Origin: a virus
Lineage: Duplodnaviria > Caudoviricetes
IMG/VR virus record: IMGVR_UViG_3300043480_000021
Location: 5,422 to 69,421 of that record
Strand: one strand, 5' to 3'
Length of the DNA: 64,000 nt
Shown: positions 1 through 64,000 of the stretch, one piece after another
Layout: the number at the start of each line of letters is the position of its first letter
How positions within the stretch are numbered: position 1 is the first letter of the stretch
The notes under the pieces: generated by a model
Databases searched by the model: none
Seen by the model: only the letters and a program-made list of their open reading frames with translations
What the model was told of the DNA's origin: nothing
Made by a program: the position numbers and the translations under genes

Positions 1-3000
1 CTCCAAATCTTGTTAAGGTCCAGCCCCTTTTCTTTCGCTATCCGGTTCATCACCCGGATGAACTCGATCGAACGGACGTGAAACTCCTGGACCATGTTGA
101 AGATGTTCACCTTGTCGACAAACCACTCGGCGCCGCGGAACGCGGCATCGGCACCTTTGTCGACCTTGGCCAGGGCTTTGTTCCCGTCTACCTGGTCGTG
201 TTTTACGTCGGCCTCGATATCGGCGTTATACCGGCCGAACATCATTTCGTATTGATAAGCGTAGCGATCGAGGATGCCTTCGGCCATCCGGCGCGATCGG
301 AGAGCTCTCCACGCCTGCAGGGCAAGAATGTCGCGGAATTTGAGCTTTGGATCCAGACCGTCTTCTCCGAGCTTGATCTTCCCCTTGGTAGCCGCTTTCC
401 GAAGGAAAAGGTCGATCGTATCCGTCGCGGTCCTGACGCCGATCGTAAAGCCGCCCGATATCGCGTTATTGAACGCGGTTTTATAGGAGGAGATAAGCAG
501 GCCTTTCCAGATCCTCCGGAGGCGCGGCATATAGCCGACCGGTTTTCTCGAGAGAGCGTCGAGTTTTTTCCGAAGCTCGTTTTCCGCTTGGCGATGGCGT
601 GCGTGAGCGGCGTCGATCTCGGCCCTTGCTTCGTCGGTCAGTTCGGCCTCTTTCTCAGCTCGTGCTTCCTGCACTTTTTCCGCGCGGACCCGCTTCACGT
701 CCCGGACGAACGCCAAACCTTTGCCGATCATGCGGTCGGCTTCCTCTTTGGTGAGGCCGTGGCGGTCGTTCAGGACGCGGGCGATGCCGTTATAGTCGCG
801 CGTCTTGGGGTTGGCCAGCATCAGCGAGGTCTCGCGAAGGATCGGGTCGATATCCTGCTTCTCGGCCTCGTCGATAATGGCCTGCTGCAGCGGGGTAAGC
901 GCCGGATCGGTATCGGTCCCGCTGGTCCCTGCGCTCGTGCTGCCACGTCGAGCCGCGCGGGACTTCTTACCGGTCGCTTCGGGATCCGCGGCCCTGGCCT
1001 GCTTCAGATGCGCGTTCGCGATCTTCCGGGCTTCCTTCTGCTTTTCTTTGCGCTCGGTATACAGCTGATCGATCTCTGCGTCGTTCAGGTCCGGATTCGC
1101 GCTTTTCAGGCGCTCGAGGGCGTTCTTTTTGTTTTCCTCGCGCAGCAGCTCCTTGTATTTCGCGTAGCTCCGGGCATGGATCTGATCTGCGAAAGGACGG
1201 ATCCCCGCTCCGAAGATCTCCTGCAGGCGCAGCGTGAACATTTCGGGCTCGAGCTTGATCATTCCGCGGGCGAGCTCTAGGGCGCCGAACTCTGCGAGCT
1301 CGTTAAGCTCTTCGTCCGTCAAGCCGACATTCTGGGCCGTGGTCACGTCCGCGGCCTTCATAGCCGTCATATTCGCCGCTTTCATGTCCGTCGGCGGGTT
1401 AAACCGGTCACGGAATTTGTCGATGATATCGCTCTCTTTTTCGGCGAGCTTTTTGATTATGGATTCCTTGGCGCGGGATATCCTGTTTTTTGCCCTTCGG
1501 GCGCGACGGCGTTTTTGCCGCTCCACTCGATCGAGCTCGCGGTATTTTTTGAACCGGCGGTCCAGGCGGCCGTACTTGCGCGTGAGCTCGTCGACGGCGT
1601 TTTTCGATTCCTCGAGCTCCTCTGCCATTTTCAGCAGCTCGGCCTCGAGGTCGGGCGTCATTTCAGCGTCCGGATCGAAGCGCTGCATTCGGCGCTTAGC
1701 CGTCTCGACGATAAAGTCGGGCGAGAACGGTTCCATCAGCTTCACGGCCTCGATAAACCGGCCGGCCTCGCGCAGCTTCTCGTCGAGAATATCGGCGATC
1801 TGCGCGGCTTGGCCTTTCTTCGCTTCGTAAAAGTCCTTCTTGCCGGCTTTCAGGTCCGCCCGGGCTTCGCGCTGAAGGCGCTGGACCAGCTCGATAGCTA
1901 ACCCGGTATCGACGGAGGAGAGGTCCTTGCCACTAAGCAGTTTTTGGTAGATGATCTCCGCGACGTTGGCATAGTCCGCCATCTCGGCGACTGCGCGGCG
2001 CACATCGTCGTGAGATCTTATGTCGTAGGTTTTACGGTCGGATTCGTAGCCGTGGGCCCGGAGGGTTTCCGGAAGTGAAGCTATTCCTGGTCCCTTGAGG
2101 ACAGGGGGTCCGAGGTTAAATCTTTCTCCACCTGCGCCACCCGGAGGTGATCCCGGATCTTCTCCCGGAGGGCTTTGGGGTTTTTGACCACCTTGCTCAC
2201 TGTCTCGGCCAGGTCTTCCAGCTTTCTCTCGCCTAGATCGGTATTCTTCGGTCGTTCGTCTGATTTGCTCACGGATGTGTTGCTCCCGAACGGCATCGTA
2301 GTTCTTTAACGCTTGCTCGACATTGATGCCTTTCTCTTCGAGGCGTTTGGCGATCGATTCGAAAAATCCTGCTAAGTATTCTACCGCTTCGTCTTCCGAA
2401 ACACCAAGCTCCTCCATGCCTCCGCGGGCCAGTATTGCCGCGGTCTCGTCCCAGGCAACAGCGTCGCGGACGCTTGCCGGAAATTGGTCCAAATACGCGC
2501 CGTAGATCTGCTTGTATTTTTCTACGGCCGTGTGATGATTCAGGTTGTCCGCGAACCGGTCTTCGGATATCGCGGCGTTAAATATCATGTAGCCGGCGCG
2601 GTGGAATTCTTCCTCGGGGAGGAAGCGATCGTCGACGTAAAAAATGAATCCGCCGGCGCCGTTCTCGGCAGCAATCTCGATCGCGTCGGCCACGTTTTTG
2701 ATATTGAGGACCTCGTTCGTCGTGTAGCCGAGCCGCTGCGCCTCTTTTGCCTGGTCGTTTATGAAACGAATGACTTTCGCCGTGAACTCGCGATTCGATT
2801 TCGTATCTTTCAAAATATCGAAAAGCGCGTAGAACGGGACCTCGAAAGCCTGTGTTTTCGTCTGTTGGAAACGGATCTCCTGGTAGACGCGGCGCAGGAA
2901 CTCCGCGGCCTCGGCGTTGAGCTTGATCCGGTACGATTTTGGGCCGTCGAGCTCGACGCGCATCGGCGCGATAAGGTCTCCCAGGGACGCGCCGACGATC

Positions 3001-6000
3001 TCGTCATAGGATTTTTGGCCCGGCAGCCGTGTAGCGAAGAGTGGCTGGCCCTGCATTACCGATATCTGCATCTCGGGCGTTATCTCAACCGCATGAGCCT
3101 TTTGAGTATTCATGCGCTTCGCAGCAGCTTCCGCATTTTCCTCTATTTTGTAAGGACGTGCGGCACTTTTCTCTCCAATAGGCTTCGAATCGTTACCGAC
3201 GATGTAGAAGTCACCAGTTCCACTCTGAACCACACCGTATTGATTCGTATTGATTTCCGCGGGGGTTACTTTCGCGTCCCATTTTCTAGTGTATTTGTCG
3301 ACGAAATTCGGGATGATCTTGTCGTAGAATCCCTTCATCCCGGAGCCTTCGAGTTTCAAATTGTCGCCGGTATATTCTTTCGTGAGCAGCCCGCCTTCCC
3401 GGTCGGTTTTGATCTTTTCGGCCAGTTCTTTCCCGACGGCAGCGGCGAGACCGGCTTCGTCGTAAACACCGATGTCGAACGGATTACCTCTCAGGCTCAC
3501 GCCCTTGATGCCGTACTGGCCGTCGGAATAGGTATAAGACAGGCTTTTAACCTGCGTCGAAAGGTCGTATCGGTCGTTCTGCGTCTCCCCGGTGGTCCAG
3601 GCGACAGCGCCGTAGCCATTTTCAGCGGCGTACCGAAGGGCGCGCTTAAATGCGAGTTCGTGCCATGATTTTTTGAACGGAGCGTCGAGAACCCCTGTTT
3701 CGTTATTTATAAATGAATCTAAACTGCCCGCATGCGGATTTTTGTCAAAGAACTGCTCGCCCTCTTCTTTCGAGGCAAAATCTTGACCGATATCGCCATC
3801 TGGTTTGCGAAGGAAATATTGTTTTTGAGGCCCCTTCGGACTGTATCCTTGCTCGCGCCCCGCCTGGTGCCAGTCCGATTGAATTTCCTCGATGAACAGT
3901 GTTTTCTTCCCGTCGGCATCAGTCCGGTCGTTAAACCGAATGTGGGCGAGGATATTCGGTTCGTCGAAGTGCTTAGACTGAAAAATTCTGTCGTTCGCAC
4001 TATTGAGATTTTTACGGTTAGCCAGCATTTCCCATTCTTGGCGCTGGGCAATGGACACATCTCCCGTATCCATCGCATCGAGCTTTTGGTACCGCGTGAG
4101 TTGATCGGACGTAAGCGCGGACTCGGATGTCGGCAGCGTTAAAAGCAGTTCCCGGTAATTCTCGCCGCCTGGGAGGACACGATCGGAGTATTTTGTAGGC
4201 GATGCCTCAAAGGGATTGCCTAATCCTTCGTCCATAAATCGTACTTCGGCACCATCGTTCAGATACCTTTTAGCTTCATCGAAAGTATGGAATTGTTTTA
4301 CGCCCTGCGCACTCGTAGCCTCGAAAATCTTACCATCCTCGAAAATCGAGCCTACGCGGATTTTCTGCCCGTGTTCTTCATAAACCGGGTGTGGTCTCGT
4401 GATGTCGGCTTGGAAATAATGTAGCTTACCCTTTCGCCCATTCCGCTCGGTAGACTCCGAGTTCCATTCCTTGATAAAGATATCGCCGGTCCGAAAGGTG
4501 CCGCCTTTGATAACTTCCTCAACCTGGACATTATTTGACCGCACGAAATCGAGGACCTCGTCTTTACTGAACGCATCCTTCGAAGCTAAAAAGTCGTCGA
4601 TTCCGAGCCAATCCAGCTCTTCCTTCTTGATCCCGTATTCGGGCTTTAGTATCCCGCGGACCTGATCGGCCGGCGCGCGCTTCGGCATTTTGTCGGTGAT
4701 CACCTTCTCAACCTGGCTGTAGAAAGTCGGCGCGGGGCCTGGCAGAATGGCCGCCTTCATACCCGTCGGCATCGAGGCCTCGGCGATGAACGCATCGCGC
4801 TCGGCCGCCGTAGAGAAATGGAAACCGGCGACAGCACCGCCTTTGTTAAATTTCGAGTAATATCCGCCGTACCGGGGAGCCATGGTATAGCGGAGCGTGT
4901 TGAAGGTTGCCTTATCAAGCAGCTCCTTGGGTTTCGCGACAAATATCCGATTTCCGTTCGTGGTGTGATCGAACTCGGCCGCGTCGAACATGTCGGACCC
5001 CACGCCGGCGGTCTGCGCGGGAGCGCCTTCTGCTCCTTCCATGGCCGCGGCTGCCGGCGACGGCGTGATCGAAACGGGCCCGGCCTCGCTGGTCACGATC
5101 CGGGGCTCGACCTCCACGTGTTCCAAGTAATCGAAAAGCTCCTTGATATCGTCGAAGTGCGAAAGGTCGAGTCCTCCTCCGCTGGGGAGCTGCTTGACGT
5201 GCTCGGGGAAAAACTGTTTTTCCAGGATGATAATGTGCGTTCTCACCTGCGTCGCGGCCCGCTTGAAAGCTACGCCCGGCAGATGAATATCGCCGATCTT
5301 GTACAGGTCTTTTGCGTCCTCGCTTTTGAGGAACTTCTCGAGCTGTTTGTCCGCGGCCGGGCCATCAGGAATAAGCGCGACTATACGCCCTTGGTTGTGA
5401 AGGTGTTTCGCCGCTTTAGCGACGTGGTCGACCGCAGTTTTCCCGCCGGATCCGAAAGGCGGATTCATGACGATCGTATGGTATTTGTTCGCGCCGGTGT
5501 GATGGTTCTCGAAGATATCGCGCTCGAGACGGCCGTCGGTCACGAGTGAGAGCTGCGCGGCGAGCTCCTGCGAAGGCTCGATAACGGTTTTGCGGTTATC
5601 CGGACGGAACCAACGCGCGATCGCGCCATGCCCGGCTGAAGGCTCGAGGGTGTGTTCGGCGAGTCGCTGGTCCGCCCACTCGACCATCTTCAGGCCGATC
5701 GGCTCCGGAGTAGCATAATAATCTTTACCCTCCGCGGATTTGTTCCTCGAGGTTTTCTTGCCCTTCCCGAAATAGAAGCCGATCGCTTTTTGATAATCGG
5801 TCATAGCGGCCGCAAGGGCGCGGTCGCCCTCTTTTCCGCCGAGGCCCTCGTTCTCGCTGGGCGCGTAATCGGTGACTGCTTCCTGGTACCCGTCGATGAA
5901 CGCCTGACGCAGCGCTCTCGCTTCTTCGCCCAGGGCGAGATTTTCGGCCGTCGACGCTCTTTGTGAGATCTGTGTGCCGAAAGCGTATTGCTCGAAGTTC

Positions 6001-9000
6001 GTGCCCGTCGTGATATACAGCTGGATGGCGTTAGTCTTCGTTCCGACGCGGTAGATGCGGCCTTCGGTCTGGATCGCGGCGATCGGGCGCACAGGAAGCC
6101 CGAGGTTGATCAATACGCGCTGGTATTGACCGGTAGTATCGTGCAGCGATATCCCTTCTCGGCCGGCGTCTGACTGCGAGAGCAGGATCTTCGTGCTGCC
6201 GGCATCGTCGTTAAAATCGGCGACGGCCTCGCGCCGCTTCATTTTCGGTACCGTACCGTTGAACATTTTGACCTGGTCGCCGAACTCCGCGGGAAAAACC
6301 TCGTTAGGCGCGACGAGGGTCGTCAGGTCCAGGCCGACCAGGTCAGGGCGTGCGGCGGTGAATTTCGCGTACACGTCGCCCACGTCGTAGATCTCGCCGT
6401 CGAGCCTGATCACGCCGTTAAAATCAGGACCGAAGTCGAAGGGATGAATAGCCTCGTTTTTGTTGTAATCGTGGAAAACCACTACCTTTCGCCCGGCCTC
6501 GAGTTGCGCCTTTACGATCGGGATCACGCTCCGCGCGTTAATGGCCTCGAGGGTGAAACGTTTTGCGAGGTAATTGAAACGCTTGCGGGCGTACTCGTGA
6601 AGATTCCAGAAGCGGCGCTGCTCGATCGTTTCGAGGGCCTTATTCTGGCTCTGGTCCCAGATGTACTGGAAGCCCTCGTCGATCTTCATTCCGATCGCGG
6701 ATTCCGCAAGAATGAATTTCCTCGAGTAGTCGACGTCGATGTTGAGGCGCCGGCCGCGCAGAGCTCCCGCCTTCTGAAGCATGGAATTAAACTGCTGCTC
6801 CATCAGCTCGGTATTTACATCGGCGTCCGGTTTCGTGAGCTTGTTATAGCGCATCCGGTAACCGAAGTGCTGCATAAAGAAACGGTCCTTCGAGCTCCCG
6901 GAGTTGTAGCCGCCGGTGTCGACGTCCGGACCGTAAGAAAAGAGGTAGCCCTCGGCGTATTCGATGTTTTTCTCGTAAGCGAAAGGCGTCGCGGACAGGA
7001 AGACCACCTTCGGCCGCGCTTCAGTTTCGCGCCGGCGATCGTATTCCGCGTAGGCTGCGTCCTGGAGAGGCTGGAGCGCATCGAGCAATCGCTTATATTT
7101 TGCGTTGGCCTCGTCGTATTTGCCTTTGTCCGCTTCCGAATACGTCCGGCGGTACTGACGACTCGCTTTCTCCTTCTCTTCCCGGGCTGCCTCAAGCTGC
7201 TCGAGCTCCGCGGCATTCTTGACGGCGTGATAGTTCCACTGGCCGCGATCGTGAAGCGCGACGGCGCGAAGCATCTGCACGGCGCCGGTCTCGTCGCCGT
7301 CCTTGTTTTGGGAAAGATAATGAGACTCGTCGAAGATGATCGCGTCCCAGACCCGCTCGATAAGGGTGTTATTCGCGCGGAAATTCGCGTAGGTGGTAAG
7401 AACGGTACCGTCGCGGCCGTGGTCGACCGTGCTTTCAAGGCGCTTAGCATTGATGAGGACGTTTTCCGCGCTGGTCCGCCAATCCTCGAGGATCTTGTCG
7501 TTCGGCGCGATGATCAGTATCGACTTTTTGCCCTGCCGGTGGAGGCGTTTTGCTATGCCGAGCCCGGTGTAGGTTTTTCCGGTACCGGTGCCGTTCGTGA
7601 AAAGAACGCCCTCGCCCTCTTCGAGCCGGTTTTCGGCGAAAAGAACGTCTTCGTGTTGTTCGGGAAGTAAAAAGGGAAGCGTTGCCCGGATGTTATCCAG
7701 GTCGCGTAAGACGAGCTCGTGAGATTCGGCCTCTTCCTGAAGCCGGCGCTTTTCGCCTAGTTCAGAGTTGCGTTGAGCAGCTGCCCTAACTGCGTCGCTT
7801 GGTCGATATTCAAAAAGGAGTCCCGAGTCGCTATCTGGACCGCCTCGTCCGTCGTCAAAATCTCCGGAAGTACTTGCCTGATCGCCGGGTGGTGATTCGC
7901 GTACCTCGATATCGCCACGCGTTCCGCCAGGAGCGGCGCCAGCTCCAGGTACGATATCGCTACCTTCGGATCCACTCCCTTGTTCTCCAGCTCGGTCGCT
8001 GCTCGTTCGTGCGCTATCGCCATCTCGTCCGCTTTCAGCGTTAGGAAGTTCCTGCCGAAATTCGTCGCCAGGCCGTTCGCTGCTATCTCGTGCCAGATCT
8101 TCGGTGCTACTTGCAACATCTCCGTACTCCTTGGCCGCGTCGAGCTGGTCCAGCCTTTTGTTGAAAAAGCCTTCAAACCGGCCCGCGCCAATTTCATCAT
8201 AGACCTCTCTTTGCGCGCTTGTAAACTCCGTTGCGCCAAAGAGACCGCCCTGCAGGATGAATTCTTCGAACGGCATCCCGCGCATTTCGGCCTCACCTAT
8301 CTCCTCGATCGCGGCCACAACGTCGCCTACAAGATCGAGCGCCGGCCGTCCTTTTGCTTCGATATCACCTCGTCTGGCCAGGACTATGCCTGCGGCCCTC
8401 GAGGCGTGGGGTGTCGACGGGTTTGCCTTGCGCTCTATCAACAGCCGTCCGAGTTCCGGACCGAAGACGTTCATATTGCGCTCGCGCTCGGTATCGGTCG
8501 CGTTTTGCTTCAGCCGGGCGATCTGCTCACGCTTGCCGGCGTCATTATCCGGCGTCTCTCCGATCGCGGCCGGTCCGCCCACGGCGAACAGGCCTTCCTG
8601 GTCGAGACCGCCCATGTCGAAAAGCGTGTCTCCGGCGGGCGGGAGCGTCTGCGTGGCCTGGTCCGCCGGAGCTGCAGGAATTTCGTCCACCGTGGCGGGA
8701 GCGTCTTCCGTAGCAATTTCGGGCTTTTCGGCGGTTGCCTGGACTACTTTATCGGTTTCGGCCGAAAACTGGTCCAGTGCCTTGTCGATCGCCGCGATAT
8801 CATTCATCCCCGCGGTGAAGTGCGAGGTTTCCGGATCGAACTGGACGGCCAGGTACCAGGATTTGAGATAAGGGATCACGCCGGCGCCGAGGTCCTCGAT
8901 CATCGCCTTGGCATAGTCGGCGAAAAGACGCGCGCCGGCTTCGATGTGGTAGGCTGCGAGCTCGATCCCTGCTTTCGCTACATCCGGATCCAGACCGGCG

Positions 9001-12000
9001 TTGTGCTGGGTGCCTTTAAGCTTTTCACGGAGCAGCTTCCGCGCGGCCTCGGCTTTGTCCTCGGTGACGAAGGTGTTTTTCTTGCCGTATTCGGTTTTCT
9101 GTTTTTTCGCCTTCTTTTCCTGCTCGAAGTAGGCCCGCTGGTCGATCGCAAGCCCGCCCATGCCGGAGAGATCGAGATCGCCGTCCTCGGCCTGCGCGTC
9201 TTTCGCCGCCTTGGCCATTTCCTGACGACCTTCTTCCGTGCGGAAAGGGCTGATCGGCTCGTCGACCGTTTTCGCTTCCTCTACGAGGCGGTCGATCTCG
9301 TTCCGGAGCGTGAGACCGAAAGACTCGGCAGCCATCTCGTCGTAAAACGTCTGGGCGCGTTCGCTGAGAGCGCTACGCGGGGCAACTGTCCACCAGGCAT
9401 AAATGCCATTCCAGAGGTCCTCAAGCAGCGTAATGGCTTCTTCGCGATCGATCCCGGCAAGCTTGTCTGCCTGATTTACGGCCTGCTTGAGTGCGAGGCG
9501 CATAGCTCCGGATTGTGCGAACTGGTCCATGCCCGACGCGCGGCGGCCGCCCCAATCGTCGACAAGAGAAGCCTCGCGGGATTCCGGGAAGAGCTCCGGC
9601 AACGTTTTTGCGGTTTTTACGTCTTCGTCGACGAGGTCAGAGAAAAGAGCGGGCGCGGCCTCGGCTTCCTTCGCGGGCTCCCCGATCCTTCCTGGCGCTG
9701 CGGCCTCTTTCTGGGGTTCAGCTACATTTTCGCCGAAGTCGAAGCTGATATCTTCTTCAGCATCGGACTCGTTTTCTTCGTCGGAAAAGTCGAAAGAGAG
9801 GTCTACTCCGTCGCTTTCGGGTTCGGTTTCGTCGAGGATTTCTTCGCTATCGGGGTTGAAGATGCTTTCCGGGCCATCTTTGCGGCCAGCATGTGGCCGG
9901 CCATCGAGAGCATCGGCACTGCTTTCTTCAGGCGGTCCAGCCTCGCCCCGCCGGGCGACGTGGGTAAGGAGTTCATTGATGATCGATCGGGTTTCTTCTT
10001 CACTGAGTCCATAATTATATCCTAGTTTGACCAAATCATCCTGTTTTTCTTCCGAGATCTCGCCGTCGAGCTCCAGGTCCTCAAAGATCGGCCAGGCTTT
10101 GTCGTCGGTCAGGAAAAGCTCTATCTCGTATGTTTTCTTAAATTCGGCGCGGTTCATACCCGCGAGAATGGTCTCCAATTGCTCTTGCTGAATTTCCTCG
10201 CGCTGGTGATCATCGACGAGCTCCGCGGCGTCCTTTTCGCCGCCTTCTTCAGTAACGAAGTACCGGCGGATGCCGCGGGCGTCCTCTTCGATCAGGTCGA
10301 GGAATACGTTCGGATCGCGGTCCTGAACATCCGGCCACAGGTCGCGCAGGTATCCCATTTCCCAAGCATGCTCGGCCATGTGCTCGGCGTTGTACCTCGA
10401 GTTTCGATTGACGAGGCCGATCTTTCCGAGCTCCTTTTGCGAAATGCGCTCGAGCTCTCCGCCCAGGCGTCCGCGTTTAGCGTCGTCCGTGTCCGGACGG
10501 ATACCACCGGAGGATTGAACGAACTGCCAAAGTGATTTTGCCTTTCCGGGCCTTCCACTCGGCCGCGCGGGCTTACGAGCAGCAATACGCTCGTTATTGG
10601 CGTTGAAGGCTTCACTCTCGAAACTGCCGGCGATCTCGCCGGAGACGTTGCCAGCGGGCGCATGCGTGATTTTGACGCGGGTTTTTCCGGTCACCTCATA
10701 CTCGTAGCCTTTCCAGCGCAGCCGGGCCCGATTTTGCTTCTTCCGGAGGATGCTGGCGGTCGACCGCGAAACGTCGACGCTAACAGCACTCTCTAAAACC
10801 GAGGGTTTTACCTTTTTCGGCGATTTACGGAAGTATTCCCGCTTCGAGATCTTGTCTCTGACGATACGGTCGAGATCGCCGGGCTGAACATTCTCGAGAT
10901 CCTGCGCGTGATAGCCGAGTTTGCGGAGGATCCGGGTCCGCAAAGACTTGAGAGGTTTGGCGGCGTGAGTTTTTTCGCGCAGGTCGACCTCGGCGATCCG
11001 TTCGCCTTTTACCGGCAGCTCGAAGCGTTCGAAGACATTCCGCGCGCCGGTATCCGTTTGGACGGGCTTTTGAGAAGTAACCAGGTTGGAGACGAATTTC
11101 TCCTTCGGCGATTCCGGCATCGAGGGTTTCGCTTCCTGGATCCAGCGCATCGTGTCCTCAGCCGTCTTTTCCTCTTCACGCTTCTTGACGGCGTCGGAGA
11201 CCGGCATAACGACCTGCGAGACGGGCTCATCCGGAAAATGAGCTGCATCCTGTGCTTTCTGCTCCTCGATATTCGCGGGATCCGTAATGACGCTCGACGA
11301 AAGCTCCCGGCCGGTCTGATCCTCGGTTCGGACGACGTCTCCGGTTGCTGTGTCGCCGGTATGATCCTCAACCTTTCCGAGCATGTCGGAATAGCCCTTT
11401 TCCTGTACGTGCGCGGCGATCTCCTCGGGAGAGTTAAGACCGAGCTGCTCCTTTGCCTTTTCGGTGTTTACAAAGAGGACGCCCTCGTCCACAGGGACCG
11501 GTATAAGTTTTTCCGCGCCGGGCCCGTTTATCAGCTCGCCCTGTCCGGATTCGGTAAGGAGGACGGCGGACCGCGGCGATTCGTCGATCAGAGTGCTTAC
11601 GATCTGCTTTTGGATAGTAAAGTCCGATTCCGGCGACGTGGGCGCGGGTCTGGCCTGTTCCGGCGCCTGGACCGGAGCTTCGGCGGAATTGTCGGCGCCG
11701 AGGATATCGTCGACAAGACTAACGCCGGAGGGATGCGCTTCAACAGGCGCGGATTCCGCGGCCGGCGCGGGTGTTTCTGGGGAGAGGGGAATAAGAATAT
11801 CCGGGCGGTCCTCGTCCTCGATCGGCTTCGCCTCGAGGATCTCCTCGTCGCGCGGGATAACAACGTCTCCGACCTTTTCTTTTGAGGGAACACTGATACC
11901 GGATTTTTCGGCAATATCTTTCGAGATAACGACCTGCCTCTGCTGGAGCGCTGCGAGCTCGCGCCGGAGCTTCCAGATCTGTTTAAGAACGCCGCGGTTA

Positions 12001-15000
12001 GCGGAGAGTCCTTTTTTCGGGTCTGCCTTATCTTGGAGCGCGGAGATCTCGGCCTGGACCTCCTCGATGCCGTTCCGGCTGTTCTCGTAAGACTCGATAA
12101 GCTCGCGGTTCTTGTCGGTGACCTTAACCTTCTTACCGAAAGCATAGATCTCGCCTTCGCCGAAATGCTCGATGATCACGCCGTTCGCTTGCTCTTCCTC
12201 GATCGCGCGTTTGATCCTGCGCCGGTTACGGACGGTATTGAGAACCGTAACCGCCACGGACACGAGAGGCGCGGATATGCCGGCGACGAGCATGTTGTCG
12301 GCGAGGTCCTTGTCGGCCTTTCGGTCAGGATCGTAAACGAGATTTGCGACGATGTTCCCGGAAAACGTCTGCGTGCCTTCCTGGACGAGCTCTTCGGGCG
12401 CTTCCTTTCTCGCCTCCCTCCATGCTTCCCGGAAGAGTTTCCGCCACACGGTACCGCCGGCGCCTTTATTGAGACGGACCAGCGCTTCGCCGATACCCGC
12501 GATCTCGGTAATACCGAGCGGAGCGGTCAAGAGACCGGCCAGTTGTGCCTTATCTTCCGACGCGCCGAACTCGATCGCCTCTTTGTACGTATCGCCGCCC
12601 ATCTGCAGGGAAGACAGGAGGGCGATCATCAGCTTTGGGGATTTCGAGAAGCCGCCCGGCATCATTCCGAGCGAGGACCCCACGCCCTGCGGAAGTTTGC
12701 CGGCGAGAAACTCCCGCTCCATGTCTTCGTCGGTCGGCAGCCATTCGTTTAAGAATTGCTCGCCCCTTTCGGCGATCCCGAATGTCGCATAGTCCGAAAC
12801 CTTTTTGCGCGGGTTATCGGCGCCGTAAAGGACGTCGTCGATCGATTTCGAAGCCAAGGCTATGCCTCGATAGGTCGACGCGATCGCGACGGACAGAGCG
12901 GACTTGACGGTACCGAAAATGATGCCCTGGGCGCTGCCCTTGATGTAATCGCCCCAGCTCATTTGAGCGACCCGGCTTTTTCGGGCCTCCTCGGCCAGCT
13001 CGAGCTCGCGCATTTTGCGGTTGCGGTTGGTGATCGAACCGTAGAGCTCAAGTTCGCGCCGCATGTAGTTGGCCGTATTCTGAGCGGCCGCGGCGTCGGT
13101 TGGTCGCAGATCGAGCTCCTGAAAGCCCGTCGCGCGGGAGGCCTGCACCTTTTGATTTCCGCCCTGGATCTGTGCCCGGCGCTCCGATTGGAGCTTCCGG
13201 TACGCTTCGGCTTCCTTTTCGGCGACTGCGCGGGGAAGCCAGCCAACCTTGGCCTTTGCCTGCAGGGAGGCTAGATACGCATCGCCCTCTTGTTTCTGAA
13301 ATTCCTCGAGATATCGGCCGAAGTCTTTTCGCGAAACGCCGCCTTTGACCTTGGCCATCTCGAGCTCGTCGTAGCGCCGATCGGCGAGGGCCGAAGGATC
13401 GAAGTCGTTTTCCTTGAACTGCGCGAGATCGCGCGGCGTGAATTCCTGGCCCGAGGCGATAATGCCGAGAGCGTAATCCTCGAGCATTTTTCGGCGTTTG
13501 GATGAAAAAGCCTGAAGATCCTTAAGATCGCCGCGGGTGATATCGAACGGCTCTGTAGCTTTGTCGCCTTTGGCAAAATAATCCTCATGGCTGTAATTCT
13601 TGCCCGTATCGAGTTTGCGAAAACCAGTAGCTTGGTAAAAAGCCCGGATATCCGACTCGGGCACCTCCCGGAAGAGCTCCGGATCGCCCGCAACAGCGCC
13701 TTTCAGCGTAATCGCCACTTGATGGCTTAAAAGCAATTTAGCCGCTTCGTCGGTCGTTGAATTCTTTAAACGCTCCGGGATTAGTTCGATTCTCGTCTCA
13801 TGGGTGGCCAGCGATGCCAGAGACTCCGGACGAATATCCTTGGTTACAGGGTTTGCGATATACGTCTCGCCCTGATCATCCATCACGCGAATCTCGCCTT
13901 GCTTCAACCCGGCCGTATCCGGGGTGTGGGTAAGAACGCGCCCGTCCGCCGTTTTGATCTGATCGGTCCGCTCGAGGTCCGTTGCTTGTTTTTGCACCTC
14001 ATCTGAGGGGGAATTTCGAGCAACGCGCGGCACGCCGGCGCCCGGGCCGCGCCGTTTTGCCTGTTTCGGCCGGTTGGCGATCGCTACGTCGAGCTCGGCG
14101 AAGAGAGCATTATCGTCGGGTGTGAAAACACCCGTTTGTTTCCCATCCTTTACCGCCTGGTGCCCGTCGATGAATTTGCGGCGCAGCTCCTCCGAATCAG
14201 TGAATCCGTACGTCTTCAGATAACTCTGGTAGGAGGCTTTTAACGCGGGATCGTCCGGAAGCACAGATTTCGGCTTCGTCTTTCCAAGTACCCACGCCGG
14301 CAACTCGCGACGTATCTCAAACTTTTCGCCGTTCGGTTTAGCGAGATACGTTTTGCCGGTCTTCGAGTTTTTTAGCCTTATAAATCCTGGCGGCACATCC
14401 TTATCGTCGGTCTGCACTACCTCGCTGCCGTCTTTCTCCATGAAGCGCAGCTTTGGGTTTTCTTCGGCAATCTTTGTACCATCTACGATAAAATTAACGG
14501 GATTGCCGGCGACCTCTCGCGTGTACCTAGTACCCGCCTTGACGCCCTTTTGCCCGTCCGGGCCATCGGCGCGGATATACTCGGCCTTATTACCGTCCTG
14601 GATGCGCTTTGGCGGGCCGGTAGGCACAAGACGGACCTTTTCGCCTTCGATCTGACCTTCAAGAAGATCGCCGTCGGCATCCTTGAAGTAATGCTTGCCG
14701 CCCGCGGTACCGACATACTCGTGATCACCGAGCTTGCCGGATCGTTCGAAGTCGAACGTAGGGACCTTGTTTCGCTCGAAAGTGGTAGGGATCGGCGCGC
14801 TGAAAGGGGTACTTTCGGGGGAATTAGGAGTTTGATTTTTTTGATTGGTGAGGGCTGTGCCCGGTAGGGCTACGGAAGCAGTCCGCCCGTTTCCGGACTG
14901 CGGACCGCCGGGCGTAATTTGGCGTGACGCGCCGATGGTTTTCTTTTGCGCGTTCAACTGCACGAGCTGTTCCGTGATCTTCCGGATGGCGTCGGAGATA

Positions 15001-15866
15001 CGGCGCCGCTCAACTCGGTCCTTTGTCTTTTTCAGCTGAATCTGGAGATCGTCGCGCTGTTTTGTGAGATTTACGATCGGGTCGACCTCCGGAGGATCCT
15101 CCGGGGCGACATTTGCGCCGGGCATGGTCTCCGGGATCCTCTCAGGTACCAGGATCTCGGGAACCTCACCCGCGGGCTGTCCCGGTTCCGGCTGGCCGCC
15201 TAGCACATCGCCTACAAGGTCGCTGCCGGTCGCGGGTCCATCTTGCGGACGAGCTCCGGCCATAACATCCTGAATCAGGTCGTTGGCCGACGCGATTCCG
15301 AACGGTATGCCCGAAGGCATCGGTCGCGCGGGCGGGCGGGCGAACCCGCCAGTTTTCTCGACGTATGACCGGTACGTTTCTTTAAGATCCGGCCGGTAAG
15401 AATAAAGCCTGATATTTGGGACCTCGCCGGTCCGTCGATAGTAACCGATGATGTTGTTTCTCGCCCCAACATAGCGCAGCCGCCGCACGACGGGATCAAC
15501 AGGATCGCCGGCGACAAACTCACGCAGTCCCATTTGCCAGTTATCCTGCTCGTTGAACGGGTCCAGGCCTTCGGCTTCATAAGGTTTCGCCGTGCCGGGC
15601 ATTATTTGAGAGCCGCCGATCGCCCGGTCGCCGTTTGCGGTTGGTATGCCGCGCTTGACGATATTTGTGCCCGGCCAATAATGAGCGCGTCCGCTTTCGA
15701 TTTTTATGAGGTTGTAATAATCCTCAACATCATCGTCGGAGATATTGACCTTCCGACGACGCGCCTCCTGGGCCGCCTGGTAGAGCTTCGCCCTCACACC
15801 GTTATCGCTTTTTGCTGGTGCTTTCTTGCTTTTGGTGCCGAGTAGATCGTCGATTATGTCGGACAT
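1..15866 (-). CDS. Giant DarB-like / large polyvalent virion-ejected protein, at least 5288 aa, 3'-truncated by the window edge (lytic transglycosylase + SF2 helicase + N6-adenine MTase + further domains)
   Basis: ATG at 15866 (MSDIIDDLLGTKSKK), 8 nt after the upstream stop. My manual translation stays in one frame to position 3 (...IRVMNRIAKEKGLDLNKIW) with no stop seen; frame re-checked at 10040, 3797 and 59. The missing stop explains its absence from the ORF track. Confidence 0.9.
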   Translation of the reverse strand, partial: MSDIIDDLLGTKSKKAPAKSDNGVRAKLYQAAQEARRRKVNISDDDVEDYYNLIKIESGRAHYWPGTNIVKRGIPTANGDRAIGGSQIMPGTAKPYEAEGLDPFNEQDNWQMGLREFVAGDPVDPVVRRLRYVGARNNIIGYYRRTGEVPNIRLYSYRPDLKETYRSYVEKTGGFARPPARPMPSGIPFGIASANDLIQDVMAGARPQDGPATGSDLVGDVLGGQPEPGQPAGEVPEILVPERIPETMPGANVAPEDPPEVDPIVNLTKQRDDLQIQLKKTKDRVERRRISDAIRKITEQLVQLNAQKKTIGASRQITPGGPQSGNGRTASVALPGTALTNQKNQTPNSPESTPFSAPIPTTFERNKVPTFDFERSGKLGDHEYVGTAGGKHYFKDADGDLLEGQIEGEKVRLVPTGPPKRIQDGNKAEYIRADGPDGQKGVKAGTRYTREVAGNPVNFIVDGTKIAEENPKLRFMEKDGSEVVQTDDKDVPPGFIRLKNSKTGKTYLAKPNGEKFEIRRELPAWVLGKTKPKSVLPDDPALKASYQSYLKTYGFTDSEELRRKFIDGHQAVKDGKQTGVFTPDDNALFAELDVAIANRPKQAKRRGPGAGVPRVARNSPSDEVQKQATDLERTDQIKTADGRVLTHTPDTAGLKQGEIRVMDDQGETYIANPVTKDIRPESLASLATHETRIELIPERLKNSTTDEAAKLLLSHQVAITLKGAVAGDPELFREVPESDIRAFYQATGFRKLDTGKNYSHEDYFAKGDKATEPFDITRGDLKDLQAFSSKRRKMLEDYALGIIASGQEFTPRDLAQFKENDFDPSALADRRYDELEMAKVKGGVSRKDFGRYLEEFQKQEGDAYLASLQAKAKVGWLPRAVAEKEAEAYRKLQSERRAQIQGGNQKVQASRATGFQELDLRPTDAAAAQNTANYMRRELELYGSITNRNRKMRELELAEEARKSRVAQMSWGDYIKGSAQGIIFGTVKSALSVAIASTYRGIALASKSIDDVLYGADNPRKKVSDYATFGIAERGEQFLNEWLPTDEDMEREFLAGKLPQGVGSSLGMMPGGFSKSPKLMIALLSSLQMGGDTYKEAIEFGASEDKAQLAGLLTAPLGITEIAGIGEALVRLNKGAGGTVWRKLFREAWREARKEAPEELVQEGTQTFSGNIVANLVYDPDRKADKDLADNMLVAGISAPLVSVAVTVLNTVRNRRRIKRAIEEEQANGVIIEHFGEGEIYAFGKKVKVTDKNRELIESYENSRNGIEEVQAEISALQDKADPKKGLSANRGVLKQIWKLRRELAALQQRQVVISKDIAEKSGISVPSKEKVGDVVIPRDEEILEAKPIEDEDRPDILIPLSPETPAPAAESAPVEAHPSGVSLVDDILGADNSAEAPVQAPEQARPAPTSPESDFTIQKQIVSTLIDESPRSAVLLTESGQGELINGPGAEKLIPVPVDEGVLFVNTEKAKEQLGLNSPEEIAAHVQEKGYSDMLGKVEDHTGDTATGDVVRTEDQTGRELSSSVITDPANIEEQKAQDAAHFPDEPVSQVVMPVSDAVKKREEEKTAEDTMRWIQEAKPSMPESPKEKFVSNLVTSQKPVQTDTGARNVFERFELPVKGERIAEVDLREKTHAAKPLKSLRTRILRKLGYHAQDLENVQPGDLDRIVRDKISKREYFRKSPKKVKPSVLESAVSVDVSRSTASILRKKQNRARLRWKGYEYEVTGKTRVKITHAPAGNVSGEIAGSFESEAFNANNERIAARKPARPSGRPGKAKSLWQFVQSSGGIRPDTDDAKRGRLGGELERISQKELGKIGLVNRNSRYNAEHMAEHAWEMGYLRDLWPDVQDRDPNVFLDLIEEDARGIRRYFVTEEGGEKDAAELVDDHQREEIQQEQLETILAGMNRAEFKKTYEIELFLTDDKAWPIFEDLELDGEISEEKQDDLVKLGYNYGLSEEETRSIINELLTHVARRGEAGPPEESSADALDGRPHAGRKDGPESIFNPDSEEILDETEPESDGVDLSFDFSDEENESDAEEDISFDFGENVAEPQKEAAAPGRIGEPAKEAEAAPALFSDLVDEDVKTAKTLPELFPESREASLVDDWGGRRASGMDQFAQSGAMRLALKQAVNQADKLAGIDREEAITLLEDLWNGIYAWWTVAPRSALSERAQTFYDEMAAESFGLTLRNEIDRLVEEAKTVDEPISPFRTEEGRQEMAKAAKDAQAEDGDLDLSGMGGLAIDQRAYFEQEKKAKKQKTEYGKKNTFVTEDKAEAARKLLREKLKGTQHNAGLDPDVAKAGIELAAYHIEAGARLFADYAKAMIEDLGAGVIPYLKSWYLAVQFDPETSHFTAGMNDIAAIDKALDQFSAETDKVVQATAEKPEIATEDAPATVDEIPAAPADQATQTLPPAGDTLFDMGGLDQEGLFAVGGPAAIGETPDNDAGKREQIARLKQNATDTERERNMNVFGPELGRLLIERKANPSTPHASRAAGIVLARRGDIEAKGRPALDLVGDVVAAIEEIGEAEMRGMPFEEFILQGGLFGATEFTSAQREVYDEIGAGRFEGFFNKRLDQLDAAKEYGDVASSTEDLARDSSERPGDEFRQELPNAESGRDGDSARTSSDRAGEQGSGSEGSDIVPGAGAAPGGTRGDIEVRESPPGDQASTSGDFDDGRGGPDSDSGLLFEYRPSDAVRAAAQRNSELGEKRRLQEEAESHELVLRDLDNIRATLPFLLPEQHEDVLFAENRLEEGEGVLFTNGTGTGKTYTGLGIAKRLHRQGKKSILIIAPNDKILEDWRTSAENVLINAKRLESTVDHGRDGTVLTTYANFRANNTLIERVWDAIIFDESHYLSQNKDGDETGAVQMLRAVALHDRGQWNYHAVKNAAELEQLEAAREEKEKASRQYRRTYSEADKGKYDEANAKYKRLLDALQPLQDAAYAEYDRRRETEARPKVVFLSATPFAYEKNIEYAEGYLFSYGPDVDTGGYNSGSSKDRFFMQHFGYRMRYNKLTKPDADVNTELMEQQFNSMLQKAGALRGRRLNIDVDYSRKFILAESAIGMKIDEGFQYIWDQSQNKALETIEQRRFWNLHEYARKRFNYLAKRFTLEAINARSVIPIVKAQLEAGRKVVVFHDYNKNEAIHPFDFGPDFNGVIRLDGEIYDVGDVYAKFTAARPDLVGLDLTTLVAPNEVFPAEFGDQVKMFNGTVPKMKRREAVADFNDDAGSTKILLSQSDAGREGISLHDTTGQYQRVLINLGLPVRPIAAIQTEGRIYRVGTKTNAIQLYITTGTNFEQYAFGTQISQRASTAENLALGEEARALRQAFIDGYQEAVTDYAPSENEGLGGKEGDRALAAAMTDYQKAIGFYFGKGKKTSRNKSAEGKDYYATPEPIGLKMVEWADQRLAEHTLEPSAGHGAIARWFRPDNRKTVIEPSQELAAQLSLVTDGRLERDIFENHHTGANKYHTIVMNPPFGSGGKTAVDHVAKAAKHLHNQGRIVALIPDGPAADKQLEKFLKSEDAKDLYKIGDIHLPGVAFKRAATQVRTHIIILEKQFFPEHVKQLPSGGGLDLSHFDDIKELFDYLEHVEVEPRIVTSEAGPVSITPSPAAAAMEGAEGAPAQTAGVGSDMFDAAEFDHTTNGNRIFVAKPKELLDKATFNTLRYTMAPRYGGYYSKFNKGGAVAGFHFSTAAERDAFIAEASMPTGMKAAILPGPAPTFYSQVEKVITDKMPKRAPADQVRGILKPEYGIKKEELDWLGIDDFLASKDAFSKDEVLDFVRSNNVQVEEVIKGGTFRTGDIFIKEWNSESTERNGRKGKLHYFQADITRPHPVYEEHGQKIRVGSIFEDGKIFEATSAQGVKQFHTFDEAKRYLNDGAEVRFMDEGLGNPFEASPTKYSDRVLPGGENYRELLLTLPTSESALTSDQLTRYQKLDAMDTGDVSIAQRQEWEMLANRKNLNSANDRIFQSKHFDEPNILAHIRFNDRTDADGKKTLFIEEIQSDWHQAGREQGYSPKGPQKQYFLRKPDGDIGQDFASKEEGEQFFDKNPHAGSLDSFINNETGVLDAPFKKSWHELAFKRALRYAAENGYGAVAWTTGETQNDRYDLSTQVKSLSYTYSDGQYGIKGVSLRGNPFDIGVYDEAGLAAAVGKELAEKIKTDREGGLLTKEYTGDNLKLEGSGMKGFYDKIIPNFVDKYTRKWDAKVTPAEINTNQYGVVQSGTGDFYIVGNDSKPIGEKSAARPYKIEENAEAAAKRMNTQKAHAVEITPEMQISVMQGQPLFATRLPGQKSYDEIVGASLGDLIAPMRVELDGPKSYRIKLNAEAAEFLRRVYQEIRFQQTKTQAFEVPFYALFDILKDTKSNREFTAKVIRFINDQAKEAQRLGYTTNEVLNIKNVADAIEIAAENGAGGFIFYVDDRFLPEEEFHRAGYMIFNAAISEDRFADNLNHHTAVEKYKQIYGAYLDQFPASVRDAVAWDETAAILARGGMEELGVSEDEAVEYLAGFFESIAKRLEEKGINVEQALKNYDAVREQHIREQIRRTTEEYRSRREKAGRPGRDSEQGGQKPQSPPGEDPGSPPGGAGGERFNLGPPVLKGPGIASLPETLRAHGYESDRKTYDIRSHDDVRRAVAEMADYANVAEIIYQKLLSGKDLSSVDTGLAIELVQRLQREARADLKAGKKDFYEAKKGQAAQIADILDEKLREAGRFIEAVKLMEPFSPDFIVETAKRRMQRFDPDAEMTPDLEAELLKMAEELEESKNAVDELTRKYGRLDRRFKKYRELDRVERQKRRRARRAKNRISRAKESIIKKLAEKESDIIDKFRDRFNPPTDMKAANMTAMKAADVTTAQNVGLTDEELNELAEFGALELARGMIKLEPEMFTLRLQEIFGAGIRPFADQIHARSYAKYKELLREENKKNALERLKSANPDLNDAEIDQLYTERKEKQKEARKIANAHLKQARAADPEATGKKSRAARRGSTSAGTSGTDTDPALTPLQQAIIDEAEKQDIDPILRETSLMLANPKTRDYNGIARVLNDRHGLTKEEADRMIGKGLAFVRDVKRVRAEKVQEARAEKEAELTDEARAEIDAAHARHRQAENELRKKLDALSRKPVGYMPRLRRIWKGLLISSYKTAFNNAISGGFTIGVRTATDTIDLFLRKAATKGKIKLGEDGLDPKLKFRDILALQAWRALRSRRMAEGILDRYAYQYEMMFGRYNADIEADVKHDQVDGNKALAKVDKGADAAFRGAEWFVDKVNIFNMVQEFHVRSIEFIRVMNRIAKEKGLDLNKIW
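5180..5740 (-). other. N6-adenine DNA methyltransferase domain of the giant protein
   Basis: DYYATPEPIG, SAM-binding LEPSAGHG (about 5625-5650) and catalytic IVMNPPF (about 5455-5475), in gamma-class order. Confidence 0.85.
5880..7700 (-). other. SF2 helicase domain (Strawberry-notch-like) of the giant protein
   Basis: Walker A FTNGTGTGKT (about 7575-7600), Walker B IIFDESH (about 7320-7340), motif III LSATP (about 6985-7000), and C-terminal AGREGISLH...QTEGRIYR (about 6045-6170). Confidence 0.85.
7757..8119 (-). CDS. Nested (overprinted, +1 frame) 120-aa protein inside the giant ORF
   Basis: SD AAGGAG at 8127-8132, 7 nt before ATG 8119; TAG at 7757. The product MLQVAPKIWHEIAANGLATNFGRNFLTLKADEMAIAHERAATELENKG... 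has globular helical composition. The giant-ORF frame over the same bases is a G/S/D/R-rich disordered linker. Confidence 0.7.
   Translation of the reverse strand: MLQVAPKIWHEIAANGLATNFGRNFLTLKADEMAIAHERAATELENKGVDPKVAISYLELAPLLAERVAISRYANHHPAIRQVLPEILTTDEAVQIATRDSFLNIDQATQLGQLLNATLN
15330..15866 (-). other. N-terminal lytic transglycosylase (SLT/lysozyme-like) domain of the giant protein
   Basis: Catalytic-Glu motif LIKIESG (about 15693-15710), followed by GGSQIMPGTA and LDPFNEQDNWQMGLREF, matching the SLT E-S, GxxQ and helix-N pattern. Boundaries approximate. Confidence 0.75.
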
Positions 15867-15874
15867 GATAAAAG

Positions 15875-17017
15875 CTACTGGGTAGGAATGTACCCCCACG
15901 TTTGCATCGCATAGGCCTCGAGGGCTGTCCGCGTCTCTTCCGGGGTCGGCATCCGGAAGTTGGTCCGTGAGAAATTAGCTTCCCATTGCGAGCGATACGT
16001 CGACATTTGCTGCCGGGCCTGCTGGTACTGAGTCGCGGTGATCTGTTTCGTCTGCCGGTTATTTTGCTGCTGCTGGTTAAACTGCGTCGACCACTGCGAA
16101 AGAACGAGCGGCGCGAGCTGCTTCGGAGCTATCTTCAGCGGTACGCCGCCGATCTTCGCGTCGATCGGCACTTCCGACGCGTCGACGGGCATACCGGGCG
16201 AGGGTTCCCACTCTTTGGTGTCCGGGTTCTGGGTGAAGAACGCGCCGGCCTGCTCCTTCGTTTCGCGCCTTCTCGCATCGAAGTCCGAGAGCTCGATATC
16301 GGCATCGGCGAGCTGCTGGTCAAAATCCGCGTTCGCGCCCTTCTTGTAAAAATTCTGCTTCGCGATCTGGCCGAGGAGCTGCTGCCGGAGCGTAAGTTTG
16401 CGTTTCTCCTCGTCGCCTTTAAGCTTTTCTTCATCCCGCGCCTTTCGATCGGCGTCGTCGCGGGTCATATTTTCCATTTGCGACTGCTTGTAGGCGCTTT
16501 GGAAATACTGGTCCTCTTCCTTATCGAGCTGGCCGAGGTCCTTGCGGTTCGTTTCCTGCTTACGAAGCCGCGCATCTTCCTCGTCCCACTTGTCGTTGAT
16601 CATGCCGCCGGCGAACGCCCCGGGCGCTCTCGACAGACGCCCGAAAAACTCTTCCCAGTTTTTGACGACGCCCAACTGCGGGCTGTAGGCGTCCGCCAAG
16701 GCGCGGAGACCGGCTTCGGCGCCGCTCCTTAAGCGCGAGTCTTCGGATTTTTCCGTTTTATGAGAAAGCTGCTCCCTTTCTTCCTCGAGCTTCCTGCGAC
16801 GATCGGCATAAGGCCCGACATAGGGCACGGACGCGCCTTTCGCGATCGCTTCGGGCGAAGGGTTGGCATTAAAGTGCTGATCGCCGAGATCCGCCGGCTG
16901 TTGTGGACGAAAAACGGTAGGGACCAGCGTGTTACCGCCGCGGCCGCTAAGCGTGGCAAAATCTTCCTCGGCATCGCGCCGGCGTACGGTCGGTACTCGT
17001 GATTGCTGATTTCTCAT
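15875..17017 (-). CDS. Putative internal virion/ejection protein (380 aa)
   Basis: Q/E/K-rich helical protein directly upstream of the giant ejection gene. Function inferred from position only. Confidence 0.5.
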   Translation of the reverse strand: MRNQQSRVPTVRRRDAEEDFATLSGRGGNTLVPTVFRPQQPADLGDQHFNANPSPEAIAKGASVPYVGPYADRRRKLEEEREQLSHKTEKSEDSRLRSGAEAGLRALADAYSPQLGVVKNWEEFFGRLSRAPGAFAGGMINDKWDEEDARLRKQETNRKDLGQLDKEEDQYFQSAYKQSQMENMTRDDADRKARDEEKLKGDEEKRKLTLRQQLLGQIAKQNFYKKGANADFDQQLADADIELSDFDARRRETKEQAGAFFTQNPDTKEWEPSPGMPVDASEVPIDAKIGGVPLKIAPKQLAPLVLSQWSTQFNQQQQNNRQTKQITATQYQQARQQMSTYRSQWEANFSRTNFRMPTPEETRTALEAYAMQTWGYIPTQ

Positions 17018-17042
17018 ACTCGACTTAAAATAAAGCTGCCCT

Positions 17043-17723
17043 ATGACTTATTTGCGACACGCCAACGGCGGAGGGAAAAAATTTGACGAGGCCGAGGCAG
17101 ATCCCGGTACGTTTCTTTCCCGTTCGTCCTCGATATCGGGCGAATCCGATCTATTCGAGGCCGTTGTAGATAACACCGAGGAAGACAAGATCGTCGACTC
17201 GTTTATCCACCAGGCGCAAATTATCAACTCTTCCGTTCTCTCGACCATCGTCGCCGGCAAGGTCCGTGTTGAAAACTGCCTTGTGGCCTGTAAATCGATA
17301 ACCGGCCACGTACGCGCGACGAATTCCATCCTCCAGGGGGAAACTCGCCTTTTCGGTTCAGCGGAATCCCACAATTCCGCATTTCAAAATCTGTCCGTCG
17401 GCGGTACCGCGAAGATCGTCGACTGGAACAAGCTTTTCAAAACCAACGGTACCGGGCCCCATATCTTTGACGGCCAGTTCGGCCGGATAACGTCGGGTAC
17501 ATGGACGAGACCGCCGCGGATTATCCGTTTTGAGGACCTCGAGGTCACTGTAACCGAAAGCACCGAGGGGCGCGCCTTTGTCGGTTGTATCGAAAAACCG
17601 ATGAAGCGCTGGATCCAGGGCGGTCATTCGTACGGCGCCGCCCGCGGCTGGTCACCGGAACAGGTCGACCGTCTGGCCGATATTTTCAAAGAATGGTTAC
17701 TTGCCTCTCAGATACGGTACTAA
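17043..17723 (+). CDS. Hypothetical protein with beta-helix-like (hexapeptide-type) repeats; the only convincing plus-strand gene (moron-like)
   Basis: 226 aa with periodic I/V-x-x-S/A pattern (IVDSFIHQAQIINSSVLSTIVAGKVRVENCLV). It fills a gap with no credible minus-strand gene. Confidence 0.65.
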   Translation: MTYLRHANGGGKKFDEAEADPGTFLSRSSSISGESDLFEAVVDNTEEDKIVDSFIHQAQIINSSVLSTIVAGKVRVENCLVACKSITGHVRATNSILQGETRLFGSAESHNSAFQNLSVGGTAKIVDWNKLFKTNGTGPHIFDGQFGRITSGTWTRPPRIIRFEDLEVTVTESTEGRAFVGCIEKPMKRWIQGGHSYGAARGWSPEQVDRLADIFKEWLLASQIRY

Positions 17724-18044
17724 GAAGACCAGGAACCCGATCACCGCGATAGCCGTGCCCACGATCGCGTAAAACTCCTTCCTACTAAGAAAATCTCTCT
17801 CCCTGTCGGTCATGGCGCCGCGCCACTCGTTTGCGCTCTTTCGCCAGTTTTCGCCTTGTTTTTCGAGCTTGTCGGCGGCAAGGGTGGACGCCGTGAGCGT
17901 CACGTCCGTTTTTCCCTCCTGGTCCTTGAAACGTTGGTCGATGTGCCCGTACAGGTCCTTGAAGCGCTGGTCAACGTTCATGCCGGCGTCCGTAAACCGC
18001 TGGTCAACATAGTCCCTCATTTGTACCGTTTCGGTTTTTGCCAT
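17697..18044 (-). CDS. Holin-like membrane protein (coiled coil + C-terminal TM)
   Basis: 115 aa ending FYAIVGTAIAVIGFLVFLVPYLRGK; last gene of the lysis cluster. Confidence 0.5.
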   Translation of the reverse strand: MAKTETVQMRDYVDQRFTDAGMNVDQRFKDLYGHIDQRFKDQEGKTDVTLTASTLAADKLEKQGENWRKSANEWRGAMTDRERDFLSRKEFYAIVGTAIAVIGFLVFLVPYLRGK

Positions 18045-18057
18045 CTTTCCCGGTCGT

Positions 18058-18729
18058 TTACGCGCCTTTCTCGATCTCAGCGATCATCCACATCTTCCCG
18101 ACCCATCCGAGAACGTTACCGAGCTCGTCTTTATTGCAATAGGCCTCGCACCTCACCGAGACCACCGATTCGTCAGGCCGGATAACACGAAAGCGGTCGC
18201 TGAAGTCTGTACCGTCGCGGACCGATGACATCCAGTTCTCGACGACGGCCTCCCGGTAGTGGCCATGTATCGCGTTGCGCCAGTTAAAGCCCGTGATCTG
18301 CTCTAATTTGCGGCCGGTCATCACCAGAAACGCGGTATTGGCCCAAAGGACCGCGCCTTTCATATTGGCCTCGAAAAATGCGTCCTCGTCGCATTGCATG
18401 ATCGCTCGCCTGGCGGCCGTCTCCGTGGCGACGTGCGCGCGGATGCTGTCGAGGCTGGATCGGAGCCAGGTAATCTCTTCGATAAGGGTTTTACCGCTCT
18501 CGACCTTCATTTGCGCTTCAAGCCGGGCAACGACGTTCGGAGCGTCAAGAAATCGACCGCACCAGCGCTGTGCGGCCTTTAAGCGCTTATGACAGAACTT
18601 CAGATAACCACCGATCGCGCCGAGTCCGCCGAGGAAAAGTAAAACATAGCCATAGTACTCGGCCAGGGTTGCTATCAGCTTCGGGGTCGTTTCGGGAGTT
18701 GGTTCCAACATAATGTCCTTTCCGCTCAT
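18058..18729 (-). CDS. Membrane-anchored PAS-domain protein
   Basis: N-terminal TM (YYGYVLLFLGGLGAIGGYL), coiled coil, then PAS signature FFEANMKGAVLWANTAFLVMTGRKLEQITGFNWRNAIH...FRVIRPDESVVSVRCEAYCNKDELGNVLGWVGKM. Start placed at MSGKD, just after the upstream stop. Confidence 0.8.
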   Translation of the reverse strand: MSGKDIMLEPTPETTPKLIATLAEYYGYVLLFLGGLGAIGGYLKFCHKRLKAAQRWCGRFLDAPNVVARLEAQMKVESGKTLIEEITWLRSSLDSIRAHVATETAARRAIMQCDEDAFFEANMKGAVLWANTAFLVMTGRKLEQITGFNWRNAIHGHYREAVVENWMSSVRDGTDFSDRFRVIRPDESVVSVRCEAYCNKDELGNVLGWVGKMWMIAEIEKGA

Positions 18730-18734
18730 AAAAC

Positions 18735-19319
18735 TTAATCCGCGGCCCACGCCGGAATGACCGCCTCGGGCCGATAGTTAGACCCGAGCAGCGCCTTCAG
18801 GCCGGCGCCGGCGAGAACGCCCAGCACCATCTCGGCCGCCCTCTTGATCCCGCTCAGGATCTTCTGGAAAATGTTCTTTTTCGGCTTCATGAGCTGCAGC
18901 TGCATCCACGCGATAAAGTCCTGCTGGATCTTGATCATCCCCTGCAGGAGAAGCTCGAGCTGCTTATGCGCGTCGATCTCCTGGTTCTTGATGGCGAGGA
19001 CACGGTCGAAGCTTCCTATCAGCACGGTCGCGACGGCGCGCTCGGCACGGCTTGCGCCCTGGGCTTCGGCGGCTTTAACCGCAGCTTCCCGAAGGGCTAA
19101 TACCTCGTCGAAAGCCTTATTAGAATCGTCGACATAGGTCTGGTCGACCACGACCGGATTGTTAACATCCGGCGGAACCGGGATAAGCCTTGCACCGGGC
19201 TCGGTTTGACCGGCGGAGGTTTGAATTAGCGTAATTAGCATTACGTACAGCATCAGCATAGCGCCGAGCTGCGTCCGCAGCCTCGTTCTTCGTGTCGGTT
19301 TCAGTTTTTGCAGCTTCAT
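18735..19319 (-). CDS. Secreted coiled-coil protein overlapping the spanin-like gene (o-spanin analogue?)
   Basis: Basic n-region plus hydrophobic h-region signal peptide, coiled coil, hydrophobic C-terminal segment LGVLAGAGLKALLG. It overlaps the upstream gene by 158 nt in another frame, as in Rz/Rz1 pairs. Confidence 0.5.
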   Translation of the reverse strand: MKLQKLKPTRRTRLRTQLGAMLMLYVMLITLIQTSAGQTEPGARLIPVPPDVNNPVVVDQTYVDDSNKAFDEVLALREAAVKAAEAQGASRAERAVATVLIGSFDRVLAIKNQEIDAHKQLELLLQGMIKIQQDFIAWMQLQLMKPKKNIFQKILSGIKRAAEMVLGVLAGAGLKALLGSNYRPEAVIPAWAAD

Positions 19320-19593
19320 GGTCTTTCCTGTTCTCCTCGAGGATCGCGCTCTCTGCCGCGTCCTCTTTCTCCAGCTCGTGGATCACTCCCTCCTGGGTTT
19401 CAATGGCCTGCCCTTGCGCGTTCACATTCGCCTGGAACTCGCTCATCTTTTTGTTGGTGAAAAATCCGTCTATCCCGCCAAAGATGGCGCCCAAGACAGC
19501 GCAGATGATGACGAAAACAAGGACCACGACGGCGACTCCGATCCCGATCTGCCAACCACCGGATAACTTTTTAAATCTCGTGGCCAATTTCAT
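19162..19593 (-). CDS. Rz-like inner-membrane spanin candidate
   Basis: N-terminal TM (WQIGIGVAVVVLVFVIICAVLGAIF), long periplasmic coiled coil, two C-terminal Cys; directly downstream of the endolysin candidate. Confidence 0.6.
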   Translation of the reverse strand: MKLATRFKKLSGGWQIGIGVAVVVLVFVIICAVLGAIFGGIDGFFTNKKMSEFQANVNAQGQAIETQEGVIHELEKEDAAESAILEENRKDHEAAKTETDTKNEAADAARRYADAVRNANYANSNLRRSNRARCKAYPGSAGC

Positions 19594-19608
19594 TTCGCGG
19601 TTTCCTCC

Positions 19609-20928
19609 TTAACCAGCTTCGGGCTCGAACGCTTCTTGGTTCGGATTTATAGGAGCCAAAGCGGCCGCGACTGCCGCCCTACGCTCGCCGTTGCCAAACA
19701 CTTCGGGCATCGCCGTAGGTATGAGGTTGTGGGTCGTCGGGTTTTGCCATGAGTTCTGGCACATAGCTATGATCTCGAGGACCTTTTGACGCTGGGTGAT
19801 GATCAGGTAGATGACCAGCGACGCGGTGACGATCGTTCCGACGCCCAGGAGTATCTGAAGATGCGGAGGCAAATTCATTACCCAGGTTATCGCCGTCAGG
19901 AGCATTCCCCCGCCCGGGATCGCCGACAGCCACTTCAATCTGCCGAGCTGCGGAAGAAACACCGGTACGTTCTTTTGCTCGAACGTGCTGGTCGTCGCCG
20001 TCATAGTCTTTTCAACGGTTCCGTCGTCTTTTTCGGTTACGGACTCCGTAAACTCGCCAAGCGGCGCGTCCTCGCCGGGTTCGCCACCCACTCCCATGGG
20101 AGCGGCCTCGAAGGTTGCCGCGTGAGGATCTTCGTCGCCAATGATGCCGGCGTTCAGAATGTCGTCTTCGTCGTCGAGCTCGGCGATCGCGGCCTGAACC
20201 GCGGCTACCGATAACGGCTTGCGCTCGTCGACGAACGAAACGGCTGCCTTGACCTTCGGAACGTTGACGAAATGCTGCGCCTGGTACCGCATATCCGCGG
20301 CGGTGTCGAATTCGTTCTCCTCGAGTTCGAGGATGTGATTGAACTCGGCCTGCGTCAGGAGAATGTACGGGATATTTCCAACGCCAACATTGAACTGCTT
20401 CGTCGCCCTGCGCTGTATACCGAGAGGTACGTCCACACCGAGGGCGTCGCCGACAAAGGTAATAAATTCCGCGAATTGTTTGCGCGGGCACGTCTGGCAG
20501 CCGCGGCTTCCCGTTGTGCGATCGCCGCCGGCGTGGATATTGATCGCCGTTCCCATCGACTCGTAGAGCTGTCCGGACCTAATCGATTTCCGGTAGCATT
20601 TCAGCTGTTGCGCGGGATTATTCGGCCGAAGGGCAACGTAACGCTTCCCGTTCTCGCTGATGTGGTGATAGGACATTTTGAAGAAATGAACGCCGGTCCG
20701 GAGGATCGCCACTTCGGTCGCGCCGACGGCAAACATGCTCGGATCCGCATTCCAGTTAAAAGCCTTGATCGTGTCCGCCTTTCGGCTATACCAAAAGCCT
20801 TCGTCGTCGAACCAGTTAATGCCGGCGTTCCTGATCGCGAGGCCGATGCACTCGTAGTTTTTCCAATCGTCTCCGAAAAAGTAGCGGTAAATTTTTTCTG
20901 CCGATGAACGGCGTAAAGCTGGTCTCAA
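19609..20928 (-). CDS. Endolysin candidate: YkuD/L,D-transpeptidase-like catalytic domain + acidic linker + two C-terminal TM helices
   Basis: Motif INIHAGGDRTTGSRGCQT (H...S-x-G-C) near 20490-20545. Hydrophobic segments LSAIPGGGMLLTAITWVM and LQILLGVGTIVTASLVIYLII. First gene of the lysis cluster. Confidence 0.6.
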   Translation of the reverse strand: MRPALRRSSAEKIYRYFFGDDWKNYECIGLAIRNAGINWFDDEGFWYSRKADTIKAFNWNADPSMFAVGATEVAILRTGVHFFKMSYHHISENGKRYVALRPNNPAQQLKCYRKSIRSGQLYESMGTAINIHAGGDRTTGSRGCQTCPRKQFAEFITFVGDALGVDVPLGIQRRATKQFNVGVGNIPYILLTQAEFNHILELEENEFDTAADMRYQAQHFVNVPKVKAAVSFVDERKPLSVAAVQAAIAELDDEDDILNAGIIGDEDPHAATFEAAPMGVGGEPGEDAPLGEFTESVTEKDDGTVEKTMTATTSTFEQKNVPVFLPQLGRLKWLSAIPGGGMLLTAITWVMNLPPHLQILLGVGTIVTASLVIYLIITQRQKVLEIIAMCQNSWQNPTTHNLIPTAMPEVFGNGERRAAVAAALAPINPNQEAFEPEAG

Positions 20929-20968
20929 TGTCTAAAACCTCCAAAACTAACTGCCTTTAACGCTTCAT

Positions 20969-22240
20969 TTACGCGTTAACCTGGTACGTAAAAGTGAAAT
21001 ACATGTCTTGTCTCGAAACATCAGCGGCCATCCATTGCATAGACGCCCCCTCATTTGCGTTGTCCGCCAAGATGGCGGCACCGAGCCCTGCGACGCCCGG
21101 ACTGAACGCAACACCCGCACATTGCTCTGCCCCGGCTAAACTCGTCGAAACAGGCAGCGAAATGCCCAAAAGCGTATTACCGGCAGCTGTCGGGTCGACT
21201 GTGACCCTGCCGGAGACCGTAACAGCATCCCCCACGCGCAACCATTGACACATATACGGCGTAGAAGCGGCAATATTAAGCGTGTCGAAAAGTGTCGGGT
21301 TATAAGTGCCGTAGTTTGAGCCTACGATCGAATTGCCGTTCAGCGAGATGTCACCGCCTGAAGTGAACTCAAGATTTGCATCGGCGTGAATTTGAACCTT
21401 ACCGGTTAGGGCATCGATTTTAATGTCATTTACCGGGTCCGTCGCGACGTTTTCGATAAATCCGCCAACTAAGGTTTCTCTCGTCACGGTCTTGACCGTT
21501 GGCGAGGCGGTTACTACCGAATCAGTCCAATCCGCTTCATAAGGAGAATCCGGCATGTCACTGGAAGCATTAACAACGGTCCCGAGGTCATCACGGATTT
21601 CCCACACACCGCTACCTTCAAAATTCCCAATAATGGCGCTTATCTCGTCGCCGGTTCCAGTAGAGTTATAGACGGGTAGGCCGTTATAGGAATGCGTAAA
21701 ATGATAACCACCCGCGCCAAGCCCGGTTACCACTACATCGGTCTGCTTAACCCAGAACTCATCGGTCGGAGCCACCGCTACCGCTTCTTCAGCGGGAGAG
21801 AGGGGAACTGACTCAGGGCCTTGTACCTGTTCCGGCGTAACGGAATACGCAGTCTCAGCAACGGCAACCGCGGGAACGGGGAGCGCTCCGCCGCCGAATA
21901 CCGCCCACACGCCGAGCCATGGATGCTCCACGTCGTCGCTGGTATATTTCCTTACCGCGCCGCCGTATATGGCCCACGATGCGCCTTCATTCACAAGGGA
22001 ATTAACCAAAGGGGCGTCATCTTCGCCGACGAGGTTATAATATGGCTTGTTGTTGGATTCCCCTCTGTAGGTGTACGTGCCTCTTACTGCCGCTGTACCC
22101 GCGAGAGTTACTTCCACGGCATTCTGCACTGCAATAAGCTTTACGCCCGGATCCAATGCCGGAACAGTGTCGAGCAGGTTAACCGCTCCCGCCAAGTTGG
22201 CCGCTATTTGAGCGGCGGTAGTTTTTTTATTTCCGAGCAT
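20969..22240 (-). CDS. Tail fiber / receptor-binding protein
   Basis: 423 aa, beta-rich. Two similar internal modules (TYTYRGESNNKPYYN.../GYHFTHSYNGLPVYN...) and a fiber-tip-like C-terminus (GTYNPTL...WLRVGDAVTVSGRV...FTFTYQV). Confidence 0.65.
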   Translation of the reverse strand: MLGNKKTTAAQIAANLAGAVNLLDTVPALDPGVKLIAVQNAVEVTLAGTAAVRGTYTYRGESNNKPYYNLVGEDDAPLVNSLVNEGASWAIYGGAVRKYTSDDVEHPWLGVWAVFGGGALPVPAVAVAETAYSVTPEQVQGPESVPLSPAEEAVAVAPTDEFWVKQTDVVVTGLGAGGYHFTHSYNGLPVYNSTGTGDEISAIIGNFEGSGVWEIRDDLGTVVNASSDMPDSPYEADWTDSVVTASPTVKTVTRETLVGGFIENVATDPVNDIKIDALTGKVQIHADANLEFTSGGDISLNGNSIVGSNYGTYNPTLFDTLNIAASTPYMCQWLRVGDAVTVSGRVTVDPTAAGNTLLGISLPVSTSLAGAEQCAGVAFSPGVAGLGAAILADNANEGASMQWMAADVSRQDMYFTFTYQVNA

Positions 22241-22243
22241 TGT

Positions 22244-22570
22244 CTATCCTCCGATAACCGCAAATTTAATGTCGATCTCTGTCGTGGTATGCAGAAAGGT
22301 CGTTCCCGCATCGAGGCGCTCCCCGCCCTCGGCCCTCGCGAAATCGAAAGAATCCGCGATGCCGCCCGCGCCGATCTGTAATCCTTCCGTCCCGTCGACG
22401 GGCGGGAGCGTGGAATCGTTCAAATTGATATAGAACGTTTCGGCCGGGTTGGCCGGGTATAAAGTAAGTTGGTCGGTGCCGTTGTTGCGCCCGATATAAC
22501 CCGCGGCGATCAGCAAAGGCATTAACGCTTCGGTACCGTCTACAGTGATGATTCCTGTTTTCTGTGGCAT
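22244..22570 (-). CDS. Hypothetical virion protein (108 aa)
   Basis: MPQKTGIITVDG..., beta-rich, in the tail region; stop 3 nt before the next start. Confidence 0.55.
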   Translation of the reverse strand: MPQKTGIITVDGTEALMPLLIAAGYIGRNNGTDQLTLYPANPAETFYINLNDSTLPPVDGTEGLQIGAGGIADSFDFARAEGGERLDAGTTFLHTTTEIDIKFAVIGG

Positions 22571-22602
22571 AATTTTTCCTCTTTTTTCCTTAGACTTCTT
22601 CT

Positions 22603-23193
22603 CTAAATTGAGCCGGGCGTCATGCCGGCAGAAAGAACCGACGATGTTCCGCCGATCAGCCCGCCGGCTATCCCGGCCCACATATTCATCCTTTGCGCGG
22701 CGATCTGCCGCGCGATCTCGTCATAGCGTGAAGAACGGCTGTCGGCCGCGCCCATCAGGTTCATGCTGATATTGTCTCCCCGCGAAATAACCCCGCGCTC
22801 CATGTCGTTGGTCTCGTTGATATATCCCCGCCAGTCACCCTCGAGCTGCGCGGACGAGGCGCGCGCCTGGTCGGCTTTTAGCTGCGCGGTCTGCAGGCCG
22901 ATGGTCTTACCGTCGGCGTAGCGGTTGCCTATCGCCTGGATCCCGGTCGGCTGCGCGTTCCAGACGGCCTCCCGCTTGCGGTTCATAATGGCCTGGTTAG
23001 CGCTGTTACCGACGAAGTCGACAGCTCCGCCGATATTGCCGGTATCGATGGCTTTCCGCCGCTCGCCGATCCGGGCACTGTATGCCTTCGATTCCGGCGT
23101 GCCTTCCTGGAGCTGCGTTGCGAGTTTCAGGCGCTCCGCTTCCGCGGTCTTTGCCTGCGCTTCGTACTGGCGCTGTTTGTTTTTATTACCCAT
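22603..23193 (-). CDS. Putative small ejection (pilot) protein
   Basis: MGNKNKQRQYEAQ..., A/Q/G-rich helical protein with a Gly-rich hydrophobic C-terminus (WAGIAGGLIGGTSSVLSAG), as in podovirus DNA-transfer proteins. Confidence 0.5.
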   Translation of the reverse strand: MGNKNKQRQYEAQAKTAEAERLKLATQLQEGTPESKAYSARIGERRKAIDTGNIGGAVDFVGNSANQAIMNRKREAVWNAQPTGIQAIGNRYADGKTIGLQTAQLKADQARASSAQLEGDWRGYINETNDMERGVISRGDNISMNLMGAADSRSSRYDEIARQIAAQRMNMWAGIAGGLIGGTSSVLSAGMTPGSI

Positions 23194-23198
23194 AGGCC

Positions 23199-23257
23199 AA
23201 AAAGAAAAAGTCCCTTGTTTCCGGAGCTTCAAAAAGCAAAACTCCAGTAACAAAGGG
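23199..23257 (-). terminator. Long-stem intrinsic terminator-like hairpin
   Basis: CCCUUUGUU-A-CUGGAGUUU pairs with AAGCUCCGG-AAACAAGGG (G-U pairs valid only on the minus strand), followed by ACUUUUUCUUUUU. Confidence 0.65.
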
Positions 23258-23297
23258 CTTAAAACCGATTCGTCTAAACCTACTAAATTTTCAAAAT

Positions 23298-25568
23298 CTA
23301 ATTGACGGGGAAATTAGGGCTTTCCGGGCCGTCGTTCTTGCGATTATGGTTCAACACGTCTCCTAAGAGAAAAGTTTGGTCGAATTCATTATCGTCTTGT
23401 TCTTCGAGCTCGATAGAGATGACCACGAGGCCGTCCGGGTAATCCATCGTTTTGATGGATCGAATCGAGTCCATAATAAATTTATTTTGCGGAAAACGCA
23501 ATAGGGTTCCGTTTTCGAGCATTCGCTGCAGCGGGGTACCGTTCCCGATGTTTGCTATCTCCTGCACAAACCGGTGCGTCAGTGTGACCGGCGGGAGCGT
23601 TATCCCGCTCTCGAGCGTGACCTGGTATGCACGGTCGACCACGGAGAACTTTACCCTTTTGACGATCGACGGCCGGGCGCTTCCGTTAAACAGGCGATCG
23701 CCTTTCTTCAGCTCCATCGCGAGGAAGCGCTCGCGGGTGTCGAACCGCGTCGGCTCCCAAAACCAAGCGAAGCAGACCTGCCCTCCGCCCGGAGGAGGGG
23801 GCTCGATAACGCCGGTCCCGCCTTGCGTCGAGGCGTTCGGCATCGCTACGGGCAGCTGGCGGCGCGTGTTGTCCCAATTGTTCGCAGCCCATCGGCCGCG
23901 GTTGAGTGAGAGGCCCATCAGGTCGAGATAAAGACCGTTCGGCTCGCCCGCGAGGATCTCGATCATTACATTATCCGAATCGCCAAACGTTGGAACGGCG
24001 TCGAGAACAAGGCTCAGGCCGGGCGGGTCGCAATCCTGCACGGTCGTTGTAAAAGGCGGATCGGTCAAGTCGTTCAGGTTCGTCAGGATGATGGTTTTGC
24101 CGTTATGCTTCGCGTCGGAAAACCAGGGATTCGTGATAGTAATCGTATCGTCGACGAGAACGGCGTCCAGGACTTCGAGCGAAAGAGGCTCGGTCAAGCC
24201 CACGCGAAGCACGAGCTCGGTCGCTTGCACGTAGGATATCGAGTCCGGCATAGGGATGATCAGCTCCATGTTTCGCCAGTCCGCCTCGCCGTCCGCGATC
24301 AGGTCGTCGAGGTCATTGAGCAATGTGGCGGTGTAGGATTTTACGGTCCTGTCCGGATCCTGCGTCGGGAAGGTGGTTAAACCGGTATCGATCCGCTGAA
24401 CGGGATTATTGTCGGTGAACCGGGTATCGCCGTTCGGAACAACCCCGATGATCTCAACGTTCGCGCTCCCGATCTGCCGGTAAATTGTGTAAGTGAGCGT
24501 CGCCGGTACCGCCGGGCCCCAGGCGAGATTGTTATATACCTGGCCGGGTATATACGAGTTGGCATCCGGCGCGCTCGCCAGACTCTTGATATTCGAGAAA
24601 AAGGTGTATCCGCGGTCGGTCCGCGCGACGATCATGTACTTGGTGGTCGCGGTCGAGGCCGGCGAACCTACAACACCCGCGTCGACGGTGAATTCGTTGC
24701 CCGATAAGTACTCGAGGTTGCGATCGTCATTATTCCATATCCCGGCAAAGAAATTGCCGCGGACCTTGACGCCGGCGTGGGCCTTAGCGAGCTTGCAGAT
24801 GAAATACATCTCGCGCCCGCCGGTCATACCGTAAAGCGATGGAATGAAACTCGTGCCGGGCGTGTCTCCGGTGAAGTCGTCATTCCAGGTGCCGAGAAAG
24901 AAATCGAGCGTGTTCAGCCCGCCGATGGTCGCCCAGCCTTCAGTCCGCTTCCATGAAGGATCCTGAATATTTGTCGCGAAGTCGGCGTGCGTGGAGGATT
25001 TAAGCGCGTCGTTCGGGTTCGCGCCGCTAACAATGGAGTTAACCCGGCCGAGTTTCTGAAGACGAAAGCGGGCCTTCGCATTGCTAACGGTCGTAATGGC
25101 AGCGTCCGTAAGCTCTACCGAGCCCGGGCCGGTATAGGAGGCGATCGTCGTCACATGCTTCGCGCCGGCGGTGCCCGCGCCGTAGACGATGATCCTCGAG
25201 CCCACATCGCCCACTACAAAGGGATTGGAGGCGGTTGTGAACGTATTGTCGGCCGCGGTGATGGCGCCGTCGACCACGATCCGGGGATTAGGCTTTACGT
25301 GCGCGTAAACGTTCGCGCACTCCTGATTCTGATCGCCGACGGTCGCAGTCTTATGGAGACCGGTTTCGACCGAGTGCGAAAGGTCGGTATTTGTGAGGAT
25401 CTGCGTTATCGGCGGAGGAGTCGGAGGCGGACCCGTCGGAACTTCCGTCGATACCTGGTCCTGCAGGAGGGCGCCGGCGCCTCCGATCCGCGACTCGAGA
25501 CTATTCGTGCGGTTCTGTGCCTCGAGCTGAAGCTTTCGGAGTTCCTGTTCAGTATTGCCGATATTCAT
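23298..25568 (-). CDS. Tail-associated protein with C-terminal Hint (intein-like) domain
   Basis: 756 aa. After a PPPGGGG linker, the domain starts V-C-F (Cys at 23772-23774), has a TxxH-like VTLTHRF motif, and ends LLGDVLNHN (23343-23348), followed by RK and a short tail. Confidence 0.75.
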   Translation of the reverse strand: MNIGNTEQELRKLQLEAQNRTNSLESRIGGAGALLQDQVSTEVPTGPPPTPPPITQILTNTDLSHSVETGLHKTATVGDQNQECANVYAHVKPNPRIVVDGAITAADNTFTTASNPFVVGDVGSRIIVYGAGTAGAKHVTTIASYTGPGSVELTDAAITTVSNAKARFRLQKLGRVNSIVSGANPNDALKSSTHADFATNIQDPSWKRTEGWATIGGLNTLDFFLGTWNDDFTGDTPGTSFIPSLYGMTGGREMYFICKLAKAHAGVKVRGNFFAGIWNNDDRNLEYLSGNEFTVDAGVVGSPASTATTKYMIVARTDRGYTFFSNIKSLASAPDANSYIPGQVYNNLAWGPAVPATLTYTIYRQIGSANVEIIGVVPNGDTRFTDNNPVQRIDTGLTTFPTQDPDRTVKSYTATLLNDLDDLIADGEADWRNMELIIPMPDSISYVQATELVLRVGLTEPLSLEVLDAVLVDDTITITNPWFSDAKHNGKTIILTNLNDLTDPPFTTTVQDCDPPGLSLVLDAVPTFGDSDNVMIEILAGEPNGLYLDLMGLSLNRGRWAANNWDNTRRQLPVAMPNASTQGGTGVIEPPPPGGGQVCFAWFWEPTRFDTRERFLAMELKKGDRLFNGSARPSIVKRVKFSVVDRAYQVTLESGITLPPVTLTHRFVQEIANIGNGTPLQRMLENGTLLRFPQNKFIMDSIRSIKTMDYPDGLVVISIELEEQDDNEFDQTFLLGDVLNHNRKNDGPESPNFPVN

Positions 25569-25793
25569 GAATTAAAAAGTTTACAAATATGCAATTTCTG
25601 CAATTTTGTGTTGTTTCTCGTCCCTTTATGCTTGATCGGTTACGCTCACACTTGAAAAATAGAACGAAAACAACACCATAATTGAAAAATCTGTCGAAAA
25701 CGGCGTCATACTGGAAAGTGCATGCGTTTTCAAGAATCGTGCGATTCCGCGATTTTTACGATTTTTGGTGTTTTTCGCGTCTCTCATGCTTGC

Positions 25794-28112
25794 TTAGAAG
25801 CTCCTCCAGGTCTTTTCCGGATTTACGGTACCGGCGACCGAGCAGGAAAGAGGCGTCGCGAAGCCTTCTCCAGCGGACTCCATTATCATACCGACGGCGT
25901 AGCTTTTGACGCCGTTTACAAAGATCTCCTTCGGCGGCGGGTTGTTAATGCCGAGCCGCGTTGGCGTGTACTCGTAGATCCGCTTCGCGATCACACAATA
26001 GGCATTTGTGACAGTTTCCGAGGCTTTGAGTGAAATGCAGTTGGCGAGAACCCTTTCGCATGTCCCGATTTTGACCTGGTCGGGGGCTAGGATCTGTATA
26101 ATTCGCCCGCGCAGCATACTAGTCGGGCCCGCGCCCTTCACCAGTACGTAATCGCCCAGCATCGAGGCGTCGAAAACGACCTGGGTGCTTACCAGAACAT
26201 CGTCGCCATCATCCATGGCCGCGTCGGTTACGTGGGTAATCGCGTCGTTTACGTGCACCGAGACATAAACCTTGCGGTCCAGACGATCGGCGTTGAACTG
26301 CGGAGCAAGGGAATTGATGATCTTGGTTTTTTTCGCGTCCGGAGCGGTCTGGTAATGCGGTATCGCGGCAAAAACGGCGCTCTGGGCCGCGTCGAACTCG
26401 TAGAGACCGAGATCTCCGTCTTCTTCCGCGGTTGCCGACATGAGGACCCTTCCGTCGACGCCCAGGGCGGCCACTACCTCGATCTCGGGAACATAGTCGT
26501 AAAGGGCCAGCGGGGAGCTCCACAGGCCGGTCTGCGTGTTCAGGAGCAGCGTCTCGTTCTTGTACGTCCAAGAGATCGAAACGCCGTCGCTGTAATTGGC
26601 CACGACGACCTTTTCGCGCTCCGTCCAGTTCTTCATGTATTTCCGGACGAACTTGCCGATATTCCTATTCACTACCCCGTTCTCGCCGATCACGATCGGA
26701 ACGCCTTTCGCCGTGAACATGTAGATACCGGTAGCGTCCGCACACCAGTTATTGCGCGAGCTGATGCCCTCGTTCGGCAATAGCGCGGTGAGGGTGGCCG
26801 GAGCGCTTCCTTCGATATCTATGAACTGGATCGCGCCGGTAAACATCTTGCAGGAGAAAAAGACGTAACTATCGAGGCCGCGGTGAAGCACGTCGACCAC
26901 CTTCTGCGGCGAGTACAGGACGTGCAGCGGGTTGAAGGACTCGGGCAGGTTTCGAAGCGAGAAATGGAACGCGGTCCCGCGGTTCTCGCCGGAGGCGAGG
27001 TCGAACGAATCCGTATCGGAGACGACGCCGAGGACCTTCTCGAGAGGAAAAACGTGGCTCGCCGGCGGCGGCGGGTGATCTTCGGTCCAAGCATCCTCGT
27101 CGGTGAGATCTGATTCCTGCCAGTTGAGCAGGACGCTCCGCTCGAAACCGGCAACAAAAGAGATCACCTTCGCGGTCCGGGGGTTCGTTCCGCTCGATAC
27201 CGTGACGTTGTTCGAAAGGATGGCAGCTGTCGGTGAGGTAACAGATTGAATGACGGTACCGGCCGGAACGGTAAAGCCCGCGGAGACGGGCGAGAACTTC
27301 TTCCCGACGTCGGCCGCGGTGAAATCGCCGGACGCGGAGCCGATATTCGGCGATCCGTTCGTAACGGTTACGTCTGACAGGGAGCGCTCGATATCCGCGA
27401 CGGTATATTCGATGCCGGTGTATGGATTGGCGCGGACCAGGCGATAGTGCAGACCTCGCCCGGCAAAATTCGTTTTCGTGATAAAAAAGACGCCGTGGGT
27501 CGCGCCCTCCGGAGCTTCCCCGACTATTGCATAAACTCCTTTCCCTTGAGCGACGACGGTCGCGCTGGTCGCTGAAGCGATGCTGCGGCCTCCGGTTGTC
27601 GTCCGGATCCACGCGAATTTTATGCTATACGAACCATTGGTTTGAGGAACGCCGCCGATCAGCGTGTCGATGATACCGACGGTCGGAGCTCCCGGCTGTG
27701 GCAGCCCGGCCACGAAGGGACCGGACTCCGGCTCTTCGTATGACCCGCCCCAGCGGAGAAGGAACTGCACGAGGCTCGAGGCGAATTGATCGGGAATAAG
27801 GTTTGCGCCGTAAACTACCTGGCCATAACCCGCGTAGATCAGCATGTCGGCGAACCACGAGAAGATACTGCCTGCCGCCTGCTGGTCCTCTGTGTCGGCG
27901 AGGCCCGCCCAGGTGTCGCCGGCGAGCGCCATGACGCGGGCGCCCTGCCCATGGAGCTGGATGCCGTAAAACGGCCGGGCGGTCAGATCGTCGTCCGGGA
28001 TAAGGTTCCGGCTGCCTCGCGCGAACGTGGTCGACCGGCCGCGCGGGGATAGCGTGTCCTGAAAACCTTCAAGACCGTAAACAAATTCGGCTATTTCCTG
28101 CGCTTCGTCCAT
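25794..28112 (-). CDS. Tail nozzle / tubular protein B-like structural protein
   Basis: 772 aa, beta-propeller-like composition, N-terminus GLEGFQDTLSPRG...RNLIP typical of podovirus nozzle (P22 gp10-like) proteins; follows the adaptor genes. Confidence 0.6.
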   Translation of the reverse strand: MDEAQEIAEFVYGLEGFQDTLSPRGRSTTFARGSRNLIPDDDLTARPFYGIQLHGQGARVMALAGDTWAGLADTEDQQAAGSIFSWFADMLIYAGYGQVVYGANLIPDQFASSLVQFLLRWGGSYEEPESGPFVAGLPQPGAPTVGIIDTLIGGVPQTNGSYSIKFAWIRTTTGGRSIASATSATVVAQGKGVYAIVGEAPEGATHGVFFITKTNFAGRGLHYRLVRANPYTGIEYTVADIERSLSDVTVTNGSPNIGSASGDFTAADVGKKFSPVSAGFTVPAGTVIQSVTSPTAAILSNNVTVSSGTNPRTAKVISFVAGFERSVLLNWQESDLTDEDAWTEDHPPPPASHVFPLEKVLGVVSDTDSFDLASGENRGTAFHFSLRNLPESFNPLHVLYSPQKVVDVLHRGLDSYVFFSCKMFTGAIQFIDIEGSAPATLTALLPNEGISSRNNWCADATGIYMFTAKGVPIVIGENGVVNRNIGKFVRKYMKNWTEREKVVVANYSDGVSISWTYKNETLLLNTQTGLWSSPLALYDYVPEIEVVAALGVDGRVLMSATAEEDGDLGLYEFDAAQSAVFAAIPHYQTAPDAKKTKIINSLAPQFNADRLDRKVYVSVHVNDAITHVTDAAMDDGDDVLVSTQVVFDASMLGDYVLVKGAGPTSMLRGRIIQILAPDQVKIGTCERVLANCISLKASETVTNAYCVIAKRIYEYTPTRLGINNPPPKEIFVNGVKSYAVGMIMESAGEGFATPLSCSVAGTVNPEKTWRSF

Positions 28113-28158
28113 TTATATCGGAACGTTTGTTTAATAAAATCGGCTTTTTGTTTAATCG

Positions 28159-28200
28159 AAAGGGGCAAAAAGGCAGAGGTGACGCGCCTTTCGCCCCTTT
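28159..28200 (-). terminator. Intergenic hairpin (terminator- or processing-like)
   Basis: AAAGGGGCGAAAGGC pairs with GCCUUUUUGCCCCUUU around an 11-nt loop, between the lipoprotein and nozzle genes. The U tail is weak. Confidence 0.5.
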
Positions 28201-28242
28201 TTCATGCAGTAAAAACAAAGGGTTAGATTTAGGAGACGGGTG

Positions 28243-28536
28243 TCAAATCCGTAGAACGACGGCAGGCCTGCTTCGAGCGGTTATCCCCGGCGGTCTGTCG
28301 TATGAGACCGGTATCGGAATATCTCCTGTGTAGTTAAGGACCGCGACAGCCAGCGGCGGGCTCTCGCTGGTGAGGTTTGAAACCGCTTTGGTATCGGAAT
28401 GATACCGGTTCGGTATTTTAACAACCTTCTCGGCCGAGGCCTGGATGCGCGGCGTCGGCGAGCTGTCACAGCCTGCAAGCACCATCGCGCCCAGGAATAG
28501 GGCCGTGACGATCAGAGAAATTAGGAATCTCTTCAT
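28243..28536 (-). CDS. Lipoprotein (97 aa)
   Basis: Signal peptide MKRFLISLIVTALFLGAMV followed by a canonical lipobox LAGC; SD AGGAG upstream. Confidence 0.75.
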   Translation of the reverse strand: MKRFLISLIVTALFLGAMVLAGCDSSPTPRIQASAEKVVKIPNRYHSDTKAVSNLTSESPPLAVAVLNYTGDIPIPVSYDRPPGITARSRPAVVLRI

Positions 28537-28559
28537 TTTTATTTACTCCTTCTAGTGGT

Positions 28560-29201
28560 CTAGCCGGCCTTTCTGCCGGCGCTTTTTGCCTCTTTCCTGA
28601 ATTCGGCGCGTCTTCGCGAGGCCTCAGCCAGGTCTTCAGGCAATTCCTTGATATTCCGAAACTGGCAGCCGGGCTCGTTGCACTTAATGACGCTCACGAT
28701 CTTGCCGTGCCTTTCAGAATAGATATCGCGTTCGCGAAAATAATTCGGGTACCGGTGATCACCTTCTTGTTTGTACTTCGGGTGTTCACAATGCGCGTCG
28801 TCGTCGATCGCCATCGCCCGGGCGTGGGCCCGCGCGTTCCGGCGGCGCTGAGGGTCCCGAGTGTGATTCGCGGCCATTTCGAAGTTGCCGAGCTCGAAAT
28901 GCGCTTTTGACGCCTTTTCGCTAAGCGCGGCGATCGTTCGATCGAGCTCCTCTCTTTTCAGCTGGTCGCCAGCTGCCATCGCGGCCCGGCGAGCGGCGAA
29001 CTTGGTTCGCATGAGCGCGTTGATCTCCTCGAGGAGAAGCATCTGCGTCGCCCGGTGAGTTTGCGCGGGACTAGCCGGCGAAATATTAAGGGTTCGCCGA
29101 ATCGTCCGCTGAAAGTCCCTGTTTTCCGTGAGGAGCTTTTGCGTTATCTTCGGGACCAGCTCGAGCCTCTTGGGCTTTTCCTTTTGCTGCTCATTAGCCA
29201 T
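28560..29201 (-). CDS. Hypothetical protein (213 aa) with Cys/His cluster
   Basis: Helical N-terminus, then HCEH...KCNEPGC. Overlaps the upstream stop by 8 nt. Confidence 0.6.
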   Translation of the reverse strand: MANEQQKEKPKRLELVPKITQKLLTENRDFQRTIRRTLNISPASPAQTHRATQMLLLEEINALMRTKFAARRAAMAAGDQLKREELDRTIAALSEKASKAHFELGNFEMAANHTRDPQRRRNARAHARAMAIDDDAHCEHPKYKQEGDHRYPNYFRERDIYSERHGKIVSVIKCNEPGCQFRNIKELPEDLAEASRRRAEFRKEAKSAGRKAG

Positions 29202-29781
29202 TATTTGCGACCTTGCGCTGCGCGACGTCGACGTTCCGCCGCGGCTCCCTGATCTCCTGCTTGGCGAGAAACACGATCATTTCGACCAGGTCGCCCTCGA
29301 GCTCCTGGGAGAGGTTGTCCGCGGACTGCGGGCAGTTGATCCCGTTGACCAGGGCGTCCTCGTGAACATCCCCGGCTTTCGGCCGGATCCGGAGGATATT
29401 CCCCTCGAGATAGACAAGCGCGTAAAACTTGTCCTGGATACCCGTACCGGTGAACCTCTGAAGGGAGCCTACCTGCCGGGCCAAGAGCGGGGCTTTCCCG
29501 CCACCGTCGAAAGACAGGCGTATCTTTGCGCGGCTTATCAGGTCGAGGCGCAGGCCGGTTCCGGACGCAGTTGTCAGATCGGCCTCGTCGTCGCTGATCG
29601 GTACCGTGTACTCGGTACGGAAAAGCTCGAGCTTGGCGTCGTTCGTTTGCAGGAGCTTTTCCTGCAGGGCTTTTATCGCGGTCGGTATCAACGGACGGAT
29701 ATGCTCCTCCGTCATGTTGTGGGCGCCGAAGTCCCGCGTTAAAACGCTTTGTGCCAGTGATACGAGCCGCTTGACTATCAT
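29194..29781 (-). CDS. Head-tail adaptor / tubular protein A-like protein
   Basis: 195 aa with helix-beta-sandwich-helix layout ending ELEGDLVEMIVFLAKQE; located in the neck region. Confidence 0.45.
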   Translation of the reverse strand: MIVKRLVSLAQSVLTRDFGAHNMTEEHIRPLIPTAIKALQEKLLQTNDAKLELFRTEYTVPISDDEADLTTASGTGLRLDLISRAKIRLSFDGGGKAPLLARQVGSLQRFTGTGIQDKFYALVYLEGNILRIRPKAGDVHEDALVNGINCPQSADNLSQELEGDLVEMIVFLAKQEIREPRRNVDVAQRKVANNG

Positions 29782-29842
29782 AAAATAAGGGGTCGCCGCT
29801 TTTTTCAGACGGTGCGCGGCGCCACCGGTCCCAGGGGAGGGC

Positions 29843-30679
29843 CTATTCTGCCGTTTCAGGGGGTGCGGAGGCTTCCGCCGTCTCCGGCGCGGCCTCAGCT
29901 GCCTTTTCCGCTTTTTTCTTTGCGGCGTCGCGATACTTCTCGTATTGATCCGAGGCTATGCCGAGCTCTCTCGCTTCCTCGACCGACAGGGTCGGCACGA
30001 AGTTGTGCAGATCCGTCACGTCGCATTGAGCGCTGAGAGGCATCAGGTTTCCGAAGCCGTTATATTTCAACTTCAGGTCCTCGGCGTGGCGTCCAACGTT
30101 ACTCGACGACCAGCTGGCCAGGAGACCGGCGAAAGCATGCTCCTCGCTGTCAAACTGGATAATGGTGTCGCTGCCGAGGGTGATGGTTACCCCGCTCGAG
30201 GTCGGAATGACGGTACCGGCGCGCAGCCGGCGAAATCCTTCCGGAACGACCATCTCGCCGTGGAGCTGTTTCTCGAGCTCGATCGTTTCCAGCTTCCAGG
30301 CTTCCTTCTGGTCTTCGATCGGAAGATCACTCGTCCCATGTTCCGCGTTTGCAGTTATCAGGTCGTCGATCTTGCCGTCGAGGCCGGGTTCATCCGTCTC
30401 CTCGGGCGGGAATTTCTCATTGAGAGCTTTGCTTAATGTGTCCTCGGTTTCCTCGTCGATCTGCTCGTCCGATTTCGCCGGCGCGGGTGCTTCCGGTGCT
30501 TCCGGTGCTTCCGGTGCTTCCGGTGCTTCCGGTGCTTCCGGTGCTTCCGGTGCTTCCGGTGCTTCCGGTGCTTCCGGTGCTGCCTCTCGTTCAACGGATT
30601 CCGCTGCTTCCTTTTTCACATCCTCGACGGGTTTTTCGCCGTCGCCTGTTTTCGATTTGGCCTTTTTCCTAACGGTCAT
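29843..30679 (-). CDS. Acidic hypothetical protein with (PEA)10 repeat
   Basis: 278 aa, SD GGAG upstream, E/A/P-rich termini around a short globular core. Confidence 0.65.
   Translation of the reverse strand: MTVRKKAKSKTGDGEKPVEDVKKEAAESVEREAAPEAPEAPEAPEAPEAPEAPEAPEAPEAPEAPAPAKSDEQIDEETEDTLSKALNEKFPPEETDEPGLDGKIDDLITANAEHGTSDLPIEDQKEAWKLETIELEKQLHGEMVVPEGFRRLRAGTVIPTSSGVTITLGSDTIIQFDSEEHAFAGLLASWSSSNVGRHAEDLKLKYNGFGNLMPLSAQCDVTDLHNFVPTLSVEEARELGIASDQYEKYRDAAKKKAEKAAEAAPETAEASAPPETAE
30486..30580. repeat. Perfect 9-bp tandem repeat (GGTGCTTCC)x10.5
   Basis: Counted directly: 10 identical units plus 5 nt, in frame, encoding PEA repeats. Confidence 0.97.
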
Positions 30680-30699
30680 AGTTTTTTACTCCTTGAAAA

Positions 30700-31398
30700 T
30701 TAATTATTAAGCTGCTGGAACACTTCCGGCTCCGGCAGGTCAAGAGCCATGCCGGCGATCCGTCTGTCGAATCTATCGGCCTGGTCGATGTAGAACTTCC
30801 GGTGACTTTGGTCCTGGCCGTTCATGTAGAGCATTTTGAACGAGCGTGCGATCACGCCGTTCGCGTAGGCATCGGGATTGAGCAGGGTATCGCTCGAGAT
30901 AACGGTCGACCGGTTAAGATTCACCGTCGGCGAGTGGACCGCCGCGGAGTCTCCGCAAAAGAAAATATGGCCGTCCTGCATCCAGTAAAGCCCGTGGCCG
31001 TCGCCGAAGATGTCCGACTGATCGTTGCAAAGTTCAATATGTTGCCGATTCCGGGCCAGTCTGCCGAACACGGTTTTGGTGTGCCCCCCGCCGCCCTCGG
31101 TGTAAGTGACCGCTACCTTCGAGTGCGGGCCGATAGCTACAGGAATGCGATCGCCGTACGCCAGCGAAGCCGGTGTTTCGGTAAAAAAGGCGTTCCGGTA
31201 GGGGTGATCAAGCAGGTCGACAATGACGAGGGCTTGCTCGATATCGGCCTGCATGACCGCTTCTTTGAAGTTGTCGAGGGTAAACGGCGCGTCTTCCTTT
31301 ACCGTCGGCGCCGTGAAGTCCGGGTCCTGCATGCCGAGCAGCAGGATCGACCAGTAGAGCGTCCGGGTAAAATTTGCTTTTGTAACGGTTATTGCCAT
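30700..31398 (-). CDS. Putative head-tail adaptor-like structural protein
   Basis: 232 aa, neck-region position, C-terminal LLNPDAYANGVIA...FY pattern resembling adaptor proteins. Confidence 0.45.
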   Translation of the reverse strand: MAITVTKANFTRTLYWSILLLGMQDPDFTAPTVKEDAPFTLDNFKEAVMQADIEQALVIVDLLDHPYRNAFFTETPASLAYGDRIPVAIGPHSKVAVTYTEGGGGHTKTVFGRLARNRQHIELCNDQSDIFGDGHGLYWMQDGHIFFCGDSAAVHSPTVNLNRSTVISSDTLLNPDAYANGVIARSFKMLYMNGQDQSHRKFYIDQADRFDRRIAGMALDLPEPEVFQQLNN

Positions 31399-31411
31399 TG
31401 CTTAAACTGCC

Positions 31412-32119
31412 TTACTCGTAAAAGACGGGATCGCGCAAAGGCGAATAGGCTTCGATCTCGTGGGTCCGCCTTTTGTCGATCGTGCCGGCGAGATAGTTGC
31501 GCCAGATTATCTCCCGCCTTTGGATCGATTCATTGAGCTCCGCCTTCTGGGCCCGGACAAATTCCGCGAGCGCCGGCGCGGTACGCAAAAGCAGGTTGAT
31601 TGCCTTCTTCGCCGCGCCCTCGATAACCAAATGCTGGAAAAGCGCGGGAATGTCCGCTACCTCGTCGCTCGTCTCCTCGAGGTCCGAGAACATCAGCTTC
31701 TCGCCCCATAGCTCGAGCGTCTCGGTCGAGTCCGGATTCCAGGAGAGGATCATGGTCATAGGCGAGTGACCGACGAAGTAAACCGCAAGCCGCCCGGCGA
31801 GCTCCGCGTCGTTCAGGTCCGAGATCTTGTCGCAAACATCCAGGTCTTCCCAAAGGTCGCTCGCCACGCCGTCGTAGATCCTGCGCCGGACGTAGCCGAC
31901 CTGGCCGAACGCGAATGTTTCGGAAACGGTCGTTTCCTTTGTCGCCGGTGTTTTTGTGACCTTGTACTCGACGCGCCCCTTGCCGGCGTTGTAGATCTGC
32001 GCGGCATAGAAATCGAGCGAGCTGAGGACGAAAAACATTATCTGGTTATCGCCGATAATGTGGTCTTCCGCGTCGCCTAACCAATCGCGGACCGCGCTAA
32101 TGAATTCATCGAGGATCAT
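31412..32119 (-). CDS. Head-tail adaptor protein
   Basis: MILDEFISAVRDWLGD...IPALFQHLVIEGAAKKA matches the usual adaptor/tubular-A architecture. Confidence 0.6.
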   Translation of the reverse strand: MILDEFISAVRDWLGDAEDHIIGDNQIMFFVLSSLDFYAAQIYNAGKGRVEYKVTKTPATKETTVSETFAFGQVGYVRRRIYDGVASDLWEDLDVCDKISDLNDAELAGRLAVYFVGHSPMTMILSWNPDSTETLELWGEKLMFSDLEETSDEVADIPALFQHLVIEGAAKKAINLLLRTAPALAEFVRAQKAELNESIQRREIIWRNYLAGTIDKRRTHEIEAYSPLRDPVFYE

Positions 32120-32407
32120 TTAGTACTCTTCCATCTGGACCGTCTGGCCAGCGAACTCGTGCGTGCAATCGTTTAGGAATTCGATCTTTCCCTCGCGAAT
32201 GAAAACATGGCATCGGATATCCTTTTCGCCTTTGCTGTGCTGGACGAGAATGCTCGGGCTCACGGTCGGATTCTCATAATCTTCGTTCCACGTCCACGTC
32301 GGCGTCGCCGGTGCGGTTTGCCAGAAGTGGCCACAACGGCAGCCCGGACAAAAGAACAGCCATTTGTTCTCGCCTTGGACCGGGTAAACGATTTTCTTTT
32401 CGCTCAT
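32120..32407 (-). CDS. DUF6527-like small Zn-binding protein (95 aa)
   Basis: FFCPGCRCGH...WTWNEDYENPTVSPSIL...RCHVFIREGKIEFLNDCTHEFAGQTV matches the DUF6527 pattern as I recall it. Confidence 0.7.
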   Translation of the reverse strand: MSEKKIVYPVQGENKWLFFCPGCRCGHFWQTAPATPTWTWNEDYENPTVSPSILVQHSKGEKDIRCHVFIREGKIEFLNDCTHEFAGQTVQMEEY

Positions 32408-32443
32408 AAAAACAAAAGGACGAGCGGCGCGAACCGCCCGCCC
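32408..32443 (-). terminator. Rho-independent terminator
   Basis: 10-bp stem GGGCGGGCGG/CCGCUCGUCC (two G-U), loop UUCGCG, tail UUUUGUUUUU. Confidence 0.75.
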
Positions 32444-32472
32444 CGCCGGGGTGAGTGACAGGCAAAAGCCTT

Positions 32473-32820
32473 TTAGTCGCTGGTCACGCTTTCCGTGATT
32501 TCCCAATCGATTACGAAATGAGAATTCGCGGGAACGGTAATACCGGCGGCGATCGGCGACCACACGTAAACCGTGAAGGTCCCTGCGCCGTCTGCGACCG
32601 CGCGCCCGGTGACGCTTACGAGCGTTGCCGATTCCGCTTTATTCGAATCGAGAGCCCTGACGCGGGCGACGACCGCTTTGTTATTAGCCGCCGGGTCCAG
32701 GATGGTACCGATCGAGATAGATGCCGCGGCCGCGGCCGTGCTGTCCGTCTTCTGGACAACGATCCTTCCGCGCTTGGTGCCGCCGCCGCTTGTAGTGGTC
32801 GAAATTACATTGACTGCCAT
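32473..32820 (-). CDS. Small beta-rich virion protein (decoration-like)
   Basis: 115 aa, T/A/V/G-rich all-beta composition, in the head gene cluster. Confidence 0.5.
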   Translation of the reverse strand: MAVNVISTTTSGGGTKRGRIVVQKTDSTAAAAASISIGTILDPAANNKAVVARVRALDSNKAESATLVSVTGRAVADGAGTFTVYVWSPIAAGITVPANSHFVIDWEITESVTSD

Positions 32821-32834
32821 AAGCTATTTACTCC

Positions 32835-34133
32835 TTATTTATTTTTGGTCTTCGGTTTATCAGCGGCGGACGGCTTACCCGTTTCCGCTTTACTCGCTTC
32901 CGGTGAAGCGATTTCGGCCTCGCCCTCCGTGCCTGCCGGCGCCGGATTCTGGGCGAGAAATGTTTTCTTCAGCTCGTCGAGCGATGCGTCGAAGCTTTTC
33001 TTCAGCTCGTCGACCTTCGCGTTTACGATCTCGTCGACCTCACTCGCGGGAATATATCCCTGGAGAGGCGGCTGCGGCGGGGCGGGGGCCTGCTGCTGGT
33101 TAATTCCCGCGGCCACGGCTGCGCCCGTCCGCTGGGCGATATCGAGGGCCTTCATATCGCGCGGCTGCTTGTTGAGGTGGATCATCGCGACCAGGTCCGG
33201 AGGAAATGACGGATCCCGGTGGATGAGATCGGGCGGGTCATACCCTTTCTTCTCCTTGATATCGATCAAGCCTTCGGTTTTGGTAAGGGTTCGTTCGCAG
33301 AATTCGCGTGCGATGCGGGCACCTTTCAGGAGCTCGATGCGGATAGCTTCACACCGATCGCTATCGCCGGAGCTTAAGCCGGCGCGTTCGATCGTCTTTC
33401 TCGAGTATTCCTGAAGGTAGAGAATGATCTCCGGCATGAACGGGCCCTCGAGCTCGAATCCGAGGCGCTCGCGCTTGGGCTGCGGAATTGCTTCCATGAC
33501 GGCCTTGCGGTTGATCACAGCCTTCAGAAGCAGGCGGGCCTCGTCGTAGTTCTCGTAACCGAGCAGCGTCTTTTTGTCGGAAAGAAGGGTAAACCCTTCG
33601 GACTGAAACCGCTCATAGATCTGTTCGGCGAACTGCGCGGCCGAGATCCTGCCCGATCGGCGCGATTCGGCGACGGTCGACTTGACGGTCGAGAAATCGA
33701 ATCCCGCCGGGTTCGAGCCCAGCTCTTCTTCGGCCTGCTCCTCGCTTAGGAGCTCCGCGCGGCCTTCGTAGGGTATCGGGTACCCCTGTGTGGTAAAGGG
33801 ATAGAGCTCCAACCGAGGGAACCAGTGCGTATTTTCCTTGTTAACGAGGCGGCCGCCCGGCTGGTGCCGGACCTTCACGTTAAAATCGCCCATATAGAAA
33901 TACGGGTCGGCCACGATCCGGATATCGGTTAGAAGCGGAACGCCGTACCGCGGCAGGTTGGCATTGGCGATTATCTCTTCGCGGCGCGTTCCTTGGCGGA
34001 TCTTGCTTAAAAAATCGCCGTCCTCGTCGTCGTCTTCTTCGGAAAGCTCTGAAGCAGCTTCCTCGAGCGCTCCCGCAGCGTCGTCGCTATCGTAGAGATC
34101 GGATATATTAAAATCGTTTAATTCATTGGTCAT
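32835..34133 (-). CDS. Hypothetical protein (432 aa)
   Basis: Long ORF with SD GGGAG and acidic N-terminus; no motif recognised. Confidence 0.7.
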   Translation of the reverse strand: MTNELNDFNISDLYDSDDAAGALEEAASELSEEDDDEDGDFLSKIRQGTRREEIIANANLPRYGVPLLTDIRIVADPYFYMGDFNVKVRHQPGGRLVNKENTHWFPRLELYPFTTQGYPIPYEGRAELLSEEQAEEELGSNPAGFDFSTVKSTVAESRRSGRISAAQFAEQIYERFQSEGFTLLSDKKTLLGYENYDEARLLLKAVINRKAVMEAIPQPKRERLGFELEGPFMPEIILYLQEYSRKTIERAGLSSGDSDRCEAIRIELLKGARIAREFCERTLTKTEGLIDIKEKKGYDPPDLIHRDPSFPPDLVAMIHLNKQPRDMKALDIAQRTGAAVAAGINQQQAPAPPQPPLQGYIPASEVDEIVNAKVDELKKSFDASLDELKKTFLAQNPAPAGTEGEAEIASPEASKAETGKPSAADKPKTKNK

Positions 34134-34163
34134 AACAATTCACTCCCTGGGTGGTGGCCTTTT

Positions 34164-35153
34164 TCAGGCCTTTTTTGTGTATGAAGGCTTTCGCTTAATA
34201 CTGCGGTCCTTCGGAAAAATGCGGACATTTTTGCTTTTACCGTGTCTGACGATATTTGCTTCCGCCATCAACGTGTCGATCGTGCGCCTGGTACGCGCGG
34301 CCGACGCCAGCTGCTGGTTGTGGACCGTTGTAACCAGGCGGTCCTCGATGGTCTCGGTCTTCGACTTGGGCTTAGCCTTTCGGGCCTCGGCAAACATCTT
34401 CCGGATAGGGTCCAGGCAGTTATGCTCGTCTGGCTGCGCGTAACCGCCATTCTCAGCCTCGATCTTCAGCAGGATGTTCCAATACTCGCCGTATTGCGGG
34501 TATGGCCCGATAATGTCGACGAAACGCTCGTCGCCTCCGAACTCCATCAGAGGGTTTTGGCCGAAGCGGTTCATCTGCCAGTTCCACTTCTCGTCGATCT
34601 GCGGGCCCGGGATCCACTGGACGGCGTAGAAATTCGGGCAGCCGATCTCGGTGATCGTCGGGATGTCCTCGAAGTAGGTCCAGCCGTCGGGCAAAAGCCG
34701 CGCAGTCTCTTCGAAGCTGCTGCCGATCGCGAGTCGGGCCCATTCCTTGACCGGTATGAACTTTTTCAGAAAATACTCGGCCGGCGCGAACAAAAGCGCG
34801 TGATAGGTATCCCAATCCGCGGATTTGAGCGCAGCCTCTCGCCTTTTCGCGGCGATGCGCTGGAGCTTCCCGAGCTGCTTGATCCCCTCGGGGGTTATCC
34901 GAAAAGCCTGTTTCTCAAAGATCGGGTCGATCTTTGGATCGACGAAGCGGATCCGCTGCTTCCCGCACTCGAAAGCCCTCGTCGTCTGGCCCCAGAGGAG
35001 CGTGACGCGGGGTTTACCGGTAAACCGGCCGAAGCCCGGCCCGACGGTACCGCCGAGCTTTGTGAGCTCGTTCTGGATGAACGGCGGCACATACGGCGCC
35101 GGATTGTTTTTCAATTCAACCGCGAGGATCGCGGACCTGCTCCCCTGTTCCAT
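34164..35153 (-). CDS. Hypothetical protein (329 aa)
   Basis: Long ORF in operon context; no motif recognised. Confidence 0.7.
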   Translation of the reverse strand: MEQGSRSAILAVELKNNPAPYVPPFIQNELTKLGGTVGPGFGRFTGKPRVTLLWGQTTRAFECGKQRIRFVDPKIDPIFEKQAFRITPEGIKQLGKLQRIAAKRREAALKSADWDTYHALLFAPAEYFLKKFIPVKEWARLAIGSSFEETARLLPDGWTYFEDIPTITEIGCPNFYAVQWIPGPQIDEKWNWQMNRFGQNPLMEFGGDERFVDIIGPYPQYGEYWNILLKIEAENGGYAQPDEHNCLDPIRKMFAEARKAKPKSKTETIEDRLVTTVHNQQLASAARTRRTIDTLMAEANIVRHGKSKNVRIFPKDRSIKRKPSYTKKA

Positions 35154-35166
35154 TGAAAAAAAACCT

Positions 35167-35490
35167 CTACGTCCTGGAGCCGATCGCGACCAGGATAAAA
35201 ACGTCGTTCGCGGACAATTCGTCGAGATCGTTGACGTGAATAATGCCGCCCGATTTCGGGGTGCACGTATAAGCCGCGGCGTCCGCGGTCGGACTCAGGA
35301 TTATTTTCCCCGTGAAGACCTGTTTTAAGTCGGTCTGAAAGTCGACGCTGTCCGCATATCCGGTGCCGACCTTATAGACCTTGATGTAGACGTCGAACCC
35401 GTTGAGCGTGAAATTCGGCTGCTCGGAACGGTTAAGGCCGGAGTAGCTCAGGCCCTGCGTGCCCTTGACGGGTACTTCGGAATTAGCCAT
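35167..35490 (-). CDS. Capsid decoration / cement-like protein
   Basis: 107 aa, beta-rich, immediately after the major capsid gene. Confidence 0.5.
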   Translation of the reverse strand: MANSEVPVKGTQGLSYSGLNRSEQPNFTLNGFDVYIKVYKVGTGYADSVDFQTDLKQVFTGKIILSPTADAAAYTCTPKSGGIIHVNDLDELSANDVFILVAIGSRT

Positions 35491-35494
35491 TGTG

Positions 35495-35555
35495 TTTGAC
35501 CTCTTGGCTTGACCCGAGGGAAGGGCAAAAGCCCCGCCCTCGATCAGCTGTCAAA
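35495..35555 (-). other. Long intergenic hairpin with UUUU tetraloop between capsid and decoration genes
   Basis: UUUGAC..UGAUCGAGGG-C-GGGGC-UUUU-GCCCU-U-CCCUCGGGUCA..GUCAAA forms a nested stem. Confidence 0.6.
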
Positions 35556-36860
35556 TTACTCGTAACCGATGCTCACGTCGGAGACCGCCAGACCGGTTAT
35601 CCAAACGCCGAGGCCCGCGGGATCGTTCGTTCCCGTATTGCCGACGCCCTGGAAGATGATCTGTTTCTTCGGGGACCAGCGCTGTCCGTCGCCGCCAGGC
35701 AGCCGGCGCAGGTACGAACCTGTTCCCGGATCCTTGATCGGCTGGAAGTTCTGCATCCCGAATTTGTGCAGCTTCGAGAGATCGCCGAGGAAGATCGCGT
35801 CGTACGGAACGAAGCGGTCATACACGAACTCGATCTCGCCGAAGAAGAGCTTGCGGAAGCCGCGCTTGAGGTCCGCGCCGCCGTCCGCGTATCCCTGCTG
35901 CGGGAATCCGGAGGCTTCGTACATGTCGTACTGCGCCGAGGCATAGAATTTCAGGCCCGGACGCTTCTTGCCCTGGTCGAGGCGGTTACGCCGCGCGGAA
36001 ATGGCCCGGCGAAGCAGCGACGCGCTAACACCCGCGCCGCCGGCCGGTATCCGGATACCGCGGGTGCGGTCGTGGATAGAGCGGTCGGCCATGCCTTGCC
36101 AGGCTCCGGTCGTCTTCGTGTGGTAGTCGATACCGGCCCAGGCATTGTTGTAATCGCCCCATCCGTAGATGAGATCGCCCGCGGCTACTCCGACCGGCGC
36201 CGGCGTCGCCGCAGCATACTTCCACGTGCCGAGCGTTTTATTGACGACGTCGGTCTTGACGTACGGCAGCCCGGCCACATCCTGGCGAAGCACGAAGGAC
36301 GTATCGCGAAACTCGACGCGCATGCCTTTTTCGAAAAAGCGCGAGCCGAAAAGGTTCGTCGACATATCGTTCGTGACGGTCCGCGTGCCCGTAACTATCG
36401 AGCCGACGGTACCGATCACGTTCGTTCTGTCGCCCCAGATCTGGCGCGAGCGCTTGAGGTCGACGAAACGCAGCTCGCCGTTGATATCGTTGAGAACGGT
36501 ATCAACGTCCTTCGCCGGCATTTCTTTGTATTTGGCCTTGTCCTGGAGCTCCGCGTGGTCGGTGACCTGGACGGTGGCGCGGGTGACGATCGGAAGCACC
36601 TGCAGGCGCAAGTATTCCGAGTTGGTCGGAAGCGGGAAGTCGGTGAACTCGGAATCCGAGAACTGCGAATCCTGCGCCGAATTGGTGGCCCCGAGTTTTA
36701 CGAGGTAGAATCCGCCCTTCTGATTCATGTTCTCGGCGGGTGCTTCGGAGAGATCGTCCCAGACCGGCGAATTTTCGTTCGGTACGAGGTCGATCATCTT
36801 GACGTCCGCAAAGATATTGTCAAGAAGGGTATCGATCGATGAAGTTGTTACTCCCTGCAT
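35556..36860 (-). CDS. Major capsid protein
   Basis: 434 aa, SD GGAG, directly after the scaffold-like gene. Size and motifs (RSRQIWGD, WQGMADR, FGEIEFVYDRFVPYD) are consistent with an HK97-fold coat protein. Confidence 0.8.
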   Translation of the reverse strand: MQGVTTSSIDTLLDNIFADVKMIDLVPNENSPVWDDLSEAPAENMNQKGGFYLVKLGATNSAQDSQFSDSEFTDFPLPTNSEYLRLQVLPIVTRATVQVTDHAELQDKAKYKEMPAKDVDTVLNDINGELRFVDLKRSRQIWGDRTNVIGTVGSIVTGTRTVTNDMSTNLFGSRFFEKGMRVEFRDTSFVLRQDVAGLPYVKTDVVNKTLGTWKYAAATPAPVGVAAGDLIYGWGDYNNAWAGIDYHTKTTGAWQGMADRSIHDRTRGIRIPAGGAGVSASLLRRAISARRNRLDQGKKRPGLKFYASAQYDMYEASGFPQQGYADGGADLKRGFRKLFFGEIEFVYDRFVPYDAIFLGDLSKLHKFGMQNFQPIKDPGTGSYLRRLPGGDGQRWSPKKQIIFQGVGNTGTNDPAGLGVWITGLAVSDVSIGYE

Positions 36861-36928
36861 AAATTATTTACTCCTTTACAAAATTTCTGATCCTTTTCTG
36901 CAACGGAGCGGATTCGCCTCGAATAGCT

Positions 36929-38371
36929 CTAGAACTCTTTGATCTGCCGGCCCGTGGCGTCGCGTGCGCGATCCATGAAGCCTTTCTTCTCGCCTCCGGG
37001 GTTTCCCCCGCCGGCGTCGATATTCTGGCGGTTTCCGTTTCCGTTCGCTCCGGGTTGGCCCGGTTTTCTGGCCGGCGCTTTCACCCCGGCAATTAGCGGC
37101 GACAGTTTTTCCAGCAGATTGTCGAGCCTCAAACTCATGGCAGTCGTAAGATTGCCGTTTGCGATCGTCCCGGCAGGGGCTTTCAAAGTGTTCTTGTGAA
37201 GGAATCCAGCGGCCATCTTAAAGGCCTTCGACGGGCGAATGACGGAAGCAATATTTTGCTTGCCGAGCAGCAGGTCGTTGAGCAGCTGCTTGGCTTCGGC
37301 CATTTCCGGCGAATCCTTGTCGTTCGGCGCCAAGCCGTAGCTTGCGAGTGTTTCCGCACCTACTTCCTGATACCGTTCAACGAGAAGCGTTTCCTCTGCA
37401 GTGATTCGGCCCTGCTCGGATTCGAGCGCCTTCTGGTAGCTCTTCTCCATCTCAGCGACGGGATCCGCGGGCTGTGCCTCCGGATTATCCTTGGCTGCGA
37501 GCTTTGCCTTGAGCTCGGCTATTTCGCGGTCCTTTGTGAATTCTTCCGCGTTGTAGTCGAGTCCCTTGGTTTCGAACTCCAGGTCCTTGAACACTTTTTC
37601 AACTTCTGCGGGCGTTTTTGCCAGATTGACCTTGGCAGCGATGTACTCGAGCATCGTGTTGAATTGGTCCGCCGTGATATTGCCCTCGGGTTTTAAGCCG
37701 AATTCCTGCTTCATCACGTCGTTGACCGCGAAAACACGATTCTCGATGCTATCGAGGCCCTTCAGGAAGAAATCGGAGAAGATCTTGTCGGATTCGGGGA
37801 GCTGCTCCACGAAATTGTTGATCATCTCGCTCCCGGTTAGCTCCCGCTCGACCGGCGCTGCGCCGTCCGCTCCGGGCTCGGTAACCGTGAATTTTCCTGT
37901 CGGGTCCAGGAACGCGTCGAAAACACTAGCGATGTGGTTAAAGCCGTCGGTACCGCCATACTTGGCGAGATCGGCATTAACTTTTTCAAGTCCCGCTTGA
38001 GCTTCGTCGCGCTCGGCTACCACCCTCTTGTAACTGTTCATCCGGTCCGGTTTGGCCTCGCCTTCAGGCGGAGCGTTCGGATCGGGTTCGTTCGGGTCCG
38101 GGGGTGGCTGCTGCTGCTGTGCTGCCGGATCGTCGGCCGGGTCCGGCTCGTTTCCAGGCACGTCAAGATCTTGGTTTGCGCCTTCTCCTTCGTCTCCGGT
38201 TTGCAGCGCTGCCTTGGCGGCCGCGGCGCGTTCCATGAACGAGGGGTTTCCTCCGGATTCCTTTCCGCCGCTGCCGGCGGGTGCATCCGGTTGTTGCTGT
38301 GTGCCATCGTTAGCAACTGACGACGGAGCGGCTTCCTGGCCTACATCGCTCCCTGGTGCTGGTATATTCAT
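36929..38371 (-). CDS. Capsid scaffolding protein
   Basis: 480 aa, low-complexity P/Q/G/D N-terminus, coiled coils, basic C-terminal helix; lies between portal and capsid. Confidence 0.7.
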   Translation of the reverse strand: MNIPAPGSDVGQEAAPSSVANDGTQQQPDAPAGSGGKESGGNPSFMERAAAAKAALQTGDEGEGANQDLDVPGNEPDPADDPAAQQQQPPPDPNEPDPNAPPEGEAKPDRMNSYKRVVAERDEAQAGLEKVNADLAKYGGTDGFNHIASVFDAFLDPTGKFTVTEPGADGAAPVERELTGSEMINNFVEQLPESDKIFSDFFLKGLDSIENRVFAVNDVMKQEFGLKPEGNITADQFNTMLEYIAAKVNLAKTPAEVEKVFKDLEFETKGLDYNAEEFTKDREIAELKAKLAAKDNPEAQPADPVAEMEKSYQKALESEQGRITAEETLLVERYQEVGAETLASYGLAPNDKDSPEMAEAKQLLNDLLLGKQNIASVIRPSKAFKMAAGFLHKNTLKAPAGTIANGNLTTAMSLRLDNLLEKLSPLIAGVKAPARKPGQPGANGNGNRQNIDAGGGNPGGEKKGFMDRARDATGRQIKEF

Positions 38372-38471
38372 TTTTGTTTCGTGCTAAAGGATCTGTGTGA
38401 TACATTGCCTCGTCCGGATCACGCACGAAGAAGAACAAAGGCAGCCTTCACACAAATTTTTTGTTAAGGGT

Positions 38472-38539
38472 AAAAAAACGAAAAGCCCTGATCCTGAGCT
38501 CTACGGGATAATCGTCCGTAAAACTCTGAATCAGGGCTT
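38472..38539 (-). terminator. 24-bp stem terminator/attenuator in the leader of the scaffold-capsid operon
   Basis: AAGCCCUGAUUCAGAGUUUUACGG / CCGUAGAGCUCAGGAUCAGGGCUU (one A-A mismatch; three G-U pairs valid only on the minus strand), 9-nt loop, tail UUCGUUUUUUU. Confidence 0.7.
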
Positions 38540-38625
38540 AAACTTTTAGCGGCGCCGGCGTTCGGCGTTCGCTCTCTAAACCATCAAATTTTCAATGTCT
38601 TTAGCTTTCGCTTCAGACAGAGAGA

Positions 38626-38663
38626 AAAATAACCCTTTTTAGAGCATTCGTCAAGAGCGAATG
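38626..38663 (-). promoter_or_regulatory. Sigma70-type promoter with an operator-like palindrome over the -35 box
   Basis: TTGACG (38649-38654), 17-nt spacer, TATTTT (38626-38631). The inverted repeat CATTCG-N7-CGAATG (38645-38663) overlaps the -35 element. Confidence 0.55.
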
Positions 38664-38664
38664 T

Positions 38665-38931
38665 TCAAGGGTGCTTTTCGGAAGGGGATACGGCCGCGCC
38701 GGCGAGACGCTTTTCATGCCGGTTCATACGGTATGACAGCGCAGCCTGGTTAACTATTATGGCAAGGAAAAACTGCATCAAAACTACCATCGCTCCGAAA
38801 ACGGCGTCGAACCGGCTGAGCGCGTCCGGGTCGTATTTCTGCACCTCGTGGCGCATGTTCATGGTGTCGCGGTGACGGGCGACGGCCTTTTCCTCGCCGC
38901 TTAAACGCCTGGTCGATGGTGTTTCGTTCAT
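38665..38931 (-). CDS. Small membrane protein coupled to the sigma gene (anti-sigma candidate)
   Basis: 88 aa, ATGA overlap with the sigma stop, one TM (FDAVFGAMVVLMQFFLAIIV). Confidence 0.5.
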   Translation of the reverse strand: MNETPSTRRLSGEEKAVARHRDTMNMRHEVQKYDPDALSRFDAVFGAMVVLMQFFLAIIVNQAALSYRMNRHEKRLAGAAVSPSEKHP

Positions 38932-39509
38932 GCAGCGAGATAGGACGGATGGAATACCCGCGGGTTGGCCTTCCTGTTCAGTAGTTTCTGCATTTTGTTC
39001 CGCGCTTTGTGCAGCTGGGACTTTGATGTGCCGACCGAGCAGCCGAGAAGCCTCGCCACTTCTTCATGCTCGAATCCCTCAATATCGTGGAGTATCAGAA
39101 CGTTTCGGTAGCCGGCCGGTAGCTGAGCGATCGTTTCCTTGAGCAGGAATCCCCGGTCAAGCGCGGCCGGCCGTTCGCTTCCGGGTACCAGCGCGGCCTT
39201 GAGGCGCTGTTTGGCGAGCTCGTCGTCGAGCGGGACGGACCGCTTTCCTTTCTGCGCCCGGATAGCCATCAGGCATTGATTAACGGCGATGCGGTGGATC
39301 CACGTCGAGAGCCGCGACTGAAACTCAAACGTGTCGAGCTTCCGGAATATGACCAGCATTGTCTCCTGGACCATGTCCTCGGCAAGCGCGGGGTCGAAGA
39401 GGATCCGGAAGCACACGTTTTTAACGCGGCCGTGGTTTTCCGTGAGAATGGCCGTCCAGGCATCGCCGTCGCCGGCAAGGGCTTTTTCTACCAGCTCGCG
39501 ATCGTTCAT
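38928..39509 (-). CDS. ECF (sigma-24/RpoE-like) RNA polymerase sigma factor
   Basis: Region 2 AEDMVQETMLVIFRKLDTFEFQSRLSTWIHRIAVNQCL; region 4 LPAGYRNVLILHDIEGFEHEEVARLLGCSVGTSKSQLHKAR. Confidence 0.92.
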   Translation of the reverse strand: MNDRELVEKALAGDGDAWTAILTENHGRVKNVCFRILFDPALAEDMVQETMLVIFRKLDTFEFQSRLSTWIHRIAVNQCLMAIRAQKGKRSVPLDDELAKQRLKAALVPGSERPAALDRGFLLKETIAQLPAGYRNVLILHDIEGFEHEEVARLLGCSVGTSKSQLHKARNKMQKLLNRKANPRVFHPSYLAA

Positions 39510-39523
39510 TTTCAGCCCTCCTT

Positions 39524-39985
39524 TTAGGATTCATTGCCGCAAAAACTCTTTTCAAGGAGCAGATTGCCTGACCAAATCGAGCTAACATATCGAGGGCCGT
39601 CCTCCACGTGTCTTGTGACTCGCATCGCGAGTGTAAGTTTGAGCGGAGCCGGAAGATTGTTTGTCAGGGCTTCGCCAATGATAAGAATTAATTGATCTTC
39701 CCCGGCATAAAGAACCTCACAGCGTTGTCGGGAGGACAAGGAAAAGACGGGCAGATCTCCGCCATCTTTAAGCTCCGCCGTTGCAACCATAGAAAATCGA
39801 TGCGATGCCGCCTTGGAAAAGTCTCGCATTGGTCCGTCAACCTCTTGTTCAAATGTTTTTAACGGCATAGGTGAGTCGCCATCGTCCAATACGCGTAATG
39901 TTAATTCCAGCGTATCGCCGCGAACCATTGTGATCTTATTCCCTTGAAGGGATCCGTTGCTTATGCTAATTATTTCTGCTCTCAT
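39524..39985 (-). CDS. Hypothetical protein, BppU N-terminal-like beta domain
   Basis: 153 aa, ITMVRGDTLELTLRVLDDGD pattern; visibly more AT-rich than its neighbours; ATGA overlap with the portal stop. Confidence 0.45.
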   Translation of the reverse strand: MRAEIISISNGSLQGNKITMVRGDTLELTLRVLDDGDSPMPLKTFEQEVDGPMRDFSKAASHRFSMVATAELKDGGDLPVFSLSSRQRCEVLYAGEDQLILIIGEALTNNLPAPLKLTLAMRVTRHVEDGPRYVSSIWSGNLLLEKSFCGNES

Positions 39986-42723
39986 TTCGTAGACTTACCT
40001 CCTCCTCCTTGACCTTTAGCGACGGCGCCGATGATCGTTTTCTCGATCTCATGCTCGCGGCCGCGCTCTTTTTCCTCCGCATCGAGGATCTGCCGGTCCT
40101 CCTCGGATGCGATCTCCTTCTCCTGGCCCGCGGCTTCGGCCTCGAGGGCCGCTGCTTCGCGTTCTTCCTCTCCGGACAGAGCCCGGGCAGTCTCATTCGC
40201 TACGGCGCTGCCTGTGCCCTCGATCCTGCCCTGCGTGGCCGCTTCCCGCGCCATCATGTTGTCCATGGTTGTAAGGTGCTGCTTGTAAAACACATCGAGC
40301 ATCCAGAGCAGTATCGTATTCGGATGATCACGGCCGAGCTCGCCGTTGATATGGTCGACAAAGAACTCCATCATCACCTGATGGTTTTCCGTCTCGTGAG
40401 CCTGAAGGCGCTCGTCGGCCATGATCGCCGCCTCGAGCTGCGGATCGAGGATCTTCCGCTGAACGGTCTCCATTCCCGGCGGCGCGGGCTGCGGGAGCGG
40501 TTCTTCGACAATAACGAACGCGTTCTCCATGGGCGTCTGGGCGAGAACGTTCGCAACCTTCGTCTTGAGAAGTTTGAGGCGCTTTTGCGCGAGCCGGCGC
40601 GTGGCGTCGGTATTCTTGGGATCGTATTCGACGCCGAGGGCCCGAAGCAGCTTGACCAGGACGACTGGCGGGAGCGGTATCTGCGGATCGAACAGGCCCA
40701 TCTGGAAGGCTGCCATAAGCGCGCCCTGCGGATCGTTGATCGCCCGCGGGATATCGGTACCCTCGACGACCTTGAAAACCACGTCGGAGTCGATATCGAG
40801 GTTCTTAAAGGCGGCGATATCCTGCGGCTTCCACTCCTCGTTAAACGAGCCCTTGATCATCTGGAAGGCCGCGTTATCCATCGTTTGCCATTTCTTCAGG
40901 AGCTTGCGGCAGGTCTCGATCTTCCCTTTACGCTTGGCCTGCGCCGGCGAGAGCATCAGCTGAAGCGACTGGTTGGCTGCCTGCAGGCGGCCGCCCATTG
41001 TCTGGTTCTTGTCGTTGGCCACGCCAACGGTCTCGTCGTAGACGCCGGATTCTTCCTTCTGGATCTGAATGATGAGCTGCGCGAGCTCCCAAACGAGCGC
41101 ATCGAGTCCCGGAGGGTCCAGATAAAAGAGCTGCTGCTGCCAGTTGATCTGCTCGAGCGGGAGGCCGCTTTCGGTCTTCGCGAAGATAAATCCGCCGGTG
41201 TGGTTTTTCCGAAGGCTTTCCTCGTCGACCAGGTTAGGATTGGCGAACAACGCGGCCAGCTGGCGTTTGAGGCCCGCCGAGTAGATCATCGAGAGGATGT
41301 TCGTGATCGCGTCCTGGAGCTTGTTGAGACGCTCCTCTCCGAGCGGGTAATAACTCGAGGCGTTGATCGTCCAGCCGTAGGGGTTGAAATCGTTAATAAC
41401 ATCGTAAGGCTCGACCTTCAGGAGCTTGCCGTTTGCTATCCAGCAGCAGATGCCGGTGAATTCGAAATCCTCGCCCGCGGCGTGCGGCTGATCGTATTCG
41501 CTTTCAGCTTCCGGAGCGGCTTCGGCGCTCTCCATGGTAGCGATATCGTCGCCTTCAGGCGGGTTGGCGGGCGGAACCTCCTCCTCGACGGCCCCGAAGT
41601 GTCGACGGACCGCCTTTTCGATCGTCTCGCCCTCTTTCATCGAGAAGCCGAGGTTATCTTCGCCGTCGCCCTCGAGCTCCCACTCGCCTTTTGCGGTATA
41701 GCCGAGACATTTGTCGGGCGTATAATACCACTTTTCAAGCTCAAAATACTGCCGGAGGCCTTTTTTGTAGCCATCGGAGAGCCCGCCGGCATACCAGAAG
41801 TTACCGCGCTCTTTCGTTAGCGCGTACCACCACGCGGTACCGGCGCTCCATTTCTCAGGGTTCGGCTCGCCGAGCTTGTCCTTGAACTGCGGGAATTGCA
41901 TTTGAAGCTCGAGCTTCGGCACGAGCTGATTGACGTTGAACCAGCCTGTATTGTCGAATTGAAGCCCGACGCAGGGCAGATCGTCGATGCGCGTCAGGAG
42001 CGCGGAGATTATCTCGATATCGGGTTCGCCGGTCCGTTTCGTCTTGGTTACGAACGGGACGATATCGCGGACCTTCTCGTCGTGCAGCTGGCGCAGTGTG
42101 CCCGGACAGCCCTCGCCATCCTCTCCAGGGCAGTGCATGACGCCGGCTTCGTCCGGCTGGACGTATTCCTCGCCGACCTCGAGGCCGCATTCTCCGCAGC
42201 CGTAGATCTTGCCGTGGATTCGCCTTTGCGTCGGTTCGCCTCCGCGTTCCTGCTCCTGGTACCGGATGCCTTTTTTCTGATTATTGAAGATCCGGACGTA
42301 GCACAGCCTTTGCGTCTGCCGGAGATGGGCGGTATTTATCTCGAAATCCTCGTCGAAGATGTTCGTCTCGGCCCGGGCGAGTATGTTCGTTGCGAGATCG
42401 ACGCCGGCCTCGATCTCGGGGAGCTCCCGCGCGGGCTTCAGCTCGATCTTTACGCTGGTCGCGAGCATGGTCGCTGTCTTCGATCGAATAGCGCGGGGAA
42501 CGACGGGGAATGTCACCAGCCCTTTGCCGAGGCCGCCGACATACTCCATGTTGCGGGTCTTGAGTGTGTTGAAGGTCCCGAAATAGTCGCCGCGGTACCG
42601 GAACTCGGTTGTTACCGCCTGGCGAACGCGCTCGTCGTTGTCCGCGTCGTAGGCTTCCTTCTTTTCCTTGACGGAGGCGAGGATCATCTCCTCGAAATTG
42701 GAGCTGGTATACTCTTCGGCCAT
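39982..42723 (-). CDS. Portal protein (about 913 aa)
   Basis: Large helical protein after TerL; portal-like motifs (QKEESGVYDETVG, TMGGRLQAANQSLQLM); long charged C-terminal barrel-like tail. Start placed at MAEEY. Confidence 0.8.
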   Translation of the reverse strand: MAEEYTSSNFEEMILASVKEKKEAYDADNDERVRQAVTTEFRYRGDYFGTFNTLKTRNMEYVGGLGKGLVTFPVVPRAIRSKTATMLATSVKIELKPARELPEIEAGVDLATNILARAETNIFDEDFEINTAHLRQTQRLCYVRIFNNQKKGIRYQEQERGGEPTQRRIHGKIYGCGECGLEVGEEYVQPDEAGVMHCPGEDGEGCPGTLRQLHDEKVRDIVPFVTKTKRTGEPDIEIISALLTRIDDLPCVGLQFDNTGWFNVNQLVPKLELQMQFPQFKDKLGEPNPEKWSAGTAWWYALTKERGNFWYAGGLSDGYKKGLRQYFELEKWYYTPDKCLGYTAKGEWELEGDGEDNLGFSMKEGETIEKAVRRHFGAVEEEVPPANPPEGDDIATMESAEAAPEAESEYDQPHAAGEDFEFTGICCWIANGKLLKVEPYDVINDFNPYGWTINASSYYPLGEERLNKLQDAITNILSMIYSAGLKRQLAALFANPNLVDEESLRKNHTGGFIFAKTESGLPLEQINWQQQLFYLDPPGLDALVWELAQLIIQIQKEESGVYDETVGVANDKNQTMGGRLQAANQSLQLMLSPAQAKRKGKIETCRKLLKKWQTMDNAAFQMIKGSFNEEWKPQDIAAFKNLDIDSDVVFKVVEGTDIPRAINDPQGALMAAFQMGLFDPQIPLPPVVLVKLLRALGVEYDPKNTDATRRLAQKRLKLLKTKVANVLAQTPMENAFVIVEEPLPQPAPPGMETVQRKILDPQLEAAIMADERLQAHETENHQVMMEFFVDHINGELGRDHPNTILLWMLDVFYKQHLTTMDNMMAREAATQGRIEGTGSAVANETARALSGEEEREAAALEAEAAGQEKEIASEEDRQILDAEEKERGREHEIEKTIIGAVAKGQGGGGKSTK

Positions 42724-42848
42724 AAAACTCAAATTTCCCCGGCGACGCCGCAAAAGCGTGAAGCCGTAAAAAACCGCCTATCGGAAAAATTCGAGTTTAA
42801 GCCGTGATAGGTATCAAATTGTAGTAATCAAAATAGGGCTAGGATGAT

Positions 42849-43262
42849 CTAATTTACTGCTCGGGGATGGTGCTGAGCGTTGTGGACCGCGAGCTCCGAT
42901 TCCCGTACCTCATCCAGGTAATTAATATCACCGGTTTCGCGATAATTTGCAAGCCTTTTCGCAACTTCGCCCTGGATCGTTAGTTCATCCGTCAGGCTTA
43001 GATGCTCGGGTACCTTGTAGTTTTCGAAGTGTTTAAGGCGATTGTCGAGGTCCGTTGCTTGTCGAATACGCGCATCGGTTTCGGTAGTAAGTGCGCTGTC
43101 CACCTCCTGCAGGCGCTCCGACAGATCGGCGATCGCTTTGCCCTGGGCCTTCGTTTCGCCGTCTCCTTTGCGGACGCGGGTGAAGAGATAATAACCAGCG
43201 CCGGCTAGTCCTAAAATGAGCATGAATTGAGTTCCAATTAACAGTCCGTAGATCAGGTCCAT
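42849..43262 (-). CDS. Membrane-anchored coiled-coil protein (137 aa)
   Basis: N-terminal TM (LIYGLLIGTQFMLILGLAGAGYYLF) followed by a heptad pattern. Confidence 0.65.
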   Translation of the reverse strand: MDLIYGLLIGTQFMLILGLAGAGYYLFTRVRKGDGETKAQGKAIADLSERLQEVDSALTTETDARIRQATDLDNRLKHFENYKVPEHLSLTDELTIQGEVAKRLANYRETGDINYLDEVRESELAVHNAQHHPRAVN

Positions 43263-43267
43263 AAAAA

Positions 43268-43471
43268 TTAACCCTCGATTTTAACGAATTCGAAAGTGAT
43301 GCCGTCCGTGAGAACAAGCATGTCGCGCGGGATTGCAGGTGAATATAAAACGGGAACCATGTCGCCCGGTTTTGTTAGCGAACCGATCAAATGTCTTACC
43401 GCGGCGGTTACGAGCTTCGATAGAGGCTGCTGCTCGAAAATAGTGTTGAGATTTAACGTTAGTTCGGTCAT
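43268..43471 (-). CDS. Hypothetical protein (67 aa)
   Basis: Tightly spaced (4-5 nt) in the operon. Confidence 0.55.
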   Translation of the reverse strand: MTELTLNLNTIFEQQPLSKLVTAAVRHLIGSLTKPGDMVPVLYSPAIPRDMLVLTDGITFEFVKIEG

Positions 43472-43475
43472 AGCT

Positions 43476-44165
43476 TTAGTGGATTATCTCCGGAAAATCC
43501 TCGTCCGGTTCGTTGGAAATTTCCGTAAACTTCCGGAAAAACTCCTGTTCGTCGTAAGTGAGGTCCTCTTTCTCCATGTGAAGCTCGCCCTTCGCTGCCA
43601 TTAAGACGCGGCGGAAGAATCCCTCGTTGGCCTTCATGAAATTGGTCGTCTTGTCGAGCTCGAGAACCATCGCGATCGCGCCGAGTAACTGCCCCTCCGG
43701 CGTTTGGCCGAAATGTTCAGCCAAGGTAAGGAGTTTGTTGACTATTTGCTGCTGGTAGGGAAAGACCAGGCTTTCATAAAAAGCGTAGCCATCGGATATC
43801 CACTCCATTATTACCGAAGTCCCACTACGATATCCAGCGCCGTCCAAAGAGGCTGCTAGAGCTTGTTCTACAGCATCCCGTCCGCTCAAGATTTGTTCCT
43901 GAATTTTCCAATTCTCCTGCATACGGTGCAGGACGCGCTCTGGAGTAGGGTCCGGGTGAACGTTCATCCAATAATGGTCGACACGGTCCTCGACCATTTG
44001 CCAGAAGACCGTGTCGTCGAAGCCGATATCCTGCGATTTAACTTCCTCCAGGCGTTTCTCGACGTCGCCGCGGTCGAATTGCTGATAAGGGTAGTTGTGC
44101 AAAAGGGTGTCGACCATCTGACCGTAATCCTGTTCGGTTAATTTCTGCTGCTTCATCTGCGTCAT
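43476..44165 (-). CDS. Hypothetical protein (229 aa)
   Basis: ATGA overlap with the TerL stop; helical. Confidence 0.65.
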   Translation of the reverse strand: MTQMKQQKLTEQDYGQMVDTLLHNYPYQQFDRGDVEKRLEEVKSQDIGFDDTVFWQMVEDRVDHYWMNVHPDPTPERVLHRMQENWKIQEQILSGRDAVEQALAASLDGAGYRSGTSVIMEWISDGYAFYESLVFPYQQQIVNKLLTLAEHFGQTPEGQLLGAIAMVLELDKTTNFMKANEGFFRRVLMAAKGELHMEKEDLTYDEQEFFRKFTEISNEPDEDFPEIIH

Positions 44166-46591
44166 TTGATCTGCCCCTGCCTCTTCAAAAACTCCATAAG
44201 GTCAGTTCCGTCGTCCTGGACGTCGGGTTTCTCCTGGTCGCCTAACATCTTATCCATTTTGATTTGCCTCTGCAATCGCCTTTGCTGGCGGACCTGCACG
44301 TCTTTCTCCTTATCGATCGCCGCGTCGGAAAGATGCGGGAACTCCTCGTCGATCGAATGATGGACCTTTTCGTAGGCCGTGAGCTTCAATGCCTGCGGCT
44401 TAAAGCCGGTCAGGATCATCTTCAGGCACTCGGTGATCACGCCGCCGTGTTCCTGCGGTTCGGTCTTTTGGTTGTAGGTCCAGGCCGCGAGCTCCTGCCG
44501 GAGAGAGATCAGCCCGAGCTCGTTGATCGGATTGTCGACCTGTTTGTCGGCCGCGAGTAAATAAGCCCTCGAGGCGTTCATATTCGGGTAAAACGGGTGC
44601 TTCTGCTTCGGCTCCTCGCTAAAGTACCAGTTCGTCTCCGGGATGCCGGTCTCGAGCTCGCCCTCGAACATGCCTAGCTTGACCTTGAGCTTCGAGCATG
44701 CGGTCTGGATCTCGTCGGACGATTTATCGCTCATCCAGAGAAGCGGGATCGGCTTCGGCTTTAGCTTCCCGCCGGGCAGCTGCTCCTTCTGCACGAAGAA
44801 GTCCGTCGCCTTTTTCAGCCAGTTAACGACCGAAGCGAAGTCTCCGGAGAGCTGCTTGTAGCACGCGAGAACAAAAACAGCCTCGCCGATGAAGGCATTC
44901 TCCGCGGCCCGGGCGACCAGGACGGCGCCGGACGGGACCGAGCTGTCGTTCGACACCTTCAGCCCGGCCGAGATATGCCAGTGATGCGGTACGCCCTTGC
45001 CGAAGCGTTTGGCGAAGGCCGACCAGCCGACGACGTTGCGCTGCGGGGCGAACGTTTTGATCACGAGGCCGTGCTTGAGCTTCTCGTGCAGCTTGCGGTA
45101 CACGTCGCCCGCGGCGTCGACCTGGTCCTTATGTGTCGAGCCGGGGAAATGCTTTACCTCGTTCTTGAAAGCGCGGTACCACAGCGCTCCCTTCGGAACG
45201 GTCAGAAGCCCACGGTTGACGGCGACCGAAAAAGGATGCGCGCGGACCTCTTTCCGTTCGGTCGTAGGCATCAGCTCGACCGTATATTCCGGAAGCATTT
45301 GCTGAAACTGGAAAGCCGTGTCCTTGCCGGCCGCGGGGTCGACCGGGTGAGTGATCAGGACCATCTTCCCGTCGTCTTCAGCCGTGTCCTTCTGAAGCTC
45401 GAGCCTGGCGCCGCTGTCGAGCTGCTCGCGGATGTCGTCGAAAATGTGGATGCTCTCGTCGTGCCGGATACCCATCTTGATACCGACGGTAAAGTCTCCG
45501 CCATCCTTCGTGGTCGCGTTGTCCCATCCGCGGCCGACAAATGCGAATTCGCTTTCGTCGGGCAGCTGGTCGACCTCGCGGATCCTGCGCACGTCGAACA
45601 TATTTCCGCCGGCGCCGGTCGGTCGCTGCTGGAATTGCGAGTTCCATAGCACCGGATTCTTTTTCTGTCGTTCGTAAAAGGCGTCGGACCGGCGCGGGCT
45701 CAGATACTCGCCGAGCTCACGAGGGAACGCATCCGGATAGGACCGGCCGGTTTCGTCGTCGACGTAATCCCCGACGAACTCCGCGTCGTAGTGCCAATAT
45801 TCGAAAGTGAAAAAATCCGAGGCCAGGGCCCGGCCGCCGATGTCGTCCTGGTGGTACCGGTGAAACATGAGGAAGATGTTACCGGTATCGCCGCCGCGCA
45901 TCTGGGCCGTCTCGACGAGGAAATTCCAGCTCTTCTCGCGGATCGTTTCCGAGTTGGCCTCGTTACGGTCCTTGTAGGGATCGTCAATGATCAGCGTGTC
46001 GTAGCCGATGCCGGTGAGGCCGGTCAGAAGGGAAGCCGCGGTAAAGCTGTCCTGGCCGTCGTAATTGTCCAGCCGGGCGATCGTCGAGAACTCTTTGTCG
46101 GAAACAATGTTCGGGATCCAGCCGTTCGGGTCCGTGAATATCTGACGGTGGAACGGGCTGCGCATGATCGCGATGAGGGCCTGGGCGTGCTTTCGCGAGC
46201 GCTTGAGGTTGTAGCAGGCCAGGACGACGCGGTGATAATGATCATGGCCGAGGATCCACGCGATATAAGCCTGCGAGATGATCACCGACTTACCAGCCTG
46301 CGGCATGACGGCGATCGCGGCTTGCATCGCCTTCTCGTCCTGGCCGAAGAAAGCCGCCTCGAGGCGGTCGCAGAAGTTTTCCTGCCATGGATCGATATCG
46401 ATGCCGCGGAGAAGAAAGAGTCGCCGGACGTACTCTCTCAGGTGGATGATCAGGACCGGCTTTCGCTTGAGCCGGTGCCTGGCCGGGCGCGGAGGGCTAA
46501 AGCCGCGCTTCAGCTCGAGCTCCTTCGCGATCGCAACGGCCACGGGATTGAAACCCGGCGCTTCTGACTTAAGACTTTGTACTTCGGGCAT
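44162..46591 (-). CDS. terL: Terminase large subunit with about 300-aa C-terminal extension
   Basis: Walker A VMPQAGKS, Walker B LIIDDPYK, coupling motif LMFHRYHQDD, nuclease motifs GWDNATTKDGGDFTVG and HKDQVDA. Start placed at MPEVQ. Confidence 0.9.
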   Translation of the reverse strand: MPEVQSLKSEAPGFNPVAVAIAKELELKRGFSPPRPARHRLKRKPVLIIHLREYVRRLFLLRGIDIDPWQENFCDRLEAAFFGQDEKAMQAAIAVMPQAGKSVIISQAYIAWILGHDHYHRVVLACYNLKRSRKHAQALIAIMRSPFHRQIFTDPNGWIPNIVSDKEFSTIARLDNYDGQDSFTAASLLTGLTGIGYDTLIIDDPYKDRNEANSETIREKSWNFLVETAQMRGGDTGNIFLMFHRYHQDDIGGRALASDFFTFEYWHYDAEFVGDYVDDETGRSYPDAFPRELGEYLSPRRSDAFYERQKKNPVLWNSQFQQRPTGAGGNMFDVRRIREVDQLPDESEFAFVGRGWDNATTKDGGDFTVGIKMGIRHDESIHIFDDIREQLDSGARLELQKDTAEDDGKMVLITHPVDPAAGKDTAFQFQQMLPEYTVELMPTTERKEVRAHPFSVAVNRGLLTVPKGALWYRAFKNEVKHFPGSTHKDQVDAAGDVYRKLHEKLKHGLVIKTFAPQRNVVGWSAFAKRFGKGVPHHWHISAGLKVSNDSSVPSGAVLVARAAENAFIGEAVFVLACYKQLSGDFASVVNWLKKATDFFVQKEQLPGGKLKPKPIPLLWMSDKSSDEIQTACSKLKVKLGMFEGELETGIPETNWYFSEEPKQKHPFYPNMNASRAYLLAADKQVDNPINELGLISLRQELAAWTYNQKTEPQEHGGVITECLKMILTGFKPQALKLTAYEKVHHSIDEEFPHLSDAAIDKEKDVQVRQQRRLQRQIKMDKMLGDQEKPDVQDDGTDLMEFLKRQGQIK

Positions 46592-46847
46592 TCGGGGGAT
46601 CGATCTTGTCGGCAAAGGCACGCATCCGGCCGGCGACCTTGGTGCGGAGATCGTCGACGTATTCCTGGTCCTCGGCGTCGATGTTAAGGGTCCGTGAATA
46701 GATGCGGTCAAAGCTCAGCTTAACGGACGCGAGGCTGTCGGTACAGGGTTGGCCGGGCGAGCTGGTGTCTTGAAGGATCTCCACGACGAGGTCGCCGTCG
46801 TCCTGCAGGGTAAATGTAGTATCAAGCTCTAGGGTGATTTTTAGCAT
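46569..46847 (-). CDS. Hypothetical protein (92 aa) between TerS and TerL
   Basis: SD GGAG, ATG 9 nt after the TerS stop. Confidence 0.6.
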   Translation of the reverse strand: MLKITLELDTTFTLQDDGDLVVEILQDTSSPGQPCTDSLASVKLSFDRIYSRTLNIDAEDQEYVDDLRTKVAGRMRAFADKIDPPNARSTKS

Positions 46848-46856
46848 TTTCGTCTC

Positions 46857-47393
46857 CTAATTATTAGCATCGCTCACGAGATCGTCGCGGCTTATCTGGT
46901 ACCGGTCAACAACGAACTGGATCGACTCCTCCATGTTTCCGCCTTCGCGCAAGAGCTCCTGAAGCACGTCGTTCGCAAAAGCTTTCGAATCGAACAGCGG
47001 TTCGCCGTTCGCGCCGGCGATCCTCCGCTGGTTGGTAAACAGGCCTCCTTCTTCCTTCGCGGCCTGCTCGAGCAGATAGCGCAGCTCCACCGTGTTGAGC
47101 CGCGGATTGGCCATCACCTTCTCGAGAGCGGTCTGAAGCATTTTCAGCCGATAGGTCTTGTTCGCGATCGGGATCTTGACCAGCTGGTCCAGAAAGTCCG
47201 CGCGGGTTTTGTCGAATAGGTCCTTGAGTTTCTTCGACAAATTGCTCTTGCCCGGTTTGTATTTGAAAACCTGCTGGCGGTCGATAGTAACGCCGAATTC
47301 CTGTTCTACGAGGTCCGCGACGTGCTGAGGCTGCGCGTACATCGCTAATTGCTGGACAATATATTCTTTTACTGCGTCTGTGAGTGCTGCCAT
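46857..47393 (-). CDS. terS: Terminase small subunit, DUF2280-like
   Basis: MAALTDAVKEYIVQQLAMYAQPQHVADLVEQEFGVTIDRQQVFKYKP...LSKKLKDLFDKTRADFL...IPIANKTYRL matches the DUF2280 pattern; upstream of TerL. Confidence 0.8.
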   Translation of the reverse strand: MAALTDAVKEYIVQQLAMYAQPQHVADLVEQEFGVTIDRQQVFKYKPGKSNLSKKLKDLFDKTRADFLDQLVKIPIANKTYRLKMLQTALEKVMANPRLNTVELRYLLEQAAKEEGGLFTNQRRIAGANGEPLFDSKAFANDVLQELLREGGNMEESIQFVVDRYQISRDDLVSDANN

Positions 47394-47423
47394 ATAAAAC
47401 TATTCTGTCGCCCCGCCGTCGCC

Positions 47424-48302
47424 CTACTCGCAGACTCCGGCCATGCATCGCGGTTCGTCCTCGAAATCCTCAAAATGAAAGTCGTAATTAGAGCTGTGTT
47501 TCCGGTCAGACGTGCGCGACCAGGCGACAACGTCGTCGATCGTCGGAACGTATATCTCACGGCCGTCTTTCGTGATGATCAGCTTTGAACGATAACGTTT
47601 CGGCGTCTTATCGATCGGGAACGCTTGGCCGAATCCCGCGTCGTTCGGCATCGTGTTTTCCTTCTCGCGTACCAGATCGATCCGCTCCGGATATTGGTTC
47701 GCAATCAGTCGAATTTCGCTCTTGCTAGCGAATACGACGCAGGGGAAGCATCCGACGCGTGTGAAGCCCTTTGCATAAAGAGGGTTTAGCGGAAAGCTAT
47801 ATTTTTTATGAATCAGGAACACATCCTCGAGGGTCCATCTAAGCAACGGCCTCCACTCCGGCCGGCCGTGATATGTCTCTAAGGAGTGGCCCCATTCGTC
47901 GTACAAGGACCGCTCCTTGCTTTCCTCGGCGCGTACTCCGGTCACTGAGACGATATTGCCCCCGAGGGTCGTCATAAACCGCTTGGCGGGTTCAAGCTTC
48001 AAGTATTGCGTACAAAATCGGGCCTGCTTGTAAGGGAACATCTTCTTTTTGTGGACCAGGTCGTAAAACGGAAGCTCGGGCTCGAGCCAGACGACCGGGT
48101 GCAATTCCTTCGAGATAAGAAGGATGTGATCATAGACTTCCTTCGCCTCGTTGCCGGTGTTCGAGAACGTACAGATCAGCTTCGACAGCGGGATATCGTT
48201 TTCGGGAAAGAATTCGTTCTTCAAATAGAGCAAGAGCGCGGCCGAGTCTTTTCCGCTCGAGATCCCGGCAACGAACCAATCTATTTGAGAGAAGTCGATC
48301 AT
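47424..48302 (-). CDS. Phosphoadenosine phosphosulfate (PAPS) reductase-family protein
   Basis: PP-loop ISSGKDS, TFSNTGNE, RFCTQYLKLEP, GVRAEESKERS, NPLYAKGFTRVGCFPC. Confidence 0.88.
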   Translation of the reverse strand: MIDFSQIDWFVAGISSGKDSAALLLYLKNEFFPENDIPLSKLICTFSNTGNEAKEVYDHILLISKELHPVVWLEPELPFYDLVHKKKMFPYKQARFCTQYLKLEPAKRFMTTLGGNIVSVTGVRAEESKERSLYDEWGHSLETYHGRPEWRPLLRWTLEDVFLIHKKYSFPLNPLYAKGFTRVGCFPCVVFASKSEIRLIANQYPERIDLVREKENTMPNDAGFGQAFPIDKTPKRYRSKLIITKDGREIYVPTIDDVVAWSRTSDRKHSSNYDFHFEDFEDEPRCMAGVCE

Positions 48303-48625
48303 ACGCCGTGGCGAGGCCCCTCTTCCGCTCTCGCCGAGGCTTCACCCAGGCGGTCCAAAACTCTTCGCATCGCTTCGTCCTCATGGACCTCAGATAAAGG
48401 CTTTGCTCGATCAAAATTGATAGGCAGCATGGTTCGGCCGGTTTTCTCGAGAATGTCGATGTAAAAGTCGTGGCTCGCGTCGGCGATAACGCGCTCCATG
48501 GCGCCGTTGTCACGCTCGAGCTTCCAATCGTGATCTCCACCGCCTTTGCAGGGAAATACTTCGACGGTCGCCGGCACGGTCTTGTATTGGTTGCACAACT
48601 GGCATTGATAAACGTCATTTTTCAT
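48299..48625 (-). CDS. Hypothetical protein (108 aa)
   Basis: CQLC...CKGGGDH motif; ATGA overlap with the PAPS-reductase gene. Confidence 0.55.
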   Translation of the reverse strand: MKNDVYQCQLCNQYKTVPATVEVFPCKGGGDHDWKLERDNGAMERVIADASHDFYIDILEKTGRTMLPINFDRAKPLSEVHEDEAMRRVLDRLGEASARAEEGPRHGV

Positions 48626-48635
48626 AAGTCACCTT

Positions 48636-49301
48636 TTAGCAGGTCCCGCAGATGGATTTGATGTCTGCGAGAGCGATTTTCGGCTTTCTTTTTCCCGCGG
48701 CGATCAACTCCGCTGTCTTACCCGCGCCGGCGCCCGGGCCGTAGCGCTCGACGATCCCGACGAACTCCTCGGCATCATGGCCGCGGATCCCGTAGACGGG
48801 AAGTCCGGACGATCGGCGAAATTTCGGGAACCCGAATTCATCCTCGGCCTGGCCGCAATGGTATAGCTCGTGCTCATCGAGGGCGCAGAAACTTGCATCG
48901 TCGCACTCGTCCGCATATTTGGCGTAAAGGGTGATGAGGAAGTCGAGCTTATCGGTGCCAAACCATTCGCGAAGCTGCTGCCAGTATCGCGCCTTGGTCC
49001 AGGCGTCGAGCGTCGGCGACGGGCGCGGGATCTGTGCCATGCCGGCGACAGGATTCATTTGGCGCTTGTAAGGGACGTTGGTCCATAGAAAACCTATATC
49101 CGCGTTCAAAAGATGGCCGTGGTCCTCGTTATAGAGCTTTGACGAGGGATTTAAGAACGCCTCCCTGGTAAATGTGAGAATTTCGGGCGCGGGAATGAAG
49201 AGGTCCTCGAAAGACTTGAGCAGTATCTTCGGCGGCTTCGGTCGCACTATTTTGAGTTTTGCGGCAGGCATAATGTTCGGCTTAATCGGGCTCGGCTTCA
49301 C
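48636..49301 (-). CDS. Putative phage metallopeptidase
   Basis: HExxH motif LDEHELYHCGQ with downstream GHDAEEFVGIVERYG, the pattern of the phage metallopeptidase family found near terminases. Confidence 0.8.
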   Translation of the reverse strand: MKPSPIKPNIMPAAKLKIVRPKPPKILLKSFEDLFIPAPEILTFTREAFLNPSSKLYNEDHGHLLNADIGFLWTNVPYKRQMNPVAGMAQIPRPSPTLDAWTKARYWQQLREWFGTDKLDFLITLYAKYADECDDASFCALDEHELYHCGQAEDEFGFPKFRRSSGLPVYGIRGHDAEEFVGIVERYGPGAGAGKTAELIAAGKRKPKIALADIKSICGTC

Positions 49302-49578
49302 TGTCTACTATCTGATCGGGCCAAACGGAGAGGTCGGTGAATGGATAATCCGTTGTGAGCCACACGGGTTGAGGATTCTTTCCTACTACCCCGAGCCAAA
49401 TGCGTTTCGTTTCAAGCAGCTCCTCTATCTGCCGATCGGTGAGGATCCAGCAAGTGATAACATGCGTCCCGTCATAATGAGCGGGAAGATCTTCACAGCC
49501 TGGCGCGGAGTACCGCTTGTTTACTTCGTCGAACTCGACCGGTTTTAGTTGTCCTTGGTTCATACCGCTCTCCCTCAA
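49282..49578 (-). CDS. Hypothetical phage protein (98 aa)
   Basis: CEDLPAHYDGTHVITCWIL...RIWLGVVGKNPQPV, a common small phage protein pattern. Confidence 0.6.
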   Translation of the reverse strand: MRESGMNQGQLKPVEFDEVNKRYSAPGCEDLPAHYDGTHVITCWILTDRQIEELLETKRIWLGVVGKNPQPVWLTTDYPFTDLSVWPDQIVDSEAEPD

Positions 49579-49943
49579 TTCACGCCTTTCAGCTCCGTCA
49601 GATCATTCCTGAAAATCTCAAACTTCATGTTAGTCAGAAGATCCGCCGCACCTTCGCGAATTGGCGCGCGCAGCTCGCAGGCATCCGGTGAACACATTGG
49701 CCGATTCGGTGACAAACCGCCGTCGACGCCGTAAAAATGGAACGGTGTAGCGCAATCCGCGCAGCTTACGAGGACCTCAACATAACCGTATTGCATGGGC
49801 GCGTCCGGCGCTTCGTTCCCGGTAATGCGAGAGACTACCGTGATCGTTGCAAAATTCGGGTGCTGGCATGTGGTAGGATCCTGCGTAGCTTTTTCTTTGA
49901 TATCCGCTAAACACCGTTCCTTATACTCTTCAATTTCAGACAT
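49575..49943 (-). CDS. Hypothetical Cys-rich protein (122 aa)
   Basis: CQHPNF...CADCATPFHF; ATGA overlap. Confidence 0.6.
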   Translation of the reverse strand: MSEIEEYKERCLADIKEKATQDPTTCQHPNFATITVVSRITGNEAPDAPMQYGYVEVLVSCADCATPFHFYGVDGGLSPNRPMCSPDACELRAPIREGAADLLTNMKFEIFRNDLTELKGVN

Positions 49944-49949
49944 ATTGTT

Positions 49950-50567
49950 CTATCCCGCGGTCTTCACAGCTTTTAACCTTCTGGCTTCACGGAACGCCTT
50001 GAACTCCTCGATAACGAGGGCGATGTTTCCTTTTTCGTCTTCCGAGGTCCCGATAATGTCGCGTGTTAACCATTGGAAAACAAACGCGTCCGATTCAGAC
50101 GCCTCGCAGGCCTCGAGGATATATAGCGCTTGGTTTCGGGCGTCGCCGAGTGGAAGCTGCGCCTTGTTCACGCCCCAGGAGATCTCGATTAGCGGCTCGT
50201 GCGTCCGGCCGGAAAGAAGGGAAGTAACGAAAATCTGTTCATCCGGAGGCGCACCCGGCATGGCCTTAAACGCATGGTGTGAAAGTAGAGCGCCCAGCTC
50301 CCGCGCCTGTTCCGGGTTCATACCCATCCAGGAAACCGGCGTTCCAAAATTGATAACCACCTTACCGTTGTCAGTGGTGATGCCGAATTGGATTTCTCCC
50401 TCGTCCGCTTCGTTCAGCTTTCCCTCCGGAAACTGGCCGGTAGCTCCGAAGCTTTCTCCTTTGGGCCGCGCTGCGCTGGCTAATTTGTCGCTCCCGCCTG
50501 GTTTTCGGTCGCTTTTGTATGGTCGGTCCGGCTGTTCCCCCGGATAAGGTTCTCGTGAATGATGCAT
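49950..50567 (-). CDS. Hypothetical protein (205 aa)
   Basis: SD AAGGAG upstream; operon context. Confidence 0.6.
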   Translation of the reverse strand: MHHSREPYPGEQPDRPYKSDRKPGGSDKLASAARPKGESFGATGQFPEGKLNEADEGEIQFGITTDNGKVVINFGTPVSWMGMNPEQARELGALLSHHAFKAMPGAPPDEQIFVTSLLSGRTHEPLIEISWGVNKAQLPLGDARNQALYILEACEASESDAFVFQWLTRDIIGTSEDEKGNIALVIEEFKAFREARRLKAVKTAG

Positions 50568-50616
50568 AAAAATACTTCTCCTTTTTTCGTTTCATCCCGC
50601 GAGTCTGCCCCTCACG

Positions 50617-50901
50617 TTAGGCGTATAGTTCATTCTTCGCTCCGCACCAGTCGCAGTTAGCCGCGCCGGCGGTTCCTTGCTTTCGCCTCTGCATTGGCGG
50701 CTCGATGGACCGGAGACACTCGTCGCACAAAGCGCGTAGTTTCCAGCTCTTTCCGTAATCCTCGGAGATCTTCACGCCCTCAATAGGTCGGTATACGCGG
50801 CCGTTCAAGCGCTTCTCGCGTTCCTTTTCGAAGATTTCTTGCGTCCGCCGGGCATGTGCGATCTGGCGGCCGATAGCTTCCTGACTAAGAATTGCTCTCA
50901 T
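50617..50901 (-). CDS. Hypothetical Zn-finger protein (94 aa)
   Basis: CDEC...CDWC; ATGA overlap. Confidence 0.6.
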   Translation of the reverse strand: MRAILSQEAIGRQIAHARRTQEIFEKEREKRLNGRVYRPIEGVKISEDYGKSWKLRALCDECLRSIEPPMQRRKQGTAGAANCDWCGAKNELYA

Positions 50902-51170
50902 TTGTTCCTCGCCTGGCGCTCCTCGTATGCTGCTTTCGCGATCGGGTAATGCTCACGGCAGAAATCAACGCCCGGGCTCACTCCTTTCTGCGTGCAGTTT
51001 TTACAAAGCGATCTGTCGCAGTCCTTCTTTTCGCCGTTCCTTTTCTTTCCAACCGGGAAGTCACAAAGGAAATCCTCGTCGCCGTCGCAGTAATGGCATT
51101 TCTTTCGCCGGCCGCGGCCTCGGCAGACTATCGCTTTAACGTCGCCGATCTTTATTTCCGTGCAGATCAC
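50898..51170 (-). CDS. Hypothetical Cys-rich protein (90 aa)
   Basis: CHYC...LCDF...CDRSLCKNC...DFCREH. Confidence 0.6.
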   Translation of the reverse strand: MICTEIKIGDVKAIVCRGRGRRKKCHYCDGDEDFLCDFPVGKKRNGEKKDCDRSLCKNCTQKGVSPGVDFCREHYPIAKAAYEERQARNK

Positions 51171-51589
51171 GCCGGAATAAACCTCCGCTTCTTTGCGTTC
51201 AGCTGTTTAAGAACGGCACCGAGCTTTTCAAGAAGCTCGTCTTTCTCGGCCGGATCATCTTCCGCCTGCCAATCCTTGAGGGTGTCCGTCGCGACCGCGG
51301 CGAAGACCTTCGTCTCCACCGGGTTCTCGTCGTAGTAGCCTGTAGCTTTGAGTTCCTGGACGCGCTTGGTCCACCCGCCACATACCCGCGCCGCTGGCGC
51401 CAGCGTGCGTCTCTCCTGGCGGGAAAGCGGGCGGTCAAAGACCGGGTTCTTATAATCGACCGACTCGTGACAGTGAAAGGATTTCGGGCCCAGGACGCAG
51501 AGTTCGGCCGTAAGATAGCTTACCGGTTCCTCGCTCGCCTCCGAGCCCGGACGGAAAGCGCATCCAGCGCATTGATCAAGCTGAGGCAT
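51167..51589 (-). CDS. Hypothetical Cys-rich protein (140 aa)
   Basis: CAGCAFR...FHCHE...VCGGW. Confidence 0.6.
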   Translation of the reverse strand: MPQLDQCAGCAFRPGSEASEEPVSYLTAELCVLGPKSFHCHESVDYKNPVFDRPLSRQERRTLAPAARVCGGWTKRVQELKATGYYDENPVETKVFAAVATDTLKDWQAEDDPAEKDELLEKLGAVLKQLNAKKRRFIPA

Positions 51590-52058
51590 CTTTGCCCTCC
51601 TCGATGTATTCGGGGAAATCCTCGTTGTTTATAACGCGGACCATCCGCTGGTGAAGGGTGGCCGCCAACTCCTTCATTTTCGCGTCGGACTCCTCAAACC
51701 AGTCGTTCATGCCCGCCATTAAGAAGTCCCTCAGCTCTCCGCTCTCGAGAACTTTGTTGTGATCCTCGGCGAAGGTTTCATTCTCCGGAAGAATTATCCT
51801 TCGAAAGTCTTTATCGGCGATCGTTCGGATCGCGCCGGCAGCTGCCGAGTAGCCGAAAGCCTGCATCGTGAAGAAATCGAACATGAACAACGCTGCGTCG
51901 CGGGATTCCTGGTCGATATCATCCTGGATGGCTATAAGGTAGGCGACCGACTGACCGGCGATCGCCATCCTGTTCATGCGCCGAAGCGCTGGCTCCTGTT
52001 TCGACAGGAGCTTCAGGCTTTCGGCTAATTTCGAGAGGATAAGCTGCTGTTTGGTCAC
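51576..52058 (-). CDS. Hypothetical protein (160 aa)
   Basis: GTGA overlap with the upstream stop; helical. Confidence 0.6.
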   Translation of the reverse strand: MTKQQLILSKLAESLKLLSKQEPALRRMNRMAIAGQSVAYLIAIQDDIDQESRDAALFMFDFFTMQAFGYSAAAGAIRTIADKDFRRIILPENETFAEDHNKVLESGELRDFLMAGMNDWFEESDAKMKELAATLHQRMVRVINNEDFPEYIEEGKDASA

Positions 52059-53512
52059 CTCTTGACCTCCTCGGCTGCCCTCTCAGCACGCTCGGGCGGA
52101 GTTCTTTCGGCGCGAGACTGCTCCTCGTGGGCCTCGACCACTTCCGCGATCGCGCAAAGGAGATCTCGGCCGAGCGCGGTTTCCTTGAAAAAGTTACCGG
52201 AGAAGTCGATAACGAGCCGGCCGCTTTTCAGATTGACCACCGTCGTTAACTGCGGCATCGACGCCGAGGCCGACATGAGCGCGGCCATCGGGTAAAACGC
52301 TCCCGAACCCTTCCCTCCAATCCCTGGGCCCATCCCTTCGCCGAACAGGTGTTCGAAGAGGGTTTTCGGCTTGGGAATATCCTGATAATAATATTCCTCG
52401 CGTTTTTCGTATTCCCGCCGGCGATGGGACTCGGCTTCCTCGTCTCCCGGTCCCGTTTCGGGAACCTTTTCGCTTTCCTTCTCCCGCTGCTGGCTGAAGT
52501 TATCGACCGGCAGATCTTTCTCCGCGAGCAGATCGAACGGAGACGCTGGCGCGGGCGCTGCGGCCGCTTCCTGCGCGGGGTTTTCCAGCGGAGTCTCGGC
52601 GATCAGGCATTTTGCGCCATCACATCCGTCAACTCCGAGATCCAGGAACGGGGAGTCAATGAGCTGCCTGCCGCAGTTTCCGCAATAGCTAGACTGCTTC
52701 TCCTCCTCGTCCGCGTGATCAGCCGCGGCCGCGAGTTCGTTTTCCGTCCCTAAAACATCTCCTTCCTCGGGTATCTCGAGCGGATCTTCTTCTTCGACAG
52801 CGGTCGACCCCGCTTCCTCGGCTATCTTTTCGAGGTAGTCGCCTCCGGTCTGAGGCGCTTCCGGGGCATGCCCGTTTGTGTTTTGGACGATATCGACACC
52901 ACCGTTCCCGTTCATAACCAGCTTCGACGTTGCCGGCGGCTCACTGCCTTTGACAAAGTATGCCGTCACGGCGCCGCATTGCCGTTCTACGATAGCCCGG
53001 GCCGCGACAAGGCCGCTTATCGCCTGGCCTATCTTGCCGGGCGGGTACATTTCTAGGGCAGTGTGTATCGCTCGCCTTAGATTGCTTCCGGCGCTGATCG
53101 CTTCGACGACCTTTTCCTCGATGATCCGAAGCGCTTCTTCCTCGTCCTCCGGAAGCTCGACCTGACCGTTAGAAGCCGTTGCCGGCACTCCTTTCCGACG
53201 CTGCTTTCCTCTATCGATCGCGGCTTTCCATTCCTCATCGGAATTCTTCCTGTTGTAGAAAGTGCCGCTCGATATTTCGAACTCCGCGCAGATCTCGTCG
53301 ACCGACTTACCGTCGGTGATCATCTGCTCCAATTTTGTGTAATCAATGTTTTTTTCGTTCATTTCTGTCTCCCTTTGTTTGTCTAAAAAAATCTTCAATC
53401 CTTTCGCTTCCAATGCCTGCTCGAGCTTTTTCAGCGCCCTTTTTTCGATCAGCCAAATATTGTTTTTGTTACAGCCTGCAACATCGGCAATTTCCTGTGT
53501 CGTCCTGGTCAC
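52055..53512 (-). CDS. Multi-HTH DNA-binding protein (sigma70 region-4-like HTH + second HTH + winged-helix-like segment); 5' end interrupted at a G13 tract
   Basis: RTTQEIADVAGCNKNNIWLIEKRALKKL and KSVDEICAEFEISSGTFYNRK. The frame stays open upstream to 53605 without an ATG. An internal ATG at 53362 has SD AGGGAG. Confidence 0.7.
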   Translation of the reverse strand: MTRTTQEIADVAGCNKNNIWLIEKRALKKLEQALEAKGLKIFLDKQRETEMNEKNIDYTKLEQMITDGKSVDEICAEFEISSGTFYNRKNSDEEWKAAIDRGKQRRKGVPATASNGQVELPEDEEEALRIIEEKVVEAISAGSNLRRAIHTALEMYPPGKIGQAISGLVAARAIVERQCGAVTAYFVKGSEPPATSKLVMNGNGGVDIVQNTNGHAPEAPQTGGDYLEKIAEEAGSTAVEEEDPLEIPEEGDVLGTENELAAAADHADEEEKQSSYCGNCGRQLIDSPFLDLGVDGCDGAKCLIAETPLENPAQEAAAAPAPASPFDLLAEKDLPVDNFSQQREKESEKVPETGPGDEEAESHRRREYEKREEYYYQDIPKPKTLFEHLFGEGMGPGIGGKGSGAFYPMAALMSASASMPQLTTVVNLKSGRLVIDFSGNFFKETALGRDLLCAIAEVVEAHEEQSRAERTPPERAERAAEEVKR

Positions 53513-53588
53513 CCCGCGCGGCGTCGCCAGAAAGAGCAGATGGATCCCGGCATCTATAGAGCCATCTGCGAAAGGTAAGTCGGTAATA

Positions 53589-53601
53589 CCCCCCCCCCCC
53601 C
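53589..53601 (-). repeat. G13 homopolymer tract (C13 on plus strand)
   Basis: Counted directly; the only run of this length I saw in the window. Confidence 0.95.
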
Positions 53602-53633
53602 ACTTTTAACAGTGTTTTTCAGATATTCGTGCG

Positions 53634-54665
53634 TCATACCTGCGCGGTTTGCTTCGCCTCCTCGTGCTTACATTTCGACTTGCGTGGGACCTTGTTGACG
53701 ACGATCGTTATCCAGCCGAAGCCGTCCCTGCAGGCGTCGCAATAAACCGGCGCTTTGCCGTTTCCGTTTGCGGCCGGTCCCGCGGCTTTTTCCTTTTCCA
53801 TCCAAGCTTTTATTTCCTTCAGGATAGTTGCGATCGTGACAGGCCCTTTCCGCCAGCTGGTTTGTGACGCGTGAGTAGTAGCGAATTTGTAAAATGCCTG
53901 TACCTCGCTGAGCAGTATCCCCTCGTCGAGCAGCCATTCGATCTGCTTTATGAAAACGGTATCGGTATCAAGTGGACAGCTGCCCGGACCGTGCGATTTT
54001 TCCCACCAGGTCCTGAAGTTTTTGGCGTAGCCTCTGAAGGTAGCCGAAGGCTCCTCCCACACACCTTTTTTGCTCTTGTGTGTGTTTAAATCTTCTGGAG
54101 AAGAGTTCTTAATTCTTAAGGAAGGATTTGGATTATTCTCCAAATGGTCGGTCGATTTTTGCTGGCTACCATTTGGATTATTTTCCAAATGGTCTTTGGA
54201 TTTTTCTCCAGATGCATTCGGATTATTCTCCAAATGGTCGACCACTCCCGCCGTCAAAAATTCCTCGTATTTTTTGTTCAGAAATTCGTAGTCGATCCGG
54301 GAATATTTCGTCATGTCGCCGGTACCTTTGTTCGGCTGTTTAACGATCAAATAGCCCTCGTTTTCGAGCCACTGAAGATGCTTACTGACGGTATCGCCGG
54401 AAACCTTGCCGGTCTTCTTATTGACCGTCTTCCAAAAAGTGAAATAATCCTCGACCCACTCCCGCGCGGAGTTGTAGATATACTTCTCGCCCTCGATGAT
54501 CACCCCGCCGCGTTTCTGCGACCAAAGGTAATGGATCTGCTGAAGGACGATCGCGCGGTGAAGGCCGATCAAGCACGCCAGCGAGGGAAGCACCTGGAGA
54601 GGCGGCTCGTTGATAAGTAGTTTTGAAAATTCGTTTATCACTATTTCCAGTAGAAAGATGAGCAA
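53634..54665 (-). CDS. Phage replication initiator (replisome organizer)
   Basis: N-terminal SKLLINEPPLQVLPSLACLIGLHRAIVLQQIHY winged-helix motif typical of phage initiators; internal iteron-encoded DHLENNPN x3; C-terminal CDAC...CKH. The start may be slightly downstream. Confidence 0.8.
   Translation of the reverse strand: MLIFLLEIVINEFSKLLINEPPLQVLPSLACLIGLHRAIVLQQIHYLWSQKRGGVIIEGEKYIYNSAREWVEDYFTFWKTVNKKTGKVSGDTVSKHLQWLENEGYLIVKQPNKGTGDMTKYSRIDYEFLNKKYEEFLTAGVVDHLENNPNASGEKSKDHLENNPNGSQQKSTDHLENNPNPSLRIKNSSPEDLNTHKSKKGVWEEPSATFRGYAKNFRTWWEKSHGPGSCPLDTDTVFIKQIEWLLDEGILLSEVQAFYKFATTHASQTSWRKGPVTIATILKEIKAWMEKEKAAGPAANGNGKAPVYCDACRDGFGWITIVVNKVPRKSKCKHEEAKQTAQV
54130..54239. repeat. Iteron-like direct repeats (putative replication origin)
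   Basis: GGATTATT(C/T)TCCAAATGGTC at 54130, 54175 and 54220 (45-bp spacing), a partial copy at 54198, and an AT-rich stretch at about 54080-54125. Confidence 0.7.
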
Positions 54666-54679
54666 AAAGAAAGAACCAC

Positions 54680-54727
54680 AAATCGGGGAATCGCGTAGCC
54701 CGTAGAGGCGAAGAGATTCCCCGATTT
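54680..54727 (-). terminator. Hairpin with 13-bp perfect stem after the (XG)n ORF
   Basis: AAATCGGGGAATC / GATTCCCCGATTT inverted repeat, followed by GTGGTTCTTTCTTTTT on the minus strand. Confidence 0.6.
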
Positions 54728-54734
54728 GACATGT

Positions 54735-55031
54735 TTAGCCGTAGCCGTCGCCGGAGCCGGAGCCGTAGCCGGAGCCGGAGCCGTAGCCGTAGCCGTAGCC
54801 GTAGCCGGAGCCGGAGCCGTAGCCGTCGCCGTAGCCGTAGCCGTAGCCGGAGCCGTAGCCGGAGCCGGAGCCGTCGCCGTAGCCGGAGCCGGAGCCGTAG
54901 CCGTAGCCGGAGCCGTAGCCGTAGCCGGAGCCGGAGCCGTAGCCGTAGCCGTAGCCGGAGCCGTAGCCGTCGCCGGAGCCGGAGCCGTAGCCGTAGCCGT
55001 AGCCGGAGCCGGAGTTAATTACTGCTCCCAT
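54735..55031 (-). CDS. Gly-alternating repeat protein MGAVIN-(S/Y/D-G)46
   Basis: ATG lies inside the last codons of the DUF6948-like gene (GTATGGGAGCAGTAA); 98 aa. Confidence 0.6.
   Translation of the reverse strand: MGAVINSGSGYGYGYGSGSGDGYGSGYGYGYGSGSGYGYGSGYGYGSGSGYGDGSGSGYGSGYGYGYGDGYGSGSGYGYGYGYGSGSGYGSGSGDGYG
54738..55013. repeat. Array of 46 hexamers (TCCGGC / TACGGC / GACGGC on minus strand)
   Basis: 276 bp built from only three hexamer variants; counted directly. Confidence 0.95.
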
Positions 55032-55306
55032 ACGGGCACCTCTTCGATCGACTTTTTACCTTCCTCGGTGACCTCGAGTAATTCGATCACTTCGGTAAGC
55101 ACGACTTTGGGTACGGCAACGGGAAATTTACATTGGCTCGGCGACGACGTTCCTTTTACCGCTAACTGCGACAAAGAAGCAGCTCCCGCCCAGTACCATA
55201 GCCGCCGGGCATCTTTGAGCTCTGCCTCTTTTCCATCACGTTTGACCAATATTCCGGCAAATACTCCTGCGGAATAGGTCCGTGCGATTACATAAGTTCC
55301 TTCCAT
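55019..55306 (-). CDS. DUF6948-like phage protein (95 aa)
   Basis: YVIARTYSAGVFAG...ELKDARRLWYWAGAASLSQLA...KFPVAV...EVIE is the family pattern as I recall it; SD GGAG. Confidence 0.75.
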   Translation of the reverse strand: MEGTYVIARTYSAGVFAGILVKRDGKEAELKDARRLWYWAGAASLSQLAVKGTSSPSQCKFPVAVPKVVLTEVIELLEVTEEGKKSIEEVPVWEQ

Positions 55307-55362
55307 CTTTGTTCTCCTTGTGTTGTTTTACCTTCCCTTGCTCGTTTAGAAAATTGTGTTAT

Positions 55363-56727
55363 TTACTCCCCGAAAAAGTTTTCAAACCGCGAAAACTCCT
55401 TCAAGAAAGCGACCTTTACGGTGCCGATAGGACCGTTTCGCTGCTTGGCGAGGATGATCTCGGCAATGCCGGCGTTTTCGTCGTCCGGTTTGTAGTAATC
55501 CTCGCGATATATAAAAGCGACCACGTCGGCGTCCGCCTCGATCTGCCCGGACTCGCGGAGGTCGGACATCATAGGACGGGGCGGGTTCCGGGCTTCCGGC
55601 GCGCGGGAGAGCTGCGAGAGCGCTACCACAGGCACGTTCAGCTCCTTGGCCAGGGCCTTTAGTTCGCGCGAGATAAGAGCGACTTCCTGCTGGCGGGAAT
55701 CGGTCCTCCTGCCGCCGCTCATCAGCTGCAGGTAATCGACGACAATAAGGTCTAAAGATTTTTGCTCGGCCTTTAGCCTTCGCGCCTTGGACCGCATTTC
55801 AAAAACGGATATACCGGGGGTGTCGTCGATGAAGATATTGGATTCAGTAATGACGCCGTCGATAGCGAACGAGATCCTGCCCCATTCCTGCTGTGTGAGA
55901 TAACCGGTCCGATACCGGTTGCTGTCGACCTTCGCCTCGGCGCTGGTCATTTTTATTGCAAGCTGCTCTTTGGACATTTCAAGTGAGAAAACGGCGACGA
56001 CAGCGTTTTCGTCCCTTGCGGCATTTGAGGCGAAGTTAAGGACCAAAGTCGTCTTGCCCATTGAGGGTCTCCCGGCGACGATGATCAGATCGGACTTTTG
56101 TAGTCCGCCGGTTTTCTCGTCGAGATCCCGGAGTCCGGTAGCAAGGCCGAGCAGGGCGTGAGTTTCCCGCTTTGAAAACTCCTCGGCTTTTGCTTTCATC
56201 TCTCGAGCGACAACGCCGAGCTTTGAAAATCCTTTTTTTAGCTGAAAATCCGATAAGGCGAATATCTGCCGTTCGGCGCGCTCGAGCGTGTCCTCGACCT
56301 CTTCTTCCTCGTTCAGCGTTTCGCTAACGATATCGTTGCAAACGCGTACCAGGTCCCGGGCGAGCTTTTTTTTCTTGACGATCCCTATATAGAGGGAGAG
56401 GTCGCTCATGTGCGGCAGACCGTACGTAAGGTTGGTTATTGTCGCAACGCCTCCGATGCTTTCGAGTAAGGATTCCTTTTTGAGCTCCTCACCGATCAGG
56501 ACCGGCTCGAGCGGTTCGCCCCGGCCGAAAACGCCTAACATTGCCGCGAAGATCTTCCGGTGCCGCGGAGAATAAAAATCGTCGACCTTGAGGAGCTCGG
56601 CAGCCTGAAGCATTAAAAGGTTATCCAGGAGTATGCAGCCGAGGACGATCCGCTCGGCTTCTTCGCTGGAGGGCAAAGGCCGCTCGAGGAACTGTTCGCG
56701 CTTTGATTCGAGGAATACGGAAGCCAT
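55363..56727 (-). CDS. dnaB: Replicative DNA helicase
   Basis: LPSSEEAERIVLG, GLATGLRDLDEKTGGLQKSDLIIVAGRPSMGKT, FSLEMS, VVDYLQLM, SQLSRAPE...DLRESGQIEADAD. Confidence 0.97.
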   Translation of the reverse strand: MASVFLESKREQFLERPLPSSEEAERIVLGCILLDNLLMLQAAELLKVDDFYSPRHRKIFAAMLGVFGRGEPLEPVLIGEELKKESLLESIGGVATITNLTYGLPHMSDLSLYIGIVKKKKLARDLVRVCNDIVSETLNEEEEVEDTLERAERQIFALSDFQLKKGFSKLGVVAREMKAKAEEFSKRETHALLGLATGLRDLDEKTGGLQKSDLIIVAGRPSMGKTTLVLNFASNAARDENAVVAVFSLEMSKEQLAIKMTSAEAKVDSNRYRTGYLTQQEWGRISFAIDGVITESNIFIDDTPGISVFEMRSKARRLKAEQKSLDLIVVDYLQLMSGGRRTDSRQQEVALISRELKALAKELNVPVVALSQLSRAPEARNPPRPMMSDLRESGQIEADADVVAFIYREDYYKPDDENAGIAEIILAKQRNGPIGTVKVAFLKEFSRFENFFGE

Positions 56728-56912
56728 TATCGTTTCGGTACCTCCCGCAACGCGGCCGGGCGCCCGGCGTACGTTTCCCTTGGAAACCTGACGACGTTTG
56801 TCGTCAGGATCTTGCCGAATACTTCGTCGGCCGAACGCGCCATATTGGCGATAAGCTGCTCGAGCTGCTCGATGCGCTTCTGTTTTCGTCTACATTCAAG
56901 GCAATCGCTCAT
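56727..56912 (-). CDS. Hypothetical protein (61 aa)
   Basis: TAATG coupling to dnaB. Confidence 0.5.
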   Translation of the reverse strand: MSDCLECRRKQKRIEQLEQLIANMARSADEVFGKILTTNVVRFPRETYAGRPAALREVPKR

Positions 56913-57238
56913 ATTAAATCCAAGATCATCTCAAACCATGCATTCTCCGGAAGCTTCACGCCGCCGAGCCAGGCGAGGGTGTCGTCGCTATCGACCTGGA
57001 TCTCGATCTGTACGCTCCAAAGCGGCTCGGTAATGAGGCCGATCGGGGCGTATTTGGCCGTGGCTGGCACCTTGGGGTGCTTCGGCGCGTAAAGAAAGCC
57101 GTACAAGCCCTCGCGCTCCGCTATCCCGGTCCTGATGAGCCAGTCCCGGCCGGCGGTATAACAGTTAACAGCGTGTTCATGGTTGCCGGGCTCAAAGACG
57201 ACTCTCAGGTCCGGATCAAACCTTTTTAATCTCTCCAT
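56909..57238 (-). CDS. Hypothetical protein (109 aa)
   Basis: SD GAGG; ATGA overlap. Confidence 0.55.
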   Translation of the reverse strand: MERLKRFDPDLRVVFEPGNHEHAVNCYTAGRDWLIRTGIAEREGLYGFLYAPKHPKVPATAKYAPIGLITEPLWSVQIEIQVDSDDTLAWLGGVKLPENAWFEMILDLI

Positions 57239-57256
57239 TTCTCTCCTCTCGAGGTA

Positions 57257-57478
57257 TCAAAGAATCATTTTCAGCGGGTAAACAGCGAGCTCCGGCCGCG
57301 GCGGCTCGTGAGTTTGGAGCTCGCGATCGAACTGCTCGGTGTTTTCCTTCTCGTCAACGGCGATCCGGGTGATGAAGCAGTGGACCGGGATCCCGCTGTC
57401 GGTTTCCCCGGCCCAGACCCGCGCCGGTACGTCGTTGAACTGGACGATCTGCTCGGTGCTTGTGACGGTAATCTTCAT
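57257..57478 (-). CDS. Hypothetical phage protein (73 aa)
   Basis: MKITVTSTEQIVQFNDVPARVWAGETDSGIPVHCFITRI, a common small phage protein pattern. Confidence 0.65.
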   Translation of the reverse strand: MKITVTSTEQIVQFNDVPARVWAGETDSGIPVHCFITRIAVDEKENTEQFDRELQTHEPPRPELAVYPLKMIL

Positions 57479-57768
57479 AAGGTGATAATCCTCCTCTCCT
57501 GCAGGTCCGCGATCTTGGTAGTAACGGCGATATAGGACTCTTCCGCGAGCTTGTTAAAGCAGAAGTCGCACATGCCCGGCTCGGCCCAGGCGCACGCCAT
57601 TTTCGGGTGTTCAGGATGAAAACAGGGTGTTGTATCCGTGCAGCCACAAAAGGCACATTTGACCTCGTCGCAACCGGCGCAAAAGGGCCCGGCCGCGTCT
57701 GCGGCTTCCACGGTCGACGTGAAGCCGCAGTTTCGACACTGGACGATTCGATTAGGGTCGCCGATCAT
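57475..57768 (-). CDS. Hypothetical Cys-rich protein (97 aa)
   Basis: CRNC...CAGC...CAFCGCTDTTPC...CAW...CDFC. Confidence 0.6.
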   Translation of the reverse strand: MIGDPNRIVQCRNCGFTSTVEAADAAGPFCAGCDEVKCAFCGCTDTTPCFHPEHPKMACAWAEPGMCDFCFNKLAEESYIAVTTKIADLQERRIITL

Positions 57769-59672
57769 GCGGCCACCTTTTCCTCGACCGGTTCCGCGGC
57801 GTATTCTTCGACGATTTCATCAAAGTCCTTGCCTTCCTGGAGCCCGGTTTCGATCGCCTCCATTTCGGTTTTCGCCTTTTTTGCTTTACGGGCTTTTTTG
57901 GGTTTTTGAACCACGTCGTCGACGCAAGCGTAGGTTTCCGCGTATAGTCGCGGGATGGCCGCTTTCTTGCCCTCTCTTACTGCTTCCAGATATTTCTCAA
58001 ATTGAGGGCGGTTCTTTTTGTTGGACAGTTCTAGGCGCTCCTCGGCGTCCATCAGGCGGTAGTTAAACCCATAAATCGCGGCGAGCTCCATGATGGCTTT
58101 TTGCGATCTATAATTGCCGTGATACATCTCGCCGTCGTGAGCATGGCTGAACAGGAAGAGAAGGCGCTTCTGCTGATATTCACTAAAGGTGGCTTCGATC
58201 CAATCGGCTGGCCGGAGTTTGCTTGGGGACCATGTATTCCAAAAGTCGTAACTATTGGTCAAAAGCTTAACCTTTTCGCCAACCATTTTTTGGGCGATCG
58301 GGCTAACGACTTGGCGGCGGTCATTGTCTTCAGCGCGGAGCCATAGAGTGCCGACCAGTGCAGGAAGTATGCCCCGATGGAGGCCGGCCTCGAACGCGAA
58401 GCTATTCGCAAAAGTCTCGGAGGCTCCTTCCAGGATTACCCTCCGGATCTTTTCGCGTACTTTGACGTCGATTATCTCTTCGCGCCGCTCACGCTTCTTT
58501 TTAAGCTCTGCTTGGGACGACGAGCTCTTATCCTGCGATACTGACGGAAAATGTTTTTTGCAGGTGTGATCGCGGCAGACTAGAGCCGTGGTCCCGCGCT
58601 TATCGCCGCGGACGTAGATAGTCTGCTCAGCTTTTTCACAGAAGTCCTTGTCGGACGTGAGTACCTTGAATTTATCGTGATAACCGATTATCGGCTTCTC
58701 GTACTCGCTGCTGTCCCAGTTCCCGTAATAATTCGTATCGATCACTGGCGCCTTATAGGTTTTATCTTTCTTATCCTTCTGCCCGTTCTTGGTAAATTCC
58801 GAACGAGTGATCTGGATAAATTTCACCGTCTTTTTGTCGAAGCAGGCACTATTGAGGCATTTATCGTCTTTTGCCTCCGGTGCGTCGAAAAGGGTTGGCA
58901 TCGCTCCGCTGCGGGCTGGACAGTCGACACACTTAAGCTTGTCTTTTCGGAGGCGATCATCGTCGAGCGCGAACGGAGCTCGAGAAAGAAGTGCGTGTAT
59001 GTTTCGCTCGATGCTGCCTAAGAAATTCCGGAAGACCTTGACCGATCTATCCCCGTTTGAATGTTCAAAAAGAAGCTCCTTGATTATCTTCGCCTGAGTG
59101 TCGGGATCGTATTTGACGAGCTCCAGCGCGTGGGTTAAAGGTAGCTCCCTTTCATCCAGAAGTTTTTGGGCCGGGACCGTCAGATCGTTCAGCTTTAAGC
59201 GGGTGTGGATAAACTTGACCGGCTTATGTAGCCGAAGCGCAAGATCATCGAGGGAAAGACCGACTTTCTCCTGCAGGAACTTATATCCCCGCGCCTCGTC
59301 CATGGGCTCCAGGTCGTCGCGGTGAAGATTCTCGTCGATCTGCGCCGACAGTGCTTCTTCGTCGGTAAAATTGCTCACCAAAACGGGCACCATGGAGAGG
59401 CCAGCCAGCCGAGCAGCTCGCGAACGACGTTCCCCGGCAACAATTTCGAATTTCTCACCTTTCGGTCGAACGATAAGAGGCTCAAGGATCCCCTTTGATT
59501 TGATCGAATCTGCCAGCTCGTTTAGCGGCTCTTCGTGAAAGACCGTGCGCGGATTGGTTGCGCTCGGGAAAACATCGTCGATCGGAACTTCCATATACGT
59601 CGGATTTCCGGTTGCGTTGCTCTGTTCCATAAATATGCTTTTCTCCTTATTTTTTCTCTGTGTCGTCTTCAT
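57765..59672 (-). CDS. parB: ParB/Spo0J-family protein with long C-terminal region
   Basis: PSATNPRTVF...LADSIKSKGILEPLIVRP...FEIVAGERRSRAA...DENLHRDDLEPMDEA, then HTH and CVDCPARSG...CLNSACF. May start at 59630. Confidence 0.85.
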   Translation of the reverse strand: MKTTQRKNKEKSIFMEQSNATGNPTYMEVPIDDVFPSATNPRTVFHEEPLNELADSIKSKGILEPLIVRPKGEKFEIVAGERRSRAARLAGLSMVPVLVSNFTDEEALSAQIDENLHRDDLEPMDEARGYKFLQEKVGLSLDDLALRLHKPVKFIHTRLKLNDLTVPAQKLLDERELPLTHALELVKYDPDTQAKIIKELLFEHSNGDRSVKVFRNFLGSIERNIHALLSRAPFALDDDRLRKDKLKCVDCPARSGAMPTLFDAPEAKDDKCLNSACFDKKTVKFIQITRSEFTKNGQKDKKDKTYKAPVIDTNYYGNWDSSEYEKPIIGYHDKFKVLTSDKDFCEKAEQTIYVRGDKRGTTALVCRDHTCKKHFPSVSQDKSSSSQAELKKKRERREEIIDVKVREKIRRVILEGASETFANSFAFEAGLHRGILPALVGTLWLRAEDNDRRQVVSPIAQKMVGEKVKLLTNSYDFWNTWSPSKLRPADWIEATFSEYQQKRLLFLFSHAHDGEMYHGNYRSQKAIMELAAIYGFNYRLMDAEERLELSNKKNRPQFEKYLEAVREGKKAAIPRLYAETYACVDDVVQKPKKARKAKKAKTEMEAIETGLQEGKDFDEIVEEYAAEPVEEKVAA

Positions 59673-59827
59673 CGATCTCGGTCGAGATCGCCCAAAATCT
59701 CATAGGCTACCCATCCGCTTTTTAACTTCTCGGCACGATAGCCGAGTTTCTTAATAACGTCGGGGAGCTCGCTCTGCGCGACCTTGTCTTTTTCCGGCGC
59801 ACGCTTGGCCGTGCCTGCTGTTTTCAT
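59669..59827 (-). CDS. Hypothetical protein (52 aa)
   Basis: SD GGAGG before ATG 59827; ATGA overlap with parB. Confidence 0.45.
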   Translation of the reverse strand: MKTAGTAKRAPEKDKVAQSELPDVIKKLGYRAEKLKSGWVAYEILGDLDRDR

Positions 59828-59853
59828 AATTTTTCCCTCCAAATCTGCGAACA

Positions 59854-60459
59854 TTAATTGCCTTGGACAATCGAGCCGAGAAGCATCGCTTCGAGCTCGG
59901 TCAATTCCCATTCGGCGACCACAACGAACAGGTCGCCCTCAATTCTGCGAAGTAGGAACGGGTCGCGTGGGTATTCTTCCCAACTCTGGACCTCGAAAAG
60001 AATGTAGAAGTTGCTTAAGCGGCTGTATTTGGGCCTCAGACCGGGCGGTATATGGGGAACCGGGGAACGGAGGCCCCGACCGGTCAATTTGCCTGAGTCG
60101 AACGCACCGTCCTTGAGGACATAATCCTGCGTAGGTCGCCAGCGTTCGTCTTTATCAGCGTCACTGAACTTGCCGCCGCCCGAGACATAATCCCATGCTG
60201 AATGACCGCTATGGGCTTGAAACCGGACTGTCTTCCAGTCACCCCTCGCGATAGCAAGCCGCGGCTGGCCTTTTTCGCTTAACCCGGTGGTTTTGAACGC
60301 TTCGCGCACGTTCAGCACGCGCGCGCCCTTGGAAACCATCTGATAGAGTGCCTGAAGGCGATCGTCCTCCGCGGTTCGCTGCCGGGCGTTAAGGCTCTTG
60401 TACTCACGGATCTTCCGCAACGCGTCTGATCGTTCAACTCTGATAGTCGGAACTTCCAT
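59854..60459 (-). CDS. Conserved phage hypothetical protein (201 aa)
   Basis: SD GGAGG; C-terminal ILFEVQSW...DPFLLRRIEGDLFVVVAEWELT pattern. Confidence 0.7.
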   Translation of the reverse strand: MEVPTIRVERSDALRKIREYKSLNARQRTAEDDRLQALYQMVSKGARVLNVREAFKTTGLSEKGQPRLAIARGDWKTVRFQAHSGHSAWDYVSGGGKFSDADKDERWRPTQDYVLKDGAFDSGKLTGRGLRSPVPHIPPGLRPKYSRLSNFYILFEVQSWEEYPRDPFLLRRIEGDLFVVVAEWELTELEAMLLGSIVQGN

Positions 60460-60462
60460 TTC

Positions 60463-60720
60463 CTAACCTCCCGCTTTCGCCTTTTTTGAAAACTTCTTCG
60501 CAAACTCGCAAGTCGCGAAATGATTGATATACAGGTTTTTCCCCTCGACTTTTGCCGTTTCCTTTTCTTCTGCAGTCGCTTGCCGGTAAAGACCTTTTTC
60601 GCGGCTTATCACCAAATTGCCGTCATGATGCGGAGCGGCCTCGATCGGCGCCGGCTTTCCCGTTGTAGCGTGATTTAGCCAGATGATCTCTGTTACACAT
60701 CGCCGGCAGCGGTTAGGCAT
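60463..60720 (-). CDS. Small Zn-binding phage protein (85 aa)
   Basis: CRRC..IIW...GKPAPIE...HFATC. Confidence 0.7.
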   Translation of the reverse strand: MPNRCRRCVTEIIWLNHATTGKPAPIEAAPHHDGNLVISREKGLYRQATAEEKETAKVEGKNLYINHFATCEFAKKFSKKAKAGG

Positions 60721-61131
60721 TCAGGCTCGCCCTCCTTGAATCGGTATCAGCTGGAAAACGGCGCTTGGCTTCGAGCGCATACCACCGTAGACGACCGTCG
60801 CTCTCGGGATAACCGTGTAATCGTCGTCGGGAATAATATGTTTCTGGACCAGCAGATCGAGCGCGTGCTTAATGCTCAGATTGTGAACGTCCCGTTTTTT
60901 CGCGTCGGAATAATAGACGGTAAGGATCGCCTCGACCGGGCCCCGAAACAGAGGCCGCGTTTTCGTCGGGCTCGGGCTCACTCTCGCCTGTCGAAGCGCT
61001 TGGTAGACGAGGATTGCGACCTCTTCCTTGATCTTCTTTTTCACGGCGATGCGGTCCGAGCGGCTCATGCTGTCGAGCTCGTTGTCAGACGGAAACGCCT
61101 GAATACCTGTTTCGATCGAAAACAGTTCCAT
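60721..61131 (-). CDS. rusA: RusA-like Holliday junction resolvase
   Basis: FRGPVEAILTVYY...RDVHNLSIKHALDLLVQKHIIPDDD resembles the RusA D-x-D-N...K...D...DD motif. Confidence 0.65.
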   Translation of the reverse strand: MELFSIETGIQAFPSDNELDSMSRSDRIAVKKKIKEEVAILVYQALRQARVSPSPTKTRPLFRGPVEAILTVYYSDAKKRDVHNLSIKHALDLLVQKHIIPDDDYTVIPRATVVYGGMRSKPSAVFQLIPIQGGRA

Positions 61132-61134
61132 AGA

Positions 61135-61872
61135 TCAAGCCTCCTCCGTTTCGAGGCCCCGAAGGATCTCTCGCTTGTGCGCGATCTTAAGATCTTCCAC
61201 GCGAACGTTAAATTTTTTCTTGACCGCAGCTGCGTAGGTAACAGAGCGCTCTTTGGCGTTCCAGAGATTTGTGATCAGCTCATCGAGACGGTCGTGTTCA
61301 GCGGAAGGCTCCGCGCCTCCTTGGTCCGCCCGGCCGGGTCCGCTATTCGCTGGCGGGTGGTCGATTGTCTGCATCGTTTGAACTTCCACGCCGAGGCGCT
61401 TTTGAAGCTCGAAGAGCAACGCGAACCAGTCGCGGCTATCGTTGCGCTCTGGCCACAGCTTTAGACAGGTCCTGGGGTTGAACACATCGCAGAAGACAAC
61501 CTTGCCCTCTTTGCCTTGGTTGGCGACGACGGACACCGGGGCGCGGAGATCCTCCAGTATCTCGAGAGCAGAAAGCAGGCCGCGGCCGAAATTCGTGTCG
61601 ATACCGCTTCGAATCACGTACGGGCGATCACCGCGGATAGTAACGTCGACCTTGTAAGCGACCCCGCGCCGGCTGTCTTTACGGACGCCTTTGACGTTTG
61701 TCACGTACCCGGTGATGCAGGGCTCGAAGATCGGGACGCGATGGTTCTCGCCGTCCAGCTGGTACCACGAGTAATTAGGACCCGCTTCGCCGTCGTTTCC
61801 ACCGACGAAAACGAACATCGTATCGGGCGAAGGACCAAGGCCGAAGTTTATAGGAATCTCAACCTTGTGCAT
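61135..61872 (-). CDS. Hypothetical protein, possibly ssDNA-binding/recombination-associated
   Basis: SD GGAGG before MHKVEIP (61872); beta-rich N-domain, linker and small helical C-domain; next to RusA. Confidence 0.55.
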   Translation of the reverse strand: MHKVEIPINFGLGPSPDTMFVFVGGNDGEAGPNYSWYQLDGENHRVPIFEPCITGYVTNVKGVRKDSRRGVAYKVDVTIRGDRPYVIRSGIDTNFGRGLLSALEILEDLRAPVSVVANQGKEGKVVFCDVFNPRTCLKLWPERNDSRDWFALLFELQKRLGVEVQTMQTIDHPPANSGPGRADQGGAEPSAEHDRLDELITNLWNAKERSVTYAAAVKKKFNVRVEDLKIAHKREILRGLETEEA

Positions 61873-62050
61873 CGAGAGCCTCCCGTACCTTCTGGATATA
61901 CCTCTCGAACGCAACGAGCACACTCTCATCGAGATAGATCGTGTTGGTCGCCCTGGTACCGTCTTCAGCAGTCAGGACAATTTGATAGTTTTCAAATTTG
62001 GCGTACACGCCGTCGCCTAGATATTGTTTTTCAGTTAAATAATCAGCCAT
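61859..62050 (-). CDS. Small phage protein (63 aa)
   Basis: MADYLTEKQYLGDGVYAKFENYQIVL...NTIYLD. Confidence 0.6.
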   Translation of the reverse strand: MADYLTEKQYLGDGVYAKFENYQIVLTAEDGTRATNTIYLDESVLVAFERYIQKVREALDAQG

Positions 62051-62133
62051 AGTAGTTTTGGGGAGGGCGAACGCTCCCACACCGTCCGCCCTTTTTCCGC
62101 GCTCGCCTCGAATTGGCACAAACGCGAAACTTG

Positions 62134-62634
62134 TTAAACCAGTGCCGCGGGATTCAAACTAGCGGCTTTCAATTCGTTCAATTGCTTTTGCATCTGTGCG
62201 ATTAATCGCTCGTAATCGAGGACCCTGCATGTGCGGTAAGCCTCACCGAGCTCGATCGAAGCAACATCGAACTCGCGTTTTACTTCCCAAAAGGAACGGC
62301 GGGGCCGGTAGATCGTTCGTTCGCCGTTCTGAGCCCGGAGCCACGCGAACAGGCGCTCGGTTTCCTTCATGATTAATTCGCCGCGCTCGGCCGACGTGAA
62401 GTTCACCCCTGCGGTCCACCACCAATAGCGGCCCATAATGTTCCACCTGGTCATGTCCTCGGCGACGGTCCTTTGCCGGTAAAAGAAGTTCAAGCTTTTG
62501 GCCTGCGAATCGGGAGATATTTCGAGGAAGGTTCTCTGCAAAAGAGCTGCCGAGCCGTTTACGACCTCCTTGTTTGTTTCCGCAGATTCGACCCGCGCCA
62601 TTTGGTTTATCGTGTCGATGATCAGCTGTCCCAT
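62134..62634 (-). CDS. Hypothetical protein (166 aa)
   Basis: ORF with natural composition and a C-terminal coiled coil. Confidence 0.55.
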   Translation of the reverse strand: MGQLIIDTINQMARVESAETNKEVVNGSAALLQRTFLEISPDSQAKSLNFFYRQRTVAEDMTRWNIMGRYWWWTAGVNFTSAERGELIMKETERLFAWLRAQNGERTIYRPRRSFWEVKREFDVASIELGEAYRTCRVLDYERLIAQMQKQLNELKAASLNPAALV

Positions 62635-62858
62635 AGTTTTTATTGAGAGAAGCGAGAGTGCGGGTACTTCCTCCGCACTCTCGTCCTATCGCGGCCCTTC
62701 TGAGCGATGGGCAGACTCGAGCCGCAATCTTTTGAATTGGTATGGTCAATGTTTCTCGGGTTTTGACCTGCACAACTTCTTTTCGCTCCATTAATCTAAG
62801 ATCGTTGCAACGCGGAAGCTTTTATTCCGCATGACTGGTTCGCGAAGGCCGAGCTCGG

Positions 62859-63290
62859 CTAGCGTCCCACCGGACGAGGCGGCGCGTTGGTTATGGCGAT
62901 CGATGGCGCCGCCTCGACACTGCTCTTTGATAATTCTTCGATCCGTCGCGCGACCAGGGCCTTTAGCTCGCTGGATCCTGTTCTCATTTGTTCGCACTCG
63001 GCCTTCATCACCTGATAGGCCACGAGCTCGGACGCGAAAGTAGTGTCCAGGAGCGTCGCCCATTGCCCGGGCCGGCAAATGCACCACTCGGGACCGCCGA
63101 GATAGGGGAAGATCATTGGCAGGTCAATCTCGATCTTCTCGAGGTAGGGATCGTTATCGCCCTGTTCCTTGCGCCAGACGTGGACCGTTATCGGGCCTTT
63201 AACCACGAAGCCGTCCCTCGTGAGCATGTGCTTCATCGGGCCCTGCGCTTCGTTCAATTTTTTAGAGTTCATAAAAAGCTCCTTCCTCAC
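62859..63290 (-). CDS. Hypothetical protein
   Basis: SD GAGGAAGGAG; the start may be the second Met (MNSKK). Confidence 0.5.
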   Translation of the reverse strand: MRKELFMNSKKLNEAQGPMKHMLTRDGFVVKGPITVHVWRKEQGDNDPYLEKIEIDLPMIFPYLGGPEWCICRPGQWATLLDTTFASELVAYQVMKAECEQMRTGSSELKALVARRIEELSKSSVEAAPSIAITNAPPRPVGR

Positions 63291-63300
63291 ACACCCGCCC

Positions 63301-63606
63301 TTACCAGGGCAGCTCGCCTCGAAATATTCCGGAGACGGCCAGCAGGGCGATCACGATACCGACCCAAAAGAAGGCGGTCCAGAATTGCCGCACCTTTAGC
63401 TGGCGTAGTTCGCGCCGGGCGACTTCCAGGACGATCGGGATGCAACGGGCACAGGTCCCGCCGCGGTTAACCACACGAACAACGCCGCAGCCGGCGCAGA
63501 GGAAAACGTTCTTTGAATGGCCGGGAAAGTCGACAACTTTTTTGTCGGGTTGTAGATTTTGCATAATTTTCTCGGTTTTGTTCAGGGCCGGGCGTATCCC
63601 ATACAT
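63301..63606 (-). CDS. Small Zn-ribbon + TM protein
   Basis: CAGC...CARC then TM FWTAFFWVGIVIALLAVSGIF. Confidence 0.55.
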   Translation of the reverse strand: MYGIRPALNKTEKIMQNLQPDKKVVDFPGHSKNVFLCAGCGVVRVVNRGGTCARCIPIVLEVARRELRQLKVRQFWTAFFWVGIVIALLAVSGIFRGELPW

Positions 63607-63628
63607 CGCGCCCGGCCTGTCGTGCGTT

Positions 63629-64000
63629 CTACCCCTGGATCGTTTTTACTGCTCCTTCCCTTGCTCGATAAGAAAGGGAAGCGGCTTCGTCCCGAACTCC
63701 GCCGCCTCCCGCGGGGCAATGCCTATTTTGCGCCGCGATCTCTTCTAAAACTTTCCGCGATCTGGAGTAGACCGCGCCTTCCGTGAATAGGGTTGCGCCG
63801 TTCGAAACTTCTTCGAAGGCTTCGTCCTCAGCTGAATCCGTGAAGAGCTCTCCAGATATGGTTTCCTGTCGCCGGCGGAATGCGGTACGCACGTCAAGAA
63901 AGTAGGTGACCGCAACCGGCGGTATGGCCTCGATCTCGTCGGCACCGTTCTCGAGCCGGTAAATGTTAAGAGCCTTTCCGTTGGTATAGTCGAAGTTCAT
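63629..64000 (-). CDS. Hypothetical protein (may extend beyond the window)
   Basis: ORF abuts the right edge; no motif recognised. Confidence 0.4.
   Translation of the reverse strand: MNFDYTNGKALNIYRLENGADEIEAIPPVAVTYFLDVRTAFRRRQETISGELFTDSAEDEAFEEVSNGATLFTEGAVYSRSRKVLEEIAAQNRHCPAGGGGVRDEAASLSYRAREGAVKTIQG

Follow-up and report, generated by a model that had tools for sequence, protein, structure and literature searches.

A conserved +1-frame gene nested before the helicase-methyltransferase module of giant phage proteins

Does a 120-codon open reading frame that lies wholly inside one of the largest genes of a phage encode a protein of its own, and if so, what might that protein do? The question is raised by a 64,000-nt stretch of viral DNA (hereafter, the window), in which a sequence-only reading had proposed an internally translated gene just before a helicase domain. 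The relevant features are listed below.

1..15899, minus strand: giant polyvalent host gene (phrog_10691), 6,003 aa in the full record, extending past the left edge of the window
8808..9092, minus strand: helical domain with an HIEAG motif in the host frame, upstream of the nested gene, present in 65/123 giants
8196..8225, minus strand: candidate sigma70-like promoter, TTTACA-18-TATGAT, by consensus match only
8127..8132, minus strand: Shine-Dalgarno (SD) sequence AAGGAG, 7 nt 5' of the nested ATG, from the sequence and from family-wide SD enrichment
7757..8119, minus strand: nested +1-frame gene for a 120-aa, probably soluble and all-alpha protein, from homologue conservation and predicted fold
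7758..8120, minus strand: host-frame G/S/D/R/A spacer over the nested gene, neutral in sequence and always stop-free
5109..7715, minus strand: SF2 helicase followed by an N6-adenine methyltransferase (MTase), with Walker A at 7595 and NPPF at 5465

The host frame starts at 15899 and remains stop-free for 6,003 codons in the full 69-kb provirus record. This giant gene is the last of the late strand and is followed by an integrase-like ORF, and the same strand in the window also encodes large terminase, DnaB and ParB-like proteins. Its product is of the polyvalent type, a multi-domain protein with a helicase and an N6-MTase in a virion gene block. The helicase matches ResIII/Helicase_C and, weakly, the Strawberry-notch families AAA_34/Helicase_C_4. 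The giant protein is probably packaged in the virion and injected, a reading drawn from gene position, the annotation of relatives and the description of polyvalent proteins (PMC5512222). A PAPS-reductase-like gene lies just upstream of the terminase (47424-48302, minus strand); phage Bcep22 has one near its DarB-like gene. At another locus, an IS110-like transposase and an integrase-like ORF, both named from sequence appearance, lie past the end of the giant gene (L305:166-981 and 1641-2864).

The proposed arrangement of AAGGAG, 7 nt, ATG, 120 codons and TAG is present in full at 8132-7757. The ORF itself (8119-7757, minus strand) is in +1 relative to the host frame, and 54 codons separate its stop from the Walker A of the helicase that follows. 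The nested frame is also open for 59 codons farther 5' (GTG at 8296); homologues begin at the ATG. An open frame alone is weak proof of a gene, because this one survives 60% of synonymous host-codon resamplings at the window locus (mean of 30% across loci). The host-frame linker described over the nested ORF is evident from its composition, which is 53% G/S/D/R and 12% large hydrophobic residues, compared with 27% and 27% in the whole protein. A bias toward G/A at nested third positions, cited as a sign of dual coding, is indeed seen (69%), but it is weak evidence for such coding, as host first positions reach 65% gene-wide.

That the nested ORF is more than chance follows from its conservation across loci. 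A tblastn search with the 120-aa product retrieved eight GenBank phage records at 29-36% identity, including Skulduggery, 45A6, ZX1, Parlo and two Vibrio phages. In each of these six genomes, the match is an unannotated +1 ORF with an ATG and an SD, located inside a giant gene immediately ahead of the helicase. With the helicase as query, the search led to the same eight records. To avoid circularity, 160 loci were gathered by helicase alone, and 140 of them carry the nested ORF. The other 20 comprise 16 stand-alone helicase-MTase genes and four contigs that end before the site. No homologue of the nested gene was found within 7 kb of the 16 stand-alone genes, which encode ~840-850 aa where readable and reside in Flavobacteriia-type phage replication modules and integrative elements. 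The window module is 41% identical to such 840-aa genes (L043:6935-9457, L046:5518-8043, L128:5079-7634, L137:1850-4405). In the reverse test, with loci chosen by the nested protein, an in-frame helicase-MTase followed in 78/86; the remaining eight were three cut or frameshifted contigs and five free, extended copies.

The nested ORF is in +1 in all intact loci, and stops in that frame among homologues that keep the linker were looked for and not seen in intact loci. The L122 contig has a host frameshift, and L130 is a decayed remnant with an internal deletion: in this Pseudomonas thermotolerans prophage remnant (L130:6864-6962), the nested gene is shortened by an in-frame deletion and the helicase is truncated. 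Strict adjacency to the helicase is not required, since 180-370 extra host-domain codons intervene in some giants (L097/L098:5706-6065, L125, L014, L309). The upstream HIEAG domain is not an invariant partner, being found in only 53% of giants, which leaves the helicase-MTase as the only invariant neighbor found. A profile search yielded 661 clusters of the nested-protein family at 50% identity, spanning Proteobacteria, Bacteroidota, Firmicutes and other phyla, and 1,600 sampled bacterial genomes contributed only two new copies, both nested. Gene callers miss the ORF unless it is free or its contig is broken. At the level of sequence, these comparisons show that the nested gene always accompanies one enzyme module when that module sits in a virion-type giant protein.

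Two further +1 ORFs in the window, 10021-9803 and 2305-2081 (minus strand), look protein-like and lie under G/P/R/S-rich host linkers; neither has an SD or a tblastn match in the fetched loci. A second conserved nested family with SDs was not found in these giants, whose genuine shadow ORFs have S/R/P-rich products and no SD.

We compared selection on the two frames across homologues, as the sequence-only reading had suggested. In pairs at 0-25% nucleotide divergence, pN/pS was 0.27-0.34 for the nested frame, compared with 1.7-2.0 for the host frame and 0.13 for the helicase core, which served as a control. The nested value stayed below 0.7 in all 34 disjoint pairs, and changes fell mostly at nested third positions. 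Because the codon alignment follows the nested protein, it favors the nested frame at high divergence, though hardly in close pairs. Selection is thus purifying on the nested frame and neutral on the host frame. Over the nested ORF, no host stop occurs in 144 dereplicated loci, in which the spacer consists of 17% Gly, 12% Ala, 10% Ser, 10% Asp and 9% Arg. As the host frame is stop-free but neutral, the giant protein is still read through and the spacer sequence is a by-product. The dual-coding constraint that had been claimed is therefore one-sided, in that the host frame need only be stop-free and hydrophilic. The term overprinted, with its implication of a younger and less constrained frame, does not suit the nested ORF, which is the constrained one. 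The direction is probably reversed, with the host linker a read-through of the small gene. No ancestral free operon for the nested gene was seen.

Signals for initiation are also conserved. Among 144 loci, the nested start is ATG in 141 and GTG in three, and an SD core is present in 103, compared with 59±4 expected. Loci without an SD are largely from Bacteroidota and carry A at -3, -6, -12 and -13; an A-rich upstream context is the known initiation context of this phylum. Judged by these motifs, the nested start follows its host, with an SD or, in Bacteroidota, an A-rich leader.

Transcription may start internally as well. A -10-like hexamer at -40..-15 occurs in 43 loci, compared with 13.7±2.8 under a host-synonymous null, and does so in all three host phases. 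Against a dinucleotide-shuffle null, the count is 44 versus 16.7±3.4, and under the dinucleotide null extended -10 boxes number 14 versus 1.7±1.1. The boxes peak ~25 nt upstream of the nested start. No excess was found in windows beyond -100, or in upstream control windows under the dinucleotide null; under the synonymous null, the -100..-41 window is slightly high (32 versus 21.6). The signal rises above background in about one-fifth of loci; a -35 box is usually absent, and the loci include relatives that are not independent of one another. These data suggest an internal promoter in part of the nested family, and an A/T-rich translation enhancer could account for some of the excess. In the window, the candidate -10 box lies 82 nt 5' of the nested ATG, farther than the family peak. 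Public "RNA" runs for one relative (L204) yielded contigs with flat depth and are probably DNA.

AlphaFold2 (115 sequences) predicts an eight-helix domain with a pLDDT of 91 and a pTM of 0.84, in agreement with the folded, helical product that had been proposed. Family members are 119-152 aa long and mildly acidic (mean net charge of -4, median pI of 5.0), and their conserved residues are E66, A69, P85, E92 and A93. A protease role was rejected because these positions include no Ser, Cys or His that could be catalytic. A membrane or exported role was rejected as well, as maximum hydropathy is 1.7 and no membrane segment was found. The nested protein was also considered as a TnpV (PF14198) relative and dismissed; none of the 115 members gave a TnpV match among the 25 families shown. 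Searches of Pfam, PHROGs, PADLOC, PDB sequences, Foldseek (PDB, BFVD), VIA-align and the ESM Atlas returned no relatives, which is not proof of a new fold. An underpowered inter-chain MI-APC analysis of the nested protein and the module (119 paired sequences, Neff of 87) gave a top Z of 6.3, compared with 5.8-7.0 for shuffled pairs. The nested product thus appears to be a separately startable, soluble, folded protein of an undescribed family.

Some members are no longer nested. About one-quarter of the top 150 profile matches exceed 150 aa, and we looked at the surroundings of 15 free or extended copies, hand-picked as long matches. In some the -1 frame is still open, in others it has up to 16 stops; some retain scraps of giant protein, and a quick tree intersperses them with nested copies (12 changes for 14 rows), with nearest nested relatives at 40-80% identity. 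One free copy is MBP2641197.1. The decaying frames, the scraps and the scattered placement indicate that the free copies are derived, and repeatedly so; the nested gene would have left the giant gene about 12 times. Seven of the 15 adjoin or are fused to restriction or defense genes, although the function may reside in the unrelated C-terminal additions of free copies, and defense genes are in any case found on small integrative elements. One is the first gene before a type I restriction-modification (RM) system plus HEPN in a P4-like satellite. Another heads an hsdM-hsdS-darT-darG-hsdR cluster, a type I RM locus with darT-darG between hsdS and hsdR (L299:8001-16851). A third is cargo in an AlpA-type satellite, next to Dcm/Vsr and an MmeI-like system. 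Others directly follow McrC, adjoin BREX/DISARM-like and HKD-SNF2 helicases, or are fused to a coiled coil, a J-like segment and a PDC-S68-like nuclease domain. Two more lie in integrase elements with cargo of no assigned kind, and the other copies have uninformative surroundings. In P0040, P0053, P0090 and P0145, a host-frame upstream domain is fused in frame to the nested domain. The nuclease-fused copy (L266:1749-3350) adjoins a serine recombinase and is a candidate sensor-effector defense protein. Two unrelated free copies (L173:9000-9674 and L276:2085-2696) have an acidic domain in common at their C termini; it is repeated in P0063, contains a WEEY..Q.Q.EES.F motif and has no Pfam match.

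Could the frame nonetheless be a shadow that encodes no protein, open merely because a hydrophilic linker has few stop-making codons? The resampling frequencies given above would allow it, but purifying selection acts on the +1 frame and not on the host frame, the start, SD and length are conserved, the predicted fold is confident, and free copies exist whose -1 frame gained up to 16 stops. The chance of a mere shadow is close to negligible. We also find it very unlikely that a programmed +1 frameshift yields a shortened giant protein with the nested domain at its C terminus. The in-frame fusions to an upstream domain in several free copies would be explained by such a transframe product, yet the first residue of the domain coincides with a conserved ATG, SD and host-adapted initiation context, a +1 stop precedes the ATG by 0-4 codons in many loci, and no common slippery site is evident upstream. 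The nested gene is almost certainly real, and the comparisons bear out the initial observation of a +1 gene within a gene. That it encodes an internally translated partner linked to the helicase-MTase, as had been proposed, is strongly supported by co-occurrence, start signals and selection, all of which are sequence-based.

The role of this partner is less clear-cut. The sequence-only reading offered, among other options, an antitoxin that quiets a toxic enzyme. This idea is weakened by the 16 stand-alone homologues, whose existence without the nested gene indicates that the helicase-MTase is not inherently toxic, and we rejected a toxin-antitoxin pair. The restriction of the nested gene to modules that belong to a virion-type giant, together with the built-in co-expression from one mRNA, would suit an assembly chaperone or loading adaptor that keeps the helicase-MTase soluble or partly unfolded for procapsid packing, with no part in inhibition or exclusion. 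Such a role can be likened to that of P1 DarA/Hdf/Ulx in the loading of DarB. We consider it somewhat unlikely, as it leaves unexplained both the internal -10 boxes and the repeated capture by elements without a giant protein. A co-injected or early helper of the helicase-MTase, or else a protein that acts on host restriction enzymes as an anti-restriction factor or RM regulator, with free copies regulating RM, would be in keeping with the location of the gene in an anti-restriction-type module, the mild acidity of its product and the free copies beside type I RM, McrC and type IIG-like systems. However, the family is far less acidic than the strongly acidic DNA mimics Ocr and ArdA, and a fold comparison made with DNA-mimic anti-restriction proteins in view gave no match (best Z of 5.2). 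The strict pairing with one helicase family is also easier to reconcile with a cognate target than with a host target, which differs across phyla, and we judge this explanation unlikely.

The interpretation we prefer, to which we give about an even chance, is that the small protein is made separately and, in the cytoplasm, inhibits the injected helicase-methylase, and that hosts and satellites have co-opted it. The giant protein would be packaged in the virion and injected, and its translocase-methylase would act on incoming phage DNA. The nested protein would bind the module encoded right behind it and switch it off. Produced from the late mRNA, to which some phages would add a transcript from its own internal promoter, it may hold new copies of the module off DNA until packaging. 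Expressed from a prophage or a newly entered genome, it may block the injected module of related phages, resulting in exclusion. Nesting would tie the inhibitor to its cognate target, such that recombination in mosaic genes could not part them. Capture by satellites and chromosomal restriction loci would follow if the small protein disables or senses an injected anti-restriction enzyme, plausibly to neutralize or detect that module. A broader proposal is more tentative, and the balance is against it: that injected polyvalent phage proteins carry, within their own gene, a separately transcribed inhibitor of their helicase-methylase that evolved at least twice with unrelated proteins, serves in prophage exclusion, and was stolen by hosts and satellites on about a dozen occasions, to act as an anti-anti-restriction factor or a nuclease-fused sensor.

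These results reveal an unannotated family hidden in one of the largest phage genes, and they bear on a long-standing question, namely the role of DarB-like injected helicase-methylases and how the producing cell is spared. A probable small, soluble partner occupies a fixed place in the culturable phages Parlo, ZX1, Skulduggery, 45A6 and Vibrio 1.232.O, in which the nested gene can be disabled with little change to the host protein. In the Serratia phage Parlo (NC_048758), the nested gene occupies 53818-54207; ZX1 is a Klebsiella phage and Skulduggery a Pseudomonas phage. Disordered linkers of giant phage proteins can be shadows of real genes, and the escaped copies represent a possible new layer of counter-counter-defense beside restriction systems. 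Literature searches, largely of openly accessible papers, found no description of the nested arrangement, and the family, its likely internal promoter and its escape into defense loci appear to be undescribed.

One of the closest characterized systems is P1 DarB. Polyvalent proteins that include its methylase-helicase dyad have been described (PMC5512222), and word searches of that paper found no mention of a nested gene. The likeness lies in a giant protein that joins an SF2 helicase to an N6-adenine MTase within a virion gene block, and relatives of the present giants are annotated as DarB-like. The order differs, being helicase then MTase without LPD36 here and LPD36-MTase-SNF2 in DarB. A DarB-type dyad was accordingly rejected as the host module, in which the helicase comes first and NPPF follows Walker A by 659-880 aa (121 loci). 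P1 darB has no nested gene of the present family and no such ORF before its module. The statement in the sequence-only reading that other DarB-like genes contain similar segments is upheld by gp75 of Bcep22, a DarB-like protein of classical MTase-SNF2 order with an unannotated +1 ORF and AAGGAGG just before the module.

L179:22338-22658 (NC_005262, 52337 onward): Bcep22 nested ORF, 107 aa, with a weak TnpV match

This ORF is conserved in 41 records and among phages of Burkholderia and Ralstonia. It has in common with the present family the +1 frame, a strong SD, a host spacer and a position directly before a methylase-helicase module. The TnpV-like protein itself has no detectable similarity to the nested product (hhalign 0.5%, TnpV-like set of five sequences), and the enzyme module is different. 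The Bcep22 layout appears to have met the same need independently. At codon 869 of gp75 (L179), a second short +1 ORF of 54 aa, with AGGAGG-ATG, lies over an A/P/Q-rich host linker.

SieA of phage P22 is a membrane protein that acts from the prophage against injected virion proteins. Superinfection exclusion aimed at ejection proteins is the subject of PMC10883804. The analogy extends to the proposed logic only, in which a prophage-made protein would disable injected virion proteins; SieA has its own gene, whereas the present protein lacks a membrane segment, and its gene lies within that of the presumed target.

Nested same-strand genes as such are already known, as in lambda Rz1 within Rz, phiX174 E within D and comS within srfAB of B. 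subtilis. In each, as here, a whole gene lies within another on the same strand, in a shifted frame and with its own ribosome-binding site, and the Rz and Rz1 products act together; Rz1-type pairs are annotated in Parlo and Bcep22. The present case differs in its host, a 3,000-6,000-aa virion polyprotein whose own frame is reduced to a neutral spacer, and in its product, which appears soluble and helical, belongs to no known family and has probably escaped many times. For the spacer, the nearest parallel is hepatitis B virus, in which the polymerase spacer overlies preS. By analogy, reading through a constrained gene in a different frame would in both cases give rise to a flexible spacer between enzyme domains. 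Here, the virus is bacterial, the proteins are unrelated, and the nested gene sits directly 5' of the domain that is its likely partner.

Follow-up and report, generated by a model that had tools for sequence, protein, structure and literature searches.

A candidate prophage lysis cassette combining a membrane-tailed YkuD-fold enzyme, a spanin-like gene pair and a membrane-anchored PAS protein

Layout and setting of the cassette

Five tightly coupled minus-strand genes (g1 to g5, positions 17697-20928), located in a 64,000-nucleotide stretch of viral DNA analysed here as a whole (hereafter, the window), quite probably form the end of a prophage late operon and serve to burst the host. The five open reading frames (ORFs) listed in a preliminary description of this DNA were confirmed by an ORF check of the window, and comparative evidence upheld both its reading of the genes as a lysis cassette and its guess of an Acidobacteriota prophage, for which the host is probably a member of the Acidobacteriota. 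We propose that the cassette would be the lysis module of a temperate tailed phage, in which g1 would act as the endolysin, g2 and g3 as a substitute for the spanins, g4 as an optional regulator and g5 as a membrane component; this explanation, taken as a whole, is the one that we favour, with reasonable rather than high confidence.

The coupling of the five genes is close throughout. A gap of 15 nt separates g1 from g2, g2 and g3 share a 158-nt overlap, and g4 and g5 are separated by 13 nt. The spacing of g3 and g4 depends on the start of g4, the GTG at 18750 giving a 16-nt overlap and the ATG at 18729 a 5-nt gap. Good Shine-Dalgarno sites are found upstream of g1 and g2. Within the window, g1 is positioned after tail-fibre-like genes, and g5 is the final gene of the operon.

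It had also been claimed that the window contains no other lysin, and this held when the search was carried out on the 69,421-bp provirus, from which nine conventional lysin families are absent. Six-frame searches of the provirus with SLT, Phage_lysozyme, Amidase_2, Amidase_3, GH19, Peptidase_M15_4, M23 and YkuD (PF03734) gave nothing at E<=1, and ORF-wise Pfam scans revealed no conventional lysin. Two caveats should be noticed: the provirus record is 87% complete (CheckV), which bounds this negative result, and the N-terminus of a giant ORF carries SLT-like motifs, at the motif level only.

A YkuD-fold enzyme with a C-terminal membrane hairpin

The endolysin candidate g1 (19609..20928, minus strand) encodes 439 aa from a TTG start, with homologues that begin MRP...; its catalytic domain is N-terminal and is joined by an acidic linker to a membrane hairpin in the C-terminal part. 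The catalytic domain (residues 1-230; 20239..20928, minus strand) was modelled with a pLDDT of 92.9 and a pTM of 0.91, and structural matches of this model identified a YkuD fold: in a VIA search of 48,161 chains, the best 20 were all YkuD-fold enzymes (Z 5.0-8.0), the 21st-ranked chain fell to Z 2.9, and no lysozyme-like chain occurred among the matches with Z>=2. As an example, the comparison with 6xj7_A gave a Z of 8.0 and an rmsd of 3.9 over 126 aligned residues. The YkuD-fold matches include Pgp2, Csd6, LDT_Go, LdtA, Bd1075 and Tlde1a; the top Foldseek match (E=6.3e-4, probability 1.00) is 8qzg, which corresponds to LDT_Go (PMC10864386), and the BFVD matches include a protein named ‘Lysin’. 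At the sequence level, g1 has no match in Pfam (E<=0.1), NCBIfam or PHROG.

Across the sampled g1 family, H88, H132, S141, G143 and T146 are invariant and C144 is shared by at least 90% of the members, which gives the motif H-x8-S-x-G-C-Q-T. The putative catalytic residues are H132 and C144 with the S-x-G-C motif, and the His-Cys spacing is 12, as compared to ~19-21 in characterised YkuD enzymes. In the C-terminal part, hydropathy peaks (residues 333-351 and 359-377) and model helices (340-351 and 355-378) delimit a two-helix TM hairpin (~residues 333-379; 19792..19932, minus strand). Since basic residues stand on both sides of this hairpin, the positive-inside rule predicts that the catalytic domain is on the cytoplasmic face; the N-terminus is hydrophilic and has no N-terminal signal. 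The YkuD-like enzyme with a TM tail of the preliminary description was thus recovered in both its parts, the fold by the domain model and the tail by hydropathy.

We regard g1 as very probably the endolysin. It would be a cysteine peptidase-type cell-wall enzyme of YkuD (L,D-transpeptidase/carboxypeptidase) fold, kept by its hairpin on the inside of the cytoplasmic membrane in the manner of the Enc34/M4Lys class, and the export route that we infer would bring it to the wall upon membrane breach or depolarisation, possibly via the hairpin itself.

The g1 family and the exchange of catalytic domains

A profile search with the g1 domain retrieved 2170 cluster representatives. Through these profile relatives, g1 is linked to phrog_3000, a phage family without assigned function that was matched by 57 of the 60 relatives sampled (best E 1.4e-24) and not by g1 itself. 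Members of the g1 family are fused to Phage_lysozyme (P0094 and P0135), to Glucosaminidase (P0139) and to SLT plus PG_binding_1 (P0155) domains. Their genes are located either between replication and terminase genes or after tail genes, and are then followed by small membrane proteins.

In one relative of the window (L007), the g1 slot is occupied by a GH19-type endolysin (PDB 9hnv, E=1.6e-27) with a C-terminal TM tail. This tail aligns with that of P0014, a member of the g1 family, at 36% identity (E=5e-19), and downstream of the lysin follow homologues of g2 (72%), g3 (82%) and g4 (70%). The same gene order, with parts that are far more diverged, was observed in L043, namely a tailed GH19-like enzyme, a g2-like gene, a g3-like gene and a TM-PAS gene. 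Note that recent common descent alone could explain the g2-g3-g4 block shared by the window and L007 (70-82% identity). Concerning the five-gene set that had been put forward as a unit, the g2-g3-g4 part of the synteny stood in L007, but g5 is without homologue in the PAS-bearing relatives.

These domain swaps also bear on another explanation, according to which g1 would be a virion-associated or wall-remodelling enzyme (a true transpeptidase), the endolysin being encoded in the part that the provirus record lacks, or being a protein that escaped recognition. The position of g1 after tail-fibre-like genes agrees with such a role, as do the YkuD fold, which covers cross-linking enzymes besides hydrolases, the incompleteness of the provirus (87%) and the SLT-like motifs of the giant ORF. 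However, a two-helix membrane hairpin is unfit for a virion protein, and in L001, L004, L005 and L047 the g1 homologue lies far from tail genes, among small membrane proteins. In addition, the place of g1 in L007 and L043 is taken by a genuine GH19 lysin that carries a membrane tail in its C-terminal part, and the fusions of the g1 domain with lysozyme and glucosaminidase domains recall bicatalytic lysins. Altogether, we consider it highly improbable that g1 is something other than the endolysin.

A spanin-like pair with a cysteine-free partner

The second gene, g2 (19162..19593, minus strand), encodes a 143-aa i-spanin-like protein, identified from PHROG matches, hydropathy and homologues in L007 and L043. 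Besides an N-terminal TM helix (residues 20-38) and a coiled coil, it contains two cysteines (C134 and C143) within a motif that is conserved at the C-terminus, and it matches phrog_214 ‘Rz-like spanin’ (E=4.8e-7) and phrog_739 (E=3.2e-3). The TM helix, the coiled coil and the phrog_214 match agree with the Rz-like protein first reported for this gene.

Starting inside the 3′ end of g2 in another frame, g3 (18735..19319, minus strand) encodes a 194-aa protein in which a Sec-type signal peptide (...TSA/GQ) precedes a helical middle part, and the C-terminal region forms a helix of hydrophobic or amphipathic character. The coding score and the third-position substitution bias relative to its homologue indicate that g3 codes in its own frame, and the overlap with g2 is kept in L007. 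These features agree with the overlapping, Cys-free secreted protein initially described. As g3 contains no cysteine, neither a lipid anchor nor disulfides are possible. No lipobox ORF was found on the minus strand between 17000 and 23500. At the aligned position, a diverged g3 homologue (L043:4414-4869) displays an LSSC lipobox-like site; the g2 and g3 homologues of L043 share only ~30% overall identity with those of the window. Elsewhere in the window, an ORF of 97 aa located at 28243-28536 encodes a canonical lipobox (LAGC).

We propose that g2 and g3 stand in for a two-component spanin, in which g2 would be the inner-membrane coiled-coil protein and g3 the secreted partner from the overlapping frame, with a lipid anchor that may have been lost or never present in this phage. 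Alternatively, the two genes may not form a spanin pair, and g3 would be located in the periplasm or the inner membrane and serve a different purpose (e.g., regulating g2 or acting on the wall), while the outer membrane would be broken otherwise, either by g2 together with the lipoprotein encoded at 28243-28536 or by an amphipathic helix. We regard this alternative as unlikely. It would account for the missing cysteine, for the lack of a lipobox ORF in 17000-23500 alongside a canonical one further on, and for the length of g3 (194 aa) with its hydrophobic or amphipathic end, but g3 overlaps an i-spanin-like gene just as o-spanin genes do in the classic ‘overlapped’ layout, an arrangement kept in L007, and its diverged homologue in L043 has the LSSC site. 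Moreover, spanin genes normally lie next to each other (PMC6139136).

The membrane-anchored PAS protein and the tail-anchored protein

The fourth gene, g4 (18058..18750, minus strand), encodes 230 aa (223 aa if the start is the ATG at 18729). Its acidic N-terminus leads into a TM helix (~25-47), beyond which a basic stretch and a helical linker connect to a sensor-type PAS domain (residues ~115-218; 18097..18408, minus strand) identified with Pfam and TIGR00229. PAS_3 (PF08447) matches residues 136-218 with E=2.6e-12 (47.3 bits for a cut-off of 25.6), further matches were obtained with PAS_9 (E=1.8e-7) and PAS (E=5.3e-6), and TIGR00229 gave E=8.3e-7 (29.2 bits for a cut-off of 22.9). The TM helix and the PAS_3 match above its cut-off confirm the TM-PAS protein, for which an N-out/C-in topology with a cytoplasmic PAS domain is predicted from hydropathy and from the basic stretch that follows the TM helix.

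Among the six lineages with such a PAS gene, five (the window, L007, L009, L001/L045 and L043) have it beside lysis genes, and in four (the window, L007, L001/L045 and L043) it stands beside a membrane-tailed endolysin; in L009, it is found with a Phage_holin_10 gene, and no endolysin was identified there. In the sixth lineage (L042 and L044), the PAS relatives are located directly upstream of terminase genes, with no adjacent lysis gene. Many g1-family cassettes (L003-L005, L011-L015 and L047) have no PAS gene; hence the protein can be dispensed with and might be carried as a passenger.

At the end of the operon, g5 (17697..18044, minus strand) encodes a 115-aa tail-anchored protein, as judged from hydropathy, Pfam and PHROG. 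The repeat DQRF(K/T)D occurs three times in it, part of the protein is helical, and its only TM helix is C-terminal (residues 91-109). Its sole holin match, Phage_holin_2_4, is below the cut-off (E=0.069, 13.6 bits versus 30), its PHROG matches are to families without assigned function, and the cassette contains no recognisable holin. From the C-terminal-TM, holin-like protein proposed earlier, the TM helix was thus retained but not the holin label. We suggest that g5 may be a further membrane component, either a holin partner or an antiholin.

Whether g4 and g5 belong to lysis at all has to be weighed against an account, possible if doubtful to us, in which the lysis genes are g1-g3 only and g4 and g5 are accessory ‘moron’-type membrane proteins ending the late operon, which would, for example, interfere with host signalling or exclude superinfection, and whose closeness to the lysis genes would result from module inheritance and usual insertion spots. 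The PAS relatives next to TerS/TerL in L042 and L044, the absence of the PAS gene from most g1-family cassettes, the restriction of g5 to the window among PAS-bearing relatives and the variable gene following PAS (128 aa in L007, 563 aa in L009 and a chorismate mutase in L043) are all consistent with accessory genes. In contrast, two PAS subfamilies with a mutual identity of only 19-25% both occur immediately after lysis genes, over five lineages, in four of which the neighbour is a membrane-tailed endolysin, and L043 keeps the order of endolysin, g2-like, g3-like and PAS genes despite the ~30% identity of the g2 and g3 homologues.

We retain g4 in the proposed module as an optional regulator, membrane-anchored with a cytoplasmic PAS domain, which would travel with membrane-tethered endolysins and most likely affect the timing of the tethered enzyme's release, or whether this release takes place at all. 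The ‘timing component’ of the preliminary description is likewise a putative role; the PAS gene stands with lysis genes in most lineages, not all. More tentatively, the membrane-anchored PAS protein might represent an undescribed class of phage lysis regulator, with a Cys-free secreted protein replacing the lipoprotein half of the spanin. If so, a cytoplasmic sensor would couple the release or activation of a tethered endolysin to a host signal (redox, energy state or a metabolite), leading to condition-dependent lysis in temperate Acidobacteriota phages without a classical holin clock.

Comparison with known systems

The architecture of g5 is presumably like that of XhlA-type holin partners (PBSX XhlA), which are small proteins whose N-terminal part is helical and cytoplasmic and whose single TM helix is C-terminal. 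In Bacillus phages, XhlA-type holin partners are encoded in the lysis cassette. Unlike that type, g5 showed no such family in the Pfam scan at E<=0.1, and its host is diderm. The g2/g3 pair resembles P2 LysB/LysC and lambda Rz/Rz1 (PMC6139136), in which an N-terminal-TM coiled-coil protein is combined with an out-of-frame exported partner that starts inside its gene; however, g3 differs from o-spanins, as it has no lipobox Cys, no Cys at all and three times the usual length.

By prediction, g4 is like the Mu releasin gp25 (PMC9239132), with one N-terminal TM helix, a cytoplasmic location and a gene beside that of a membrane-tethered endolysin, and this likeness suggests that g4 may control the release of the tethered endolysin. 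In contrast to gp25, the soluble part of g4 is a PAS domain, its partner endolysin is C-terminally anchored and not a SAR endolysin, and the two proteins are unrelated in sequence; DUF2730, the family of gp25, does not occur among the Pfam matches of g4 at E<=0.1. The T4 antiholins RI and RIII are grouped with Mu gp25 as the nearest known systems for g4.

With the LD-carboxypeptidases Pgp2 and Csd6 and with Bd1075, LDT_Go and Tlde1a, g1 has the fold in common (Z 6.0-8.0), and with YkuD-fold peptidoglycan enzymes the S-x-G-C motif and the upstream invariant His, but it differs from known YkuD enzymes in the lack of a PF03734 match, in the shorter His-Cys spacing and in having its relatives in phrog_3000. 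The ‘YkuD’ catalytic class is rare in the PhaLP lysin database, with 10 entries (PMC8310338). Endolysins with a C-terminal TM domain have been published for Hafnia phage Enc34 (ORF39), Salmonella phage BSPM4 (M4Lys) and phage Siskin (PMC8943055, PMC7143992); PMC8943055 describes this architecture as apparently restricted to Chivirus and its relatives. As in these three, the catalytic domain of g1 is N-terminal and a linker joins it to two membrane helices in the C-terminal part, no N-terminal signal is present, and the gene lies within a lysis cassette, where overlapping spanin-like genes come after it. The catalytic domain is PHA02564 lysozyme-like in Enc34, M4Lys and Siskin, whereas it is YkuD in g1 and GH19 in L007 and L043; the g1 linker (~100 residues, acidic) is unlike theirs, and the hosts are enterobacteria in their case and probably Acidobacteriota here. 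The claim that such a cassette is undescribed consequently stands for one part, since no natural phage lysis cassette with a PAS protein was found described in the literature searched, but not for C-terminal anchoring: the C-terminally anchored endolysin architecture is already known, and its YkuD-fold version is a variant.

Organization of the cassette within the provirus

The five genes g1 to g5 form a real lysis cassette, the logic of which is conventional and the parts of which are not. The five tightly packed ORFs of the preliminary description were all recovered on the minus strand, namely g1 (19609-20928), g2 (19162-19593), g3 (18735-19319), g4 (18058-18750) and g5 (17697-18044), the last gene of the operon. 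Ribosome-binding sites of GGAGG type precede g1 and g2, and one of AGGA type, located inside g2, precedes g3. In addition, g1, g4, g5 and the unique parts of g2 and g3 each scored best in their own frame under a codon model for which 15 confident window genes served as the training set. When compared to its homologue in L007 (a 44.8-kb IMG/VR provirus, identical to L025), g3 outside the overlap displayed 15, 9 and 35 substitutions at codon positions 1, 2 and 3, respectively, and nucleotide identity to the same provirus reached 85% in the g2/g3 overlap versus 73% in the rest of g2, as expected from dual coding. The preliminary description had seen no conventional endolysin in the window, and this holds provirus-wide: searched in all six frames for YkuD and for eight families of conventional endolysins, the record (69,421 bp, the window being bases 5422-69421; 87% complete according to CheckV) gave no match.

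Nearly all genes of the provirus are carried by the minus strand, with a transcription order of ParB and DnaB, PhageMetallopep, PAPS reductase, DUF2280 and large terminase, head/tail genes, g1-g5, a 380-aa protein and a giant ORF. At the left end of the provirus, outside the window (L049, the provirus bases to its left), a tRNA-Lys(CTT) gene (1412-1487) is followed by a tyrosine integrase gene (1611-2861) with PDB integrase matches down to E=5e-11; this identifies the element as an integrated temperate phage, with this site as the likely place of prophage integration. At L049 1-978, an ORF was also called IS110-like by eye from its sequence. A scan for promoters and terminators returned no more sites than in shuffled sequence. 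Note that the structural module includes an ECF-type sigma-70 factor (38928-39509, minus strand; regions 2 and 4 with E=9e-17 and 3e-15), and that a plus-strand ORF of 226 aa (17043-17723), the sole one of the region, scores as coding without any family match, overlaps the convergent g5 by 27 nt and starts 25 nt from the start of the minus-strand gene for the 380-aa protein. The PhageMetallopep gene (PF18894; 48636-49301, minus strand) lies near the small-terminase-like DUF2280 gene in the window, and directly after the g1 lysis cassette in the compared loci L004 (10831-11436) and L005 (10840-11451), which suggests that the cassette has moved in the phage of the window. As for the host, relatives of g1 are present in metagenome-assembled genomes of Acidobacteriota and Pyrinomonadaceae, in agreement with the Acidobacteriota host that had been guessed beforehand.

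A probable YkuD-fold endolysin

The product of g1 (439 aa) was left unnamed by every sequence library tried; g1, g3 and the distant g1 relatives had no Pfam or NCBIfam match, and PDB sequence searches with g1 and with a profile of its domain gave nothing meaningful. In 14 full-length relatives, a conserved N-terminal domain of 230 residues is followed by a linker that is acidic and variable, and the C-terminus is hydrophobic. Among 1.84 billion proteins searched, the domain profile retrieved 2170 cluster representatives (50% identity clusters), 759 of them at E<=1e-10, most being single-domain proteins of about 190 aa. Fifty-seven of 60 sampled relatives matched phrog_3000, a family without assigned function that was mentioned nowhere in the literature searched, and one relative is labelled 'lysozyme' by its source. 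In the phage collection, the sole cultured phage with such a domain is Bdellovibrio phage phi1422, whose gp76 (L046 4980-5513; annotated 'hypothetical protein') is 41% identical to the g1-family protein P0044 and is the last gene of the genome, after the tail-fibre gene. The closest relative of g1 (55% identity, locus L048) is followed, with a 14-nt overlap, by a lipoprotein gene (1499-1810; lipobox LTAC) rather than by a g2 homologue.

Because the full-length model was poor (pLDDT 61.8, with only weak Foldseek matches), the domain was refolded with 63 relatives, which yielded a pLDDT of 92.9 and a pTM of 0.91. Against 48,161 PDB representatives, the 20 best chains were all YkuD-fold peptidoglycan enzymes (Z 5.0-8.0), the next chain having a Z of only 2.9; they include Pgp2, Csd6, LDT_Go, LdtA, Bd1075, LdtMt2, Ldtfm, DpaA, YcbB and Tlde1a, and LDT_Go was also the top Foldseek match (E=6.3e-4). 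The residues conserved in the family, H132 and then S141-x-G143-C144-Q-T, are reminiscent of the catalytic motif of YkuD enzymes, His and Cys being closer together here.

Three lines of evidence, i.e., domain fusions, gene position and a swap of the catalytic domain, make g1 very probably an endolysin. First, domains of the g1 type are fused to Phage_lysozyme (P0094 and P0135), to Glucosaminidase (P0139) or to SLT and PG_binding_1 (P0155), much as bicatalytic lysins carry a second catalytic domain. Second, g1 homologues are located between replication and terminase genes (L001, L004, L005) or after tail genes (L003), and the genes after them encode small proteins that have either a signal peptide or one or two TM helices. 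Third, L007 encodes a 390-aa protein followed by homologues of g2 (72%), g3 (82%, with the overlap conserved) and g4 (70%). The N-terminal part of this protein is an endolysin of GH19 type (PDB 9hnv_A, E=1.6e-27), and its membrane tail, at the C-terminus, shares 36% identity (E=5e-19) with that of the g1-family member P0014. The same order, with far more diverged parts, is kept in L043, where a TM-tailed GH19-like enzyme is followed by g2-like, g3-like and TM-PAS genes. With GH19 and g1-type enzymes thus borne on related tails, the membrane tail is a module combined with interchangeable catalytic domains.

The putative spanin pair

The g2 protein combines an N-terminal TM helix with a coiled coil and matches Rz-like spanin PHROGs, and two C-terminal cysteines are kept in all three homologues. 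The start of g3 lies within g2, in a different frame, which corresponds to the 'overlapped' spanin arrangement (PMC6139136). The g3 protein has a textbook Sec signal peptide, with neither Cys nor lipobox, and thus lacks the lipid anchor, the defining feature of o-spanins. Its diverged homologue in L043 displays LSSC at the aligned position, followed by an A-x-A signal-peptidase I site. In the protein atlas, all scores for g3 stayed below 0.9 and its TM-scores did not exceed 0.44. We consider g3 as a likely spanin partner without lipid anchor, in terms of function and not of o-spanin membership, and we lean slightly towards g2/g3 as a spanin equivalent. Note that among the tail genes, an ORF of 97 aa (28243-28536, minus strand) carries a canonical lipoprotein signal with the lipobox LAGC, and may be either an exclusion lipoprotein or an o-spanin encoded away from its partner.

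The PAS protein and the terminal gene

The PAS domain of g4 is certain. From its acidic N-terminus, its single TM helix and the basic residues after that helix, g4 is predicted to adopt an N-out/C-in topology with a cytoplasmic PAS domain, a topology analogous to that of the Mu releasin gp25 (PMC9239132). No match was found among PDB sequences, and consequently no clue to a ligand. Relatives of g4 form two subfamilies, which share 19-25% identity with one another. Their gene neighbourhoods comprise (i) g1, g2, g3, PAS and g5 in the window, (ii) a tailed GH19 enzyme, two small genes, g2, g3 and PAS in L007/L008, (iii) a Phage_holin_10 gene, three genes, PAS, a 563-aa protein and a giant ORF, this last part as in the window, in L009/L010, (iv) a g1 homologue and then PAS in L001/L002 and L045, (v) the diverged tailed-enzyme cassette of L043 and (vi) PAS alone, directly before TerS/TerL, in L042 and L044.

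The PAS gene thus adjoins lysis genes in five of six lineages and lies next to a membrane-tailed endolysin in four of these five, no endolysin having been identified in the fifth (L009). Many g1 cassettes have no PAS gene, which makes it optional, and g4 may be a passenger gene. Judged from gene order, its neighbours would fit a regulator of tethered endolysins, and we retain lysis regulation by g4 as a tentative proposal, somewhat below even chances. A constant pairing of the PAS gene with the g1 tail type ending in '...HNLIP' was rejected, since L047 has this tail without a PAS gene.

The product of g5 is helical and tail-anchored, and contains three DQRF(K/T)D repeats. It matches none of the holin families, so that the earlier label 'holin-like' was not borne out, and a holin or antiholin function is less likely than not. 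Proteins encoded after the g1 homologues of L004, L005, L011 and L047 have a similar architecture, with no detectable homology (hhalign probability 0.5%), and the likeness is therefore architectural only. The atlas matches of g5 were restricted to unnamed viral clusters (0.93-0.94).

Just downstream of the cassette, a giant minus-strand ORF of 6003 aa (window 3-15899, continuing to provirus base 3309 in L049) contains ResIII/Helicase_C and methyltransferase domains in its C-terminal half. Its counterpart in L009 (>4586 aa), at the same position after the PAS gene, has SLT, ddrB-ParB and ResIII domains, and the giant ORF resembles the 'polyvalent' proteins of mobile elements. Around residues 60-130 (15500-15720), the motifs I-E-S-G, G-G-S-Q-I-M-P-G-T-A and D-P-F-N were observed, with E-S, G-x-x-Q-I-M-P-G-T and D-P-x-N placed as in the SLT domain of the L009 protein, together with a weak local match (E=0.011) to that region. 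An SLT domain was not confirmed, as Pfam, PDB and six-frame SLT searches gave no match and only the motifs and the local match remain; a genuine SLT domain here would belong to an entry enzyme rather than to the endolysin.

Implications and comparison with known systems

To our knowledge, almost all lysis systems described so far come from phages that infect Proteobacteria or Firmicutes. Acidobacteriota are a dominant and poorly cultured soil phylum, and the cassette provides a worked lysis example from their phages, a group poorly known in this respect. The relatives of phrog_3000 (about 2170 clusters at 50% identity) gain a likely function as the cell-wall peptidase domain of endolysins. A lipid-free spanin partner, if true, would alter how spanins are searched for. 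The literature searched describes no PAS protein in a natural phage lysis cassette; the present one offers a defined system of two to four genes for asking if the decision to lyse takes input from a PAS sensor, and such an input, if true, would be a new kind of lysis control.

The g1 tail is predicted, from hydropathy and flanking basic residues, to form a helical hairpin whose ends both face the cytoplasm, the same architecture as published for Enc34 ORF39, BSPM4 M4Lys and Siskin (PMC8943055, PMC7143992), and M4Lys achieves lysis without holin or Sec and requires its TMD (PMC8943055, PMC7143992). As shown here, C-terminal membrane anchoring of endolysins is exchangeable and extends well beyond the Chi-like phages of its first description. 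The tether of g1 is of a known kind, and what is new is the enzyme fold, the probable host phylum and the swap of catalytic domains.

Follow-up and report, generated by a model that had tools for sequence, protein, structure and literature searches.

A phage-only family of PAS proteins with one transmembrane helix, encoded in lysis gene clusters, and its possible role in lysis timing

The timing of lysis sets burst size and phage fitness, and the cues to which known lysis regulators respond are holin concentration, membrane potential and superinfection. In bacteria, Aer, ArcB and FixL are membrane-tethered cytoplasmic PAS sensors, and PAS-only proteins act via protein-protein contacts. Phage T4 achieves lysis inhibition with its holin T and two antiholins, the periplasmic RI and the cytoplasmic RIII (PMC11413866, PMC8385771), and the large domain of T is itself periplasmic (PMC11413866). 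Lambda S107/S105 and P1 LydB/LydA are antiholin-holin pairs (PMC10865782, PMC9025707). A phage-encoded PAS domain is found in VqmA of vibriophage VP882, a quorum-sensing receptor composed of PAS and HTH domains (PMC8284805). Our literature search returned no paper that connects PAS domains with holins, antiholins or lysis cassettes of phages, and none of T4 RI/RIII, lambda S107 and P1 LydB has a PAS domain or homology to the protein described here.

That protein, composed of a transmembrane (TM) helix, long helices and a PAS domain, is encoded in a 64-kb stretch (the window) out of one 69.4-kb virus record. The minus strand carries nearly all genes of the window, whose content includes ParB, DnaB and DnaD-like replication genes, large terminase, capsid protein and pectin-lyase-type tail fibers. 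A nucleotide search of the GenBank phage collection found no record resembling the region of the PAS gene. The phage DnaB shares 60% identity with a Pyrinomonadaceae MAG and 55% with a Blastocatellia MAG, a weak hint at the host; around the DnaB genes of these MAGs, nothing else matches the phage. The phage also encodes a sigma factor (phrog_1740, E 1e-25), another protein whose PHROG matches, to sigma and small-terminase families, are weak, and a PAPS-reductase-like protein (phrog_424); this group of three genes occupies 38928-39509, 47424-48302 and 52055-53512, all on the minus strand.

The gene and its PAS domain

The PAS gene lies at 18058-18729 on the minus strand and encodes 223 aa from its ATG. 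Further in, the frame has another ATG at 18711 (Met7), preceded at 4 nt by a Shine-Dalgarno-like run, GGAAAGGA, that is better than that of the first start; Met7 adjoins a Met kept in 70% of relatives, suggesting that the true product may be 217 aa. Compared with a 70%-identical homolog in a related provirus (L001), the whole gene has a dN/dS of 0.12 and its PAS domain one of 0.05, indicative of a selected coding sequence. The open reading frame is a real gene under purifying selection.

The protein begins with a short, acidic N-tail, continues with a single Gly-rich TM helix and two long helices patterned in heptads, and closes with a complete PAS_3 domain. The TM helix (residues ~18 to 44, 18598-18678 on the minus strand), containing the stretch GGLGAIGG, is assigned by hydropathy and flanking charges and lies within a helix modeled by AlphaFold2 at residues 17 to 74. 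Its best 19-residue Kyte-Doolittle window is moderate, at 1.53, with 6 of 19 residues small (Gly, Ala, Ser, Thr), 5 of them Gly. Next come a basic juxtamembrane helix (residues 45 to 74), a conserved loop (75 to 81) whose motif is common to distant relatives, and an N-cap helix (82 to 112), together at 18394-18597 on the minus strand and delimited by the AlphaFold2 model and a heptad profile. In this family-wide profile, strong hydrophobics fill 0.56 to 0.68 of the a/d positions of both helices versus 0.18 to 0.19 elsewhere.

The PAS core (residues 113 to 215, 18085-18393 on the minus strand), predicted to be cytoplasmic, is identified by Pfam, NCBIfam and Foldseek against PDB structures, alongside its dN/dS. 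Over residues ~108 to 211, the Pfam families PAS_3 (47.4 bits, cutoff 25.6), PAS_9 (31.9, cutoff 27) and PAS (26.9, cutoff 22.6) match, as does the NCBIfam S-box model TIGR00229 (29.3 bits versus a cutoff of 22.9). The AlphaFold2 model, built with a 27-sequence family alignment, has a mean pLDDT of 88.6 and shows helix 17-74, a short loop, helix 82-112 and a canonical PAS core at 117-215, with four helices and five strands (117-121, 127-130, 176-183, 189-200 and 206-215) at pLDDT 96 to 98. Foldseek aligns it to PAS structures of LOV, NifL and CPS_1291 with a probability of 1.00 and a TM-score by target of 0.66 to 0.83. The protein ends 8 residues beyond the PAS core, which leaves no transmitter domain, and the search for kinase, cyclase, HTH, HAMP or other transmitter/output domains in it returned none. 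An earlier note on this DNA had read from the letters one TM segment, a coiled coil and a complete PAS fold ending the protein, with no kinase or cyclase, and had named an AlphaFold model as a check on the fold. Hydropathy, Pfam, TIGR00229, AlphaFold2 and Foldseek bear out the TM segment and the terminal PAS fold; for the coiled coil, the heptad profile by itself gives a clear family-wide pattern in both long helices.

Among solved structures, LOV domains are the best sequence matches. A flavin-binding LOV reading was rejected, for the position of the adduct-forming Cys (GxNCRFLQ motif) is an invariant Trp150 in a profile alignment with phototropin and aureochrome LOV domains, and the flavin-contact Asn of the LOV strand is replaced by V/K in the family. 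Inspection of the family alignment by eye revealed neither a FixL-type His nor an Aer-type motif, and no other cofactor signature was found in the PAS domain.

A phage-only family and its predicted topology

An exhaustive HMMER search recovered full-length relatives with the same TM-helix-PAS layout at 179 to 243 aa, homologs of 200 to 236 aa among them. The 44 short relatives match the query over the TM-helix-PAS part only, and longer proteins were matched through generic PAS domains only. The nearest ESM Atlas clusters are 100% viral (Uroviricota), PAS-only, 187 to 229 aa long and contain up to 1,142 members, and the best BFVD matches are proteins of 195 to 205 aa labeled "PAS domain [uncultured Caudovirales phage]." Queried by blastn and tblastn with the window protein as well as two distant relatives, the GenBank phage records contained no family member; a pattern scan of GTDB species genomes gave none either, and further scans of viral contigs with single distant members as query returned no relatives. 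The TM-PAS family is phage-only, ~200 to 230 aa in size and uncharacterized, with many members in metagenomes and none in cultured phages, as judged from the GenBank phage records.

In P0099 and P0124, two distant relatives, the PAS domain is followed by a receiver domain, and one distant relative has a second PAS domain. P0099, P0124 and P0017 all keep the TM helix, the loop motif E-F-x-P-N-G-G-S-S-x-K/R-D and the PAS domain. In locus L098, a receiver variant (TM-PAS-REC, L098:1532-2620) directly follows a Peptidase_M15_4 endolysin and precedes terminase and portal genes. The existence of receiver-domain variants suggests signaling rather than mere scaffolding.

The charges flanking the TM helix are biased across the family. 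Among the 44 short relatives, 39 have K/R in greater number over the 15 positions following the TM helix than in the whole N-tail, and the mean net charge of the 44 changes from -1.3 before the helix to +3.3 after it. By the positive-inside rule, this bias predicts an N-out/C-in orientation, with the PAS domain in the cytoplasm and the N-tail in the periplasm. This predicted orientation is the opposite of a T4-type class III holin topology (N-in/C-out, with a large periplasmic domain), which the charge bias speaks against in those 39 of 44 members.

Could the PAS protein itself be the holin, as a one-TMD, class III-like hole-former with the PAS sensor as its soluble domain? Its single TMD carries small-xxx-small motifs, and its length of ~220 aa is like that of T4 T; on the other side, its predicted topology is opposite to that of T, Pfam gives no holin match at E<=0.1, and PHROGs gives no match of any kind. 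Neither collection relates its sequence to a known antiholin.

Gene context in fourteen loci

In the window, four genes surround the PAS gene, all on the minus strand. Farthest upstream is a YkuD-fold peptidoglycan enzyme of 439 aa (19609-20928), with the fold at residues 1 to 228, a disordered acidic linker and C-terminal TM helices. Its residues H132...S141-x-G143-C144 are invariant in 19 homologs, its best 20 VIA structural matches are all L,D-transpeptidase/carboxypeptidase folds (Z 4.8 to 7.7; the top 18 at 6.0 to 7.7), and Foldseek matches it to 8qzg with a probability of 0.99; together with an AlphaFold2 model, this makes it a candidate membrane-tethered endolysin. It is followed by an Rz-like i-spanin candidate of 143 aa (19162-19593) with an N-terminal TM helix and a coiled coil, which matches phrog_214, "Rz-like spanin," at E 4.8e-7 and has a weak DUF2570 match on record. 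The next gene (18735-19319) encodes a secreted coiled-coil protein with a C-terminal hydrophobic segment; its 194-aa open reading frame starts with a signal-like peptide, and gene callers place the start at GTG 19151 (138 aa). The L001 homolog is 87% identical, and the upstream frame there is also open with the same signal-like peptide; the homolog in L095 (36% identity) has its own N-terminal signal peptide, supporting the long 194-aa form. The 3' end of the Rz-like gene and the start of the 194-aa frame overlap by 158 nt in different frames (19162-19319, minus strand), which resembles an Rz/Rz1-type arrangement, but the second product lacks a lipobox Cys. Downstream of the PAS gene, a 115-aa tail-anchored protein (17697-18044) with three DQRF repeats and a C-terminal TM helix has weak family matches only and is not kept in related loci; its architecture is reminiscent of XhlA-type lysis proteins, but the family searches gave no match beyond these weak ones. 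The window contains no canonical small holin and no homolog of the holins of related loci.

We examined 14 distinct loci (the window, L001, L005, L006, L011, L013, L014, L091, L092 and L094 to L098). In 10 of them (the window, L001, L005, L006, L011, L013, L014, L095, L097 and L098), the PAS gene follows an endolysin, holin or spanin-like gene of the same strand at a distance of no more than 5 kb. A small membrane protein encoded with the endolysin is a class feature of holins, and the PAS protein shares it, with one TM helix and a place at the distal end of lysis clusters in these 10 of 14 loci. The lysis enzymes differ among them (GH19-like PHROG endolysin, Amidase_3, Muramidase, Peptidase_M15_4, LysM enzyme and YkuD fold), and at least four genome layouts are represented; since the loci come from related phages, the independent observations number fewer than ten.

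The immediate neighbors of the PAS gene vary from locus to locus. In L001, a provirus on a 472-kb metagenome contig, a PHROG endolysin with a C-terminal TM helix, a 2-TM protein of 82 aa, a 72-aa protein, an Rz-like protein and a secreted protein precede the PAS gene, and a 128-aa TM protein, a 121-aa protein, DUF6441 (weak) and the small and large terminases follow it. In L095, the order is a Muramidase with two C-terminal TM helices, a TM-coiled-coil protein of 130 aa, an opposite-strand gene, the homolog of the secreted protein, PAS, a 62-aa protein, another opposite-strand gene, a 375-aa protein and a giant protein. L096 has an enzyme-like 358-aa protein with C-terminal TM helices, a secreted protein of 122 aa, PAS and a giant protein. 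L006, L011 and L014 share a holin (one with a Phage_holin_10 match), a lipoprotein with a C-terminal hydrophobic segment, a small acidic protein and further genes before PAS, with a protein of ~525 aa and a giant protein after it. L097 encodes an Amidase_3 endolysin, a 36-aa TM protein, a 3-TM protein of 107 aa, a 71-aa protein, a lipoprotein and a 67-aa protein, then PAS, methyltransferase, PAPS reductase and terminase. In L005, PAS comes after a LysM enzyme, a small 2-TM protein, a secreted protein and lipoprotein, and DUF5662; in L013, after a peptidoglycan-binding fragment (identified by eye), a 2-TM protein of 67 aa and proteins of 80 and 133 aa. The contexts of L091, L092 and L094 are uninformative or unrelated to lysis, and no recognizable lysis enzyme was found near the PAS gene in L091, L092 and L096 or in the too-short L094.

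Two groups of neighboring proteins stand out. Four different N-terminal domains occur in phages with the PAS gene, each fused by way of a low-complexity linker to C-terminal TM helices, one or two in number: the YkuD fold in the window (19609-20928, minus strand), Muramidase PF11860 (L095:3976-5286), a PHROG endolysin that is GH19-like by eye (L001:7387-8559) and a domain without family match (L096:5414-6490). No mutual sequence similarity was detected among their C-terminal TM modules. They could be membrane-tethered endolysins or endolysin-holin fusions, and the tethering of endolysins by C-terminal TM helices is itself a little-studied arrangement. The second group comprises lipoproteins or N-terminally anchored proteins whose genes immediately precede the PAS gene or nearly do so (L005:6753-7340, L006:7083-7964 and L011:1218-1943); these proteins share 23 to 27% identity (E ~1e-5) and have no Pfam/PHROG match.

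Gene context also bears on whether the PAS protein is a holin. It is encoded in a lysis cluster, and a separate small holin is missing from the window, L095 and L096, which speaks for such an identity. In holin-less loci, however, the endolysin brings its own C-terminal TM helices, and relatives in L006, L011, L013, L014 and L097 stand beside separate holin-type genes with 2 to 3 TMDs, one of them being the Phage_holin_10 match. With canonical small holins adjoining it in related loci, the PAS protein need not form the hole itself, and we consider a holin identity very improbable. The earlier note had called the protein holin-like and had proposed a signal-responsive holin or antiholin. The first description finds no support in family matches, predicted topology or the separate holins of related loci; of the second, the holin part is unlikely, and the tie to lysis is supported by the gene context of the family.

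Comparison with the L001 provirus adds a further piece of evidence. The two phages share a replication module (window 51177-57161) at 82 to 87% nucleotide identity, and outside it their nucleotide homology is confined to 19515-18057, a block that starts inside the Rz-like gene and ends exactly at the stop codon of the PAS gene. This confinement indicates that the Rz-like, secreted and PAS genes travel as one unit between otherwise different phages, and it provides the strongest single argument that the PAS protein may work with envelope-disruption genes. The structural genes of the two phages are unrelated, a clear case of modular exchange.

A block of three genes that travel together, with a homolog of the secreted protein kept at 36% identity in L095, would also suit a ligand-free subunit, whose PAS domain serves as a mere dimerization module organizing an envelope complex with the Rz-like and secreted coiled-coil proteins. 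PAS domains commonly dimerize, and the missing cofactor motif agrees with such a role. We nevertheless judge this structural role improbable: the PAS domain is predicted to be cytoplasmic, whereas spanin-type partners act in the periplasm, the PAS gene occurs in many loci without the Rz-like and secreted partners, and the receiver-domain relatives point to signaling.

A stronger challenge comes from the position of the gene at a module boundary. Accessory genes are frequent at the ends of lysis clusters, and the PAS protein might be a membrane sensor with no role in lysis, acting in superinfection exclusion or host takeover or as a factor linked to the giant ejection protein. In seven loci, a giant polyvalent gene lies 0 to 5 genes downstream of the PAS gene; the synteny may thus stem in part from common descent within a single phage clade and not from function. 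In the window, this giant gene (3-15899, minus strand) runs on beyond the left end (3312-21395 of the genome) as an open frame of ~6,000 codons; another assembly has the same gene as a 5,992-aa call, for which a ResIII hit is recorded. The domains of its relatives in other loci (SLT, ddrB-ParB, SNF2, methylase and ART-PolyVal) suggest that its product is a polyvalent, probably ejected, protein. Lipoproteins and secreted proteins with no assigned role often stand directly upstream of the PAS gene, and the L092 context is a non-lysis one, with LemA-like and NMN-adenylyltransferase-like genes (both by eye), which likewise fits a sensor without a lysis role. Against it, the lysis link persists where no giant gene adjoins (L001, L097 and L098) and where the giant gene is upstream of the endolysin (L005), and the mosaic block joins the PAS gene to spanin-like genes.

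Operon structure and defense models speak to the same alternative. The PAS gene begins 5 nt after the upstream stop, and 13 nt separate its own stop from the next start; a promoter/terminator scan around it gave signals at chance level. Hence, we read the gene as part of the late operon. A defense-system reading was rejected, as no PADLOC family (E<=0.01) matches the PAS protein or four of six neighbors tested; two marginal coiled-coil matches both fall on the Rz-like protein. The tight packing and the absence of a defense-model match argue against an independently expressed accessory or exclusion gene, and we regard a membrane sensor outside lysis as fairly unlikely, though still a serious competitor.

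A proposed lysis regulator and its closest counterparts

From genomic position and domain logic, we propose that the PAS protein is an accessory lysis regulator that senses the cytoplasm and is antiholin-like, acting via its TM helix on hole-forming TM segments. We hold this reading tentatively, at slightly less than an even chance. The suggestion of the earlier note, an antiholin that ties lysis timing to host state, is in this form our best hypothesis, drawn wholly from those two lines of reasoning.

The PAS protein would be a bitopic inner-membrane protein, with its short acidic N-tail in the periplasm, one Gly-rich TM helix and the PAS domain in the cytoplasm, and the basic juxtamembrane helix and the heptad helix would probably form a parallel dimer. 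Its gene would be cotranscribed with the late lysis genes. The PAS domain may read a cytoplasmic cue, such as a metabolite, redox or energy state, and relay it through the helices, which would alter the association of the TM helix with hole-forming TM segments. These segments might belong to a separate holin in some relatives and to the C-terminal TM helices of the tethered endolysin in the window phage. As the outcome, membrane permeabilization would be delayed or advanced.

A bolder extension of this proposal is that TM-PAS proteins form a new class of lysis-timing regulators, widespread in uncultivated tailed phages, in which the PAS domain reads the metabolic or redox state of the host and, via the TM helix, keeps the TM segments that form the hole, whether those of holins or the tails of tethered endolysins, in an inactive state as long as the signal is unchanged. 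We see this as possible but doubtful. If true, phages could time the burst by a chemical or energetic signal that they sense within the host, an internal-state counterpart of the superinfection-sensing lysis inhibition of T4.

How does such a protein compare with known systems? As in T4, a lysis cluster encodes a globular domain on a single TM helix, which would be the point where a signal alters lysis timing, and the PAS protein is similar in size to T (218 aa). The two differ in that there is no sequence or family match between them and that the large domain of T is periplasmic, whereas the domain here is a PAS fold predicted to be cytoplasmic; to our knowledge, the large domain of T is not a PAS fold. 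The signal in T4 is superinfection, whereas the cue of the PAS protein is a proposal only.

Lambda S107 and P1 LydB offer a second comparison, as accessory proteins that are encoded with a holin and delay hole formation. S107 is, in addition, a membrane protein governed by N-terminal charge and topology, a further likeness. Unlike the PAS protein, S107 and LydB have no sensor domain, they share no homology with it, and the window lacks a canonical holin as partner.

Among bacterial sensors, Aer, ArcB, FixL and short LOV or PAS-only proteins resemble the TM-PAS protein in having a cytoplasmic PAS domain near the membrane (predicted here) and a helical linker, and LOV and NifL provide the best structural matches of its PAS domain. 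In contrast to these sensors, the TM-PAS protein has no HAMP, kinase or transmitter domain, and the LOV Cys is the invariant Trp.

VqmA, like the TM-PAS protein, brings a PAS domain encoded by a phage; that of VqmA senses a small molecule and couples the decision to kill the host to a host-derived signal, and the proposed role of the TM-PAS protein would be similar. As a soluble protein with a DNA-binding output, VqmA acts on the lysis-lysogeny switch, whereas the TM-PAS protein is anchored in the membrane, has no output domain and is encoded among late lysis genes.

Follow-up and report, generated by a model that had tools for sequence, protein, structure and literature searches.

We found that a minus-strand gene in the window (the whole stretch of viral DNA analysed here, 64,000 nucleotides) probably encodes a phage endolysin, in which a YkuD-fold Cys/His hydrolase is held by a C-terminal membrane hairpin and the membrane lesion probably comes from a separate holin-type protein. 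The gene, its parts and its nearest neighbor are laid out as follows.

19609-20928, minus strand: candidate endolysin gene, whole, 439 amino acids plus stop (ORF list; 14-25 full-length homologues, E down to 8e-149).
20938-20942, minus strand: GGAGG ribosome-binding site, 9 nt 5' of the TTG start (upstream sequence).
20254-20928, minus strand: predicted YkuD-fold catalytic domain (N-domain), residues 1-225, of a family not in Pfam and with remote stand-alone relatives in phrog_3000.
20491-20535, minus strand: presumed catalytic motif H132-A-G-G-D-R-T-T-G-S141-R-G143-C144-Q-T146 (invariant or nearly invariant columns; hhalign onto the YkuD H...GC motif).
19978-20253, minus strand: acidic, mostly disordered linker, residues 226-317 (net charge, pLDDT, non-conservation).
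19612-19977, minus strand: conserved C-terminal membrane module, residues 318-439, comprising a pre-TM strand, TM1, a loop, TM2 with a long helix, the HNLIPT strand and a tail (pLDDT; 33-39% identity shared with proteins bearing other lysin domains).
19876-19944, minus strand: TM1, residues 329-351, weakly hydrophobic, Gly-rich and SAR-like in composition (Kyte-Doolittle 1.33; helix 329-350; consensus LLGLIPGGGF.STI).
19795-19866, minus strand: TM2, residues 355-378, strongly hydrophobic (Kyte-Doolittle up to 2.52; helix 355-394).
19162-19593, minus strand: next gene, Rz-like i-spanin candidate with an N-terminal TM and a coiled coil (phrog_214 Rz-like spanin, E 4.8e-7).

The minus-strand ORF is real and lies at the coordinates given in a preliminary description of this DNA. 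Its start codon is the TTG at 20928, preceded by the GGAGG, and all homologues share the same MRP... start in the alignment. A word-indexed search with the 439-aa protein returned 13 relatives with 39-55% identity across most of the length, and an exhaustive HMMER search returned 103 cluster representatives. Full-length homologues number ~25, most of them from Acidobacteriota MAGs (Pyrinomonadaceae among the sources), which suggests that the phage host belongs to the Acidobacteriota. The source record is ~87% complete and is a provirus by IMG/VR classification. Compared by sequence, the whole protein matched nothing in Pfam (E<=0.1), PHROGs or PDB; matches in a PDB profile search were confined to the low-complexity linker, and tblastn against 50,697 GenBank phage records gave no match.

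Structure prediction proved more informative for the N-terminal domain. With an 83-sequence alignment, AlphaFold2 modelled residues 1-235 confidently (pLDDT 94.3, pTM 0.90), and an exhaustive fold search with this model identified the carboxypeptidases Csd6, Pgp2 and Bd1075, transpeptidases, and the tether-cutting DpaA as the closest structures. Prediction and fold search thus agree with the YkuD beta-sandwich fold that had been proposed for this domain from its sequence.

Consistent with a YkuD-type active site, the domain carries a His...[S/T]-x-G-Cys motif. N60, P63, H88, H132, S141 and C144 are invariant across 83 relatives, many at 26-35% identity, and D62, N130, T139, G143, Q145 and T146 are near-invariant. 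Because H132, S141 and C144 stay invariant in relatives with identity down to 26-35%, their pattern is not a product of chance. The motif had been written as H-x10-S-x-G-C; its presence stands, and its spacing is corrected to H132-x8-S141-x-G143-C144 (H-x11-C). For comparison, seven YkuD genes that score against Pfam were drawn from four bacterial genomes. In hhalign, INIH132AGGDRTTGSRGC144QT falls on the ...IH......GC... of these seven proteins, in an alignment confident for the motif stretch only (P ~1e-3, probability ~21%), and the H-x11-C spacing recurs in five of the seven. Invariant columns and hhalign placement together point to a Cys/His site of YkuD type. Pfam YkuD (PF03734) matches 0 of the 83 family members, even at E<=1, and scans of each member against Pfam found no YkuD, DUF2778 or other peptidase family. 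Since the motif aligns while the rest of the sequence finds no confident alignment, we regard the N-domain as a family of its own within the predicted YkuD fold, one that keeps the His/Cys site yet is separate at the sequence level. We also weighed a zinc site made of H88, H132, C144 and D62; the fold matches favor a Cys/His peptidase instead.

The fold is shared with L,D-carboxypeptidases (Csd6, Pgp2, Bd1075), L,D-transpeptidases (LdtA, LdtMt2, YcbB), the LD1,3-transpeptidase LdtGo, DpaA and the T6SS effector Tlde1a. Unlike these enzymes, ours lacks a Pfam YkuD match, has additional invariant residues (N60, P63, H88) and an N-x-N-x-D-P-S block, and continues as C-Q-T after the cysteine. Rather than a secreted enzyme with a housekeeping role, ours is phage-encoded, apparently made in the cytoplasm, and found in a lysis context. 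YkuD domains are rare among phage lysins, with 10 PhaLP entries (PMC8310338) and one gut-phage multi-domain lysin (10.64898/2026.04.25.720813). Catalogued phage YkuD lysins are recognized by Pfam/CDD models; ours is not, and its stand-alone relatives are filed in phrog_3000 under 'unknown function'. In BFVD, phage proteins with the N-domain fold are present, one of them named 'Lysin'.

With carboxypeptidases, transpeptidases and a tether-cutting enzyme as its closest structures, and a record that IMG/VR classes as a provirus, the protein might instead remodel the wall without lysing the cell. It would then be a true L,D-transpeptidase or carboxypeptidase, or a cutter of wall-outer-membrane tethers, serving a prophage envelope change such as superinfection exclusion or acting as a lysis accessory. 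We consider this role highly improbable. The protein lacks an export signal: as the preliminary description had it, no hydrophobic segment precedes residue 333, and in the model residues 7-24 belong to the folded domain as one of its helices. Moreover, the N-domain is interchangeable with muramidase, M15 and GH46-like lysins before the same membrane module, and in five near-complete phages we found no lysin candidate other than its stand-alone relatives.

An endolysin role, also part of the original proposal, is supported by four independent lines of evidence: domain swapping before the same module, fusion to GH108, the genomic position of relatives, and an Rz-like neighbor in a window where no other peptidoglycan-hydrolase Pfam domain was found. 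The fusion is a 479-aa metagenomic protein (P0070) that joins a phrog_3000-type YkuD-fold domain to GH108 and PG_binding_3 (phrog_315, endolysin). Stand-alone relatives of the N-domain, ~190 aa in length, have small membrane proteins as neighbors on phage contigs. In L016, the gene upstream belongs to phrog_2429, labelled 'involved in bacteriocin production or immunity' in PHROGs, which corresponds to the holin-like BhlA/UviB group; in L017, the relative is preceded by a gene for a 52-aa lipoprotein; and in L027 and L031, proteins with 3-4 TM come after it. Five phage records with stand-alone relatives are 90-100% complete (CheckV estimate), and in these we found no match to Phage_lysozyme, Amidase_2, SLT, Peptidase_M15_4, Peptidase_M15_3, GH108 or GH19, the GH108 and GH19 negatives being weaker, with silent controls.

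The surroundings of the gene and of its module-bearing relatives likewise resemble lysis cassettes. In the window the Rz-like gene adjoins it, and no other peptidoglycan-hydrolase Pfam domain was found in 52 other ORFs or in a giant ORF described below. A homologue of the Rz-like gene (E 2e-10, direct pairwise test) immediately follows a GH46-module endolysin in L042. In L044, L046 and L047, a 128-156-aa protein with 3-5 TM comes directly after the module-bearing lysin, and a TM-coiled-coil protein is next. BLASTP synteny between the window and seven related loci revealed no shared neighbors at E<1e-3.

That the gene directly follows tail-fibre and tail-spike-like genes raises the alternative of a virion-associated lysin, carried in the particle and opening the wall at infection, with a hairpin that inserts into the host membrane and contributes to a conduit for DNA. 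Such a role would fit the weak structural matches that the N-domain gives within very large phage proteins (BFVD ranks 8-12). Against it, module-bearing relatives are encoded between replication and terminase genes, beside holin- and spanin-like rather than structural genes; the adjacent gene in the window is Rz-like; and a lysis cassette after the tail genes is a common arrangement, as in Enc34 (PMC8943055). We therefore judge a role in the virion very unlikely and an endolysin acting at lysis the better account.

Several membrane proteins of these cassettes merit description in their own right. The multi-TM proteins of 128-156 aa (L044:5361-5831, L046:4500-4886, L047:325-789) match no family and are candidates for a new holin family. 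Membrane candidates in the window's own cassette have a single TM each: a 115-aa protein, a PAS protein and a 194-aa protein. The first (17697-18044, minus strand) has DQRFKD-type repeats, one C-terminal TM and a weak Phage_holin_2_4 match (E 0.069); it may serve the cassette as holin or antiholin. The second (18058-18750, minus strand) is membrane-anchored and contains a PAS domain (PAS_3, E 2.6e-12). The third (18735-19319, minus strand) overlaps, in a different frame, with the end of the Rz-like gene, an arrangement also seen for Rz1; it is without cysteine, hence without a lipobox. A signal-like helix stands at its N-terminus and a Gly-rich hydrophobic one at its C-terminus.

Between the catalytic domain and the membrane, the long acidic linker of the preliminary description was confirmed, with a net charge of -15 over residues 226-330 and predicted disorder. 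In the full-length model, residues 228-313 are largely disordered, with pLDDT <50 over 228-239 and 255-295. The linker is conserved neither in length nor in sequence among homologues.

The module that follows appears structured. Its pLDDT, as means of 10-residue blocks in the full-length model, is 71-95 over residues ~311-430, and its predicted elements are a strand at 320-325 (VPVFLP), helices at 329-350 and 355-394, a strand at 401-406 (HNLIPT) and a helix at 415-424. Hydropathy identifies a weak segment at 333-351 (Kyte-Doolittle 1.33) and a strong one at 357-378 (~2.5), both falling in confidently predicted helices, in keeping with the two TM segments originally proposed. The weak segment is ~40% Gly/Ala/Ser/Thr, a makeup typical of SAR helices. 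The most conserved non-membrane motifs of the family, PKNIPAFIPRFGK and ADP..HNLIPT, are carried by the strands flanking the hairpin; this position and conservation suggest that the two strands (320-325 and 401-406) may pair with each other on the same side of the membrane. What had been called a short tail is indeed present, at 61 aa, and is not a featureless remnant, since it bears the conserved ...NP..HNLIPT motif.

Averaged over 18 proteins, the net charge is +1.9 ahead of TM1, -0.4 in the loop between the helices and +0.8 following TM2. By the positive-inside rule, these flank charges predict that both ends of the module are cytoplasmic. Given this topology and the lack of an N-terminal signal, the enzyme domain should be made and kept on the cytoplasmic face, and the predicted hairpin is compatible with the suggestion that the protein is tethered from its C-terminus.

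Eleven cluster representatives in the HMMER search align to query residues ~285-430 only. Their N-terminal parts include VanY/Peptidase_M15_4 with or without PG_binding_1 (P0027, P0028, P0033), GH46 (P0029, P0103) and a PF11860 muramidase (P0031), and PHROGs places module bearers in three 'endolysin' families (P0028 in phrog_2649, P0031 in phrog_1224, P0034 in phrog_181). The module in other lysins is 33-39% identical to ours, with conservation reaching well past the hydrophobic helices.

We observed no stand-alone copy of the module in a single-sequence search. A profile search returned five short proteins, none of them a convincing free copy: P0030 is truncated at a contig end; P0115 starts 38 nt from a contig end, inside TM1, and is probably cut; P0114 is a short match on a 1.5-kb contig; P0117 has a PF11860 domain; and P0116 and the end of an M15 gene overlap in different frames, which marks a split or frameshifted fusion. 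An internal start yielding a free module was also rejected, the sole nearby in-frame Met (residue ~307) not being conserved. Searches of Pfam and PHROGs gave no holin family match for the module or the protein, and a protein-atlas look-alike search of the module gave only uninformative scores <0.9, to small hypothetical proteins. In L046 (3391-4498) the Peptidase_M15_4 gene ends at 4050 and the module runs in another frame from 4001; the lysin there is split or frameshifted, unless the sequence contains an error.

Endolysins with a C-terminal two-helix TMD have been described in Enc34 (PMC8943055), M4Lys (PMC7143992) and LysAP (PMC8879335), and the Enc34 authors considered the type limited to Chivirus and related viruses (PMC8943055). 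Our protein shares this architecture. As in Enc34 ORF39, M4Lys of Salmonella phage BSPM4, the Siskin-type proteins and LysAP of Acidovorax phage AP1, a catalytic domain lacking a signal peptide comes first and is followed by two C-terminal hydrophobic helices, the first weak or amphipathic and the second strong, and then by basic residues (PMC8943055, PMC7143992, PMC8879335); the gene also lies in a lysis cassette after tail genes, beside spanin-like genes. In contrast to the all-helical lysozyme-like domain (PHA02564) of the Enc34/M4Lys type, our catalytic domain is a predicted beta-rich YkuD fold, and our protein differs further in its ~90-aa acidic linker, the conserved strands on both flanks of the hairpin, its 60-aa tail, and a module common to at least five catalytic domain types. 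Homology between the module and the M4Lys TMD was rejected: a profile of full-length module-bearing proteins compared with M4Lys gave a probability of 0.5% over 13 columns, and homology was detectable in neither part of the protein. In our protein, a YkuD-fold lysin family not previously recognized is joined to a membrane module that differs from theirs, is larger and is widely swapped, and the phages concerned infect a different phylum.

The module also resembles SAR endolysins and class II holins/pinholins (S21 68) in setting a weak, Gly/Ala/Ser/Thr-rich helix beside a strong TM, with both ends predicted inside and a charged C-terminal tail. Unlike SAR endolysins, our protein has no N-terminal signal-anchor-release helix; a cytoplasmic part of 330 residues precedes its hydrophobic helices, and Sec export by an N-terminal anchor, the route of SAR endolysins, therefore cannot apply.

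This holin-like anatomy (a weak, SAR-like TM1 beside a strong TM2, with a charged tail and the two ends inside) raises the question of whether the protein is a self-sufficient fusion of endolysin and holin, as the preliminary description had offered as one option. The hairpin would oligomerize and make the lesion, and the enzyme would pass through on its long linker with no separate holin. M4Lys and Enc34 set a precedent, lysing E. coli alone and requiring the TMD, which by itself is bacteriostatic (PMC7143992, PMC8943055). The window's cassette is without a typical small holin of 2-4 TM, and the conservation of the module's soluble flanks suggests a specific function beyond anchoring. We nevertheless think a pure fusion unlikely, because related cassettes (L044, L046, L047) place a separate multi-TM holin-like gene after the module-bearing endolysin; in addition, the module matches no holin family, shows no detectable homology to the M4Lys TMD, and has no convincing stand-alone copy.

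A second and equally tentative idea concerns the module itself. It could be a portable device, a hairpin with a cytoplasmic beta-sheet clasp, that brings any fused wall hydrolase to the periplasm without Sec or a holin, and that Acidobacteriota phages and their kin have paired with five or more unrelated catalytic domains, a new YkuD-fold L,D-endopeptidase family among them. We regard such a device as doubtful.

Under the model we prefer, a tethered endolysin that depends on a membrane lesion made by a separate holin-type protein, the enzyme would be synthesized in the cytoplasm, since it has no export signal, and the two-helix hairpin, both ends inside, would keep it attached to the cytoplasmic membrane at the inner face. 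At lysis the membrane would be breached, probably by a holin-type protein of the cassette and possibly with help from the hairpin, and the flexible acidic linker of ~90 residues would let the enzyme reach the wall. His132 would activate Cys144 for attack on an L,D peptide bond of the peptidoglycan stem. Candidate target bonds are L-Ala-D-Glu, mDAP-D-Ala in cross-linked donors, and mDAP-mDAP; any of these cuts would break cross-links. The Rz-like protein would then handle the outer membrane. The analysis shows the fold, the conserved motif, the modular swapping and the gene neighborhood. That the enzyme degrades peptidoglycan we infer from its fold, from the fusions and from the swapped domains, and we likewise infer that it acts as a hydrolase instead of a transpeptidase, which bond it cuts, how it lies in the membrane and how it reaches the wall. 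A lytic enzyme of this fold is chemically reasonable because L,D-endopeptidase activity has been documented for YkuD enzymes (review PMC12729407) and because LD1,3-transpeptidases, which show endopeptidase turnover, cleave L-Ala-D-Glu, a bond that a phage endopeptidase also cuts (PMC10864386).

Our literature search found no paper on either the N-domain family or the membrane module, and no described phage endolysin for Acidobacteriota. The protein provides a first handle on lysis in phages of this abundant soil phylum. It also indicates that a YkuD-type Cys/His lysin family escapes current libraries, its Pfam model being absent and phrog_3000 being labelled 'unknown'. If the enzyme is an L,D-endopeptidase, it would add a distinct and possibly carbapenem-sensitive chemistry to the lysin repertoire. 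How endolysins with a C-terminal TMD gain access to the wall is an acknowledged open question (Enc34, M4Lys), and a long, structured, conserved module swapped between many catalytic domains amounts to a chimera experiment already done by nature.

Two further observations concern other genes. The phage with an M15-module endolysin in L040 (8862-11019) also has QueC, PTPS and GTP cyclohydrolase I, genes of 7-deazaguanine DNA modification. In the window, a single ORF of ~6,003 aa occupies 3-15899 on the minus strand and runs on to record position 3309 (L048). Its C-terminal half contains ResIII/Helicase_C helicase and methyltransferase domains, and its first 2,650 aa are without a Pfam match. The product resembles giant 'polyvalent' proteins of the DarB type and is possibly injected.
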